Assembly: GCA_973895155.1 (NCBI GenBank)
Contig: OZ316892.1
Location: forward strand, 23,693,971-23,757,970
Length of the DNA: 64,000 nt
Direction of reading: 5' to 3'
Source: Marsupella aquatica
Taxonomy: Eukaryota; Plantae; Marchantiophyta
Under the pieces are notes generated by a model. The model had not been told where the DNA came from, ran no database searches, and saw only the letters and a list, made by a program, of their open reading frames with translations. Numbering within the stretch: the first letter of the stretch is position 1; every line of letters begins with the position of its first letter. Below are positions 1-64,000 of this stretch, piece by piece. Both the position numbers and the translations under genes were made by a program.

Positions 1-325
1 AAAGATCAAAGAGACGGCCAAAGAAAATAAGATAAACACAGGAGAGGCCACAACAATAAAAGTTGGAAAGGGACAAATGCAAAATAAACCTTAGATCAGT
101 ACAAACAATTTGTAGCATTAGGGAATAGAAAACAAAACCAAAGTTGAGAAGTCTTCATTGAGGAGAGTGAAAAAAGATCAAAGAGAGAGCCAAAGAATAT
201 AAGATAAACACAGGAGGGGCCACAACATAAAAGTTGGGAATGGACAAATGCAACTTAAACCTTAGATGAGTGGAGACAATTTGTAGCTTTAAGGAACAGA
301 AAACAAAGCCAAAGTTTAGAAGACT
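1..325. repeat. Diverged direct duplication, period about 172 bp, followed by a C-rich tract (about 350-410)
   Basis: AAAGATCAAAGAGA..CCAAAGAA.ATAAGATAAACACAGGAG.GGCCACAACA..AAAAGTTGG occurs at 1 and again at about 173. The array probably continues upstream of the window. Confidence 0.75.
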
Positions 326-3300
326 TTGAGCAGCCAAGATATGCAAGGGCCCCCCCCCTCCCTCTCCCCCCCCCCCACCCACCCCACCCCCACCGGCCCC
401 CACCGCCCCCAACAACACACAAAAAAAACCAAAAAAACTAGTCCCAAAATCAATCCCTCCCACTCCAGCCCATACAAAACCCTCTCACAACACACTGACT
501 ACACCCAGCTACTCCTCTTTCAGCAATAAAACAAAACAAAACCTGCCCCTCAAATTGTTTGAAGTATAAACATTGTCTTGCATGTCATTGTGATGATCAA
601 TTGTTGATATGTTTGATCTCAAAGTTTTCAAAAAACTCTGAAGTCATCCTGTTTTTGGTAAAAAGTTAAGTGGGAGGATGCAATTTTCACAACCAGACAG
701 TTTACATACAAATTCTCTGTGGCAATTTTTTTCTATGGCATTTTGTCATAACAGCTTTTAAATACATTGCCACTAAAGATGTTCTAATTTACAATACTAT
801 CATTGTTTTTGTTGTATTTGCAAATATGCCACAGTTTTCGTATATTCCCACCCTGGTTACTATGTTATCATCTTTATACAAAATCATGGCCTATTTGTAA
901 ATACCAAAAAACTGGCAATATTATCAATTTGAACACCTTTAGTGGCAAAGTAGTTAAAAGTTGTTTGTTATGATTACCCCTTGCCCTTGCCCAAGTTACC
1001 CAACTTTAAGGAAATATCTTCACAGCTTAAAAATCTACACACATGCCCTCCCAATTTTTTGCTGGGTGACTCAGTTTATTATCTTTTGTTTCTCACTTAT
1101 CCTTGCTCTGTACTCACTCCCAGCAGAATAGAAATGGATGACCTTTTGGTGGATTGTTGTGCCGAGAAATTAGCTTGGTGGGACCCATTGACAAAAACTA
1201 GCTTGGTGAGCAAATTTATGTACTACATTCTGAGTTGGTGGATGACAAGTTCGTGTGCAGAGAAGCCCTCTTCCAACGTGTTTATTGCAGCATTTTGGGA
1301 GACTATGCAGTACCCTGCCACCCTACACCAGACAAGGACCTTGCAACCACTGAAAGTATTGCAAACGTTTGTCTTAACAACCTGGGTTTTGCAGGGCTGG
1401 GACCCATCAAGCAAATTACTCTGTTTGTGCACCATTCTTGTGGCAGGGTGATGTGCTTGAAGAATATATTAGTGTGCAAAGGGGAACACTAGACGGCAAC
1501 AAACGGATTGTAGATGGCTCTAAACGGATCCTAGAAGCAGGCTGTAAGGAGATAGCAGATTGCCCTAAAAGGATTGTGGATGGAATACGCACAAGACATG
1601 GAACATGAACTTGGAGGCATCCCCAGTGGAGGTCAAATGCAAGAATAAACACCAAGCTGACTGATATAACTTCTAGACCAGATAGGGTCGAGACGAGCCT
1701 CTCCTCCGTGGAGAAGTAACTAGTCAAGGTGTAGAATAGTCTCTGCTCAGTCACGGCAGCAGTAAGAGCAGCAGTAAGAGCAGCTGATAAAACAGTAGGG
1801 CCAGAATACAGAATTCTAAAATGTTCAGCAAACATTTTAATTAGAAAAGTTGTAAGCCATGGCTGGGAATAATGTCAATACCGCAACAGCAGGATTTCCA
1901 GCTACACTTGGGGACACTGCTAACTTGTCAGAGAACATATCCATAAACAACTTACATGCATTAGATGTACCGTGCACTCCAGAAATGGGTGAAACTGCCA
2001 AAACCATAGTTAGAAAGGCCACTAGTCATCAGGAGTTTTCAAGAAAGTAATTGCGGCGGGGAACATAGTGCCAAGGAATCATGGACCCAAGTGTTAAGTA
2101 CACAATTGAGCCCCGGTCAGCCACGTCCTTTCAGGAGGTAGGCAAACCTTGTGATGGTTTTTCGTATGCTCGCTTTGACTGGTTGTAGCTTGTGGGTGCT
2201 TTTTCGCAAAATCGATCGTGAGGTTGGCAGCTACACTCTGGATAGATACTTGGTAATTTCCCAGTAACCATAATCTTGGCCAGAATATGACTGTCGTTGC
2301 TTCGCAAAGTTGATGTGACTGTCGTCTGTAGTGGGTGACGTAAATAGCAGCCTCTGTTCTGTGGTCGCGTGAGGTGAATTTTGTGTGAAGATCAGGCCTG
2401 TGTTGCATTCGTTTTTGTTTGTCATAGATTGACTTCTCTATGTTGACGAGGGGCAGTTCAGTTTCGTCCTCCAGGGCGTGATGAGATCCTATGAATTCTT
2501 GATTCATATGAGTTCATTACTATTGACATGTCTTCTACCTTCTGAGGCTTCTCTGGAATATTATTATGTGTCTTATGTTTCGTTTTCCTTCGATATATAT
2601 GATCGTTGTGCCAGGAGCCTGGTGGACTCTGTTTAGTGGGTTTTCATTCAATTGACAAGACCATCGTAGGGCCAGACACGATTTTAATCAGTTTCAGGGT
2701 TTCTGGAAGTCTTGGTTTTCGTATGTTGTCTTCTTCTACTAGTATGTACTGAGCTAGAAAGCTGTAGTGCAGCATGCTTCTTTCCCGGTACTCAAGTATA
2801 TCTATATGGTGGACGAAATCCAGTTTGGGCCATTTCTCTTGTCACGAATACCTCCCACGTCCATAGCGCCTGGACATCGTCGACCGACTGCACTGAAATG
2901 AAATCGCGTGAAGCGATTGAGCATGCCAACAACCAGCTACAATCCAAGTTCATTGGAGTCTACAACAAGCCTAGGCCCTGGGAAGTCTGCCTGCCACGGT
3001 GTGTGTAGAGTTGGCGTACGGTTTAGGCTATAAAGTGAGTGGATGCAATATTCCTCACCAAAAATTCTTCATAGCACATGCATATCCTGTCCTAGCATAC
3101 GTTACCTTGGGGGTTTCCCAGTTTTCCCTACATAGAATCTACAAGATCAGCTACTTTTGACCAGCTGTGCTTCATTCGATTATTTTTCTACGTGATCGTC
3201 GGTTCTGCATGTCTTTCGAACTGACGATGACATGAACAGGCTGCTGGGTGATATTGAGTCTTGACGGGGGAAGGAAGTGGTCCACTGGTGCTGAAAGCAC

Positions 3301-5638
3301 ATGATATCACGAACGCGCATCGGCTTGGACAGGGTACTCCCAGCCTAGAAAAGTTGAAATCTTTTGAAGTCTGTGGGACTGGCATGTATCCAAATTAGGT
3401 GGATCATACAATTTGATTCAGGAATGACAGGGAGACTTCTTAAATCTACTTAAGGTTAGCGATCATCTGTAAAAGTGCGACCTACAATGCTGTACTGTAT
3501 GCCTCTTAAATACCCCCCATTACAGGTAGGCCACAGAGTGTAGCACGCGTGAGAATGACTAGGGACCCTTGCGAGAAGAATGTGACAATAGCACTCAAAA
3601 GTATCGTGGATTGAAGACGTTCATAAACTCTTTCGTTCTGTGCTCGACATTGTGCATTTTCCTGCACTTTACCCACAGCGTCAATGGGAAGCCATCACGG
3701 TAAATAACAACAAATCCCCTCCCCCGCCATTGGAGAGTTTTCTTCACCTACAGGATAAGAGGAGTCGCACCCTCCTGTTATCTTCACCTATCGTTGATGA
3801 GTGCGGTCCATGAACGAAAGAATCAAGCTACAGAAGCCTATGAATCATGCAAAAGTTGATGGTCGTGTCGCTAGAGTAATCTAAAGCTAGAGATCCCGGC
3901 TTCACTTTTACATCTTATCTGAAACACTTGGAGATGAGAATTTGAGCTCTAGTGGATGATAACTACAAATGACACCCAGCTGTGTTTGATTGCGATGGTA
4001 CAGGTCGCCCAATGATTGACACCAGTAGGAGGAAACTCAACTTAAGCCAACAGACTTAGGAAAATAAAATTTGTAGCCCCTACGCAGTATGACTCAAGTT
4101 TTGCTGAAAGGAACTTCCGGATTGTTATTGGAAGGTTAACCTTGAATTCATGAAAGGAAAGTAAGCATTCTTCTAAATTGAACTGTTGATCCTTGGTTGT
4201 TAAAATGGGGACCCACATAAATAACTTTAGAGGGACATACCTTGTGCCCGCAAAAGTTACAATCAGACTGGTGAATTTATCAATTGCATGGTGATAACTG
4301 TGTGGCGGTTGATCTAGAACACGCGCTAAATCTCGATAATAGATGGTGAGGCCTCCATGGAAGTAATAGCGCACACCAGGATTTACAAGAAACAAATATG
4401 AGAGAAGATAGGCTGACAATGGAATAAATCCTCGTTTCTACGAGGCTCTACTACTTCTACATTCGTGGGGAGTGCCGTCGAATAAGCCTGTCAGACAGGA
4501 TTCTAATTAAGACAAGATGGAGCCACATTGGATCTCTAGATGCACCAGCAAAAAAAAACGAAATGGACTAGTGGCCAAGGGTGTTCGTTGTTCTGGAGCA
4601 TAGAGCTAACCGGCTCAAGTAAATAACACCAGATGAGAAAAACCATGAATCAATTCTTGTTAAAGATACAAACCTCAGAACTAGTTTACACTCTCTAGGT
4701 AACTGCTCCACCCAGGTGAAGAATAATTAATATGCCTTCAACCGAACTCTGTTTCTCTGTCCTAAATAGGAGAAGGTTGAAATCGTGTCCAATGAATGAT
4801 GGTTCGACTAACACTGGGCTAATTCCCTATCTGGTACTGAATTATCATAGCTGCTAGCCTAAGAAGGGTTATCGAAAGGAAGAACCTCAGATCGAGAGTC
4901 TGAACCGGATATCCTTCATAATCGGACATTAGCTGTATGTATCGCAACTGCTAATTGTACATTTTACCAGCTTAGCTCAACGACTGACTAAATTCGGACC
5001 ATATGTACAAAGAATCAGGATCACGTCACTGCTGCTAAATGCCTGAGCTAGACATGTATGCACGTCTGCAGCCGAATCCAGAAAATAAGCAGGAAGTAGA
5101 CAGTGGTGCAATGGCACTGCTGGGAGTTGGTAAGAAATGTGACCTTCACATCCCAGCAGTATCACTGTGACCTCACCACTCCAGCTCCAGCTATATGCCT
5201 TTCTTGTCAACACACACAATCACACTTCCTCATCTTACAGGCCGATGCGGTCTCCCATCCAAGCAACAGAGAAGCTGCGGCAAGAACTCTCTGACCACCC
5301 ACTGTTACTCAACCTCCTACTACCACCACTACACCCGCAAGGTCTACCGAACTTGAGATGGACATACTTAAAATTCATGTATGACATCACTTTAGATTAG
5401 ACTTTCGTTGACCCATCTGGCCTTCAAAAGGACTAGATTGACACATAAGGACTATCTTTTGCCTTGGGGAAGACTTCCACATTGAATCTATGATCTGTTC
5501 ACCGTCATGCACACCCTCACCTCCAAGAGTGACAAGTAGTGTCTCCCCTCACCGCTCAAACCAGTTGTTGCAGAGCACACTTTCTCCCCATTACACTCAA
5601 TATGAATCATCCACATGTTACATCGTGGTTGCCTGTTA

Positions 5639-6682
5639 TTACACAGAATTATAGTCACAGCTCCACTTGTGTGCAATGCTCACGCAGCTGAGATAATGGC
5701 ACCAGTGGCATTTCTTCCGAGCATCAACGCCAGTGAAGAGGACGGCAGCGGCAGCCGCGTAGGCAACAACAACCAGAAATAATGCAACGACCCACATGAC
5801 CTTTTGCCCGCGGGTGTATTTCTTCTTCACGGGCATATCGTCATCTCTGTATCCAGCCGGCAGATTACCCAGATTCACCCACCCATACTGAGGTTTCACC
5901 AAAAGAACGAATCCCAGCAAGAATCCGGAAACGAAGCCACCAATATGAGCGAAGTTGTCCACATAAGGCATTAATCCAAATGCCAGATTGATGACAATGA
6001 CCACGATCAGTGTGGTGAGTGCTAAGCATCTGTTGGCGTAGATCGTCCAGTTGGTGAGCAGCTCGGACACAGTGGCACCTAGAAGACCAAACAATGCACC
6101 GGATGCCCCTACTGAGATCTGGTTTTCTGGAAGGAAGAGAGCAGACAGCAACGAACCGCCAAACCCGGCCAAAAGGTACACAATGCCAACTCTAATGAAG
6201 CCAAACTCCTGCTCTAGTCTGATGCCGATGAGGAGGAGGCCGAGCATGTTGGCTATCAAGTGAAACACCCCTGCGTGCAACCATATGCAAGAGACCAGAC
6301 GCCATGCTTCTCCATGGATCACCAGATAAGGTCGAAGGCCCCCCAATTTCTGCAGAGTCCTGGCAGATGGGCCGAGCATCGGGTTCTCGTTCCATGGCTC
6401 GAAGCCAAACCGTTTGAAGACGTGGGGCATGCACTTGCGTTTGGGCACCTCTTTGGGGCAGTTGTTGTAGTACATCACCACAATGAGCATTGCAATGTTG
6501 GATATCACAATTATGGGGATGAGGAACACAAATCTCCTCCGGTCTCTCTCGGTGGTAGGAACTGTGGCTGGTGGAGGTTGTGCCGGCCCAACCGGATATC
6601 CAAACCCTTTGTTGCTCAGAGTCCTCGCCCGGATGGATCCTGGGTTCTCCTCATCCGAATCATCATACCTTGCTGAGCCCAT
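5639..6682 (-). CDS. Rhomboid-like intramembrane serine protease (plant RBL1-7 type), single exon, 347 aa
   Basis: WR motif (GEAWRLVSCIWLHAGVFHLIANM), catalytic GASG Ser, catalytic His in AHIGG, plant RBL signatures ENPMLGPS and CHWCHYLSCV, and several hydrophobic helices. The ORF is uninterrupted from ATG to stop. Confidence 0.96.
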   Translation of the reverse strand: MGSARYDDSDEENPGSIRARTLSNKGFGYPVGPAQPPPATVPTTERDRRRFVFLIPIIVISNIAMLIVVMYYNNCPKEVPKRKCMPHVFKRFGFEPWNENPMLGPSARTLQKLGGLRPYLVIHGEAWRLVSCIWLHAGVFHLIANMLGLLLIGIRLEQEFGFIRVGIVYLLAGFGGSLLSALFLPENQISVGASGALFGLLGATVSELLTNWTIYANRCLALTTLIVVIVINLAFGLMPYVDNFAHIGGFVSGFLLGFVLLVKPQYGWVNLGNLPAGYRDDDMPVKKKYTRGQKVMWVVALFLVVVAYAAAAAVLFTGVDARKKCHWCHYLSCVSIAHKWSCDYNSV

Positions 6683-9600
6683 CGTCTGTCTTCTTCACCA
6701 CAATGCAAATACCTTTTGCAGCTCTTCCCGATTCACAACCGAGTCACTCCCCACTTCTCCAACAAATGCAAACTAGAGCCGCTCTCCTAAGCTTCCAAAG
6801 TCTCCAATGAGGCGAATCTGTCACAGCATTGCGACACCCCTGAGTTTCTCCGTCCGTCACACCCAAGGATTGGACAAATCTTTCCTATGGACACAGGGTA
6901 GGGGAACGAAAATGCCCCCAAACCGCCACAACTCCAATCCAATCAATGCGCTCCGATCATGAGCCAAATCGGACAGCTTCGTACAGGAACCCTGCCCCTC
7001 CGCCTAGCCAGACACACGACGACCAAGCATAGACACGCCAACTCGTTGGAAATCTTCACTCGTAGCTCTCTTAGGGTCAAGTCAATCCATCGCCGTCCCC
7101 CTTCCTCCCTCAAGCCGGCAGGGCAGTCAGACGCACTCCCTCTCCTCACAGACAGCGTGATAGCCCACGAGGACAATCAATGAGTTGTGCGTGTGTTACA
7201 TTACACGTTACGTTGAATGCAATGACTGCCCTGATGCGTTGAAACTCCTGTTCCTTCCCTTCCTTTCTTCCCTCCCCTTGACCCCTTCCCTAGTTCCCTT
7301 GCTGTGCATCGCCTTTTGACCAGCTTGGAAGGGGTACAGGACATACGACTTCAGAAGACTACAGGCAGCTGCTGTGGGGCCCCACTTTATTATTCATCGA
7401 AGAGAGCTCAGTCATCCTGTCATCAATCGGCTCTGAGCCTACTACCGGTACCGCTCCCTGTGCTGCTCCAAGATGGCAAGACCGGTGGTGGTGGCCCTCT
7501 CGCTGCCGAGTGCTCACTCTTTCACAGCTCAGCTGGGCTTATGATTCCCTGCTCAGGTGTTTCCCGTGTCCCGGAGAAGGGAAACAGTCAGACCCAAGCT
7601 CAAAAAAAGCTGGCGGACAAAAAAGCGTGCTCAGCTGATCTTCGCTGAGCCAATCTCTGCTGGTTAACTGGTGGAGGATCGATTGTGAGGCTCCAGAATG
7701 GGTGAGAGAGAGGAGCTGGACGACAGCCCAGCAGACCATTACCACACTCCACTGGTGCTCCACTGCTCGACCGACGATGGAGAGAAGACAGTGAGGACAG
7801 ATTATTGACGAGCGCAGCTCCAATAATGAATCAACGCTGGACGAGGAGGGCCTACAGACATCACTGATTGATGAGAGAAGTGAGCAACGAGCACCCCACT
7901 CACTCGCCCAGCTCGCCAAAAAGTTTCTGTCTCATCAATCCGGGCCAAAAAAGAGGCCCATGTCGATCAGAATCGATCGATTCTCTGCTCCCTGCCAGCA
8001 TGATTGTGCGGCTGTACTCGCAAATGGATCGACGTATTACTTTTCATGCGCTTTTTCACGCGGAGAAAGAGAGATTGCCGCAGGGCAAGAGTACAGAATG
8101 ATAATCAACGCGTTTAAACACATTTCTTTCTCCCGAAGAGAGTTCTTTCGTCGCGAAGCTTGCCTCTTTTTAGTAGTAGTCAATCCTCGCTTGCTTTCCG
8201 GGCAAACTATCTTCGGATGAAATCCGCGCTCGCGCTGTCGAGTTGTACTTTTCAAGTAACCGAGCTGCCCCAGTTTTATTTACTCCCTGCCCGCCCCAGT
8301 TTTATATTTACTCCGTAAGCAATTACCCCCTGCCCGAATGTTACGACGTCCAGTTTCGCCCTGCCCAGCCAACCATGATGATCCTTTTCGCCCTGCCCGA
8401 TCAATGATGACGTTTTTTTAGGCTCCACCAAACCAATCACGATTCCTTGTCAACTGCCCAATTTAGTGCCTTACTACTGTAGCTGAGTCAATTCCTTATT
8501 TTTATTTCTTTACCCCAAAGTGATATTCTTTCTTTTAGGCTTACATTAAATTATTTTGGTTTTTTTTCATTTATTTACTTCGTAACAAATGTATTGATTT
8601 CAATATAAATTGTTTTTTTTTCAATTCTTGAGCATAATTATAGAAAGTATGTCAAATGGTGCTTCTCAATAGGAAAGGCAACAACCAAGGTAATATATTA
8701 TGGTCATGGAAGTGAATGTTGAATTATGACGTTTTCTTTCATGACGATCCAATCATTATTTATTTCATGCATATGTAATCGACACAATCTCTACGTGATT
8801 CACCTCTTCTCCAAGGCTACGTCCACACAAACGCTCAAGTTTTACATCAAGGGTAAACGAACACACATGAGATGTATTATTAACATTTTGCTTTCAAGGT
8901 TTTATCATAAACTAACTAATGTATACTAGATTGATTCTTATTATAATTTTTGTGATAAAATTTGATGCTCCATAAATTGTCTTATTAAACCCCTAATTGA
9001 TCCCACATTATTTTCTTTATGTGAGAATATAATGTCTTTTTATACTTCAAATCTGTTTAGAAACTTCATAATGCAATTGAGGGTGTCAATATTCATGATT
9101 TTTCCTTGATCAAGCATGTTTTATCGGTATTACATGGATTTATGTATTGAATAACTTGATATATATCAGATATGCTAAAGACACTCCCTCGATCTATCTC
9201 TATAAAGCATTTTTCATGCAAAATGTGTGAATAGCATCTTTACCTAACTTGGCCTTGATTGGGTGTTATTCTTGACTACTTATATGATCTCTCTGGTCTA
9301 GTAAGGGTATGGCAAATCTTGGGCCGTATTAAGATTAGGAGTAAGTTTTTTTTATCAAAAACACGTGTACAAAACAACTAGTTATAAAATATATTATGAC
9401 AGTGATACATATATGTTATCTCCATTCCTACATAAGATATGTAGTGTATTAATATATATGGGGTATTTACAAACGACAGGAAATAGCAAACAATAACAGA
9501 AAATAGAAACTGGTAATAGGGAAATGAGCGATAATTTCTTTTGAATTTCTTTTGAATTATTTTTTTTGCCAAAAAAATTCTATTGCCAAAAATATTTTTT

Positions 9601-10639
9601 TGCTTGCGCCCGACGCTGGTAATGCTAGTGCTCAAAGCTAACCAAAAAATGTTGTCGGCAATTTTATTTTTGAAAAATGTGATTTTTTAGAAAATATTTT
9701 TACATTATCATTTTTCTGGTACCAATAAACCTGTTTCTTGTTTATTGTTTATTGTCACGCATATCATACCCGTATATACTAGATATACTCCTCATTTGAC
9801 TCCTACATACATGTAAGCAACCATGAACCCAAGTGTTAGTGTTGAAAATGATCTACAAGGGAGTGATTATAACCATGTTGCATCAAAGGTTAGAAATATG
9901 GTTTTCAATTGTGCATATACTTACCGACCCCAACTCGTCCTGCATGTGAAGTTTCAGAGCCCGCGTTCCAAATTTCTTAGCCAACTCTCTCTCAGGTGGC
10001 AAGATTGGGCGTCCATGCTCTCGCTCCTGCACCATACTCAAGATAATAATTAACCCCCCTCCCCGGCAAATGAGAATAAAATTGAAACCTCCCATTACTT
10101 GAAATACATTATTTTAAAAGTTAATCCCTACCAAATCCCCCACATTACTTAATGAATAATAATCCCTACCTAGCCTCACACATTACTTAGAAAAATTCCC
10201 TAACACCCCCACATCCCTTTCAACTCATGGGTATCACTACCCACTCTACCTATATAAAATACTCCCTTATTATCGTGGCCTAACTATCGCAAAAAGCAAC
10301 GACAACCTAAGCCCGGCACTCCTTAAAAAAAACAAACCCCCCGGCGTGGCCTAAAACAGTCAAATATTCAAAATTTTGAATTTTTCCGATGCTTCCCTAA
10401 TCGGACCCCTCCACCCTAAACCCCAAAACCTAAGGTCCGATGCAGGGTCCGATTCTCAGGTAATCGGACCATAATCGGAAGCCTTGCGTCCAAAACCCAT
10501 AAGAGAGAGTCCCACTCCATTTCCGACTCTTCAGCAATCGGAATAGAATCGGAAATAGAAAAAAATAAGGACACATCAAAACTTGCGATACAGGCTCGAT
10601 AACAAATGCACAGGGATAAGAGGGGAGGTCTGGGAGGAC

Positions 10640-11837
10640 TTATGCAGGCATAGCCAAGGTTGTGCCTGAGGTGATCAGGGAGAGGGAGGACCCAATTTCA
10701 AGGTGAAAATTCAGCAAGGAGGCAAGCAAGGAGGAGGGGAGCATAGGACTTACAAACTCTGCTTTGAGAGGATGCGCTCCACCCTGCCCCATTCGGTGAG
10801 TAACTGCAGGTCTCTTCTCCACCCTCTCAATTGCATTTTGAATGTAAAGTGGAGGGTCTCCAAGCAGTGCTAATTTGGCCTCCCATTCCATTAAGTTTTG
10901 CTGCAGGAGGGGGATGTCAACAGTCTGTCCTGAAAGGACCCTCTTCTCTGCCTCATCGAGCTCAGCCTGCCAGTGACGTCTCGCTTGCCAAGCACGAACC
11001 TGTAGCTCAGCATCAATCCAAGCAGACCAGGCATCAGCTGGTATCTCATCCGGGGGATCTCTCTGCCTGATCACCTCTGCCTCCTCCTTACAATCTGCCA
11101 GGTACTTCCTCATCTTTTCTCTCACATTATTACATCTATCTGCAAGTGAACGTGAGATCTTCTTATTCAGCCATCGATCATCCAGGAAGCAGCCATTACA
11201 GAATCGCTCCTTCACTTGCTCCCTTGCTTGAAATTTATCCTCTTCTTTCTTCTTCCCCCAGTAGTCTAAGGGGCTGAAATTTGCCCTCAACACCTGCCCT
11301 AGCTGACTTCTGAACAAATTGTAGCTCTTTGTCATCGGAGCTCCTCCCTTATTAATGAACAATTTTGGCCGTTTGGCCCTTTCCTCTGCTCGTAGCCTCT
11401 CTTCCTCAATCCTTGCCCTCTCTGCAGCTCGAGCCTCCTTTCTAAGCCTCTTCTCTCTTTCTTGTGGTGAGAGGGCCTCCACTGGCCTGCCTTTCCTCCT
11501 TCCTCTTTCTTTTTTTCTCCTTTCCTTTCTCTAGCCTCTCCATGAAAGCCTTCTCTGCTTCACTTATGGCAGATTGCCTGGATTCGTCAATCAGGCCCTG
11601 GGTCAATTGAGCTGCTATGGCCGCAGCTTCAGCAGACAGGCCTGCTTGCCTCTTGAAAATCTCTGCCATAATGTCCGAGATCTGCTGTGACGGCCCTGCT
11701 CCATCTCCACCCACCCTGGCTGCTCCGTCTCCTCCCCCCCCAGCCGTGCCATTCCCCTCCATAGCCTCGACCTCCAATGCGTGCTCCTCCACTTTGTGTT
11801 CACTCAGCAGCTCCTCCCAAGTTGCATCCGAAACCAA
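10640..11837 (-). pseudogene. TnpA-like (Ptta/En/Spm, Transposase_24-like) accessory protein of the CACTA element, one frameshift
   Basis: Two overlapping ORFs (11442-11837 and 10640-11482) are joined by a frameshift in an A/G-rich tract near 11490. Features include charged coiled coils, PPDEIPADAWSAW and VTHRMGQGG (resembling the H-x-x-G-x-x-G motif of TnpA-like proteins). A splice donor GTAAGT lies at about 10753. The family assignment is by motif resemblance only. Confidence 0.55.
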
Positions 11838-12815
11838 GCCCGATACAAAGACATTCGTACTTTAGTCGGGAAAAGTACCAAACCCTATTGTGCCCTCCAT
11901 CCGATTTTTTAAGAATCGGAACATCCGATACTTGAACTATCGAAAACGGGATCGGAAATAGCGATGCTTAAAGTATCGGACCCCTCTTCCAATATGATCG
12001 GACTTAGCTTGTCCATTATTTTTTATGCCTTTAAGGATGGATTTATAATAAGTTAGTCGATGGGGGGGGGCTGGGGATGTGGTAAGGAAATGTAAGTTTA
12101 GTTGATGTGAAAACCTGCATTGTAATTGTAGGCCTGGTTGAGTAGCCGGATTTTGTTTGGGCGGTGGGGTTCTTGAATAAAAGCCGGTTATAGGTGCGGT
12201 AACGTCCCCCTTACAACAACATACTTTTGGGGTTGAACGGTATGATCATTGACCCACTCACATTAAAAGTTTTGACAAATTTGTCCACCTTGTATGTGGA
12301 TTTAATTTTGGGGGCCAAACAAAGTTAACCTCATGTGCGTGTATTGTGCAGTATTTTTTTGCGGAGGGTTGGGTCGTTCTCTTTGTTTGTATTTTTGTAG
12401 GTCCATTTTTGCAATGCATTATGCATCGCGATAGGCCATGCATCCGAAAGGTATGATATACTCCCTTTATCATTTGGAGGTGAGCACTTTAAGTATATAT
12501 TTGGCTAAAGTTTTTTCATTGATGGCCACAATATATAGTGGATATGATTCTATGGGGACATATGTATAGATAAATTCTGATGGTATTCCTTTAATTGTGC
12601 AGACATTTCGGATATTGTCTTAGCATATATTCTAAGGCCAAGATCCTAGTAGGCATTGTTCAGTGCGGATATCATTTAGGTAAGATGCACAGTCATTATT
12701 TTTAATTATTCGCTTAGTGTAAACTAGGTTCCAATCTTGACATATTGTATTTAGGGTACTTAATATGAGTGGGAAAGATTTTTGACATGTGATTAATTTT
12801 CACATTGATGGGCAG

Positions 12816-13054
12816 ATGTCAAATTCTGGGAGTTCCGAGTCAGATTCTGACTCGGACTCGTCATCTTCTGAGGGGGACATTCCTCCCCCCCCCCCCCTCG
12901 GAGGCCGCATCATCCTCCTCCTCCTCTAGGCCCCATTCCATGTTGGTGTGTGCGATGTAAGGGAATGGTGGTTCGTCAAGCTTGGGAGTGTATTGAGCAT
13001 ATTGAGAATTATGGGCAACACCAACCTGATTTACCAGAACATTCAGCTCACCAG
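12816..13054 (+). CDS. First coding exon of the CACTA gene: acidic/Ser-rich leader plus transposase-associated Cys/His domain; frameshift in a C13 run
   Basis: ATG at 12816 reads MSNSGSSESDSDSDSSSSEGDIPPPP. Adding one C to the homopolymer continues RRPHHPPPPLGPIPCWCVRCKGMVVRQAWECIEHIENYGQHQPDLPEHSAHQ, which fits the CxCxxC...H...G pattern of the EnSpm transposase-associated domain. The exon ends at a phase-0 donor CAG|GTATGC (13054/13055). Confidence 0.7.
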
Positions 13055-13172
13055 GTATGCACCCCATACTCTCATCCCATACATTTCAATGAAGGAAACA
13101 TAATTTGCCACTTACAATCATGACCACTATCATCATATATTTATTAATTTTGGATTTTTTTTGAATGAATAG

Positions 13173-14132
13173 GTGCCCCGTAGGCCCCCTCCTCCATTGA
13201 TCTCTAAAGAGCTATGGCTAGACACATTCTTGGCTAGTGCAAGACGGATGCTTGCATCAACATCTACACCCCCTCCTCCTGCCCCGTGCCCCAATGGTGA
13301 GGGCGGGAGTGTACCTGTAGCAAGGGTGGAGGACATTGAGCAAGGTGACCTGGAGGTACCTCCATCTAGGGTTTTACGCACCGGCCCACGCTCCCATAGG
13401 CATAGGAGACATTATGAACCATTGGGCACTCGTGAGTCTCAAGACCCAAACTTGGTAGGTCCGCCTATGATGAAGCCAGGTGAGGGTTATGTGGTAGTGG
13501 AGGGTAGGTTGGGATTGTCATATCTCACTGGAAAGGCGTTGCCTCTTGTGAAGGACTTCTCGTCTGAGATATTCAAAATCCCTCAAGGCATACCCACTAA
13601 TGCCCCTATAGAGATATGGGGCCGTCATTGGATAGTGCAGTCATCTTCCCTTGGTGTTGATGTAGGATTTGGGTTATTTGCTTTGGAGGACATTGTGGTC
13701 CATCCAAAGCCATGGCGAAGAGGTTATGATGGGGAACACTTATTTCCTTATATTGGCCCTATATACACTGCCAAGAATTGGAACATTATTTTACGGCAAC
13801 AACCATCATGGGGAGTGTATGCATTGCAAATGGATTCCGATCCGGATGAGGTCCTCAAGAGGCCTTGGCATTGTAGGATGATTGATGGTGATCCTGTGCG
13901 ATGTGATAACATCGCTGGGTATATCAATAGTACCAAAGGGAGAGGACGAGGACTTCAATCAAATGTAGAGTGGGTTCAGATTTTTGGGGCACCGCCACCA
14001 CCTTACTATGTGAAGCATATGGATGACCATGTTATGACTGTAGCCATTAGGACTATTAGGGCTGGTGAGGAACTCTTTTGTGACTATGATTGGAACGCGC
14101 CTAAGATGGCCATACGGTGTCGTCCTTCATAG
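13173..14132 (+). CDS. SET-domain protein exon inside the CACTA element (putative lysine methyltransferase), 319 codons, intact
   Basis: SET motifs appear in order: VGFGLFALEDI (motif I), PYIGPIY (YxG), IDGDP..NIAGYINS...NVEW (motif III variant) and AIRTIRAGEELFCDYDW (motif IV). A T-rich acceptor ...GAATAG| at 13172 precedes it. Confidence 0.88.
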   Translation: MPRRPPPPLISKELWLDTFLASARRMLASTSTPPPPAPCPNGEGGSVPVARVEDIEQGDLEVPPSRVLRTGPRSHRHRRHYEPLGTRESQDPNLVGPPMMKPGEGYVVVEGRLGLSYLTGKALPLVKDFSSEIFKIPQGIPTNAPIEIWGRHWIVQSSSLGVDVGFGLFALEDIVVHPKPWRRGYDGEHLFPYIGPIYTAKNWNIILRQQPSWGVYALQMDSDPDEVLKRPWHCRMIDGDPVRCDNIAGYINSTKGRGRGLQSNVEWVQIFGAPPPPYYVKHMDDHVMTVAIRTIRAGEELFCDYDWNAPKMAIRCRPS

Positions 14133-14319
14133 CACATACAAACATGTGTATATGTTCACTTTTATAAAAATATTACTTGAGTCATTCTCTAATTGGTTTC
14201 AAGAGCTATGGAGTCTTTTGACTCATTCATATATGGATGTCTCAATTGTTGGTTGAGAGACCTGGACTTATATCATTCTCATTGTTTTCTTTTGTGTATG
14301 ATAGAATGCATTTGTTCAG

Positions 14320-17300
14320 CCAGATATTGAGGTATTATCACGAGCTGTGCGACAACATCTCCTTCAGGCCATGGATGGTAGGCAAGGGGGTCAACCTTTT
14401 GAGGATATGGACATTCCACATGAACTACCTAATGCTACCCAAGAAAGAGTGGATGAGGACCGGGCTATGGATGAGTTGATGCACCAATTCATGGATGCAG
14501 ATGAGGGTGATCCCCGGGGTGATCATGACCCAGGTGACTGGGAGGACATTGACTTACCTCCTCCTCATAGGCATACTCCTTCACGGAATTGACACTTGCA
14601 CCAGTGGGAGGAGGCTCAAGAGCATGCACGGACTCGTCTTTTTGAGGGGTCTAGATTATCTCGTCTTTCAGCAATCATGTTATTACTGAACTTGCAGCAA
14701 AGACATGGAGCAAGCAACTTGCTTCTTGATGATATTTTCAGGACATTGCATGATCGTATGTTACCAGAGGGGAATAACTTGCCAGCATCATGGAAAGAGG
14801 CAAAGAAAGTGTTGAAGTCCATAGGCCTCAAGTATGAGGTCATACATGCTTGTGTGAATGATTGTGTTTTGTTCAGGAAGGAGCACTCAAATGCTCTTAC
14901 ATGTCCTGTGTGCAATGCGCCAAGATATCGTGAGGATATGTTGACAGGAAGAGTACCTCAAAAGGTTATGAGGTACTTTCCCCTTATTCCTCATTTGCGT
15001 CACCAGTTTCGATGTGCAGAGTTGGCTAAGTATATGGTATGGCATTCCCAACACCGTTCAGACACTACTCAGGATCCAACCATGCGCATGATGGTTGACT
15101 CTCCTGCAAACAGATTTGTGGAAGAGCGTTGGGGTGAGTTCAAGACTGACCCTCGTCATGTTCGCCTTGGTTTGGCATCAGACGGCATTAGCCCATTTGC
15201 ACTGGCCGGCAAGGCCAAACCATACTCTGTATGGCCAGTAGTCCTCACTAACTACAACATCCCACCATGGATGGCCATGAAGGAGGGTCATTTGCTCCTA
15301 TCTATGATTATTCCTGGCCCTAAGCAAGTGAAGAAGATTGATGTATACTTGCAACCGTTGATTGAGGAGCTACAGAAACTTTGGGGGGGAGTGGATTGCT
15401 ATGATGGTCGAGTGCATACAGGGGGCTTACCCCGTGAGTTTCAGCTCAAAGCCATTCTTATGTGGACCATGCATGATCTTCCAGGTACCCAACTCTTTAT
15501 AAATTAAGTATGGCTTGTGCAGCTACCCATATATATATATATCGTTCTGTTTATTTTTTTTCCCTTTGGTTTGGTTTCAAAACTTAATGGGTTTTAATTT
15601 GTGACCATTGTTTGTGAAGGGTTTGGATATATTTCTGGCTTGCAAACTTCTGGATATCGTGCTTGCCCAACTTGTGGACCAGACTTGGAGGGAGTGGCAC
15701 GCCCAAAGTCTACCACCCTGCGGAAGATAGTTTACATTGGTCACACAAAGTATCTTCCTGAGGGGCATGACTGGAGGTATGATCCATTTTTGTATGACAC
15801 GGATGAGGGCCAGCCAGACACAAGACCTCAACCTTTACCGAAGGACCCAATATATTGGAAGGAGGTATGGGAGAGGGTGACTGATCCAGATGACCCATTA
15901 CCCTTGGGTAGATGTGGCATGACCCGTTTGTCTGCATTGGCACAACTTCCATATTGGGAACACATGCCGATAAATCATCTATTGGACCCTATGCATATTG
16001 AGGGGAATGTTGGGAGGTCATTGATCCGCCATCTATATGGAGAGAAAAACAACAATTGGAGGGAGAGTTGTGAGGAGATGGGGATGCATGGCCTTCATGG
16101 TTTTTGGCCATCTATGGACCCTGACCCTCCCCTTACTATCCATCCCCCATGGGTTTTCACAAGGAGTGAGCGAATAGAGTTTCGCAAGCGGATAGGGTCA
16201 ATGCGGTTTCCTACAGGGTATGGTGTCAATCTTCGCAAGGCATTTAGTGGAGATGACTCTCCAAAATGGCCAGCTTTCTTGAAGACCCACGATTATCATC
16301 GTCTATTGCAGCACGTTATTCCAGTTGCTATTATTGGATTGGGCAGCGAGGATCTTCGGGATGCACTTTGGTCATTGGGTAGATTGTTGAGATGGGTTTG
16401 TCAAAAGGAGGTCAACGAGGGAGAGATTGCTGCCATGGAGGTATTTGGAGTGGAGGTTGTGTGCAAGTTGGAGCGAGCACTCCCTCCTTCCTTCTTTGAT
16501 GGTCAAGTTCATTTTCTTGTACATCTAGTGCGTGAAGTAGCCATTGCAGGCCCAGTACATTGTCGTTGGATGTATTGGGTAGAGCGATTCATGGGAGTCA
16601 TGAAATCATATGTATCAAACCGTGCTAGGGTGGAAGGTAGCATTGCCGAACGTCACCTTGGAGCAGAGAGTATGTTCTATTGTACGAACATTGTGGCTAC
16701 ACTTGATCCAAATGCTCCAAGGGGTTGGATAGATGAGTCAGCACGAGAGGCAGATTATGAAGAGGATAGACTCACTGGAGCAAAGGGAGAACGACTACTA
16801 GGCTCTGCTGAACGTGTGCAACTCACCACATTCATGTTGTATAACTCACCAGAGATTGCAGGGGAGTGGACTGCATTTTATGAGGAGGAGAAAAGTAATA
16901 GTCGTCGGCCACGCCTCTTCCCCAAGTTTCTCCCATATATGAAGGAGAAGTTGACAGAGATTGATGCCTTGTTGGGTCAGGGTGAGAGTGTTTTGCACTT
17001 TCCGAAGGTCACCAATGACATTCGCACCCTTGTTCATGGTCCATTACTCATGGTCACGACTCGAACAGCCATGTGGTCAAAGGGGAGGCATTTTCGAATC
17101 CAACATCTTGATATGAAGAGAGCAGCAACACAAGATTGTGGGGTGATGGGGTGGTTCACCCAAGAGTCACAAAGTAGCACTTCTGACCGGAATCCAATAC
17201 GTTCAACTGTGGCCCACTATGGGAAGATAGAGGAGATTCTTATCGTAAATTATCATGCCCATACAACCTTGGAGGAGGTGGTGTTCAAGTGCAAATGGTT

Positions 17301-17574
17301 TCGGATGAATCTTGTTGGCCATAATCGGACCTGTGAAGAAGATGCATGTGGGTTCACACGATTGAAGACCAGTGCAACTAGTGTTATTAGTTCCAATTGG
17401 AGGACCTCAGATCCATTTGCATTTCCCCATTATTTGGAGCAATCTTTCTATCTTCCTTATCCGAATGACCCAGAGTGGTCCATTGTTATGCCTTACATCC
17501 CTCGCTCACGATCCATTGTTCAAGACAAGCCAAGTGTAGTTGTAGTAGAGGATTTGGACCCCTCATTACAATAG
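14320..17574 (+). pseudogene. EnSpm/CACTA TnpD-like transposase (Transposase_21, DUF4218, DUF4216), one in-frame stop at 14590-14592, intron 15485-15619
   Basis: Motifs IHACVNDCVLF..CPVCNAPRY, RLGLASDGISPF, YSVWPV..NYNIPPW, IDVYLQPLIEEL, HDLPG|FGYISG..ACPTC (across a GT..AG intron), DPMHIEGNV, KTHDYH, PPSFFD..HLV..GPVHCRWMYWVERFM and YGKIEEI..FKCKWF..DPFAFP. Confidence 0.96.
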
Positions 17575-18374
17575 ATGCGACCTAGGTAAAACCCCTATAT
17601 GTTTTATCTTCATGGATATCATATACATTTTGTCATGTCATTTCACACATGCCCAAAGATTCATTGGTTGGATATAATTTTGGATACAACTGTATATAGT
17701 CCCTTGACACAATCCAAATTGCAATCCCTAAGTAATATATGCATTTGAGTTACGTCCATTTATTCTCGATACCATTTCCCATGCTTAAAATAACGGAAGC
17801 CCATCGGAACACCTCCTTGTTCAAATCTTGACCTCGAACCACATATATCCGATATAAACCCTTTCGGACTCCATTTCCGATTCTTGTAGCATCGAACTTA
17901 TTTGTGATACACACTACTTCGGAAAACATTTCGGATACCCAACCTATCGGAAGCACTAAGCAATACATTTTCGATCGCAATATTTCCGTAATTTACTCAA
18001 TCGGACATCAAATGCGATACTTCAGGGATCGGAAATTTAGTAACAATTTTTAGAAGAGGGGTCCGATAGTCAAGACATCGGATATGTTCCGATATTAGGA
18101 GTATCGCAAATTATGTCCGATATTTTGGAAATCGGATACTGTGTTTCCGAAGCTGTGGGGATCGCAAGTTCCGATATTTTTGTGAACAAAAGTTTGCATA
18201 ACTCTGGCTATCGAACGCCTATTTCATGTTTCAGCGGGAGCATCGGAAAATGAGCAAAAATATACTAGTGAGTGTGCTCATTTTCACTTTATTTAGAGTA
18301 TCCCTTTGTACTTTCCAAGAGGGCATGGATCGATGTCTAGGCCCTTGGATCAAGTGCCTATAAGTATGCTAGTA

Positions 18375-18535
18375 CTATTCATAGTTGGTGAAACTATTAT
18401 GCGTACTTGGTGGAATTATTATGCGTAATTAGTGGAACTAGTATGTATAGTTGGTGAAACTATTATGCGTAATTGGTGAAACTACTATGCATAGTTGATG
18501 AAACTATTATGCATAATTGGTGAAACTACAATGTA
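18375..18535. repeat. Minisatellite of about 22-bp units (TTGGTGAAACTATTATGCGTAA-like) just outside the CACTA right end
   Basis: About 7 diverged copies of GGTGAAACTA(T/C)TATGC. Confidence 0.75.
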
Positions 18536-20994
18536 TCATTGTAGAATGTACACAGTGCATACAAAATATAACATATATGCTATAATAATATTACTATGAA
18601 GTTCTTAAGTAAAATCATTTTCACATAAACTCAAATAACACAATATATATTTTAGTCTTCTAAATGAAATCTTCACAACAACATCCTAGAACATTTTTGT
18701 TTATACTATACAAATTTCTACATTGGAAAGATTTCTAAACTCATAAAATTTGTCTGATTGCATCTTTTTGTCGGGCTTTTTGTATTGTACTTCTCAGGGA
18801 GAGCACTAATTTAGTTTGCATTTTTTAGTAATTTGTCTCTTTGAGCCTACGCTAAGGATGCATTGGTTGATATCTAATCTTATCAAATTGGTCTTTAGTT
18901 TCATTAAGGAATCTTTTGGCAGTTTGGGATGACTTAAATGTTCAAATGAAGAAGACTTGGATCAAGCTTCAAGTTGTCAATTTAATGAGAGCATCTTGGA
19001 AAACCGGCCATCTTTCAAATTTGCTGACCTTGGGGAACCGCTTATTTTCATCATTCTGGTTTGATGGTGTATTTTGGATCACCCACAATTGGCAATCCAA
19101 TATACATGGCATACGATATGTTGATGATAGATAGAAGAATTGTGGAATGATTTGACATGTTATCTGAACACAACGATAATTATATGTGTTGTTTTGTTCA
19201 CATTAGTGCGATAGGATAGGGGGTGATCGCGGTGCAACTTGAGATCTTTTCTCAATTAAGAGTTCAATTCACATATGTTACATGTTACATGGATTGGTTG
19301 ATAGAATGGATTATTCATATTGTGACTTTAAAGGTCATCCCATATATGTATGCAAGGTTTATATTGAGATGACTTTTAAGGTACACAATATAAATTATAT
19401 ATATATTGAAATATTTGAGAAAAACTTTTAGGTCATAGAGGAGGAAAAATTATTTCAGCTCGCGTCATGTGTGACATACTACTTCATAAGGTATTTGAAT
19501 AAATTTAATTATTCTTTGTTAGCTTCTTTTTCAATATGTGTAATTTTAAAGTATTTAAAGAAAGAAAGAGGGAGGGAAATTTTATTATGTGTATGCACCC
19601 CTTTGAAAGTGTCACACATGGTTGTTAGTTTATTTTTGAGCTTATTAAGACTTATAGTTATCTCTTTGTGTGTAATTCCAGTGTAGTTGAAAACTTTAGC
19701 CTTAGTCAACTTTGAACCTAGAAGATTGAGTTAATAGTGATAGTTTTAAGGTAAATTAGATTAACCTTTTGTGATATTCTAATCAAATCTTTGTAGGTGA
19801 TGAAAACTCTGAATTTTTGGTAGATTTTAGATAGAGAAATCTACCCAAAAAATGTCACGCAAAACAAACATGTCTTTAGAAAAGTTGAGGTCATTTTTGT
19901 TTCGCATTTTAACACTTTGGTTTTTTGACATTGTCTTAGAATAGTTTTATGTTTTTGTAACTTTAGACTAAATTAACATCTTTATGTATTTTATTAGTAG
20001 ACTTATATTACTCCAAAAAGTCTTAATAGTTTCTAGAGTAGAGATTATATGTAGTAGAAAAAGTTGGAAAAATTGTAGCACTTTTGAAGTTCAGGTTAGG
20101 GAGTTAAAAAATTTCAAAAGTTAGGGGTTTAGTCAAAACCATGTCTGCAACGGAGGTAATCAAATATAGTTGAAAATAGATGACCAGGGTAATCTAAAAT
20201 TTGGACAGTGCAAGCTAAAGTTGATCAGGGTATTCTAAAATCAACTAGGGTACTCTAATGTGGACGAGGGTAATCATATACACATGGGAAATGGCACCTA
20301 GGGTAATCTAAAATTACCTAAGGTATTATATTATGTTATGATACTCTAAAAACATTGAGGGTATCCAAAGAAAGAAAATAAGATAAAGAAGGTAATCATA
20401 GGAGTAAAGAAAATTTTTAAAATTATTTAGTCGGTGATAAGCCTGATTGAGGCATGAAATTAGGTGGAAATGAAGACTCCATCAACAATTGATTGATGAA
20501 ATATGGTGGATTAGGTGGTCATCAATTGCAGGCAACAAAGTGAAGCAATTGTGACCTAGAAAGACAAGTCAAATTGGATAAATAATGTCAAATTATAAGT
20601 CACCAAAATTGAAATTCACAGAAAACGAATGGTATGAAACTTTAGCAACACCAAATATTTTATAGTGCCACATTCGCTTGATCATTTTGGTTGGAAACTT
20701 TTATGAAGTTAGGAAAAAAGTAGGCGCACCTTTTGGCAAAGTATGAGCACCAACCAAGGTTGGTTGGTGAGAAAAAAATTAGATGCTGAAGGGGGGTATG
20801 CAGCTTTTTATCTTTTGCTGCAACTACCCCCAACTCTTTGAACTCCCCCGACTGTCTACTCCCAAACCCCGCCCAGAAAACACTGTCCCCCAAACCCGTC
20901 TCGGCTCGATCCCTGACCCCCAAGCTTCACGCCAGTCCCCCAAACCCAAGCCCGTTTCCGATCAGCTTTGAAGCCCGGCTCCTTGGACCAAGGA

Positions 20995-21105
20995 AGACCG
21001 AGGGGAGTCCAAGAAGTGTTCAAGGGGTCCGAGGGAGTCCGAGAAGTAAACGGGGTGGTCCGAGGGAGTTCAAGAAGTGTCCAGGGTGGTCCGAGGGAGT
21101 TCAAG
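20995..21105. repeat. Short tandem repeat, about 30-bp unit (GTCCGAGGGAGT(C/T)CAAGAAGTG)
   Basis: About 4 copies of CCGAGGGAGT(C/T)C(A/G)AGAAG. Confidence 0.7.
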
Positions 21106-21509
21106 AGAATTTTGGCAAATATACATCAAACTTCCAGTTTTGGGATAGTCATTTGATGATTTTACGTGCCCGACAAGTCAACAAGGTGCCTATCAAAGTT
21201 AAATCGGGTTCTATAGGGCTGACCGGGGATATGTAGCCGCAAAGCGGCTACCGATGGCAGTCGTCGAGGTTGCAATGGGTGCAAAAGAGGCAGGCCAAGA
21301 GGAGGTCCGACGGCGACAGGCAACGATGCAGGGCGGGATGGCAAGGAACTCGCCGGCCAGAGCTGCAGGTCATGTCATGGTCGGAGCTGCAACAACTAGT
21401 ACACCGAGAGAGGGGGGAAGGGAGAGGCAATGATATCGGGGAGGGCACGAGGTCAACTCTGATTGTGTGTATACACACAGAGGGTATACACACATAAGGT
21501 GTGAAAAAA

Positions 21510-22728
21510 CCCCTTTAAAACCAAAACTTTGCCACTAAAAAAAATACGCCCTTACACACATTTGCCTCCACAATTCCAAATTGTATTAATCGGCAACATT
21601 TGTTGCTTCAGCAGAGAAAAAACTTTCCGTCGTGTCACACTCTCTCCATGTCAAGTGCCAATCCTGGACTCAAAATGACCATCTCACCGTGATCACTCTG
21701 TTGAGTCGTAACACTTTGCATTTCTCTCCCTCCCAAGCAAAGCGTGATGTCGAGAAACCCACTTAGCCAAGGTTATGTCTCCATAGCCATGAAAAAACCA
21801 GAAATATATTTTTTGCTTGTTGCGTTGCACTCGGTTCACCCTCGACAACAAAACAGATACCAAAATGACCAGTTTTGCCCAATCTACAATTTGGGCTATA
21901 GCATGCTATGACTCATGCAAAGTAAAGCTCACACTGTTGAGAAAACAATTTCAGGTCCTTTCTCCGTTGAAGAAACCGTCGAACACAAATCATTTTCACA
22001 AAAAATCCATAACAATAAAAACTTGAATTCCGCCACACCACAAACTCAAAATTAGTGATTTCTAAGCATCGTTAAAAAGCCCTTGCCCTGATCTATCCGA
22101 TGAGCCCAACACCTCCAAGTTCCATGCGACGAAACTCCTGAAATCTTCTGACACTAATCAACGAAAAAAACCATCATTAACACTTTACAAAAAAATCCTA
22201 TCGTCACTCCCAAGCTTGCTCTGATACCAATTGATGATCCAAATAGATAGCATGACGTCTCATAATCATCATTCATATAGCACTCAAATACATTGACACA
22301 AAGATACGTGGTTCACCCTGTTAGGGCTACATCCAAGGCCGCACCAAGAGCTTTACTATGAACATAAAAAGTACATATCACCATAGCTCCATGGTCCAAG
22401 CTTTCTCACTCTCACACAAAGTTCTACACTAAGTGTTCTATCTCCATGGGATACAAAGAGGGTTATCTCTTCATGAAGAGTCTAGTCAACTAATGCTAAC
22501 TCCGATTAACTTACTCTAGTTAACCTAACCAAGGTTAAGTCAAAACTCTAATAGTTCAGTTGTAGCAATATACTGATCCATAAATATGGAGAAAGCGGTT
22601 TCAATAGCATATTAGCATCGCTAGAACCGTTTGTGATACCCACAACTCTAATCACTAGAATTAATATTTTAATCCAAATCTATGAATTAGTAGATATCAT
22701 GCATGGGTTAACTTCATGAGAACCAACA
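21510..22728 (-). mobile_element. Truncated Copia 5' end (LTR about 22232-22728, PBS, leader), related to the Copia at 24667
   Basis: A minus-strand PBS TGGTATCAGAGC (tRNA-iMet) lies at 22218-22229. The reverse complement matches the 24667 element in the LTR (AACCACGTATC..TTTGTGTC) and in the leader (GGTCATTTTGAGTCCAGGATTGGCAC). The distal LTR end is uncertain. Confidence 0.75.
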
Positions 22729-22729
22729 T

Positions 22730-24666
22730 ACTCTTTTCACAAATTACGGTCACCCAAACAACATACTAGGATGCCATGGCTGTTGTACGCACATACGGCC
22801 CACGAGATCTCTTCATTATGTTAACTTGCAATCCAAAGTGGCCAAAGATCAAATTAAAGTAGAGTACCTTGAGGTTCAAAGTCCAACCAAGTGAGATGAA
22901 ATTATGGCACAATACTTCAAACTATAACTAAGAGCGTTGTTGGTAGAGGTTTGCCAAGGGGTCTTAGAAAGACCCATTGCCTCTATGTATGTCATAGAGT
23001 TCCAAAAACGTGGGTTGCTTCATGCCCACACATTGATCATTGTGGCAGAGCGGCACAAGATTTGAACCCTTGACGAGGTGGATGAGTTGGTTTGTGCCAA
23101 GATCCCTAATAGAGTAAAATATCCTTGACTTCATGAGACAATAACAAAGTCCATGGTCCATGTGACATAGGTTATCTAAACTTGCCATGCATGGAAGATG
23201 GGAAGTTCACTAAGCGTCATTCTTAGAGACACAATTTGAGGACGGAGGCCATCCTTTGTATCGGCGGCGAGACAATGGGCAGTCATTCACAAGGATAGGA
23301 ATGGATTTAGGTTTGACAATAGATGGGTTGTTCCCTATAGCCCATACTTGAACATGAAATATAATGCTCACATTAATGTGGAGATTTATTGTTCCATTAA
23401 GGTGATTAAGCATTTATACATGTATGTAAATAAGGGGCATGATCGGGCAACGGTGGAAGTTGGAAGTTGCGGGATGAAATCAAAATATATCTTCATGCAT
23501 GTTATATGTTTGCGGCGGAACGGACGTGGCAGATTTTCCAATTTAAAATGGCAGAGAGTAGTACTTATGTCCAACGTTTCCAAGTGCATTGTGAAAGGTA
23601 GCAGACAATAATGTTCAACAAAGATGTAGACATTGTAGACGTGGTTGAAAGGGAACCAAACAGGGATACCACTTTGACAGGATGGTTCAAGACAAACACA
23701 ATGTTTGAATTAGCACGCCATGTCACGTACATAAATTTTCCTCAAGAATGGACGTGGAACAAGGCGGTATGCAAATGGACTCTGCATCAACAGGGGTTTA
23801 GCATTGGGTGAATGTACTTTATGGCGCCATCGGCAGGGGAGAGATATTATTTGCAAGCCCTCTTGATTGTTGTCACTAGGGCTCATAATTTTGAAGATCT
23901 TTGTACTTTTGAGAATGTGGTGCATCCACCGTTCAAAGAGACTGTTCCCTCGCGCGTGGATTGTACAAGAATGATGTTGAGTGGGATAGGTGCCTTAGTG
24001 AGGCGGGCCTCATGCAGACCGGCTCACAACTTTGATGACTGTTCATAACAATCCTCATCTTTGGAAGTCCAACACAACCCTGTGATCTGTCGACAAGACA
24101 CTCTTCAAAGTTAAGTGACGATTGTTCTCATCGCCTTCTAAGCATTGGTATTCTTGAAGAAATCTCACATTTGTCACTTGCTTAGAAGGCGATGAGAACA
24201 ATGCTTAGAAGGTGATGAGAACATTTGTCATTGTGTAAAGACGTTCAAGCTAATGGAGAATATGCCTGCGCGCCATACACCCACGTCAATCGAGTTTGGG
24301 AACCAGACTTTCCAAGAATGGCTCCTTTAACTTGGGGATGATAAATTGCCAAAGCAAGGAGCGTCAAATAACATGATTATGGTCCTGCCATCCATTGTGG
24401 GGAACATTGTTGATACCGATTCCTTGATTCGTGCAATTTATACATTATTGGAGAATATTGATGACAAGTTCCTAAGCGAGAGAACAATATTGGCACCAAC
24501 AAATGAGGAGGCGTTGAAGATCAACAGTTTAATATTGGAAGGGCTTGTAGGAGATTGCACACCTTCTTAAGTATAGATCGCCCAAATCAATTGGAAAGAC
24601 ATGACTTTTACCCTACTGAGTTCTTGAATATGCTCACACCCAATAGTTTGCCTCCGCATAAGGTAG
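22730..24666 (+). mobile_element. Degenerate Helitron Rep-PIF1 helicase remnant
   Basis: Fragments across frames: DAMAVVRTYGPRDLFIMLTCNPKWP, YVIEFQKRGLLHAHTL (Rep HUH motif), DNRWVVPY, YNAHINVE..KHLYMYVNKGHDRA, TTLTGWF..N, GERYYL, ILAPTNE, YPTEFLN.LTP..LPPHK. There are many stops, and the helicase core is largely deleted. Confidence 0.92.
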
Positions 24667-25010
24667 TGTTAGAATTTACTCTTAGGTCTAGAGTTACGAT
24701 TGTACCATAGTTAAGGCTAACCTTAGTCGCAGACTTGGTTAGGTTAGTCATGCTGTGCACACTCTATAACCAAGCGGTGTTTGCTTGGAGAGTGGGAACT
24801 CAGGCTTATTATTACGGAGCTAGTTGAGAGATAGAGAGAGCTTGCGTTGTGAATGCTTGGTATGGCCGTCGGCCTAGAGTGCAGTAAAGCTCGTGTGTGT
24901 TCCCGTGGACGTAGCCTCATGTGGAGGTAAACCACGTATCTCTTTGTGTCGACTCTTGTGCGTTGGATGGTTCATGGGTTTGTCATTGCGATTGTCGTCT
25001 ATGCTCAACA
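24667..25010 (+). repeat. Copia 5' LTR (344 bp)
   Basis: Starts TGTTAGAA where the Helitron PPHK.. sequence ends, and ends CAACA immediately before the PBS. Confidence 0.75.
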
Positions 25011-26866
25011 ATTGGTATCAAAGCATGCCTCAGAGGTGACAAGGTTTTTTTGTGACGGTTTTCCAGCATTCATTGTTGGTGTTGCATTTGGAATTTTGTC
25101 GCATGAAACTCGAATGTGTGTGGCTGAGCGGATAGATTAGTGAGAGCTTTCTATTGGTGTATAAAACTCATTGGTTGGTATCCGTGGTGTGGAGGAATTG
25201 GAGTTTGCATTGATCTAGAGTTTTTCGTGTTTGACGGTATTTTTGGGGGAGACCAGAGTTTGTTTTTGCAATAGTGTGAGCTTTGCGGCGCACAAGGCGT
25301 TGCATGTTGTAGCTCAAGTTGAAGATTGAAGCAAGCTGGTCATTCTGGTAGCTGAGTTGCTGCCGAGTGGTTACCGAGTGCGTCGTGACAAGTGAAGGAG
25401 GCATTCAGATTTTTTCACAGGCTATGGAGCTTGTTCCCATTTGAACCGGGTTTCTCATTGTGACGTCCGACTTGGAGAAAGAAACGCAAAGTGCTACAAC
25501 TCAACAGTTTGATTGTGGCGAGGCGGTCATTTTGAGTCCAGGATTGGCACCTGACGTGAAGAGAGTGAGTCGCAACGGAAGCTTTCCTCTATTGTGCGTG
25601 CAGACGGCGCCGGTTCAATTTGACAACTTTTTCATGTCAGTGATTTTCACTTTCCTGAGTGAAAACGGCAAGAGGTAAGTAACTTGTCTTGTTTTTGGTT
25701 AAATTGGGCTTTTTTTAGGTCCCTTTAAGGTAATTTTTCCCGCCCCATACCCACTCAAAGTACCCCTGCAACTCCATCCACTACCTGGCACTCCCCACTC
25801 GCGGCCATTTTTGTAGCGTCGACCGGCGCAAAAATAGCATTTTGACCCACGGGCCGGCTTGCACAATACAGGGCTGCAAAGAAGCCGCCCAAGTTTCAAA
25901 AAAAAAATTGGGCCCTTCGTATTGACCTCCTGGCCGGCTACTCCCTCCGGCTGCCGGAAGGCTTGTACTTGCGAGGGTACTCGCGTACCCCCGACGCGGC
26001 CCTACCCCAACGCCCGACCTCCCTTCATACGCACCCCATATTTAGTTAAAGGGGCCTTTAGACCCCATTTAGGGCCAGATTCATTAATTCTTTTTCCGGC
26101 TCCTTATTGGTTGTCCCTTGTGTCGAGACCTGCCGCCCCCAACTTTAACCGGTTGGACAAGGGGAACGGCCCCCTGTGAGACCTGTCAGATTGTGCGGGA
26201 ATATTCCCAAAAAATAGAGAGCTATTTTTTTGCCGTCCGACAAAGATTTTGCGTGCCAAACGGTAACTTTTTTGGTTCTTTTTTGGCGAGGTCGTAGCCA
26301 TTGAAGTTAGCAACGCGGCGCATTGATCAAATTGCAATTCCAACGACGGGTTGTACTTGACATTTTGGTTATTCCCTGAGGTGGTAAAAATGGTGGAGTT
26401 TCCAAGGTTTTACCCACCCCGACCAAAATTTGTATAACGTTTCCGTCAAATTTTGATTTTGATTTTGTTTTGAGTGTTGGACTCCTAGCTTTGTGGGCTA
26501 CACGGCGGTGATTAGTTTTGAGTTTTTTGAGAAGTTGTGAAACACGTCATTTTTTTGTGATTTTCTCATATGAGTGATTGAGGAGATTTTCAAAGACGTG
26601 GAACTTGAAGCACGAGGATCACCGCGGCGGTTAGCTAGAGGAGGAGAGAGAGTAGTCGGAGGAAGAGCACATGACACCGGTACCATATATCACCGGTGCG
26701 GCGTGTGGTGGAGGAAGCTGTTCTACTACCGGAGCTCATGGTAGTGAAAAAAACGAAGATGGGGACGTTCAAGCTTGGCGGACCCAAGTATGAAGTGACA
26801 AAGTATGATGGGCGCTCTGACTACTTGCTCTGGGAGAAGCAGGTGAAGGGAGTGCTCTATGCTTCA

Positions 26867-29800
26867 TGTGGTAAGCATTTTAAATGAAACTTTTATAAAA
26901 CATATATTAGAAACTCGAATTCGTTCCCGTAAGGAATAAAGGAAATCAACTTATGATGGTATTAAGGTCTTTGAGATCTTTAGGAGTCTCTCTCCTTACA
27001 CAACTACTATGTATTACTCAAAATATTTATGATCAATCATTTTAATATGGAAACTCTCAGACTATCGCTCCTTCTCAATAGAAGTTTGATTTTCGTTCCA
27101 GTGGTGGCCCTCCCACCACGTGCCCGTCCAAACTCGTTTCTCAGTCTTGAAAGAAGTCGAACCTTGCACTAACACGGAATGTTGGGGTAAGTTCTCCCCG
27201 ACTATACTCCTCGTCGTTAGCGACCCCTCCCATACGAAGCCGCACTTGCCCTCGTCAGCACAACCGTCACTCAACGGTCTTTGCTATCTGCACAAGCAAC
27301 CAACCAACCGGTAAGAACTTGTCTTGATCTCGGAACTCCCAAGACCATTGTCTTGCCTCAAGCTCAACAGTCGTTAGTAAGTAGGTCAGCGGATAGAGCC
27401 TCCCAGGCCCGCATGGCCTTGCCATAAGCTGAAACTAAGGTCGACATCACTGTTCGTCCAGAACAGTCTATCTATCGGATGTCGTCCAAGCTTCCCCACT
27501 TTCTACCCGTCAATGGCTGAACGCCCTGCCTCCAAGACATGCCCATGGCCCAAACTCAGTTTGTCACAAACTAGTAGTAACACGCCGGGACCATTCAGTT
27601 TCTAGATCTTAGCCACCTCTCTGCGAAACCGGGTTCCGCTCGACCTCTCACCATGCATCGGGACCAGATCTCAATGGCAGCCCCCAGAGTCTACTTGGTT
27701 CTACCTCTCCAACATCAGGTCCTTGTGGGAACCAAATGCGGTTTGGTCATTGTTCGACTTCGGATCGGCAAGAGGGACTCCCCCATTGCAAGCCTCAAAA
27801 CCAAAATCATCCAATGCACAATCAGAGAGCGCCATAAGGTAGCTTGCTTCATTAGCTTTCCAACGAGCCCAAGAAATCCCCCAACGGAGATCCGGTCGTC
27901 GAGTTATGTTTGTTTCCGCTTCAAAACTCGAAACGACGTATCTTCGTCGATCGCGATCAGCTCGAGCTCAAACTTGAGAGGACCACTCCCCTCATATATG
28001 CTTCTGGGGACCTGCCACCCCCGGACCAGCTTTGGTCCCCTATCTTTGGCCCCCTACCCGAGGGTCCGTGGGCCCCGCCACTTAGCTCGAAACGAAGATA
28101 ATCGAAAACCTTCCGTAACTTGGCCTTGAGCGCAAATTGTGGCATAAGGGGCTAAAAGTTACGGCCCTAACCCCGCTCTGGTCCAGGCAACCCCCTCTTG
28201 GTCCATTGATGCGCAACGACTCTAATCGAGTCTAAATCGACCATAACTTTTGGCCCCTAGGTCCGTTGGCCAAAAAATATGCGGCCCCATGATCGGGCTC
28301 ATGTGGGGCTTCTTGGGCCCCTATGGTGATCCGTTGGAAAAATAGTTCATTTTTCCGTGATCGGCGATGGGCCCAAACTACAAGTATGCGACTTGAGTTG
28401 GCCATAACTTTTGGCCCTTGGGTCCGTTGGCCGAGAAATATGCGGCCCCATGATCGGGCTCATGTAGGTCTTCTCGGGCCCCTATGGTGATCCGTTGAAA
28501 AAAAAGTTCATTTTTCCGTGATCAACAACGGGCCCAAACTACAAGCATGCGGCTTGAGTCGGCCATAACTTTTGGCCCCTGGGTCCGTTGGCCGAGAGAT
28601 ATGCGGCCCCATGATCGGGCTCATGTGGGGCTTCTTGGGCCCCTATGGTGATCCGTTGGGAAAATAGTTCATTTTTCCATGATCGGCAACGGGCCCAAAC
28701 TACAAGCATGCGGCTTGAGTCGGCCATAACTTTTGGCCCCTGGGTCCGTTGGCCGAGAGATATGCGGCCCCATGATCGGGCTCATGTGGGGTTTCTTGGG
28801 CCCCTATGGTGATCCATTGGAAAAATAGTTCATTTTTCCATGATCGACAACGGGCCCAAACTACAAGCATGCGGCTTGAGTCGGCCATAACTTTTGGCCC
28901 CTGGGTCAGTTGGCCGAGAAATATGTGGCCCCATGATTGGGCTCATGTGGGGCTTCTCGGGCCCCTATGGTGATCCATCAGAAAAATAGTTCATATTTCT
29001 GTGATCGGCAATGGGCCCAATAAAGTTAATTGGAGCGCACTTCTTGTCCTTGCTCTTACTAGCCTCCTCTTTGTTAGTCGCATCCCTAATGGCTATGATG
29101 GTAGAAAATCTAAGAGGGGCTCAACGCTGGAGTTAGGCAACACCGAAGCAATTACGAGTAGGTGAAAGTTGTATTCGCGACTGTTCCATTCCTAAATTCC
29201 TTATACTCAACAGAGATCGGCTTTATATTAGGAATTTCACTACAATTCTCTAAACTCTAGATTTCAGAGCTTTACTCATATTTTTCCATACAAAACCAAA
29301 GAAACATTTTCTCAAAATGTATTCATTCATTCCAAGGTTTGCAAGAAATGCACGAGGAAATCATGAATAACAGTAGAATTTGGATGGTGCATTTTCTCAT
29401 TTCTGCGATTCTTCCTCCTAAAGCCCAACCTGGCATGAGGAAAAGACCCATACTGGTCACAAATCGTTTCCAGAGAAAATGACAAGGCAATTTTGCTTGG
29501 GAGTTCAATTGTAATACTCCCTCATAGATCAAAGAGATTTGAAAAGATTACTTAACTACCTAAAAACTAACTATTGATTAAAGATCTGAAGAGGTGAGTA
29601 GCTCTAGCTACTTTTCTAAGCTAAGATTCCTAATGATAGCTAAACTAGTTTAACTAAGCTAAATTCTATCTAATGAGCTCAATTTAGGAAAAAGGGAGAG
29701 GGAAAACGGTTTAAGAGAAGTTGAATCAAAATCCAACTAAAAACGCTTGAACAATTCTTCCAACATAAAAGCAATTGTCAATTAAAAAGGATCCTTCAAT

Positions 29801-29936
29801 GTGAAAGCAGTTTTAGAGCTTTAACTCCTTCATCTTCTTTAAATAACTTCATTTGTCGCTTAAAAGGTTTCAAAAGTTTTGAAAAATGTAAATTGAATAC
29901 TCCTTTAGAACACTTCCTCATAAAAGGCTTTCCACA
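26867..29936 (-). repeat. Gypsy 3' LTR (3070 bp)
   Basis: Colinear with 33828-34809 except for an extra 2088 bp (27101-29188) bounded by GTTCCA. Confidence 0.9.
28241..29020. repeat. 161-bp tandem repeat, about 4.9 copies, within the long LTR
   Basis: CCATAACTTTTGGCCC starts at 28241, 28402, 28563, 28724 and 28885. Confidence 0.97.
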
Positions 29937-30390
29937 TAATCCCCTCCTTAAATGTGAAGCGACCTCGCGAACAGGAGGTCTTCAACCAACAGTCTTCAAT
30001 AAAAAATGGCAAGTAAAATTGGTAAAGAGGACATCATTTCTTACTGAAAGAAACAAGGAGTGGGTCAATGGAATTTGAGGACTGCAGATCCGGTTCTGAG
30101 CTTGGGGTGGTGTATGAAAAATGAACTGGGAGGTGTAGTTCAGCAAGTTGGATCAAGTTGAATAAATTCAGGGTGAAAAATACAAGGGAAAGAAATATGT
30201 GGAATTGGTGGCAAAGAGAATGAAATGCAAATAAACCATCACCAATGTAAAAAGTAGTGATATGCTGGGAGACATTCGCTTTAGAGAAAATCAAAATGAG
30301 ATCTTTCTCATCACCATCCGAGAAGATCATTACATCCAAAGAAAATGCTCATACTTCCACTAACTGCGCTGAAAACTCAAAAGCTGCCTC

Positions 30391-31707
30391 CTAGTGCTTG
30401 CGCTTCAGTTTCTTCTTCTTTGGAAGTCGAGTCTGAGTCACTGCTTCAGACTCAGTGTCTGATTCAACTACGTCAACTTCCACCTGTAAATCAGCCTGTG
30501 CTGCTAGATCTGTAGTGGGAGCAATCATGGATCGTAATAGGGCAGTGTTGGAAAAATTGTCATAGACATTAGAAATTGGTGACTGCTGTTTAGGGGTAGG
30601 AACTAGAAGACAAACGACCTCAATTGCAGAAATTGCCTGGCGCTGATTAGTAGAAATTGTGTGGGAAGCAAGATCCTCTGATGTCGTGATTAGGGTTGTA
30701 CCCACACTCAATTTTTGATCAGCATTCTTCTCACAGGGAGCAATGGCAGTTGATTTGTCCTCCTTCGAGCCATGAGGTACTCCTTGTGGTAGGTCGGCTA
30801 GAGTTCCCTGGTCAGGTGTAAAGGCTGAACAAAATTCCAAATGATTTTCAGTATACTTTTGCAAATCTCCAATCAATTTCAAAATCGTCTCATACTTCCT
30901 GTCCAACAAATTCTTCTGATTGGTAATTGCCGAAGCAATTTTCGTCAGGTTCTTGGTATCGTTTTTCCATCCTTTAGATGTCAATGCAACAAGTTGAAGA
31001 GTGTCAGTAACAGAGAGTGTCATTCCAGTTACAACAGTGGAGAGAGTATGAACCGATTGTTGGATTACTGGTAAGATTGAGCCGTGGAGCAACTCCTTCA
31101 ATCGCTTCTCAAGCTCACGTTTCTCCAATCTCCACTGTTTCCTTTCTTGATCAATTTGCGTAGAAGATGAGTGTAGGTCTTCGATCTTAGCGAGTAAAGC
31201 ATCTCCTGAACAAGAAAACCTAGTTTGTAGCTGATTAATCAAACCAGCGTTCATGGAATTAGCTCTGCAAAAATCATCCACAGTGCTGCAAAATCGCCCT
31301 TCCAATGGACACAAATCATCCGAATCCACCTGAATGACAGAAATTTCTTGAGGTTTCTTGATTGATGTTGAACCTCGGGGTTGACCCCTCAACACTCGCA
31401 CAGGGGTTGCCTGGAACTCAGTTTTGACAGGGATCTCTACAGCATCCTTGTCCTCTGTCTCACTGTCTTTGTCTTTGGAGGATGGGTCTTCAATGAGAGC
31501 TCTGTTTGCCTCTTCTTCCTCATAGAATTGTAACTCTGCTGTCGAAAGCTTCTTCTCAAACTTGTACAAGTGGAACAACATGGGCGCCACAAACAAATCA
31601 ATCCCGTCCTTCACTTTCTTGCACCTCAGCTGAAAAGAATCTAAAAGCACGCAAGCCCAATTGATTGGTTTAGCTTTAATATAGGCGGTGACAATCATGG
31701 CAGCCAA
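30391..31707 (-). CDS. Additional Gypsy ORF between pol and the 3' LTR (438 aa, probably N-truncated, coiled coil, C-terminal basic NLS-like)
   Basis: Long open frame co-oriented with pol. Contains PINWACVLL...APMLFHLY, a coiled-coil segment and a C-terminal PKKKKLKRKH. Confidence 0.65.
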   Translation of the reverse strand: MAAMIVTAYIKAKPINWACVLLDSFQLRCKKVKDGIDLFVAPMLFHLYKFEKKLSTAELQFYEEEEANRALIEDPSSKDKDSETEDKDAVEIPVKTEFQATPVRVLRGQPRGSTSIKKPQEISVIQVDSDDLCPLEGRFCSTVDDFCRANSMNAGLINQLQTRFSCSGDALLAKIEDLHSSSTQIDQERKQWRLEKRELEKRLKELLHGSILPVIQQSVHTLSTVVTGMTLSVTDTLQLVALTSKGWKNDTKNLTKIASAITNQKNLLDRKYETILKLIGDLQKYTENHLEFCSAFTPDQGTLADLPQGVPHGSKEDKSTAIAPCEKNADQKLSVGTTLITTSEDLASHTISTNQRQAISAIEVVCLLVPTPKQQSPISNVYDNFSNTALLRSMIAPTTDLAAQADLQVEVDVVESDTESEAVTQTRLPKKKKLKRKH

Positions 31708-33727
31708 CTTGCCTGCTGTTCCGCATTCATGTGTTGAGGAGGTTGACCAGTAATGAGAAAAGAAACAATCTCAGCATAAAGCGATTGTTCACCCTCCATG
31801 TGAAATAACTCCTCATCAGGAAACACATCGGGAATTACCTCGGTATCACCTTCTCCTTCCAACCGAGATAAGTAATCAGCATTGACATGGCTTTTTCCAG
31901 GGCGCACCTCCACTTTAAACCAGAATTCTTGAAGAAGTAGAATCCAGCGTGCAATTCGGCCTGACAAATTTGCCTTATTAAAAAGATACTTAAGAGAGTT
32001 ATGATCAGTATGAAAAATAGTGTCATAACCCAGGAGGTAGTGACGGAATTTTTTGTAAGAAAAAACAATGCTCAAAGCTTCACGTTTAGTGGTGGAATAA
32101 TTTCGCTCGGCACTATTGAGTTGACGGCTGGCAAAGTAAATAGGGTGGTGCTTATCACGCTCATCTTTCTGACTCAACTCAATCCCTATGCAGAACTTAG
32201 AAGTATCCACGAAAACATGAAAACTCTTTTGACCAGTTAGGAGGAAGAAGGACCGAAGCTACAGTCAACGTATGTTTCAGGGTGAGGAAGGCATTGTCTC
32301 GTGCCTCATTCCACTCATAAGGCACGTCCTTTTTAAGAAGTTGATTAAGAGGTGTGGCAAGAACAGAATAACCCTCAATAAATCATCTATAATACCCAAC
32401 ATACCCCAAAAACCCCCTTAACTCACGCAAATTAGTGGGCACTTCACTAGAAGAAACCGAGCCTTGTTGAGACCGAAAATTGTGACTATTTTTAGTCCTT
32501 GTGACACCAATGTGACTTCCTCAACCGTGACCCTGGTTGAGACCGCACAAGTTATCTAATGGTGACTAAAATATGGAAAGTCACTAATACTACTGTACAT
32601 CGTGACATGGATGATACATGACTCCCCTAAACTTCACCAAAAATCAGTCAACAAGGTGTGACGAACATGACACCCTAAACCTTGGAGTCACTTATTTCTG
32701 AAGGTCTCGCACAAGTCATGTAAGGGAAGGTCTCAGAATAGCTCGGTTTCTTCTAGTGCTTCTAATGCAAGGATGACTGTAATTTTATCATGATCAACAG
32801 CAATGCCTCTCTGAGAAATCTTATGACCCAATAAAATGCCCTCTGTCATCCCGAAGAAACATTTTTCAGGGTGCAAACACAAGCCAGCCTCACGACACTT
32901 AGCAAAGGTCTTCCTCAGTTTCTCCAAATGATCCTTTTCACCGCTGAAAATACAAAAATCATCAATAAAAATCTCCAAAACATCACGAAGGTAATCCTGA
33001 AAAATAGCAGTCATTAGCCTTTAAAAAGTTGTTGGGGCATTACACAATCCAAAGCGCATGCGAGAAAATGCATAGGTGCCCCAATCAGTTGTGAATGTAG
33101 TTTTAGACTTATCCGATTTTCTAATGAAAACCTGGTTATAACCTGAGAACCCGTCTATAAAGCTATACAATTCCTTACCGGCAACTTGATCTAGAATCGT
33201 ATCCGTAAATGGTAAGGGATGAAAATCCTTTTTAGTGGCCGAATTTAATTTCCTATAATCCTGACATACTCTAAATTTTACTTTCCCATCCGGTCCGGGT
33301 TTTTTAGGAACTATAACTATAGGCGATACCCATTCACTACTTAGGACAGGGTAAATAAAACCAGCCTCTTTTAATTTATCTAATTCTATTTTAACCATGA
33401 GGGAATACTTGGGATTTAGTCTATACTGACGCTGCCTAATGGGTATAGCATCCTCTACTAAATCTATGTGGTGTTCACCTACAGTAGAAGAAATTCCTTT
33501 TAAATCATGATGACTCCAGGCAAAAATATTTTTATATTCGTATAAAAGATCCTTGTATGCTTGTTTGGTAACATCATCCAAATTTCTCCCTATGTTAAAC
33601 GTTTTATCATTTTCTAGTTCTAGCTTAGCATATTGATTCTTTTTAACCATACCCTCAGTCATGCTAGTAGATTCTTAAAAATATGCAGAGCTTTTTTCTA
33701 AGGCTACTTCCCCTTCCTTAGGTGTCT
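31695..33727 (-). pseudogene. Gypsy pol fragment: RT plus RNase H; gag, protease and integrase missing
   Basis: SEWVSPIVIVPKK..RVCQDYRKLN..DFHPLP..DGFSGYNQ, FGLCNAPTTF, FIDDF, HPIYFASRQLN.AERNYSTT.REAL, RIARWILLLQEF and ADYLSR. Contains stops and a MITE insertion. Confidence 0.95.
32445..32758. mobile_element. 314-bp non-autonomous CACTA element (MITE-like)
   Basis: Perfect 18-bp TIRs CACTAGAAGAAACCGAGC / GCTCGGTTTCTTCTAGTG, a 3-bp TSD CTT (32442-44, 32759-61) and internal GTGAC/GTCAC/GAGACC repeats. Excision restores RT ILALEVPTNLRELRGFLG. Confidence 0.96.
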
Positions 33728-34061
33728 GTTCAAGCTTGGCGGACCCAAGTATGAAGTGACAAAGTATGATGGGCGCTCTGACTACTTGCTCTGGGAGAAG
33801 CAGGTGAAGGGAGTGCTCTATGCTTCATGTGGTAAGCATTTTAAATGAAACTTTTATAAAACATATCTTAGAAACTCGAATTCGTTCCCGTAAGGAATAA
33901 AGGAAATCAACTTATGATGGTATTAAGGTCTTTGAGATCTTTAGGAGTCTCTCTCCTTACACAACTACTATGTATCACTCAAAATATTTATGATCAATCA
34001 TTTTAATATGGAAACTCTCAGACTATCGCTCCTTCTCAATAGAAGTTTGATTTTCGTTCCA
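33728..34061 (+). repeat. 334-bp copy of 26767-27100 (100 bp of Copia gag plus the first 234 bp of the LTR)
   Basis: The 100-bp gag part is identical to 26767-26866. Two mismatches were counted in the LTR part. Confidence 0.93.
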
Positions 34062-34809
34062 TTCCTAAATTCCTTATACTCAACAGAGATCGGCTTTACA
34101 TTAGGAATTTCACTACAATTCTCTAAACTCTAGATTTCAGAACTTTACTCATATTTTTCCATACAAAACCAAAGAAACGTTTTCTCAAAATGTATTCATT
34201 CATTCCAAGGTTTGCAAGAAATGCACGAGGAAATCATGAATAACAGTAGAATTTGGATGGTGCATTTTCTCATTTCTGCGATTCTTCCTCCTAAAGCCCA
34301 ACCTGGCATGAGGAAAAGACCCATACTGGTCACAAATCATTTTCAAAGAAAATGACAAGGCAATTTTGCCTGGGAGTTCAATTGTAATACTCCCTCACAG
34401 ATCAAAGAGATTTGAAAAGATTACTTAACTACCTAAAAACTAACTATTGATTAAAGATCTGAAGAGGTGAGTAGTTTTAACTACTTTTCTAAGCTAAGAT
34501 TCCTAATGATGGCTAAACTAGTTTAACTAAGCTAAATTCTATCTAATGAGCTCAATTTAGGAAAAAAGGAGAGGGAAAACGGTTTAAGAGAAGTTGAATC
34601 AAAATCCAACTAAAAACACCTGAACGATTCTTCCGATATAAAAGCAATTGTCGATTAAAAAGGATCCTTCAATGTGAAAGCAATTTTAGAGCTTTAACTC
34701 CTTCATCTTCTTTAAATAACTTCATTTGTCGCTTAAAAGGTTTCAAAAGTTTTGAAAAATGTAAATTGAATACTCCTTTAGAACACTTCCTCAGAAAAGG
34801 CTTTCCACA
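33828..34809 (-). repeat. Gypsy short (chimeric/deleted) LTR, 982 bp
   Basis: TGTGG..CCACA flanked on both sides by CTTCA. About 23 substitutions versus the long LTR were counted by eye, mostly transitions. Confidence 0.9.
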
Positions 34810-34814
34810 CTTCA

Positions 34815-37385
34815 GGGATGGGCCAACTGTTGAGCCCTCGTGAAGACGATGTTGATGAGAAACAATGGGATCGCATGCAGGAGCAGGGAGTGTGGTGTGT
34901 TACACTCTATCTCATGCCTCCCATTATCAAGCAGTTGGGTGCACATAAGGACTGCATGTCCTTGTTTGCAGAATTGCAGAGCAAATATCATCGCAAGGAG
35001 TTGTCAAACCGGCTATATACTTCCTACAAACTGATGAGTTTTAGGATGAAAAAATCCCGGTATAAAGTTACAGGACCATGTGGATGCTTTCAACGACATG
35101 GTCGTTGACTTGGAAAACCTTGGGGAGACTTTGAATGATGAAATGAAAGCTCTGCAGCTTCTCAGTTCATTGCCTCCATCTTACAAGTCCCTATCACGGG
35201 TGTTGTTGCATCGTGATAGGGATATCGTTTCATACAATGACATGGTAAGTTCTCTGCTTAGTGATGATCTTCAACAAAAGATGCACATCACGTCACAGCC
35301 TTCATCCTCTGGTGCTGCCCTCAATGTTAACCGTGGGAGGAGTATGCAGCGACCAACTGGGGACCGTAGAACCCAATTTAGATCTAAATCCAGATCTAAG
35401 TCCAGGGGAAAATCCCCTCAGAGGAGGCAGGTGACATGTTGGAAGTGCAACCAGGTCAAACACTTCAAACGAGACTGTAAGGGAAAGCCAACTGAATCTT
35501 CATCGGCAAATGTGGCTAGGGTTGATAGAGATGTTGATTTACTCAATGATGAGTATGTATTATGAAGCCAGGGGTATGCACTGTGCACGTCATCTAGGAG
35601 AGTAGATGATGTGTGGATTCTTGATTGTGCTTGCTCTTTTTACATTTGTTACATTTGTGAGTTTTTTAGTATTTACTCTATTTCAAACGGTTCAGTTTTG
35701 TTGGGAAATGATCACTCCTATCAAATTGAGGATATTGGGTCTATGAAGATTCAAATGTTTGATGGCACTGTGCGCACAGTGTCCGAAGTCAGGTATGTAC
35801 CTAGCATGCGTAATAATCTGATTTCACTCGGTGTGTTGGATTCAAATGGTCATCAATGGAGCGTTATTGATGGTGAACTTCAAGTCAGGTCAGGAGAGAA
35901 AGTGATTTTGAAGGGGAGCAGACAAAAAAATTTGTATGTGTTGCAGGGCAATACTGTATGTGGAGAGGTCAATGTAACCAAGTCTCACGGGGAGATGACT
36001 CAATTGTGGCATTCACGGTTGGGCCACATGAGTGAGAAGGGTTTGGCTATCTTACGGAAGAATGAACTCATTTTTTATTTGCAATCTTGTAAATTAGAGT
36101 TCTGTGAGCATTGCATTCTTGGAAAGCAACATCGTCGTGCTTTCGGTTTTGGAACTCATCATTCCAAAGCGGTTCTTGAGTACATACATAGTGACGTGTG
36201 GGGTCCATCCCCAACTCTCTCACACTCTGGAAAGTTGTACTATGTATTATTTATTGACGATTACTCAAGATTTGTATGGATTTATTTCATGATGCATAAG
36301 TCTGATGTCTTGTCCATTTTTAAGAAGTGGAAGGCCCAGGTGGAGAATCAGACTGGAAACGCGGTCAAGTGTTTGGATACAAGGGTGAAGAGTCTGAGGT
36401 TAACAACGGCGGGGAGTACACTTCAATGGAATTTGAAGAGTATTGTTCAGAACAGGGGATAACTCACCATCTCACCATAGTCTATACTCCGCATCAGAAT
36501 GGTGTCGCTGAGAGGCTCAATCAGACTCTGTTGGAGCGGTCACGGAGTATGTTGAGCCAATCAGGTTTACCACAGGAATTTTGGGCAGAAGCTGTCAATA
36601 CCGCAACTTATTTTGTAAATCTTTCTCCTTCTAGTGCTATCAATTTCAAAACGCCGTTTGAAATGCGCTATAAGTGGCAAGCAGACTATCATGGCTTGGT
36701 AGTTTTTGGAAGTGATGCATATGCTCTCACACCGAAGCAAAATAGGACTAAGTTGGATCCTACCTCCAAGAAATGTGTTTTTCTTGGGTACCAGAGTGGT
36801 GTGAAAGCCTACACGCTATGAGATCCTATTGCCTGTAAGCTCATTGTCAGTATGGATGTTTCCTTCAATGAATCCAGATTATTGAAGGAGGGGGAGAATA
36901 CTCAGGTTTCCCGTACTGACAAAGGAAAATCTCCTTTCCCGGATCTCGTTGAGGGGGAGATTGGTCATGAGGTGCATGACTGAAGAGAAAGAGTTGCTCC
37001 AATTATGGAGTTGGTTCCTATGCCAGAGGAACCAGAGGAGTTTGTTGATGTTGGTGAGTAGCAAGAGGATGCTGTTCAGCTTAAGATTGTACTAGCACAC
37101 GCAGATCAACCGGAGTCATCGACTAGGAGAGATCTGGTTGCACTGTACGCACTCCACCGAGGTATGGACAGTGGATTGATTCATCTCAGGTGCAAGAGGA
37201 GGATTTTGTTACTGAAGATGATGGTGATGCGTTGATTTTGGAAGCAGGGGAACCTTCTTCATTTCATGAAGCAAGTGCTTCAAAGGAGAAGCAAGAGTGG
37301 ACTACAACAATGCAAATGGAGATGCAGTTACTGAAGGACAACAAAACTTGGGAGCTTGTCAAGCTGCCTAAGGGACAGCAAGTGG
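34815..37385 (+). pseudogene. Copia gag-pol remainder (gag, zinc knuckle, protease, GAG-pre-integrase, integrase, start of RT), frameshifted
   Basis: LLSSLPPSY, CWKCNQVKHFKRDC, WILDCACS, LWHSRLGHMSEKG..CEHC, HSDVWGP..FIDDYSR, NGGEY..TPHQNGVAERLNQTL, KLDPTSKKCVFLGY and EPSSF..NKTWELVKLPKG. Confidence 0.95.
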
Positions 37386-37403
37386 ATATACAACTTGAAT
37401 GGG

Positions 37404-37968
37404 CAACACAACATTTTTTTTCCCAACAACCTCTTGGCTGACACAACATCTTTTTCTCTCAACAACCTCTTGGCCAACATGACATCTTTTCTCTCAACAA
37501 CCTCTTTGCCGATATGACATCTTTACTCTGGATGACCTCTTGGCCGACACGACATCTTTTCTCTCCACGACCTGTTGGCCGACACGACATCTTTCTCTCC
37601 ATGAACTCTTGGTCGACACAACATCTTTTCTCTCAACGACCTCTTGGCCGATACGACATCTCTTTTTTACCATGACCGATTGGCCGACATGACTTCTTTT
37701 CTCTCCATAACCTCTTGCCGACACAACATCTTTTTTCTCCATGACCTGTTGGCCGACACGACTTCTTTTCTCTCCACGACCTCTTGGCCAACACAACATC
37801 TTTTCTCTCAACGAACTCTTGACTGTCACGACATCTTTACTCTTGACGACCTCTTGGCCGACACGACATCTCTTCTTTGCACAACCCCTTGGCCAAAACG
37901 ACATCTTTTCTCTCCATGATCTCTTGGCTGACACGATATCTTTTTTTCTCAACAACATCTTGGCCGAC
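37404..37968. repeat. Minisatellite, about 35-bp unit, about 16 copies (ACACGACATCTTTTCTCTCCACGACCTCTTGGCCG)
   Basis: Units start at about 37404, 37441, 37477, 37512, 37547 and so on to 37931. They are head-to-tail with no unique spacers. Confidence 0.95.
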
Positions 37969-38073
37969 AAGGCTTCTTTTGTCCAACGCATGGGTATTGA
38001 GCTAGTAAAACAATATAATATAGCCTGCTGCATGGTCCTAGATCTTTTCCCGGTATCCTAGGTGTGGAAATCC

Positions 38074-38232
38074 GAGATAAATTACAACATCTCCTCTTGC
38101 CATGGCCCCACATTTGACTTGGCTATCGATCCTCGCGGTGGGTGCCTTGAAATTGGAGATAAACTACAACATCTCCTCTTGCCATGGCCCCACATTTGAC
38201 TTGGCTATCGATCCTCACAGTGGGTGCCTTGA
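38074..38232. repeat. 82-bp tandem duplication
   Basis: GAGATAAA(T/C)TACAACATCTCCTCTTGCCATGGCCCCACATTTGACTTGGCTATCGATCCTC at 38074 and 38156. Confidence 0.9.
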
Positions 38233-38554
38233 CTCCCAGTTTCTGTCAGCCATTAGAACACATCATCACGAGGCATCCAAACTATGACAAAGGCTGAGGA
38301 GATCTGGTAAACAGAATCAACACTTTATCCAGAGATAACACCAGTTGAATGCAGATTGTATGTATCAAGAGAGCACCTACAAAGGATATAGCTTTTGAAG
38401 AAAAAATTTCCAGCCTTTCTCAAACAAGCACATAGAATGTTGCTCACACATCTTGGTCGGAGACTTATTCTAACATGGCTACCACGACAAAAGGGTTCGT
38501 TCTTGTGAGCCTCAAGAGAACGGGTGCAATCCCATGTTTCAAAATGGAAGTTGA

Positions 38555-38622
38555 CAACCCTTGTTAGAAACCTGCACAGGCATTGCCAACCCTTGTTAGA
38601 AACCTGCACAGGCATTGCCAAC
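38555..38622. repeat. About 32-bp perfect tandem duplication
   Basis: CAACCCTTGTTAGAAACCTGCACAGGCATTGC occurs twice. Confidence 0.9.
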
Positions 38623-40216
38623 TTGCTCCTGCATTGTTGCCAGCTAGACTTTGAAGTGAGTGAGCTGATTCAAATGATTTGCAAAATGCACTCAGGCTTG
38701 GGTCCTCCTCTGCCCATCTGTGTCAAAGTAAGCACTTTGTACTCCACATTTTATTATTTGCCTCGACGAGGATTCGAACCTCCATATGGGCCTGGCCCAT
38801 CCTTCCGTGGAATCTTTCACGCCACCTAGCTGCATCGCCGTTTGGTCTACAGCCCTTTGGTGCTAGTATTTAATCCTCAGATGAATCTTGCTTGCTCCAC
38901 TTCATTAGTTCTGCATACTGGTGCTAGCTGACTTTTGACCGGTTGCTCTCGTTTGGATGCAGCTGTCTCTCAAGACTGAGAAGCAAAAGAAGAAGGAAGC
39001 CTACTTCCAATTAAGAAAGTATGCTGTCAAGGCTTAGGGTTGTTACAATGAAATGGGTAGTAATATCTCTTTTTTGACTGTCCCCTGTGGAGATGTGAAT
39101 CGGCCTTCCCTCATACTGGGCAAGTTGAGAGAAAGCAGAAATGAAAAGGTTGTGTTAACTGTTATAAGAAAATCCTCATTCTATTTCTCTCCTTGTGAGC
39201 AGGTATTGAAATAGTTTTATTCAGTTTTTCTCCTGAGATTTTTGCTTTTACCCGGAATGAAATTTCGCCCTTGGATAATACCGCATCGTCGTCACTTAAA
39301 AACCCTTGCAAGAGTTTAAGTGAGGTCGATCTAATGTTTACCCGATTCTGGGATTTAACCTTCCACGCATCTGCGATTGCTTTGGATGGTGGTTCTCTCT
39401 GGAAGACGTGACTTCCAAGCGCGGGTGTTGCAAATATGTGGATTGTAGGGTCATCTTTCTCTGATTGGGGTTAAGAACGGAGGCAAGTAGAATCGATTCT
39501 CACGGGAACTTTGCATTTGAGAAATCAAACCTCCTAGACAAATTGTGGACAATTGTAGAATCATCTGTTGGTTGGGGTTGAGAACAGAGGCAAGTAGAAT
39601 CATTTTTCAAAGGGACTTGTATTGAGAAACTAGAGCTCAGGCACGCCAGGAAGGCTGTGGACGACTTGTTTCTGAAGTGGACGAAGTTGCCGAGTTTCAA
39701 CAGTCACTCCTATTGTGCTGGGTTCTGCAATGTTCTTCATGAAGAGTTCACCCAACAGATGCGGTCGACCATTGAAAGTAGAACAGATGAACATGACGGT
39801 GAACGGATGACCTAACCAGAGGGTGGAAGGAACCTATCAAATTGAAGCTATGAAGAAACAGAACTCCGGCGAAAGTGTCTGCTTGTAGCACAAGAATGGG
39901 AAGAAATCTTTGATAGGATTGAGGTGCAATAGCTGGGGTCGGCCTTCCTGCGCTTCATTGTTGTGGGTGGATCCAGACTGCATACTTTTATCAGAAACTC
40001 TTTGTTGATGCATAAAATACCTCCCTCCATTGAGTTCAGTGGACACAATCCTCAAAATGGATGGGCTATCTTCCATTGTGCTTGCAACCCATAGATTTGT
40101 TTTTTTCCGTTTCAGAGGCTGATAGCAAGCAGAGTGCAAGGATGCTTCGTCATTTGAGCGGGGCCAAGGGGTAGAACTCAGGTGGCCACGACATTGCTAC
40201 CTGGTACCAAAAATTT

Positions 40217-40500
40217 CTCAGATTCAACCCCTCTTCCTCAGAATGTGTGGTGTACTAACAAATGTCAGGTTCAATTGACTACTCGAGACACAAGGTGGAG
40301 CATAACAAGTGAGTCGAGTGTGTTCTAGGGAGTCATATTACCTCTGCCAGACAAAAGCCCTCAGATTCAACTCCCCTTCTAAACATTGTGGTGTTCTAAG
40401 AAAAGTCAGGTGCGATTGAACCCTCTAGACACAAGGTGGAGCATAACAAGTGAGTCTTGTGATAGTGGTAGTCATATTACCTCTGCCAGTCAAAAGCCCC
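40217..40500. repeat. About 143-bp diverged tandem duplication
   Basis: CTCAGATTCAAC...AGACACAAGGTGGAGCATAACAAGTGAGTC...AGTCATATTACCTCTGCCAG.CAAAAGCCC occurs twice. Confidence 0.85.
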
Positions 40501-41442
40501 CTAGGATAAGGCAAATAACCCCCCAGTACAAGCCAGTACCCTCCGAGTTCAACTTTGTCCTTCAAAGAGTTGGTACAAAGGAGGACACTGATAACTGTTT
40601 TTGGAGACAAAGATGTACGAGATGTACAATATAAGATCTTATCTCATTGTTTCCATTTCGAATCCCACATATTAACCAGAACTCTTGGTTGTCATTTGGA
40701 TCCATGGTCCAACCCCTCCTAGATAAAAGTCTTAGTGTGGTGAGCTTGTAACGTGTTCCATGGTTATGAGGATCGCAGGGCTGCTCAACATGCATGTCAT
40801 ATCTAAGTTGGGAATGCCCAACTAAGTGCTCCTACATATTAGCAGACCTCCCAAGAAAGAAAAAGTATCTCTCCACAAAACGTATTAACACTTAGTGCTT
40901 CATCCTTACTGGAAAATCGAACGCGATGGTGTTAGGCACTGGTTACCCTCAAAAGACAAGACAGCAAAACTCTAGCAAACGGAACTAATACCGAGATCAT
41001 CTATACCAAGTTGGCAGACTTCTACTGGACTATGCACCTCAGCTTGATTTTTAACTCGGAACTTTACAGGCCAGAAAGTAGACTCGCAAGTTTGTCATCC
41101 AAGGGTTTGGAAAGGTAGTCCCTGTGACCGCAGCCTTTCTTCAGTACAACGACTTAGCTAGAATCCTGACCGCCTTTGCCGACAGAAGCCCAGGTACATG
41201 AATGGCTTCCATAGTGATATGCATAAAAACCCTTGTAAGGTTTGTTGCAGTTCGAGGCCTAATCAAACCTAAGCCGGTTTTCAACGACACTTGACATTAC
41301 CGAAAAACTATTTACGGGAAATGTCAAGGTTCTCGGCAATATATAGCAATTAGAGAAAGAACTAAGAGAAGCTGATCTACTGACACAATATCATGCTGAC
41401 ATTTGGATCTTCAACACTGCGGGTAAACTCAGAGATAACATT

Positions 41443-44400
41443 TTAGGATATAAAAGATACAACAGCAGTTATGTCATCCATTTTCCCACCAAAATAGTTA
41501 TAGCCCACCCTCTGAGCTTCCCGGGCAAATGGTGACATCCCTTCATTTCTTGCCCCAGCTTTGTGCGCTTGACTAGCCAGTTCCTTGGCTACGACCTGCA
41601 CCAGTGTACTCATTTAGTACAATGCAAAAGGAAGTATCAAGAAAACAAAAAAGGATGTGAGCCTCAATTCCAACCGAGGACACAGTCAGAGTGACTTTAG
41701 GGTTTACCCTAACGAAGAATGCTCTTGGCGACTCAACTGAACATGCCTCTTTGATTGGAAACCTACTTCTGTATTACGTCGACTATCACGCTTCTTATTC
41801 CCAGCTTTCCACATGTGGCTAGTTATCAGAAAGCGCAAAGCCCGCGATCCTGCTGCCCCAGACTTCATTTTTCTAAACACTTCAGATATAATTTGAAGGA
41901 TCAGATATTTAGATGACACTTACTTCGGGTCCAGATCCTTCTTGGACGACACTGTTCACAATTGCAACAATTTCATCGCTGAACAAGTTGTCAAAGAGAC
42001 CATCAGATGCGAGGATAATTACGTCTCCTTTCTTGACAGATACCGTGTATACCTGAAAGACGCCACAGGGCAGGAAGTCGGGTCAGCAGAAGCTAATAAA
42101 GAGAATTCCTCATTAGGACGTCAAATCTTCACCCCAGAGTCCCACATAGAAATACAATTCACAGAGGATCTTGAATCATTACAAATACAGCATGCAGACG
42201 TTATCAGTTTGCCTGCCTCCTTTTCTGAAAATGCCTCGTACCTCTGCCAGTAGAGGATCGTCTCCCTCACTACCAATCTGGTAAGGAAAATTAAAGCCCC
42301 TTATCATTGGAGTCGATCCATCAATAAGAAATCCGTCACGGATTACTAGAAAACCACTGTCCCCAATATTAACTACGTTGAGAGTCTGCATCCACAGAAG
42401 TAAAGTCTAAGTGATTCTGCCCATCATAAACAAGTACCTGAGAGTCAAGTCCAAAAGGACTTCGAGTTAAAGAAAAAGTATTCAATCTTAGTCATTAAAC
42501 TTTGATGGATGGGCCCACAGGCAATCTTCGATGAGTTATTGCTTGGTAAGAAAAATGTGATATGAGGTCTAGGAAGAAATGTCAATCCTACAGCTAGAAA
42601 CCCTTGTCAGTCAGCTACTATATTTCCCACAGTCACACATAGCTTCACTCTGAACTATTTAGAAAAGGAAGTAGAGTAGAAAACCATTCTTGATCAATTC
42701 ATGCATGAATGAAGAGCTCTAGGACCACATAATCCGGTTATCAATAACAATCTGGGACGGAAGTCTAGATAATGAACGAATTCTGTTTAGTACCCAGAGA
42801 TAACCTAGTACCTGGTTAGATATAGAAGCTACTACTGCTGTCGTTGAACCTTGTGCTTTAGTTTTGGAGAAACTTTTTATTAGAACAGTTTTGGGATCAG
42901 AGTCTCTCTCAGCATCGCGAGCCAACTCCGCACAGTTTAACATCAACTCTCGTGCATAGAGCCCTGCATTTATGCCTGCAAAGGGATAATCCACTTAGTA
43001 CCAGAGATAGAATTTTCTCAAGATGGTTTACAATCAACCGGCTAGATCTAATCACTTCAAATTTACTGCTCTCCAAGATTACAAAACATAAGTTGACATA
43101 AAGATAAACATACCCCAAATTTCCTATCTTCAAGACAGTGAGATTAATCACCCACACCCCCGTTTAAGTCTAGTCAAGGAGAAATTTCAACCCTCACCGT
43201 TCTCGTCCTACCATCAGAGACATCACAAATAATGTCAGGTGAGAAAGTTTAGATGGCGAAGATTACCGTCATTGGCCCACCCTCCCACCCCATCTGCAAC
43301 ACCTATCCAATGATCGCCCTCTATAAAAAACGCATCCTCTCCCCCACGAGCAGCCTGCAAACAGGGTGCTCGTTAAGTTGATTTGTATGGCTATAAAAAG
43401 CATGGATATCACGCGTTTATCGCACATAAACGCCGGCTTCATCCGCAGCCAGAAGGACGACATACTCCTTACTCATGACACCCACGCATGGCCTCAAGAT
43501 ATCGAACATAATTGACTTGTGAAATTCGTTGATTGACAAACTTGTGACACTTACCTTCTCAGGATGGGGAATCATGGCAGCTCCGGAATTCAAATAAGCA
43601 GGCCTTCCTTCATTTTCAGTTGCGTCATTCTTCACGTCATCACTGGAGAATCAAACAAATCAAATATTATGCTAGAACGACAGAGACTACTTTTGATCTG
43701 CGGGTGGATTTTAAGGTTTAACAACTAGGCATTACTAGTAAATTTAATGAAGGACAACGACCCATTACAACAACTTCGCATTTCAGATTCCACTTCAAGC
43801 TGTGCGACCACCATGTCACAAATAGTCGAGCTAAATTACAATTTAAAGCAAAAAATGGAAGACATTGTTTTCGAACTGATCTCTTGGAATAATCGGCATT
43901 GTAGAAAAATTCCAGATCTTGAAGAAAACGGAATGGACTGCAGAAACACCCTGAGTATAGGTTGCAAATGACTGGGTCTCTTCGAAAGACTGGAATCTAA
44001 CTCCAAGAGACACCGGAAGGAGAGATTCAGCTTTGATTACGTGCTTAGCGCTACCTGTTTTTTTTTATGTCAGGCGTGTCAACATCCTTGGCTGGGGCCT
44101 GTGGACAGAGTATCACAGCAAACGTTCGCAATGAGCAAGTAGTCTACGTTTTAAGTCTCAGACCCCACCAAATACTGTCTGAACCACCACTCTCTCTTCA
44201 CCGGGCTATCACGAATTGCACTTTACAAGATTGAAAGCAAAGATTTTGGTCACCATACTCGACTTTGTCTTCAAATTTCAATTGCGTTCAAATCTCTTCT
44301 CAGTTTCAACCCAGAAAACTCTCCTACAGAACATCTCTCGAATTTGAACGTCTCAATTACGTGAGAACAACCTGCCCTGCCCAAGAGGACAAAAACAGAA

Positions 44401-45625
44401 CACATAACGATAGAATAGCGCACCTCTGAAGGGGGCGCAATTCCATTTGTCACCGCTGAACCGCTTGGCAGTCCTTCTAATTCAAGGCTGTCGAGCTTCT
44501 GATTGACATCGGTAACTGCGAAATTCAATTCCACGTTTTCATCTTTGGCCTCAGCGGTAGACGGTGGACTAGAGGAGTCGGAGTGTTTCACACCGTTGAC
44601 AATAACGACCGGTTCCAAGCTCGAGTCTTCAGGTACTTCAGGACTTTTAGCGTGCAAATCAGACAATTCCGTGCTCAATTGGGCTTGACACTGCGCATCT
44701 CCTTCGTTCTCTAAGGAATTCGGATCCACTGCACCAGATTTCTGGTCGGGGCTGCCGAACTTGTACATAATGCTTCCATCTGCACATTCTGAGCGACAGT
44801 AGAGGCGCGAGCATCAGGATGTGCCGGGGTGGGTAAGCATAGCATAGCAAGAATGAATGATGCAGCTCGTTAAGCAACGTCCGTCCCTACCGCGCTCACT
44901 TTTGGGAAGACCTCCGTACCTGCTGCTACCAATCTAAGACCTGCTAGAAGCCTAACTTACTCCTGAATCCTAAGAAATACAAAGCAAGCTAGCACACATA
45001 TGCCTTAGACGTGGTGCTGCTTTATTTCCTATCTCGTCTGCTTTATTTCCTATCTCGTGGTGAAGGGTCTAGGGAGAATGGATCTTGTCTCCCCAGCCCA
45101 CAATAAATTAACCTGATGCACACAGAATTAAAATTGCCAAATTCAAAGCGAAGGACCCAAAAGGCTGCTGCCAGAAGAGGCTCGACCTTAAAACCATCCG
45201 TCCATCCATCCATTCATTTTTAGAAGACAGAGGAAAAACCTTTACGTGTAAAGTACTTGACTCGTTAGCTTATAGGCTTGCGTGCCTTAGACTGCGAACC
45301 AGACGGTCCACCTTTTTGCATACCTACATTGAGTTCATATCAACTTTCCCCTACCACATTACCGTGATCGGACGATGCTTGCTATTACTAGCGTGATGAC
45401 GGGGATGGAATGCCGGGAGGAGTCACCTCTAGTCTCTAAGAGCACGGTGCCAGCGGCAGAGCCCTGGGACCGGTCTGTCGAAGCGCATTGGCGTAAAAGG
45501 AGCAAGCTGGAATGATTCCACCTCGTTATCCGCCCGGGCCCTACATGTTGCTGCTCCACGGCGGGTATATGCAAGGCCGGACGAACTGGCTGCAGTGCTG
45601 AGAATATCAAGGCTGTGCTAGCCAT
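41443..45625 (-). CDS. Protein phosphatase 2C, PTC7/PPTC7-like, about 9 exons, long N-terminal extension (possible organellar transit peptide)
   Basis: Spliced motifs: [11 protein letters not shown]|..[19 protein letters not shown]|[20 protein letters not shown]|[19 protein letters not shown]|..ASDGLFDN|[22 protein letters not shown] exons at about 45625-45363, 44779-44424, 44098-44055, 43643-43555, 43354-43267, 42976-42872, 42386-42242, 42052-41924 and 41595-41443. The N-terminal exons and the start codon are less certain. Confidence 0.9.
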
Positions 45626-48434
45626 CTTGACGTAGACCTTCCGACTCCATTGCTGAAGCACCTCCCTCCCGATAGCTCTCGCCCCAACTTGCGTCGTGAT
45701 CATGCCTTTCCTTCCAACCTCACCCAGCAAATTCATGCTCAATTGCATGTTCTCCCGTCGGCCTCTACTAAACCCTCTCGTCGTCAATCTGCTTCCAGCA
45801 ATGAATTTCCCAACCTGCTCCTCCTCCTCCTCCTCCTCGTGCCCTCTCTTCTCGCTTCCTGGGACGACAACAGCGCTGCGCTGCGCTGCCCTGCATGAAT
45901 GGATTATCCTTCCCCTCAATTTCTCGAGTCCAGTGACGAATAAAATTAAAACCGACTGCGGTGTTGTTGGACCAAAGTAGCAATTCCTATACTAGCAGAG
46001 AAGAGCAAACCATTAAATTCGGCGACATTAACATTTTCTTTCCAATCCAACCAACCACATGACAGTACCGTCGCACAGTCAAGACCGCTGCACCTGCTGC
46101 ACTTCAAGACGCACTCACAGAAAACGCTCACTCTGATGCGTTATTCATTCTCTCCTCTTCATTTGCAGAATGTCTTTCACATATTGCTGACTCTTCTACC
46201 AAAACGATAATGACTACTAAGCTCCCTGATTCGATTTTCTCATCTACCCGACTGGTGTTGCGCTGAATCCTCCTCTCAGAACATGCGCGAACCATTCATG
46301 CCCCCGCTCTGGATTCCCCACGAAAGAAGAACACGCACTGACGGACTCTCGCACTCTCGAATTCAGCAACAGGCCAATGTCTTGTTCTCTCCTCAGCCAA
46401 ACTCACAATCTCAACCCTTTTGCTCTACTTTTTCTTTCAGTCGGACAACAGACTAGACTACTAATCGCGATAGAAAGCCAGACTAGACTACTGCTTGCGA
46501 TAGAAAGCTCCGAAGACAGACGACCGACATCTCCTCGCTCAATGCTCCGAAAGGACCGAAATCAAACGTCGCTCCTGTGTGAGATTGGCCCATGGCGCGG
46601 CATGCAATGCTCTGTCTGTTCTGCTCTTCGTAGGTGATCCCTGTAGGGCATACAAAGCTCTGTCCGCTCTGCTCTGCTCTCTCTGCATGGGTGATCCCTA
46701 GTCTACAGGTGGGGTTTTGCCGCAGGGTTTTGGAATTCTCGCTGGTTGGGACAAGAGTATTTTTTAAATTTTTTTTGGGACAAGAGTATTGCCAAATCAA
46801 CATTCAAAAAGATGTCCTAATCCACAACACCACCACAGGTATTTTTGGTACTTTTAAATATGCCATTAGAATTCACCTACCTAAACAGGAAAACCATATA
46901 TGAAAATAGTGGCATGTTTGTAAGTATAGTAAAAATAGGGGAAGAATTGTGAATTTGAACATTTTAGTGATAATGTACTTAAATGTTGACTGTCAAATAT
47001 AAGGTTCTAGGGATCCTTAATGGCCTTCATGATTTTTTCATTTCTAAGTTCAGGACATTATTCGATCCACCTAACCTCCCCTTATGGATTCACCTGACCT
47101 GATCAAGAGTGATATTTTTCAGAGGTAAGTATTAATTTATAAATTGCTTGAGCACAAAGTGCTATTCTTTGTTTCCTACATTTTTATATATAAACAGAAT
47201 TCCCTTAAACTCTTTGTTTGTTAAGTATCTTACATTACAGTCTCCAGTGCAAGGCTCTTCAAAACGAGTCTCTACTAGCGGGCAACCAAGGGTCAAGGGT
47301 TCCAAGCCTTCAGCCACTTCACATTGGTTGAATCTATTGGGCCTTGACCTTGAGCCAGCACATTGCTTGAAGCTATTGGGCCTTCAAAAAGAGTCTCTAC
47401 TAGCTTGGACCCAATTGGGCCTTCCAGGCTTCAACCAATGTGCTAAGCACTTTAACATGATTATGCAGTCATTAAATTAGTTCAAGGACCCCTTGGTTGT
47501 GTTATTCAACAAGTTGGAGCCATGAAGAGTTGCATGATGGATTAGGTTTGAATATGGACATAAGAAGACAAAGATTAAATGGAGGATTAGATGAAGCAGG
47601 TTCTTCTTGCACAACTAGCATAGCATATTTTTTGTTTGTGACCAATAGTATTGATGTGGCTCCACATGTGGCTAGGGATTTTGGAAGGAGCTTCCCATGT
47701 GTCGCAGTAATTGCACATAAGAAACCAATAGTCAAATACATATTTAGAATAACACTCAAGGATTTAAAGAGAAGAATTAAGGTTCCCATGGGGGTCCATA
47801 ATTAATCCACAATATCTAATTGACAAAGAAGGTATCCCATTTGCATTACTCTAGATAACACCTACATTCTATTCCTTTCCAATGACAACATAGTAGCATT
47901 CTGGCATGTGAGGAGACCCACTCTGTGAAAGAAACAACAAACATGCAACCTTGTTTGCCATTGCCTCCCAGCCAAAATCCAGCAGAATTTCAGGGTCCCC
48001 TGACCTCCACTTGCATAAATTAACATGAATTGCATAAATTCCATAGTTGTGGGGAAGCCTGTGGGACAAACAAAAACCAGGTCACGCCTGAGAACCTTTA
48101 GTTTCGGGATATGGAAACATAAGAGGTTATATACATGATAATTAAACAAACCCAACTCTCAGCCCTTTATGAAGATCCCATTCAAGCTTCTGACTCAATT
48201 TTGTGATTACATTTCAAAAATTTTACACTTAACTTATGTTGTCACAGATTATTCACTGATTGAGCGAAATGGATCCTAGCAAAGGTATTGCCAGTGGTGG
48301 TTTTTGCAAGAGACATACTTCATGGATCCCTACTTAAAAAAGTGTTATGTGATGGACCTCATGAGCTTTTGGTATGTTGATTTAAGGTCCATGAAGGATC
48401 TGGATCACTCATGGAGTGCATGGAATAACACTAA

Positions 48435-48710
48435 ACCCATCAGTCAGTTTCCCACCTAGCCGCGAACCCATTAGCCAAAATCTAACCGTCATTGTCAGTT
48501 TCCCACCGGGCCACAAACCCATTAGCCAGAATCTAACCCCTCATCTTTAAGTCTAGGGAGATCTGACCCGGAAACAGACTAGCCTGTTATCCACCTAACC
48601 ACAAACCCATTAGCCAGAATCTAACTGTCATCCCCAGTTTCCCACCTAGCCACAAACCCACTAGCAAGAATCTAACGGTCATCTTTAAGTCTAGGGAGAT
48701 CTGACGGGGG
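48435..48710. repeat. Cluster of about 50-bp diverged direct repeats
   Basis: CAGTTTCCCACC..GCCACAAACCCATTAGCCAGAATCTAAC occurs about 4 times, and TCATCTTTAAGTCTAGGGAGATCTGAC twice. Confidence 0.8.
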
Positions 48711-50122
48711 GAAATAATTCTGGGACATTTAGATAAGGAATCTTCCTGGCATCTCGTCTCGTCCTTCACACAAGGTGACATTACCCACACTTGCGAAAAG
48801 AACAACCTTAAAAAATTGGCTGGTATCGTAAATCTTCCAAATTTAGCGTCGCAGTGTGTGATGCAACACGAGGAAACGGGCTCTGGATCCGAGGAAGGAG
48901 ATACAGCAGTAGCACAGTAGAGAGCACGTCGATCCCTTGTTCCCACCAATTGCAACCGAAACAGCGCTCTGCTTTTGCAAATCCGAATGTGCCTCTGTGA
49001 ATCGTATTCACCCGTTTAGGGTTCCTTTTGTAGATGTTGTCTTTTCGGTTGGGGGAGGGAAAAACCTCCAGGAAGCTCTTCTCCGTGTGCGTAGCATTTC
49101 TCCAGCACTCCGGCAATTTCGAGCGGCTTCAGCAAAGGTAAAGCTATGCCGCCTGCTCCCAACCCCAGCAAGTTGCAGAAAGTGCTGTAATCAGAAGTAA
49201 TGACGTTTGGGCTTCATCAATTTGTTTCGGGACTCGCGGTCGTACCCAGAACACCCGCATTGCAGTTTGAGCTGGCAGTCTTGACATGCAATTACACCCA
49301 CTGATGGCGTAGTGCAGCTACGTGAAGACCTGAGGGAGATGAGGTCAACGCAGAACCTCCCCGACGATTTACGACCCGTTCTTGAAATAGGTGCTGCCAT
49401 CGTTAGAAGAAGAAATGCCAACCAGGTGATGCTCCGTCTCTGAGAATGGGCTGCTTGTTTGAGACAAATTGAAGGAATAGTTATCTCCTTGAGATCCTAA
49501 ATGCTGCTCAAGGAGGTAATACATAAATTTGCGTTACTATTGAGAATTTCCAGAGTGGATACTTAGCTCGAGGAATTAATAGTTAAGTTGGCGGTACTAT
49601 TGAGAATTTCCAGAGTGGACGCTTATTGTGTAAGGCCCCCAAAATTGCCGATAATATTTCTACTGCACATTCCCCTTTGTATTCTCAGGAAGGCAGTCGA
49701 AACTCTCTAATCTCCAAGGTGGAGATAGCATGCTGAGAACTTTTTGCACGAGTCTTATTTTATGAGTATGAAATTATCGTTGAGCCTCGACCTAAAATAA
49801 ATCACTTCGGTACTATAAAAATAAAATCTCTGTAAAAAATTCTCTAAATTAAGTAAGACTGTTCCTGATCCAAGAAGTCTAGGTTAGCGTTTTTGCGAAT
49901 ACCTTCTGCTGTACATGCCTATCCTTTCATACCGTGTCTTCCTACTTTGAAGAGAGCTAGCTACTGGAACCCAGCTCTCTACTTTCTGCGGATGTCCTAT
50001 AATAATAGTTCCTTGACTTCCTTTGCCGTTTGCTAGTGGTTAGAGAGAAAGCCAACGCTGCCTCTTTGCTCTGCTACTGGAAGACAAGCGGCAACTAAAG
50101 CTATTGTTTGTTTAGAATACCT

Positions 50123-51957
50123 ATGGACACTACAGAAAAGGAGATGGCAGTTCCGTCGCAACCACAACAACAGCAGCAGCAGCCTTCTGCCAAACCTAAA
50201 GTGAAGAAGTCCGCTGCTTCTGCCAATTCAAATGCTTCCGGGGCGGGTGCGAAAGGGAAAAATGCCGTGGACCGGAGACCTCCCGATCCATTGGAGCTAC
50301 AAATGGCCCGTCAAGACCTCTTCAGGGTTGCCAATCCAGACACTCACAGCCCCTTTCGTTCTCTCGAAGACGCCTGTGACAGGTATTCTCTTTCTCCACA
50401 GGTTGGGGACTTTGGCTTATTAAAGTAATGTGCGGTGGACTGATTTTAGCAATTTGTTCCCACTTCTGAACACTCTCTTTGAAAGAGTGATACAGTTTGA
50501 GTGAGTTGGAAAGTGAATGACTGTCGGTCTTCGAAGATAATGAGAGCGAAAGAAGGATTCCTCCACACAATATTGTTGATCGAAACTTTCGGGCACGCTC
50601 TCAAGATTCTTTAAATTCGCATATTGAGCTTGTCAAACTTGCACAGAGTTTGCATTCCTAATCCAAAATTTACTCGATGGTCGATGAGGAAATGTCGTTA
50701 TGACCTTATAGGCTAATGAGAGGTCATTGGTACTAAGGTTTCCCTCAGAACGATCAAAACCTAGGTCATCTGTTGCATGGCTAGTTCACCCGCCCCAGAC
50801 TCTCGGGGACACCCCCTGATTATTCGGAAATTCTGACTTGAATTAAGCCAGTCTATTTGAAGGTCTTCATTGGTTTCAAATTTGAGCCTCTGCTTCTTCA
50901 CTCGAATGCATTTTGCCACCTTCGTGAATCACAGATGATGGTATCAAGGGCTATTGTGAGGATCATGACTAGAAAATCACTTGTGGGTGGTTGTTGTAGC
51001 TTATGATAGATCCGTTCATATTGTAAGAGACATCGCATCTCCAGGACTCTCCTAGTGATGTGCCTATCCAACGTTTGCCCGCTAATTCTGTATGGGCTCA
51101 ACTCATCCGATTTCTCTTCCGAGTAAGTGGGCTCTGTAAGTTTTATTGCTCTATTTGCTGATGTAGTCCAAGGGTGATGATTCTAGGTGTGACTTATGTT
51201 TTGTCGCAGGCTTCTCCCGTATCATGTATTGGCTGAGTTTGATTTGGAGGAAACAGAGGAGAAAGGAGGGGGGCTTCTTTCAAAAAATCAAGCCTGGGAA
51301 GAGTCTCTCAAGAAGAAAACTGAAGAATTTGTGGCCAGTTTGGAGAAGCAGGTAATTCTGTACAACTCAATCATGAAGAAGCAAACCGAAGGAGACATGA
51401 GGGGAGAAGAGAGGATGATGGTGGAACAGTCACTTCTTGTAGAAGAGAAGCAGAAGTTGGCGACTGTGCGGGCACAAATAGAAGCGAAGGAGAAAGAGGA
51501 GAGGGAAGCAGCTGAAGCGAAAGCAAAAGAAGCCTTAGAGCAAGCAGAGAGAGCACGTGCTGAGGCACAAGCCCGAGCTGAAGCTCAAGCACGTGCAGAG
51601 GCAGCACAGGCTGAAGCTGAGTCAAAGGCTGAAGCTCTTCGTGCTGAGGCAGATTCCCTGGCAAAAGCAGAGTCTCAGGCCAGGTTGGAGGGTGATTCGA
51701 ATGCTGGTCCTGCTCCAGAGCCAATGAATATAACGGGAGTTGTAGAAAACGATGTTGAGGTCGATTGGGCGCAGCAAGATGAAGTGGATGACAATGGTGA
51801 GGAGGACGAGGAGGACGACGATGAAGGAGCGTGGGATGAAGATGGGGAGGAAGACGAGGACGATGATGAAGATCCTGACTCCCAGGGAGACGCAGCGATG
51901 GTGACAGATTATGCAACTCCCCCTTTTACGCAAGACAGAGTTTCAAAACCATCCTGA
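50123..51957 (+). CDS. GLTSCR1-domain protein (BICRA/BRIP1-2-like SWI/SNF subunit); exons 50123-50382 and 51210-51957
   Basis: Splicing gives ELQMARQDLFRVANPDTHSPFRSLEDACDR|LLPYHV, matching the GLTSCR1 core (PD...PF.S.EDA..RLLPYH). It has a polyQ N-terminus, an EERMMVEQ.L coiled coil, AEA repeats and an acidic tail. The intron is GT-AG, phase 2. Confidence 0.88.
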
Positions 51958-54900
51958 TTTTCGTGTGTATTGCTTTGAACCTTAATCTAGAGGGTCAAGT
52001 TGTGGCTGTGTGGTTCTCTGTCTATCTCTTCGTATTCTTTGGCACCACCTAGAGTGTCAGCACCTCTTCCGCGGTGTGGTAAAAGTATGCTTACTTTCTT
52101 CCAACCACGATGTCAAGCTCCTTACATTATAAGACAGTTTGCCCACTGAAGCATGCGATGAGATACCGCACGTCTGAGGTGGCAGAACGTTCAAGCAGAG
52201 ATTTCCAGACGGGGAGGGGTTAGATGTCAAGAAAAGGAAATGGAAAGCCCTCATGGGATAAATGGAGGACGACCGATTCGGTTGAGATCACAAATGCAAC
52301 GCTTTTTATGTGCCTGCGGTTTGCACAAGGTTGTGCGGATATTTCTTTCAGGGTTGCTTCATGGTCATGGTAACGGGGATGCACAAAATCCCTCAAAGGA
52401 CAAGGTAGTCGCCTGAAAGTGCATAATGATGGGTTTGTCTACGAGTACTGTCTCTTTAAGTTCCCAAATTGCGAACAAGGTGCTTCTAGTAGCAGGCAAG
52501 TTGCAACGAGTCAGAAACTGGCCCATTTTTCAGCGTGTCATATTTCTCCTCAAAGCAGTCTCCTCACAATAGTCTTCTCAAAAACAGTTTTGTTCATTCA
52601 AATGTTAGATATTTTGTCGATCACCCCGAAAGAAAGTTATGTGATCAAATGACACTGGAGGTTGTTCATCCCAGATGAGTATACAACTATGTCACTTTGA
52701 CCAGCTGATGTTTATTCTACAGGCCGAAATGCCCGAGAGAAAGTGGAACTTAACGTTGTAAAGGTTCGTGGACATGGGAGTATTCAGTTGATGAAAATGG
52801 AGAAGCTTGGAGTCTAATTGAAAATACCCGATTACCATGTTATTTTATTATATTTTATTTTGTGTGTTTGTGTGTGGTGGGTGGGGGTGCTTGCGGAGTA
52901 TTATTTCTTTCCTTCAAATATGGGGATTCTTGAGAGAAATGATCAGCTTTTGCAATTGGAGGCGTGACTAGCTTTGAGGCACACCCAACAAAATTCTGCA
53001 TTCATAGATTATGTACTCATATAATTACATCCAACTAACTGTGGTCATCCAGGAGGGCTGTTCCTCTCGTGAGTTTTGTTGATCTGGTGGGGCGAAATAA
53101 GTTTATGTCCTGGCACTGCCCACCATGGTACAGGTAATTGATCCGGAAGTCGATGAATTCGAATGGATTCCCGAAAATTATGCCAAATGCGAGTAAAGAC
53201 AGCCAAAAAGTGTTGGCTGAATGACTATGCTTCAGAGGAAGCCAGTTGAGGGGTCGTATCATTCTAATCAAGTTGTGCCGAGTGGCGTTAAAAGCTGACA
53301 GTTTTCTGCGAATGTATTTTCCTCGCCGCAGCTGTCAGTCACGTATTGTCAGGATCAAAACCACTGAATCTGAAGGCGTAGTACGGGAGATTTTGAACCC
53401 AACTCTGGCAATTGCACCCTCAGAGATCCCTATTGGCTTAAAAATATCCTTTCCGACAACTAACAGCTACATCAGACAAAGGAATCGGGGAGGTTTCCAC
53501 AGGGACACAAAGACAAACAAGCTCCGGAAAGAACAGGATCTGTGCACCTTCTTCGCCCACTTCCTCACGTACAACTCCTGTGATCAGAACAACACAAAGA
53601 AAATCTCCGCGAGCAGCAGAGTCAAACTTAAACATTCGACGCCATACTCACAGCTGCAACCGCACTAGACTCGATTGCTACACGGATTGAATTTGTCATG
53701 GCCTCCACATTCGCTATCGAAACTGGGCTACGTCAAGCTGGTTGTCTTTCTGCAACAGGAGCAAATGCATTCCATTGTGATCATCTGATGGAGGCGACAT
53801 TCACAGACCTTGCCATATCCATCTGCGGAGCAACAGCGAGCGACGTGGTAGTCTGCTGAAAGCTGGGCGTCAATTTCGTGGTTCAGGCTTGTGGAAGATT
53901 GTCCTGGCTGTCACACGTGGATACTCACGCCATGGTCATTCTCGAGACATCTCAAGCTAGAGAATTTTCTAGAAAGTTTCTATTTCCTTGGTAGGTAAGA
54001 TGAAACAATCACCAGGATCATCCTCGATTGATGTAATGCTAGCAAGATTTCTAATGCGAGTAGACAAAAGACATCTACATTCTGCCTTCGAAAGAGGGCT
54101 GGATGAGTGATTTGTCGGGACACCATACATTAGAGCAGGACAATTCCCATTCAATGATAGTGGATGAATCCATCCTATCTCGACTGCCTTAATGATTCTT
54201 TAATGATGGATCTGGATCTCTTCTCCTTGCTATCCCTCATCATGATTCTCTAATTCATTGCGAGCAATTCTGTGATGACCTCGGTGTCATTATTCCTAAG
54301 AATGATTATCATCCAGACTTCAACATCGTCAGGTTCCGTAATTTGACATGCACTTCCCTGATCCGTTTCTGTGAAGTAACTCGGCAAACCCATCATCGGA
54401 ACGCGTCGAACTTTCTCCCTTTCGGAACAGTAAAGTGATATTTACCCTTTATCAATTTTTGCAATGCAATGCAAGTTAGTAAACGATCAATGAGCTGAAC
54501 CGACACAATCTCATGTCATCATTCTTCGAACTGGAAAGTGCCGTGGCGTGGACATTTTGTACGTTCCCTACTCTTTTCAAACTGGACAGGAAAGTGCACT
54601 CCCCCACCTCGTGACTCCATCAATGCGGCTGCAACCCGCTCCGTTTCTACTTGAAGCAACGTCTTGATGGGCAACTTACTGGAGGAGTACTCTAGCCTCT
54701 AGGATTTCTCAGTGCACAGCCGAGGGACGAGGTAGGGCTGTGAAGAAGCAGTGCCGCGTGGATTGCTTTTGAGGGCAGATTTTTGTTCTAGCAGGGCGGC
54801 GAGCATGTTGGCAATCCCTGCGAGTCCGCCATGACTCTACACTACTACGACTAGCTCGTAGCTCGTAGCTCGTGAGCCCATAGCCTACGATGATCCACAG

Positions 54901-55204
54901 TGGTCCGGATTTGTCTTGCTGGTGGAAGCGAACGCGGACATGCTGAAGGGAGACGACTCTCATCAGGGAGTGTGAGAAGGAGTGGGCTACAAGGACGAGG
55001 TTGGTCAGTCGTGGGCAATGAAATGTTGTCCTGGTCGGACCCACGTCTCTGCAGTGTCTCCTGAGGAGCCTCTTGCAAACGCAAAGCTAAAAGATAGAGC
55101 TCTCAGTTAGACTCATAAGAGTTGTTTCAAGGGTGAGTATATATTTATATCATAAGGACAAAAAAGGACAAAAAAATGCCCATCAGGGAGACAAGGCAAA
55201 GCAT

Positions 55205-55410
55205 CCCAATAAAGGGAAGGAAAAAGGGAGGGGGAAGGGCCCCAAGAAGACCAAAAGTCTCAACAAGCCAAGGAGTCCCCCACAACCAAAATGTCCACCC
55301 TGGAGATCCTAAAGGCAAAGCAACCCAATAAAGGGAGAGGAAAGGGAGGGGGAAAGGCCCCAGGAAGACCAAAAAGGTCCAACAAGGCAAGGAGCCCCCA
55401 ACAACCAAAA
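55205..55410. repeat. About 120-bp purine-rich tandem duplication
   Basis: CCCAATAAAGGGA..AAA.GGGAGGGGGAA.GGCCCCA.GAAGACCAAAA..CAACAAG.CAAGGAG.CCCC.ACAACCAAAA occurs twice. Confidence 0.8.
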
Positions 55411-55591
55411 AAAGGAACAAAAACTCAAAGACCCCACTAAGTGGACAGAAGACTAACCCCCTATTGGGTAGAGAACTGAAAAGCCTGGTAGATCTAGAGA
55501 ATAAATAGTATAGGAGGCTCACAAAGTGAAATCTGTCTAGAGACCCTAGGCAACAATTTATGGCTAATCAATCCTAATCAACATTAATTAG

Positions 55592-56441
55592 CCTTGAGAT
55601 TACCTTTAGTCCTTGAAATAAGGTTAATTTCACAATATATCATGACTACTAAATTAATGTATCATGACTATTAAATTAAACTTGCATGATTATATGATTT
55701 GAATTCTACAGTAACTTTTCAAAGTGGAAGCTAGGATGGACGTAGGGAATTTCATTTGCTAATTGCGCTAATGTCAGCAAGTTTCATCCCTATGTTGGAC
55801 AGAGCTTATGCTCATTTGTAGCCATCAAATTTCCCTTGCCACCTTTCAATTTTCCACCCTCAAGAAGAGTGGTTTGGTTAGAACCACATTCAAAAATTTG
55901 TATGTGTGCAAGAGTCCAGGATTGCAAAGGGAACTCTCACTAGGACTGTGGAGGAACATGCTAAGTGATTAGATCCTGCTGTGGGAGGGACACACTTTGC
56001 TTGTTTAGTTCTTGCCAGAATTTCTCAGTACCGTTCCTTGAGATTACCTTCAGTCCTTAAATAAGGCTATTTCCACAATATATCATGACTATTAAATTAA
56101 ACTTTGCATAATTATCTAATTTGAATTCTAGACTTCCTTTTCAAAGTGGAAGCTAGGCTGGAGGTATGAAATTTCATTTGCTGACTATGCTAATGTCATA
56201 TAGTTTCATCCCTATTTTGGACTGAGCTCATTTGTAGCCATCAAGTTTCCTTGCCACCTCCCAATCTTTCACCCTCAAGAAGAGTGGTGGTTATAACCAG
56301 ATTCAAAATTGTGTATGTGTGCAAGAGCCCGGATTGCAGAGGGACACTCTCCCTGGGACTGTGGAAGGACATGCTAACTGATCAGATCCTGTTGTGGCAG
56401 GGACACACTTTGCTTGTTTAGCTCTTGCCAGAATTTCTCAG
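55592..56441. repeat. About 440-bp diverged tandem duplication
   Basis: CCTTGAGATTACCTT.AGTCCTT.AATAAGG...TTGCCAGAATTTCTCAG at about 55592-56028 and 56036-56441. Confidence 0.9.
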
Positions 56442-58744
56442 GACGACTCACTTGCCTTCATAATTCAGGATCCTTGTAAGGATCCTAGTTAGGGTAGAAC
56501 AAATCCCCTGGGTAACAACCTACATAGCCCCACCCTTGAGTCGGGCAGGCTTGGCTGCAGCATGGCCAGGCACATGGTTTTCAATTGCGACATGTCCCTC
56601 CAGTAGGATGTGTATGGGGATGTGCAACAACCACGTCAATAAAAGCACAAACTCCAACCAAGAAAAGACCTGATTGGCCTGTTGTCACTCAAGAACACCA
56701 TCAAGGGGGGGAAGAACAAAGTGGTATCCTGAGTCTCGGGCAATGGCTGCCATCACGTCACGAATGTCATCATGTGTCGTTCTGCTTGCTCCCATGGCCA
56801 CACCTGAGAATATGGACTCTCCCAGGATCCCAAGATGCCCTAGGCATGCAAGTGGGTTGACCAAGGAGGCAAGGGTAAGGTAATTATCCCAAGCGAAGGT
56901 GCATCGACGTGGTAAAGAGGAAAGAGTTCATATGAAAAGGGGACCACAAAGTACTAGCAAAACACCAAGCTTCATAATAGAATCTAGAACCAGGGTGTGG
57001 AGTGTATATGTAGAGGACATTGACAGTGTGCAAACTAAGGTTACTAGGATGTAACCCTGACCAGAAAGTGAAAATGAAACTTTGGCGTGAGCTAACTGGT
57101 CAGCTTTTCTGAGCATTGTCGGGGGGGGGGGGGCGGGGTTCGCTTCCACAGAATTGGCACATCATTTACAACCAAGAATATGGTCATTTATTGGTTGTAA
57201 GCTTGGTTCTCCCGGTTTTACGGGAAGACTTAAGAATTTTCATTGAAGAACATTAAGGCTCTTTTAAATTCAAATTTGACTCTTGTAAGGACATGAGGGT
57301 ATTTGTTTTTTGAATATTCCAAGAATACTCCAACTTTGTAGGGTAAATAATTGTTTTATTTAAAATTTTAGGGGGTCTAATGCTTAAAAGCTTTGCAGGT
57401 GATGGGGGGCCTCTTTATAGTGAGACCCCCAAGAGCATTCTCCTACAAGACCCTTAAGAGCATACTTCAAAGCTTCCTAGCAAGATCCCCTTGTTATATT
57501 AGTGATATGGGCTAGAGCTGCTCATTTTGGCAGGATGTGGAGATAACAATTGTCTTTCCATGTGCCCTCAATAGTTTCAAGCCAAATCAAAGCTAAGAAG
57601 CTTAGAGACAAGTCCCTGTTGGATTTCAAAGGATACATGTTGGACCATCTACGAGACAGTTTTTGTGAGGCAACCCTACCCTGAAACTTAGATTAGTCCC
57701 TTTCTTCATCTACATTTGATTATTTGGACCTTAATTATCTGACTAATGGCTCATGCCCAAGGTATTGTAATGGTATGCCCACATTGTGTGATATGGTACC
57801 GGTAGGTTTTCTGTTACTTGTTTTGGTTTTGAATGTCAACTTTACTGACCATTAATATGCAAAAGGAAAAACAAGGAAAAAATGCCTTTATGGACCTCAA
57901 GGTTTATTGATATGCTCAGATGGACTTTTGCAACCCAGACAGACTTCCCCTACACGTCAAGTTTTCTTGGATAACATGTTTTACACAAAAAATTAAAAAA
58001 TGGCATTTACACAAAAAATAGAATTGATGATTATGGGTCACCATCTTTTTGAGCTGCACTTCAACATCTCTAGATCCACTTCTGCTCTTTAGAAACAAGT
58101 CAGTCATATTTGGAAACATTTTGAGTGCCAAAAGTAGACATGTTCCAGAGTCTCCAACCTATGTTCGAGGCATTTTTGTAGTGGCAAAAGCTTGCCAAAT
58201 TCTCACTGAAAAGTCTATCACTTTTGGCACAAATTGGCCAGGGTTTTGGACTTCCATTAGCTAGTTTTCACCTACTCACAGACCCAGCAGACAGTTATCG
58301 CTCAATCTACGGAGATCCAATGGTCAGAAATTATACTAGTAAAATTAAACAATGACTCTTCCTAACAGCATCTTCTCATTCACCCAAGGTGTCACTCGCC
58401 ACCTTCCCGAAAAAGGAAAAATCTTTAAAAAGTAGGCTGGCGGGCCTTTTTACAGTTGTGACTTGTGCGAACAGGGCAAGGCGGGGCCGAGAGTAGGGCT
58501 CCTCGGGCAGTGGTAAGGGACTGGGGGCTTACCGGAAATCCAAACGACCCGATGGACATAGAGGATCCGAAAGAGGAACCGAAGGACTTCCTGGTCCAGA
58601 GACCCCTGGACAGAAGTGGCCAGCGAGCGGCCCCAGTGTGCCGGGTACCCTGCCCCTACAGTAGTAGTCCCTCATCAGCCCCCCGATCACTGTCCTCTCT
58701 TCACATGCACCTCCTTGCCCGACGGCACCAACAAAAAGAAAACG

Positions 58745-59335
58745 AGCATGAAAAGCGGGTCAATCACACATATCAAGATAATTGTTGTTCATTCTAGTCA
58801 CCGTCGATTAAAGTAAACTAACGGCTCCCAATAAATATAATAATGACCTGGATTTCTCTCTGATTTTAGAGAGGATGGGAAAATTTTAGAATTAGAGGGA
58901 AAAGTCAGAGTAGAAAAAAATCAGTTAGAAGGGATAGGAAAATCAGAAAAAAAAACTCTAATTGGACCCGTAATGAAAAGTGGGTCAATCACACAAATCA
59001 AGATAATTTCACATTCTATTCAGTCGATTGCATAGAGATAACAATTCAAAATAAATGAAATGACCCAGACTTTTACTGTAGCTTACTTTAGCGAGGATGG
59101 GAAAGTTGTAAATCATAGAAACATCTAGGAAAGCAAGCATAGGAAGTTTCTAAAAATCAGAGGAAAAATATTCGACTGGACCCGTAATGCAAAGTGGTCA
59201 ATCACACAAATCAAGATAATTCCTTTCCCTGTCGATTACATAGCTTTAGCAGGTCTGAACAAACAAAATGATCTAGATGTTTCGCCTACTTCAGAGAAGG
59301 GTTGGAAATTACTTAAAATCAGAGTAAACACCGTC
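58745..59335. repeat. Three diverged copies of an about 215-225-bp unit upstream of actin
   Basis: GGTCAATCACACA(T/A)ATCAAGATAATT at about 58757, 58983 and 59195. Confidence 0.85.
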
Positions 59336-60049
59336 GACTTCATCGATCTAACGGTTCTGAATACATACGATGACCTGGATTCCCCCATCCTCTCGAACTG
59401 GATCCATCCACAAAGGTCTCTCTCCCCCGTCTTTGCCCCTGGTCCTCCTCGGCCCTCCTCCCGCCAGCCAGAGCCAGCCAGCCAGCAAGCAAGCCCCTCC
59501 TCAACAACTGACTTTCCAGCAGTCCAGCCACCAAGGACTCCTTCGCCCTAGCCCTGCCCTGCCCTGCCCTGCCCTGCCCCGGCCCGCCCCGGCCCGCCCC
59601 GCGTTGCTCAAAGGAGGGAGGGACCACGACCTTGTCTTCACGCGCGTTCCGCCCTTCACTCCCTCGGCAGGGGCTACAACCCCGTCAAAGCTCCTTTTCA
59701 GCAGGCGCTTCCCTTTCGCTTGAATCCACTGCACTGCTCGCACCTTCGCTTGAATCCTCTTTCGTTGTTGCCTCGATCAAATCACGAATTAGCGCGCTCT
59801 CCTCTCCTCTCCTCTCCTCTCTCGCGCTCTCCCGCTCGCCGGCTCTCTGTGCTCTCTCTCTGTCTCTCTCGGTGCGCTCTCGAGCGACCTGTCTTCGGCT
59901 CGACGATTCTTCAGTGCTGCGCACTGCGGACTGTCGGAGAAAGGAGGAGCTGGAGGAGGAGCAAGATCGCAGCAGAGTGGTCTGTTGTGGCCGGCGGGAT
60001 CGGGATCGGGATCGGGATCGACGAGCGTAGGAGCCAGTTCAAGGTCAAG

Positions 60050-60578
60050 GTATGGATTGATTGCGGTGCTTCGTCCACTTGAGTCCCGTGGGCGTGCGTC
60101 TGTGGTTTCTTGTGTTGTGTGAGTGTGTGGTCAGATTCATTAGGGAGGATGCTGTGTGGCTACCAGTTGGTTATGTCCGCTCTTGTGGGCGAGGTCGTCG
60201 GGCTGTTTTCATCTCGGCTCTGTTTTTGGATTTTCGTGGTGCTTCGATGAGAGCGGGCCGTGGTTCTCTGTTTCGTTTTCTCGGGCATTTCGGATAGCCG
60301 CCTCGCGTGGTGAAGGTGTCTGTTCTGAACGCAGTTTGTAGGCCTTCTCTGGTTTCTTGATGTAAACGGCAGGAAGGTTTGCTGATAGGAGTTCGTTCTT
60401 TTTCTCCTAGTGTATGGTGGATTAAGAAGAAAGCTTTTGAGCGAAATGGTCGATTTATGGCTGGCCATGTCAGATGCAGTGTTCCATGATTCGGCAGGCT
60501 TCTTGGTCGGTGGTCTTCCTGTCTTCTACGTAGGTTCCACTTCTGATGTTATCTAACTTCCGTCGTTTTGTTCTTCAG
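60050..60578 (+). promoter_or_regulatory. Actin 5'-UTR (leader) intron; CT-rich leader and GCCCT/GCCCG repeats upstream
   Basis: AAG|GTATGG donor at 60050 and TTCTTCAG acceptor at 60578, 14 nt before the ATG. Leader introns are typical of plant actin genes. Confidence 0.65.
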
Positions 60579-60592
60579 AAAACTTAATCAGA

Positions 60593-62347
<1,755 letters not shown>

Positions 62348-63947
62348 ACGATCTAGTTGCAGCGTTTTTACCTGACTCTGTATGGGTGTAAGTAATCACT
62401 GGTGGAGCTGTTGTTTCCAGTTTGCGGTTTTGAATTGTTCTGGCAGTGGCGGGATGTAGCTCTGCGATGGTTTAACCTGAGGTTTGTAAAAATAGCAGAC
62501 ATTGAGGATGGCTGGGTACCCATGACTTTTAGGGTTTAGGTGCGGCCTCATGTTACCTCATCTATGGGGCCTGGATGTCTTACTTGTCTATGGCCTCGAT
62601 TATCAATTTTCACTGACACCTTTTGTTGTAATGCGGCATTTGAGCCAGAGCTCAAATTTGCATTGTCATTCTTATGCCCTCAAATTTTTAGGGTAGATGT
62701 AAGTGCCTGCTGATAGTAGATTTTGGAAGGTTCTGTGGCCCACTTCGAATATGTTACAAGCTGCAAGCTTCCAGTGAACTAGCTGCTTGTAGTTCTGGAT
62801 ACTGGAGCAGACGACTCATGGTAGACATGCCTCATTATGGCATAACAGATCTAATCTATAGACTCGATGTTAATCAGGCTTTGCCTTGCTTTGCATTAAA
62901 GAGCTGTCATGAGTTGAGAGACGAGGGCTCTCGGGCCATTTTTCGCTTGACTTAGTGTTTGGATATCGTCCCGGTAGTGTATTGTGGGGTGGGGTGGGGT
63001 GTGCTCATGTGACGTATTGTAAGTGATGTTGCGAACGTAACTGCTGGTTTGCTTCGCAGTAATAAATCGGGTGCTTTGCATTAAATATAGTCATCTGTTT
63101 CCGTAGTTTTGCTTCCTATTCCGATGGATCTCATCGGAGTTTTGTATGATCTGCAAACTTAGATCTAGTGATTTGAATTCGGTGCACAGGTCACGAATTA
63201 CTCACCTGCGTCTTGTGTGGCATTCACTAGAGGATTTCCGGATCCGAATAACTCTGAATTAACTTCCGCTGATTGTCTAAACCAAGCGGACCTTTTGGGG
63301 TGCCGTTCCATCTGGTCTATGGTAAACCAGTGCAGAGCATTCCTCGTGGACGGTGGGCTATCTCCAGTTCATGTTTACATGTTTACTTGTTTACTGAATT
63401 GCAAGTTTTTTGCTATTAGAATAGCCCTAGCAACTAAAGCGTGATTGAACGATGCAAAAATCATGCCACTAGGAAAGCAATGAATTGAGTGTATGTACAT
63501 TTAACTAAATCGTTGAAAATGTTAGTCTAGTCAAGAATATGTGTGCAAGGGAGAGCAGTGGAAGGCATCCGAATCTAGTCGATGATCCGAAATGGATTGG
63601 TTTCTACTTAACTTTCAGTTGGTAGCGCGCCGTGTGGAATGACCAGGGAAACAAGGTACCGGATATGAAACCTTTCAACCTTTTAACAAGGGTCTGGCAA
63701 AAGCAAAGACCAATAAGCAACCGTGGATCTCATCCCGTCTTTTGCTTTGTTTAGGAACACCATTTCCAAGTGTACACTGGCTATCAGGTATGCATAGAAG
63801 TTGAGTAGGCATGATAGTGGAGATCCATCAAGCACTAGCATAGCTGCTTGCCCAGTGATTCGAGGGATATGCCACCTGCCTTACGATAAACCTTACCAGA
63901 AACCCTCGCCATCAATGACTAAAATAGGAACCAATGAGAATGGGTAA

Positions 63948-63978
63948 TTTAGGGCTTAGGTTTAGGGTTTAGGGTAGG
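63948..63978 (+). repeat. Short degenerate TTTAGGG telomere-like repeats
   Basis: TTTAGGG CTTAGG TTTAGGG TTTAGGG TAGG near the window end. Confidence 0.55.
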
Positions 63979-64000
63979 TGGTGGTAGGGGGAGGGGGGGT

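Follow-up and report, generated by a model that had tools for sequence, protein, structure and literature searches.

Predicted sharing of a Cys/His finger exon between a SET protein and the transposase in a likely bryophyte CACTA transposon

The window, a 64,000-nucleotide stretch of DNA from the liverwort Marsupella aquatica, contains what is likely a decayed copy of a bryophyte CACTA transposon family. Its first exon encodes a Cys/His finger and is followed by two acceptors, and the choice of the 3' acceptor, and with it of the terminal exon, would give either a finger-SET protein or a finger-transposase. We assign a probability of about 0.7 to this reading, in which both junctions would be used. 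The underlying arrangement, a shared exon with two acceptors, is well supported by comparative anatomy and by liverwort finger-SET gene models. A single transcription unit would make two proteins through acceptor choice. The finger-SET protein would arise by splicing from 13054 to 13173, with the transcript probably cleaved in the spacer; splicing from 13054 to 14305 or 14320, with SET skipped, would yield the full transposase. The first-pass annotation had proposed mutually exclusive splicing; the shared exon and the two acceptors are upheld by comparative anatomy, but the choice is strictly one of alternative 3' acceptor and terminal exon, not of a cassette pair. The features are as follows (a slash within a splice motif marks the exon boundary).

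10378..10552, no strand: ATCGGA/TCCGAT repeat cluster, downstream of the divergent ORF
10640..11861, minus strand: divergent accessory ORF that may be TnpA-like; in the window copy it occupies two overlapping frames
about 11827-12002, no strand: third ATCGGA/TCCGAT repeat cluster
12816..13054, plus strand: exon 1, with ATG, Ser/Asp-rich and Pro-rich leader and CxCxxC..C..H motif; internal in-frame ATG at 12965
12885..12897, plus strand: run of 13 C, at or near the exon 1 frameshift
13055..13172, plus strand: predicted intron to acceptor 1, 118 nt, GTATGC...AATAG, phase 0
13173..14132, plus strand: SET terminal exon, 319 codons with its own stop, comprising a conserved helix, a low-confidence linker and the SET domain
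14133..14304, plus strand: AT-rich spacer ending in acceptor 2 (GATAG/AAT), where the SET poly(A) site would lie
14305..15484, plus strand: transposase exon 2, Tnp2 domain; alternative in-frame acceptor at 14319
15485..15619, plus strand: predicted transposase intron 2, phase 1; PF02992 is split over two ORFs
15620..17574, plus strand: transposase exon 3, rest of Tnp2, DUF4218, DUF4216
17800..18270, no strand: subterminal cluster of ATCGGA/TCCGAT repeats on the right; the TAGTG that closes it (18266-18270) is the probable right end

The element and its decay

The transposase matches PF02992, DUF4218 and DUF4216 and is of the Tnp2 type; this and the short subterminal repeats, present in both orientations, agree with a CACTA/EnSpm element. 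A scan of the window for TIRs and TSDs gave no left TIR matching TAGTG and no credible pair of ends with a 3-bp TSD. In the related loci L007 and L009, homology starts exactly at CACTA. The divergent ORF had no Pfam match, and Atlas gave only a lead to PF03004 at 0.84; the ORF is conserved across loci, and in L022 and L023 it is in one frame.

The window copy looks dead, judging from the C-run frameshift, a stop at 14590 and the broken divergent ORF. The frame of the exon 1 ATG at 12816 meets a stop codon soon past the C run. The first-pass annotation had cautioned that an extra C was needed there; the frameshift is indeed present, but an in-frame TGA at 14590-14592 in transposase exon 2, absent from that annotation, blocks the transposase whatever the length of the run. 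Because of this stop, the copy is unable to make transposase, unless the base is an assembly error. No contig spanning the C run was among those listed for runs X1-X4. Contigs of these runs cross both introns unspliced, and GT..AG occurs in 0 of the 15 listed of 18 joints; they therefore behave as DNA and are uninformative on splicing.

The shared exon and its two acceptors

In exon 1, the CxCxxC..C..H frame, with CWCVRC at 12941-12958, ends exactly at the phase-0 donor CAG/GTATGC (13054/13055). Acceptor 1, AATAG/GTG at 13172/13173, is in frame with exon 1 and opens the SET exon. The window sequence thus bears out two claims of the first-pass annotation: an exon at 12816-13054 with a Cys/His motif and a phase-0 donor, and a phase-0 acceptor leading to a SET exon that closes with a stop of its own at 14132. 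Exon 1 is likely the N-terminal zinc-binding domain of a CACTA transposase. The exon 1 profile picks up the N-terminal motif of other transposases, and in the window element CxCxxC occurs only upstream of SET and not on the N-terminus of transposase exon 2. The earlier label of transposase-associated domain agrees with the motif; as a PF13963 assignment it is based on that motif and on weak matches in relatives, both below the cut-off (E 0.011 in L009 and 0.031 in P0195), the window exon having no Pfam match.

For the second acceptor, the earlier choice of TTCAG/CCA at 14319/14320 is sound as to phase 0 and transposase frame, but a second phase-0 AG at 14304 (GATAG/AAT), 15 nt upstream, appears the likelier site, because it directly follows a U-rich tract, is preceded by 44 nt free of AG (14 nt for 14319) and matches the CATAG/AAT of relatives. 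Homology in divergent siblings resumes at 14295-14301.

The order of divergent ORF, finger exon, SET and transposase recurs in metagenome loci whose SET proteins are only 33-47% identical to that of the window. Two distant element families, with SET about 40% identical and synonymous sites saturated, share this order and these phases. Of the 10 loci that show the exon 1 homologue whole, 9 keep a single frame between its ATG and the donor, and in five of the 10 it is stop-free. The donor is GTAAGT or GTATGT, in phase 0, in all 11 loci that show it. Conservation of the acceptors across copies, which the first-pass annotation had left to be checked, was found at both sites. Of the 18 loci whose sequence extends upstream of SET, 15 have a TAATAG acceptor in the SET frame (disrupted in L006 and L017; L021 has a different in-frame AG). 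CATAG/AAT in the transposase frame could be tested in 15 loci and is present in 14, L011 being mutated. Since L002-L023 are mostly one family, these counts represent approximately two families plus the window. Intron 1 measures 111 nt in L001, 117 nt in L009 and 118 nt in the window, and its last ~17 bases are nearly the same in all three despite dS >2 to the window.

At both acceptors of the window element, conservation of the coding sequence sets in ahead of any Met. After acceptor 1, VPRRPPPPLISKELW matches Calypogeia, P0002, P0005 and P0008. After acceptor 2, PDIEVLSRAVRQ weakly matches Riccia PDFEILPRRLRQ (E 0.023); the N-terminal transposase stretches of the window and L003 aligned at E 0.06 only, and not at the acceptor peptide. 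The element family also occurs in liverwort genomes and likely in mosses. Among liverwort gene models, which are predictions, Calypogeia P0001 joins the tail of the finger to SET at the very junction predicted here. Other proteins with finger and SET are Riccia models and one Logan protein; the finger-SET model R1sor_015799 bears the tag neighbouring that of R1sor_015800, a transposase without the finger.

Competing accounts of the arrangement

An unlikely alternative is that of tandem genes, with exon 1 always joined to SET and the transposase, lacking the finger, made from its own promoter or from a short exon located in the spacer or in the SET region. The finger is joined to SET in all gene models seen and to the transposase in none, and among the 120 long transposase proteins listed no close finger-to-transposase join of the window family was found, the best exon-profile matches being to other families (E 3e-4). 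CxCxxC is nevertheless a usual transposase N-terminus, lying within the first 160 residues in 65 of these 120 relatives. The Riccia model P0035 begins with a start of 5 residues. In moss-type loci each acceptor is followed within 4-8 codons by a Met, which would allow separate starts in those loci; the window and P0035, however, have Val or Ile in place of the early Met. Against tandem genes also stand the spacer, AT-rich and just about 140-250 nt long, and acceptor 2, which agrees in phase 0 with exon 1 in the window and in 14 of 15 loci. As to the poly(A) site that the first-pass annotation proposed to look for after 14132, no canonical signal was found in the spacer, only the non-canonical TATAAA at 14163-14168.

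It is improbable that exon 1 serves the transposase only, SET being either a nested gene that has a separate start or a product of rare mis-splicing. The Met 4-6 codons past acceptor 1 in moss-type loci would suit such a start, as would Met26 in the window, but in Calypogeia, P0005, P0008 and the window the first SET Met comes only after the conserved helix. Furthermore, donor and SET are only 118 nt apart, and acceptor 1 is kept across saturated divergence.

Likewise improbable is SET as an internal cassette, whose inner donor would join finger-SET to the transposase in a SETMAR-like fusion. SETMAR/Metnase, with SET and transposase in one locus, is a domesticated host fusion protein, whereas in the window the prediction is of a mobile family that makes SET and transposase as alternative products. 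Four Riccia gene models (P0039, P0040, P0219 and P0238) do fuse SET parts to Tnp2, but they span different SET stretches (profile 87-230, 169-279, 43-164 and 72-129) and therefore join at different points. In the five aligned SET exons no good conserved phase-0 donor was found, and in all five the stop lies right after the last SET motif; a word-index search for longer SET fusions, a weak one, returned 0 of 3087 candidates.

Finally, neutral captured cargo with phases matching by chance is very improbable: although within-family copies decay neutrally (dN/dS ~1), purifying selection between families largely refutes it already, and liverwort models and moss-type loci have the same layout. Two acceptors would both match the donor phase by chance in 1 of 9 cases for one element (arithmetic); the argument beyond chance is conservation across diverged families.

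The SET protein and its relation to known systems

The SET ORF passes the Pfam cut-off for PF00856 (29.7 bits, E 9e-7), its sole Pfam domain; it has no N6-adenine methylase domain. Structure comparison found a SET fold, without a post-SET domain. The GxG, YxG, conserved Asn, GEEL and terminal Tyr motifs are nearly invariant in SET alignment A2 and align to solved SET chains, while the His of the NH motif is replaced by Ser in nearly all matches to the motif (108 of 112, among 172 proteins). Both the SET core and the finger are under purifying selection, with dN/dS between families of 0.23-0.29 for the SET core and 0.29 for the finger half. SETD8/KMT5A, Legionella LegAS4 and giant-virus SET proteins likewise have a minimal SET fold without a post-SET domain, and LegAS4, whose GxG, YxG, N and GEEL..Y align with the window SET, also lacks the NH-motif His. 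Identity to these, as to any solved SET, is 18-22%, with near-equal scores to many SET classes.

We tentatively suggest that the finger-SET protein may have lysine methyltransferase activity and may be guided by its finger to the element or the transposition complex. Histone methylation by the protein there would counter silencing or help the element to transpose. A broader picture, which we consider doubtful, is that of an old bryophyte CACTA lineage in which the splice choice places one zinc finger on a transposase or on a histone lysine methyltransferase; the finger would then deliver a chromatin writer to the lineage's own copies, an enzymatic anti-silencing or self-regulation tuned by splicing.

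In PMC13547354, maize En/Spm and Arabidopsis EN/SPM3 and EN/SPM7 are described as single units giving TnpA and TnpD by alternative splicing. The window element resembles these in its CACTA-type Tnp2 transposase and in the predicted production of two alternatively spliced proteins from one unit, but its predicted second product is a SET protein with the transposase's own N-terminal finger. The parallel drawn earlier with TnpA/TnpD is loose, since the likely TnpA-type partner would be the separate, head-to-head gene; in split Arabidopsis families the genes are head-to-tail (PMC13547354). Red-algal Plavaka elements of the EnSpm superfamily carry a SET accessory gene, PAG2, with a proposed role in chromatin alteration (bioRxiv 10.1101/2025.02.11.637652), so a SET domain is borne by an EnSpm/CACTA-superfamily element there too. 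PAG2 is described as a separate gene with an adenine-methylase domain in elements of 17-19 kb, whereas the window ORF has only PF00856; the portion of that preprint available describes no exon sharing with the transposase. SET genes of HarbingerS, oomycete MuDR and Helitrons (cited in PMC12730594 and bioRxiv 10.1101/2025.02.11.637652) belong to other superfamilies and hosts and are cited as accessory genes. Sharing of an exon between SET and transposase was not found in the literature on CACTA/EnSpm, Helitron, HarbingerS and bryophyte SET transposons; Repbase Reports, subscription papers and bioRxiv supplements, including the red-algal element table, lay outside this scope and could hold such families. 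SET cargo as such is known in other transposons.

Oomycete, red-algal and Helitron elements are cited as carriers of SET genes, but in these sources only VANC of VANDAL elements is cited as experimentally proven to alter the chromatin of its own element and counter silencing (bioRxiv 10.1101/2025.02.11.637652). VANC, which is not a SET protein, is a possible functional analogue of the window SET. A SET family that is under selection in liverwort and moss-type CACTA elements and is wired to the first exon of the transposase offers a concrete test of plant transposons writing their own histone marks, in lineages with tractable models, and the poorly understood transposase-associated finger gains a testable function. 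Some annotated bryophyte 'SET genes' are parts of transposons.

The CACTA-type element and its lesions

The locus corresponds to the 5' part of a gene for a CACTA-type transposase. Re-reading bore out the positions given by the first-pass annotation for the ATG at 12816, the run of 13 C at 12885-12897 and the donor CAG/GTATGC at 13054. The two acceptors that it proposed, 13172 for SET and 14319 for the transposase, are also correctly placed and, like the donor, are in phase 0 with the Cys/His frame of exon 1, hereafter the finger exon.

Parts of the element (window positions)
10640-11861, minus strand: divergent ORF, a conserved accessory gene that bears the motif THRxGQGG, followed directly by a conserved donor; split over two frames in the window copy (386-1615, minus strand, in metagenome locus L022)
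12816-13054: finger exon, with no match in the Pfam search
13173-14132: ORF scoring above the Pfam SET cut-off
Downstream of SET: ORFs matching PF02992, DUF4218 and DUF4216 (Pfam)

Two features had been overlooked, an in-frame TGA at 14590-14592 and an extra phase-0 acceptor at 14304. The latter lies directly 3' of a U-rich tract and is preceded by 44 AG-free bases. Because the TAG at 14304 is itself an in-frame stop, the transposase cannot be read from any in-frame acceptor 5' of that point. With three lesions (the C-run, the TGA and the split divergent ORF), the window copy looks dead, and decay is therefore a sufficient account of the C-run. The other explanation first offered, an assembly error, is a possible alternative, the listed contigs including none that bridges the run.

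Conservation of the layout and splice sites

The closest named SET match is a model from Calypogeia fissa (61%), and the closest transposase match is a model from Riccia sorocarpa (54%), which makes a bryophyte host likely. With the SET alignment as query, a scan of metagenome contigs turned up 23 loci, mostly copies of one family that are 85-96% alike; locus L001 represents a second family (73%). As far as each contig extends, the order is divergent ORF, finger exon, SET and transposase; the exceptions are truncated copies, L016 for example. The homology of L007 and L009 starts precisely with CACTA to the left of the divergent ORF, and all parts thus belong to one element. For later exons of the accessory gene, which occur in the moss-type loci, no counterpart was detected in the window.

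The donor is in phase 0 in all 11 loci that show it, and the finger exon keeps a single frame from ATG to donor in nine of ten whole copies, being stop-free in five. At acceptor 1, TAATAG stands immediately 5' of the SET frame in 15 of the 18 loci with upstream sequence, a count that omits five loci starting inside SET. At acceptor 2, 14 of the 15 loci that could be tested carry CATAG/AAT in frame with the transposase, and the L001 contig ends shortly 3' of this motif. Both acceptors, whose retention across copies the first-pass annotation had made a test of its idea, are kept in most of these loci. Since the AAT after the CATAG of the relatives corresponds to window position 14305, acceptor 14304 is preferred over 14319.

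In comparisons between families, the SET core has a dN/dS of 0.23-0.29 and the finger half of exon 1 a dN/dS of 0.29 (the window against L009 gives 0.13, a saturated value); values for copies of the same family scatter around 1 (12 pairs listed). Intron 1 measures 118 nt in the window, 111 nt in L001 and 117 nt in L009, and its 3' end is near-identical between the window and L009 despite a dS >2. In four public runs that contain this DNA and behave as DNA, divergent siblings retain three blocks, namely exon 1, SET together with the region of acceptor 1, and the transposase together with the region of acceptor 2. Between these blocks they diverge, the joints running from 13049/13064 to 13148 and from 14093-14138 to 14295-14301. 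The anatomy is real, conserved and under selection; the copy that shows it here looks dead. Position 13038 is A in the window and G in all listed contig depth of the four runs, and the window copy (or its assembly) therefore has private changes.

Predicted joining of the finger exon to SET or to the transposase

The first-pass annotation proposed that one finger exon is spliced alternatively to SET or to the transposase. For the join to SET, the Calypogeia model, which starts at a Met equivalent to window position 12965, reads ...PGYSAQQ and then VPHRPLPPFISKQVW, which is the join expected from splicing 13054 to 13173. The full-library search yielded 143 SET relatives; the exon-1 profile gave four matches among them at E <1e-6 and seven weaker ones, and CxCxxC lies N-terminal to SET in four. 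Ten proteins looked up comprise seven Riccia models, two Logan proteins and one fern model; the finger-SET gene models are predictions. By tag number, R1sor_015799 (finger-SET) adjoins R1sor_015800 (a transposase without the finger). No conserved good donor was found inside the SET exon.

The join to acceptor 2 is supported indirectly by the kept phase, by the usual place of the CxCxxC motif at the transposase N-terminus (65 of 120 listed relatives) and by conserved coding, a weak match, that in the window runs from acceptor 2 ahead of the first Met. Three observations speak against it: among the 120 listed transposase relatives, no model of this family has a finger-to-transposase join; parts of SET are fused to the transposase in four Riccia models, with varying fusion points; and an early Met follows each acceptor in the moss-type loci. 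The window contains a distant, liverwort-like member of this SET-exon design, in which neither downstream exon has an early Met. Weighing these points, we predict alternative use of the two acceptors in the window's element family with a probability of roughly seven in ten.

Under alternative use, transcription from a single promoter 5' of 12816, in head-to-head arrangement to the accessory gene, would yield a pre-mRNA in which two acceptors compete for one donor. Use of acceptor 1 would give finger-SET and would require cleavage in the short spacer; otherwise the mRNA would have a long 3' UTR and an intron downstream of the stop, which would make it a likely target of nonsense-mediated decay. 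Skipping of acceptor 1 would give the transposase, and the acceptor ratio would set the amount of chromatin writer per transposase. A role of the finger in directing SET to the element, or to the transposition complex, is conjectural.

En/Spm and two Arabidopsis families are described as splicing one unit alternatively into TnpA and TnpD (PMC13547354). Red-algal Plavaka elements are reported to carry accessory genes with SET (bioRxiv 10.1101/2025.02.11.637652), and such genes are also cited for HarbingerS, oomycete MuDR and Helitrons (PMC12730594). The accessible part of a survey of 64 flowering-plant CACTA transposases mentions no such SET exon (PMC4158355). In the openly accessible literature, we found no published bryophyte CACTA element with SET, nor such sharing of a finger exon.

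The SET protein and neighbouring features

In the predicted structure of the SET protein, confidence is high for a helix (12-28) and for a domain (~105-307), and low for the linker. Foldseek ranked SETD8 and LegAS4 at the top (18-22% identity); NSD, MLL, G9a and ATXR5 followed closely, and viral SET proteins reached comparable levels. GxG, YxG, Asn, GEE and the terminal Tyr are near-invariant in the family, and these positions can be aligned with solved SET chains. In place of the NH-motif His, 108 of 112 matches have Ser. The residue two before the terminal Tyr, which we take to be the F/Y switch, is small in 87 of 88, and a small residue may allow multiple methylation. Catalytic activity is plausible. 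P0272, P0268, P0269, P0275, P0277 and P0278 are distant relatives of this SET family. P0272 is a model from Adiantum nelumboides in which an SH3 domain of the Tf2 retrotransposon type lies N-terminal to SET, an order hinting at SET on fern LTR retrotransposons.

Neighbouring features (window positions)
5639-6694, minus strand: rhomboid protease gene (351 aa, apparently intronless; ORF and Pfam), left of the element
18376-18533: tandem array, ~7 x 22 nt, just past the probable right end of the element
21625-22138 / 25090-25580: long inverted repeat, 69%, flanking ORF fragments
26767-27100 / 33728-34061: direct repeat, 334 nt, 99%
28237-29020: tandem array, 4.9 x 161 nt
29183-29936 / 34056-34809: direct repeat, 754 nt, 97%
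37406-37988: tandem array, 16.7 x 35 nt

The inverted repeat is possibly another decayed element. The two direct repeats adjoin at 34056-34061 and possibly represent an LTR interrupted by an insertion.

What the first reader, a model, noticed from the sequence alone, without database searches (positions are those of the whole stretch)
13173..14132. CACTA/EnSpm transposon carries an intact SET-domain (lysine methyltransferase-like) gene
Seen in sequence: a 319-codon open exon lies inside the CACTA element, co-oriented with the transposase. Its C-terminal half (about 13629-14093) has all four SET motifs in order: GFGLFA, YIGPIY, NIAGYINS..N and GEELFCDYDW, with the motif-IV Tyr retained. It has no pre-SET or post-SET Cys clusters and has NS where canonical SETs have NHS. 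It therefore looks like a compact, divergent SET rather than a fragment of a host SUVH, E(z) or ATX gene. This exon is uninterrupted, whereas the transposase, exon 1 and the TnpA-like ORF each carry a lesion. Established knowledge: CACTA elements canonically encode TnpD and TnpA, and some carry ULP1 proteases. TE-encoded anti-silencing factors exist (Spm TnpA, VANDAL VANC). SETMAR is a host SET-mariner fusion, and chlorovirus vSET is a minimal H3K27 methyltransferase. Inference: this may be a transposon family encoding its own chromatin writer, or a decoy, to modulate silencing. I am not aware of a described plant CACTA with a SET module but cannot verify novelty.
Basis: partly seen in the sequence, partly recalled or inferred. 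Interest (0 to 1): 0.92.

Follow-up and report, generated by a model that had tools for sequence, protein, structure and literature searches.

The report
Liverwort CACTA transposon's own SET exon
A cut-and-paste jumping gene, likely from a liverwort, carries inside its transposase gene a conserved extra exon with the fold of a lysine-methylating (SET) enzyme, which is predicted to be spliced onto the transposase's first exon and would let the element mark chromatin for its own benefit.

Summary
Observation confirmed, reading refined. The 319-codon exon matches Pfam SET above cut-off and folds as a SET domain (pLDDT 92.9; Z 11-12). It is not a free-standing gene: it lies between exon 1 (Cys/His motif) and the transposase exon, and both acceptors are phase 0, so exon 1 can join either. 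The same layout holds in a metagenome CACTA family, and Calypogeia and Riccia gene models join the same parts. The SET core is under purifying selection (dN/dS about 0.3, linker 0.6-1.05) and has no close host relative. That this copy is unbroken proves nothing: dead copies lose SET and transposase at similar rates. Splicing, expression, activity and substrate are untested. SET-carrying transposons are known (oomycete HarbingerS, MuDR, Helentrons; red-algal Plavaka, a CACTA-superfamily lineage). I found no paper on a land-plant case or on this cassette layout. This scan noted the same system four times before, in peat moss. Verdict: new variant of a known kind.

The parts
13173..14132 (+). SET cassette exon (319 codons plus stop): short helix, Pro/Arg-rich linker (aa about 30-99), conserved core (aa about 100-308)
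   Evidence: acceptor TTGAATGAATAG|GTG, phase 0
13470..14096 (+). Folded core: family-specific N-terminal hairpin/helix module plus SET domain; motif I G165/G167, motif II Y193, motif III N252-S253, motif IV Y305
   Evidence: AF2 pLDDT 92.9, pTM 0.88; SET-fold matches; conservation counts
12816..13054 (+). Exon 1: Ser/acidic start, Pro run, C-x-C-x2-C...H motif (likely zinc finger); frameshifted at a 13-C run in this copy; predicted common first exon of SET protein and transposase
   Evidence: same motif upstream of SET in 10 loci and at the N-terminus of SET gene models; weak PF13963 match in one relative, E 0.031
13055..13172 (+). Predicted intron 1 (GT..AG, 118 nt) to the proximal, SET acceptor
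   Evidence: sequence; the C. fissa model P0001 joins the matching parts
14368..15484 (+). Transposase exon after the distal phase-0 acceptor; PF02992; premature TGA at 14590-14592 private to this copy
   Evidence: runs X1 and X2 read only C at 14590, X3 mostly C
15620..17574 (+). Last transposase exon (PF02992, PF13960, PF13952); with the previous exon it holds ASDG, HDLPG, CPTC, HLLDPMH and WVERF motifs
   Evidence: nearest named relative Calypogeia fissa, 83%
10643..11861 (-). Divergently oriented accessory ORF in two frames; charged, coiled-coil-like; possibly TnpA-like (lead only)
   Evidence: homologue at the same place and strand in 6 of 24 loci
11900..12002 (.). Internal cluster of TCCGAT/ATCGGA-type motifs between the two divergent genes
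   Evidence: a matching internal cluster at L007:8993-9032
10385..10589 (.). Left cluster of the same motifs (subterminal-like); no CACTA/CACTG terminus found beside it
17803..18270 (.). Right subterminal motif cluster and candidate right terminus (reverse complement begins CACTAGTA, last base 18270)

Best explanation
The exon encodes a SET-fold domain that is a conserved, selected part of a bryophyte CACTA lineage, and it is likely spliced to the transposase's first exon to give a zinc-finger-SET protein that likely methylates histone lysine on the element's own chromatin to counter silencing. Shown: fold, position, splice geometry, conservation, purifying selection. Inferred: exon 1 joined to the proximal acceptor gives a protein of about 399 aa that stops before the transposase exon; joined to the distal acceptor it gives the transposase of about 1100 aa; the ratio is set by splice choice. 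Inferred, weaker: the shared Cys/His module takes both products to the same place, the domain binds SAM and is active, the small residue at the Phe/Tyr-switch position allows di- or trimethylation, and the substrate is a histone tail.
For: Fold: pLDDT 92.9; 40 chains at Z 8 or more, the listed top rows all SET/PR folds, best Z 11-12. Layout: transposase downstream in 12 of the 13 loci with over 600 nt of downstream DNA, exon 1 upstream in 10 of the 11 with over 450 nt upstream (22 of the 24 loci are one family). Phase-0 donor and two phase-0 acceptors in the window and in that family. Exon-1 motif at the N-terminus of 8 of 118 proteins at E under 0.1, plus one more by pattern, from several branches of the tree, among them Calypogeia and Riccia models; one Riccia model runs SET into the transposase. 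dN/dS of the core 0.30-0.34 (bootstrap 0.19-0.51) against 0.64-1.05 for the linker of the same exon. Catalytic-site residues kept across proteins 25-70% identical to the query: G167 54/54, N252 49/54, Y305 49/54, Y or F at 193 in 53/54. The best sequence-profile match in the PDB, LegAS4 (E 1e-4), also lacks the NHS His and methylates H3K14 (bioRxiv 10.64898/2026.05.29.728679). Transposon-made anti-silencing factors and alternative splicing of Spm products are established.
Against: No RNA evidence: no listed run is on record as RNA and no contig joins the predicted splice sites; the Calypogeia and Riccia models are annotations of unknown support. No activity or substrate data. The fold search cannot pick a class: Set1, EZH2, SET8, SET7/9 and LegAS4 are tied within 1 Z unit at 16-30% identity. 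The NHS His is absent, and most members end 2-18 residues after the motif IV Tyr, with no post-SET module, which could mean a dead or altered active site. A profile of the exon-1 motif did not detect the N-termini of angiosperm transposases, so its identity as the transposase-associated zinc finger rests on pattern and one weak Pfam hit; DNA binding by it is not shown. The three dN/dS comparisons share one branch.
Confidence: 0.45

Rival explanations
1. Active methyltransferase with a non-histone target: the SET product methylates the element's own transposase or accessory protein, or a host silencing factor, and so tunes transposition.
For: Shared first exon would place it in the same complex as the transposase (inference). 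SET8- and SET7/9-type folds are among the tied best matches, and SET7/9 has many non-histone targets (recalled). No histone-reader domain is present.
Against: No interaction or substrate data. Most of the top structural matches are histone enzymes.
Confidence: 0.2
2. Catalytically dead SET that binds histone tails or Polycomb/SUVH partners and works as a reader or decoy.
For: His of NHS replaced in 54 of 54 aligned sequences; very short C-terminal tail; motif II Tyr is Phe in 13 of 54.
Against: GxG, the motif III Asn and the motif IV Tyr are all kept across very diverged members, which is what SAM binding and catalysis would require (established SET chemistry, recalled); an active enzyme without the His exists.
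Confidence: 0.15
3. Self-restraint: the enzyme writes a repressive mark (H3K27 or H3K9 methyl) on its own family or on competing elements or host defence genes.
For: EZH2 is tied for best structural match and is the best, non-significant single-sequence PDB hit (E 0.38). Many liverwort TEs carry H3K27me3 (bioRxiv 10.1101/2022.10.24.513474, passages).
Against: The match to EZH2 is no better than to Set1, which writes an active mark. The family looks recently multiplied, with many contigs 99% or more alike.
Confidence: 0.13
4. Passive cargo: a captured host SET fragment carried along without function.
For: Within one family of decaying copies dN/dS is 0.78 and stops are about as frequent as in the transposase.
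Against: That decay is post-insertion and hits the transposase too (0.63). Between subfamilies the core is under purifying selection; 84 cluster representatives at 50% identity reach E 0.001 and none of the 20 looked up carries a host SET name or extra chromatin domain; position and splice phase are conserved across lineages 40-45% identical.
Confidence: 0.04

Closest known systems
Plavaka accessory gene PAG2 of florideophyte red algae (EnSpm/CACTA superfamily); bioRxiv 10.1101/2025.02.11.637652, section 8 and passages read
   Same: A SET domain (PF00856) kept for a long time inside a CACTA-superfamily element, proposed to modulate chromatin; untested biochemically.
   Different: PAG2 is a separate gene that fuses a DNA adenine methylase to SET within a three-gene cassette of 17-19 kb elements of the Plavaka lineage. 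Here the element is a plant-type Tnp2 CACTA of about 8 kb, SET is a cassette exon after the transposase's first exon, and there is no DNA methylase. Homology of the two SETs was not tested (no PAG2 sequence at hand).
HarbingerS and MuDR families of Phytophthora with SET genes (Kojima and Jurka, Repbase Reports 2014, seen only as cited in PMC12730594); Phytophthora proto-Helentron SET (PMC4067079, passages)
   Same: DNA transposons that carry their own SET gene.
   Different: Other superfamilies and an oomycete host. The Helentron SET resembles Clr4 (E 3e-24 to the SET model), whereas this one is remote from every solved SET (17-30% identity).
Maize En/Spm and Arabidopsis EN/SPM3: TnpA and TnpD by alternative splicing; TnpA as anti-silencing factor (PMC13547354 and bioRxiv 10.64898/2026.08.24.746577, passages)
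   Same: One CACTA transcription unit yields the transposase and a second, regulatory product.
   Different: The second product here is a predicted enzyme, not a DNA-binding TnpA; the candidate TnpA-like gene is separate and divergent, not head-to-tail. Neither paper contains the term 'SET domain'.
LegAS4/RomA SET domain; human SET8; Set1/COMPASS; EZH2 (structural neighbours)
   Same: SET fold; LegAS4 shares the motif III pattern without His and an aliphatic residue two before the motif IV Tyr.
   Different: Only 16-30% identical; no ankyrin, pre-SET or post-SET modules; extra N-terminal hairpin/helix module and insertions specific to this family. No ancestry is shown.

Membership tests
CACTA/EnSpm DNA transposon | Tnp2-type DDE transposase with C(2)C and H(3-4)H motifs | tested here: met
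   PF02992 E 3e-40, PF13960, PF13952; motifs located
CACTA/EnSpm DNA transposon | Terminal inverted repeats starting CACTA/CACTG at both ends | tested here: inconclusive
   Candidate right end at 18270; no matching left end in the window. The related family has a shared CACTA left end with unrelated flanks at L007:6286 and L009:6332
CACTA/EnSpm DNA transposon | 3-bp target site duplication | not testable with these tools
   No copy with both ends; no genome held
CACTA/EnSpm DNA transposon | Subterminal clusters of a short motif in both orientations | tested here: met
   Clusters at 10385-10589 and 17803-18247; only 2 such sites in the rest of 7001-10384
CACTA/EnSpm DNA transposon | TnpA-type accessory gene | tested here: inconclusive
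   No Pfam hit; Atlas lead 0.82 to a PF03004 cluster
SET domain (PF00856) | Profile match above cut-off and SET fold | tested here: met
SET domain (PF00856) | Motif I GxG, motif II Tyr, motif III Asn, motif IV Tyr | tested here: met
   50 and 54, 40 (plus 13 Phe), 49 and 49 of 54 sequences
SET domain (PF00856) | His of the NHS motif | tested here: not met
   Ser 52, Asn 2, His 0 of 54; also absent in the active LegAS4
SET lysine methyltransferase (enzyme) | SAM binding and methyl transfer to lysine | not testable with these tools
   needs a bench assay
Host SUVH / E(z) / ATX / ASH1 classes | Class-specific flanking domains (SRA, pre-SET, CXC, PHD, post-SET) and high similarity to class members | tested here: not met
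   SET is the only Pfam hit; best PDB sequence hit E 0.38; none of 56 relatives scanned carries such a domain
Plavaka PAG2 | Separate gene fusing an N6-adenine DNA methylase with SET | tested here: not met
   No methylase domain in the exon or its relatives; no longer relative found among 560-2000 aa candidates, a weak test
HarbingerS | Harbinger transposase | tested here: not met
   The neighbouring transposase is Tnp2/CACTA

The most novel reading that the evidence does not exclude
An old bryophyte CACTA lineage makes its own histone methyltransferase by splicing a SET cassette onto the transposase's zinc finger, and uses it to write a protective mark on its own copies: a transposon-encoded chromatin writer in land plants, from a SET family with no close host counterpart.
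Probability: 0.35. Interest if true: 0.9.

Novelty: new variant of a known kind. Interest (0 to 1): 0.72.

Why it matters
The plant anti-silencing factors described so far (VANC, TnpA) bind DNA and lead to loss of methylation. A transposon that carries its own lysine methyltransferase would write marks directly. SET-bearing transposons have been catalogued in oomycetes and red algae, but the passages I read report no functional test. This family is compact, multi-copy, apparently young in the host, and present in annotated liverwort genomes close to the model Marchantia, so the question of what a transposon-borne SET does becomes testable. It also means some 'SET domain-containing proteins' in liverwort annotations (at least three Riccia sorocarpa models) are transposon parts and would inflate counts of host chromatin genes.

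Tried and rejected
No whole genome is held, so copy number, both ends and the target site duplication could not be determined. No RNA holder listed; contigs of 4 of the 6 listed runs, laid on 12930-15500, showed no joint at the predicted splice sites; neither is evidence on expression. The 13-C run and the divergent ORF were not covered by laid reads, so whether those two lesions are private or assembly errors is open. Viral origin: no relative in viral contigs with alignment A1 or with the distant member P0087; viral fold matches are generic (TM 0.4-0.5, 13-21% identity); the Atlas lists giant-virus and haptophyte SET clusters at 0.95-0.96, a lead only. Bacterial origin: none in genome contigs; NCBIfam gives only E 0.001 of P0087 to AnkI/LegAS4, far under cut-off. 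A three-way zinc finger-SET-transposase fusion: rejected as the normal product, because the stop follows the motif IV Tyr by 3 codons in the metagenome family and no longer relative was found; Riccia model P0065 is more likely a merged gene call. Pfam Transpos_assoc on exon 1: no hit for the window, L001 or L007. The first structure model (12 sequences, pLDDT 60.9) was superseded. One search used a wrong frame for one transposase and its correlation is discarded in favour. The tree has no outgroup of host SETs and an open backbone, so it shows no origin or donor. No complex prediction was run.

Full report
Observation. The window holds an open frame of 319 codons at 13173-14132 (+) between a short upstream exon and two transposase frames. 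Pfam gives it one hit, SET PF00856, E 9.3e-7, 29.7 bits against a cut-off of 22.4; the downstream frames hit PF02992, PF13960 and PF13952. With a 54-sequence alignment the core (aa 100-310) folds at pLDDT 92.9, pTM 0.88. Foldseek ranks SET8, LegAS4, NSD1 and MLL1 first. The wide structural search of 48,161 chains gives 40 at Z 8 or more, led by Set1 (12.0), EZH2 (12.0), SET8 (11.5), SET7/9 (11.3) and LegAS4 (11.0), rmsd 2.4-3.0 over 124-136 residues. The domain is a SET, and the structure does not say which class.

Gene anatomy. Exon 1 runs from ATG 12816 to a GT donor after 13054 and encodes a C-x-C-x2-C...H motif; in this copy it is out of frame at a run of 13 C. Two acceptors follow, both phase 0: one before 13173 (SET exon) and one before 14368 (transposase exon). 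The transposase continues through a second intron (15485-15619) to 17574 with its DDE-type motifs in place and one premature stop at 14590. Exon 1 plus the SET exon would give about 399 aa, exon 1 plus the transposase exons about 1100 aa. A divergent minus-strand ORF lies at 10643-11861. Clusters of a TCCGAT/ATCGGA-type motif lie left of it, between the two genes and before a candidate CACTA-type right end at 18270; the left end was not found.

Relatives. The nearest named SET relative (72% over the searched region) and transposase relative (83%) are both from Calypogeia fissa, so the host is likely a leafy liverwort (inference). The C. fissa model P0001 starts with the tail of the exon-1 motif and continues into the SET exon at the junction predicted here. 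A search of 1.84 billion representatives found 84 at E 0.001 or better. Of 20 looked up, 6 are Riccia sorocarpa models, 2 are C. fissa models and 12 are unnamed. A profile of exon 1 hits 8 of the 118 proteins then held at E under 0.1, and one more carries the pattern; P0065 continues into a Tnp2 transposase, and P0092 and P0066 into its start. These sit on separate branches of the SET tree. The genomic context of the most distant members (P0057, P0080, P0084, P0087, P0091, P0098 and kin) is unknown, so not every family member is shown to lie in a CACTA.

Genomic layout elsewhere. A metagenome scan returned 24 loci. Twenty-two are copies of one family, 91-96% alike in DNA and about 40% identical to the window's SET; L001 is a sister subfamily; L022 is short and uninformative. 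The transposase follows SET in 12 of 13 loci with over 600 nt downstream, exon 1 precedes it in 10 of 11 with over 450 nt upstream, and the divergent ORF is seen in 6. L007 and L009 share a CACTA left end with unrelated flanks, which places the cassette inside a mobile element. The donor and both acceptors are again phase 0. This family's SET exon is 801 nt, the length given in the scan's earlier peat-moss notes; I did not verify the host.

Selection. Between L001 and three copies of the large family the SET core has dN/dS 0.30-0.34 (bootstrap 0.19-0.51), the linker of the same exon 0.64-1.05; window against L001 or L007 gives 0.24-0.30 near saturation (Nei-Gojobori; the comparisons share branches). 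Among decaying copies within the family the values are 0.78 for SET and 0.63 for the transposase, with 0.40 and 0.51 stops per 100 aa. So the exon is selected in active lineages and decays in dead copies like the rest. Contigs of runs X1, X2, X3 and X5 cover the region with many variants 85-100% alike; X1 and X2 read only C at 14590 and X3 mostly C, so the transposase stop is private to this copy; one X1 contig spans the SET end and the transposase start with that single difference. Of the 19 listed differences inside the SET exon (40 of 218 rows were shown), 11 are silent, 8 missense and none a stop; one of them suggests that Ser263 here is a private change from Pro. Pairwise identities of SET and transposase across six putative elements correlate modestly (Pearson 0.77, 9 of 720 permutations; Spearman 0.60, 43 of 720); four of the pairs rest on equal contig length or shared chromosome.

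Active site. In 54 aligned sequences G165 is kept in 50, G167 in 54, position 193 is Tyr in 40 and Phe in 13, N252 is kept in 49, the NHS His position is Ser in 52 and never His, and Y305 is kept in 49 (3 of the other 5 are cut short). Two residues before Y305, the position I recall as the Phe/Tyr switch, the commonest states are Cys, Ala, Val, Ile and Thr (46 of 54). Most members end 2-18 residues after the Tyr. The family profile's best PDB match is LegAS4, E 1e-4, whose motif III also lacks the His and which methylates H3K14 (bioRxiv 10.64898/2026.05.29.728679, abstract start and passages). The missing His is therefore no proof of a dead enzyme, but activity is not shown.

Mechanism. Most likely (0.45) the element makes two proteins from one first exon, and the zinc finger-SET product methylates histone lysine on cognate copies in a way that favours their expression. 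Rivals are a non-histone target (0.2), an inactive reader or decoy (0.15), a repressive self-limiting mark (0.13) and passive cargo (0.04). That the exon is a functional, selected part of the element I put above 0.9; that it is an active methyltransferase at about 0.75; the substrate is open.

Prior knowledge. SET genes are reported in HarbingerS and MuDR families of Phytophthora (cited in PMC12730594, passages; the Repbase Reports themselves were not seen), in Phytophthora Helentrons (PMC4067079, passages) and in PAG2 of red-algal Plavaka elements of the EnSpm/CACTA superfamily (bioRxiv 10.1101/2025.02.11.637652, section 8 and passages; its supplements, which list PAG carriers, were not seen and may bear on range). 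Alternative splicing of Spm products is known (passages). Nine searches for a land-plant CACTA with SET (listings and abstract starts) returned no such report; the main texts of the Riccia sorocarpa (PMC11735767) and Apopellia (PMC12885004) genome papers hold no 'CACTA', 'EnSpm' or 'SET domain', and passages of PMC11982613 do not mention it. Repbase and subscription journals were not searchable, so an existing Repbase entry is not excluded. The scan itself noted this system four times in peat moss; those are unchecked notes and are not counted as support.

Verdict. Real feature; new variant of a known kind (transposon-borne SET), new in its host group and in its cassette-exon layout as far as my searches reach. 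Interest 0.72.

Noticed in passing
window 5639-6694 (-): Uninterrupted 351-codon rhomboid protease frame (PF01694, E 7e-42), the host gene left of the element; no introns in the frame, possibly a retrocopy.
   Followed up: no
window 18376-18533: Seven copies of a 22-bp tandem repeat about 100 bp beyond the candidate right end of the element.
   Followed up: no
window 30391-33674 (-): Decayed LTR retroelement pieces (RT, RNase H) followed by a 459-codon frame with no Pfam hit.
   Followed up: partly
window 35050-36821 (+): Copia-type gag, protease and integrase-region frames, broken by stops and a frameshift.
   Followed up: partly
window 21625-22138 and 25090-25580: Diverged inverted pair, 69% alike over 521 nt; may be the ends of an old element around a helitron-like remnant at 23240-23611 (resemblance recalled; no Pfam hit).
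   Followed up: no
window 28237-29020 and 37406-37988: Tandem arrays of 161 bp (4.9 copies) and 35 bp (16.7 copies).
   Followed up: no
window 51193-51957 (+) and 60923-62247 (+): Host exons: GLTSCR1/BICRA-domain protein and actin.
   Followed up: no
proteins P0080/P0107 and P0091/P0116 (Calypogeia fissa): Distant members of the same SET family with other Cys-rich N-termini and two copies each; they may sit in other elements or be domesticated genes.
   Followed up: no
protein P0032 (Logan, 423 aa): One continuous frame holding the exon-1 motif and SET; a spliced transcript or an intron-less copy, source type unknown.
   Followed up: no
L006:1-127 and 5317-5443, L017:2190-2317, L016:2583-2696: A shared short repeat of about 127 nt, apparently another small mobile element inserted into or beside copies of the family.
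   Followed up: no
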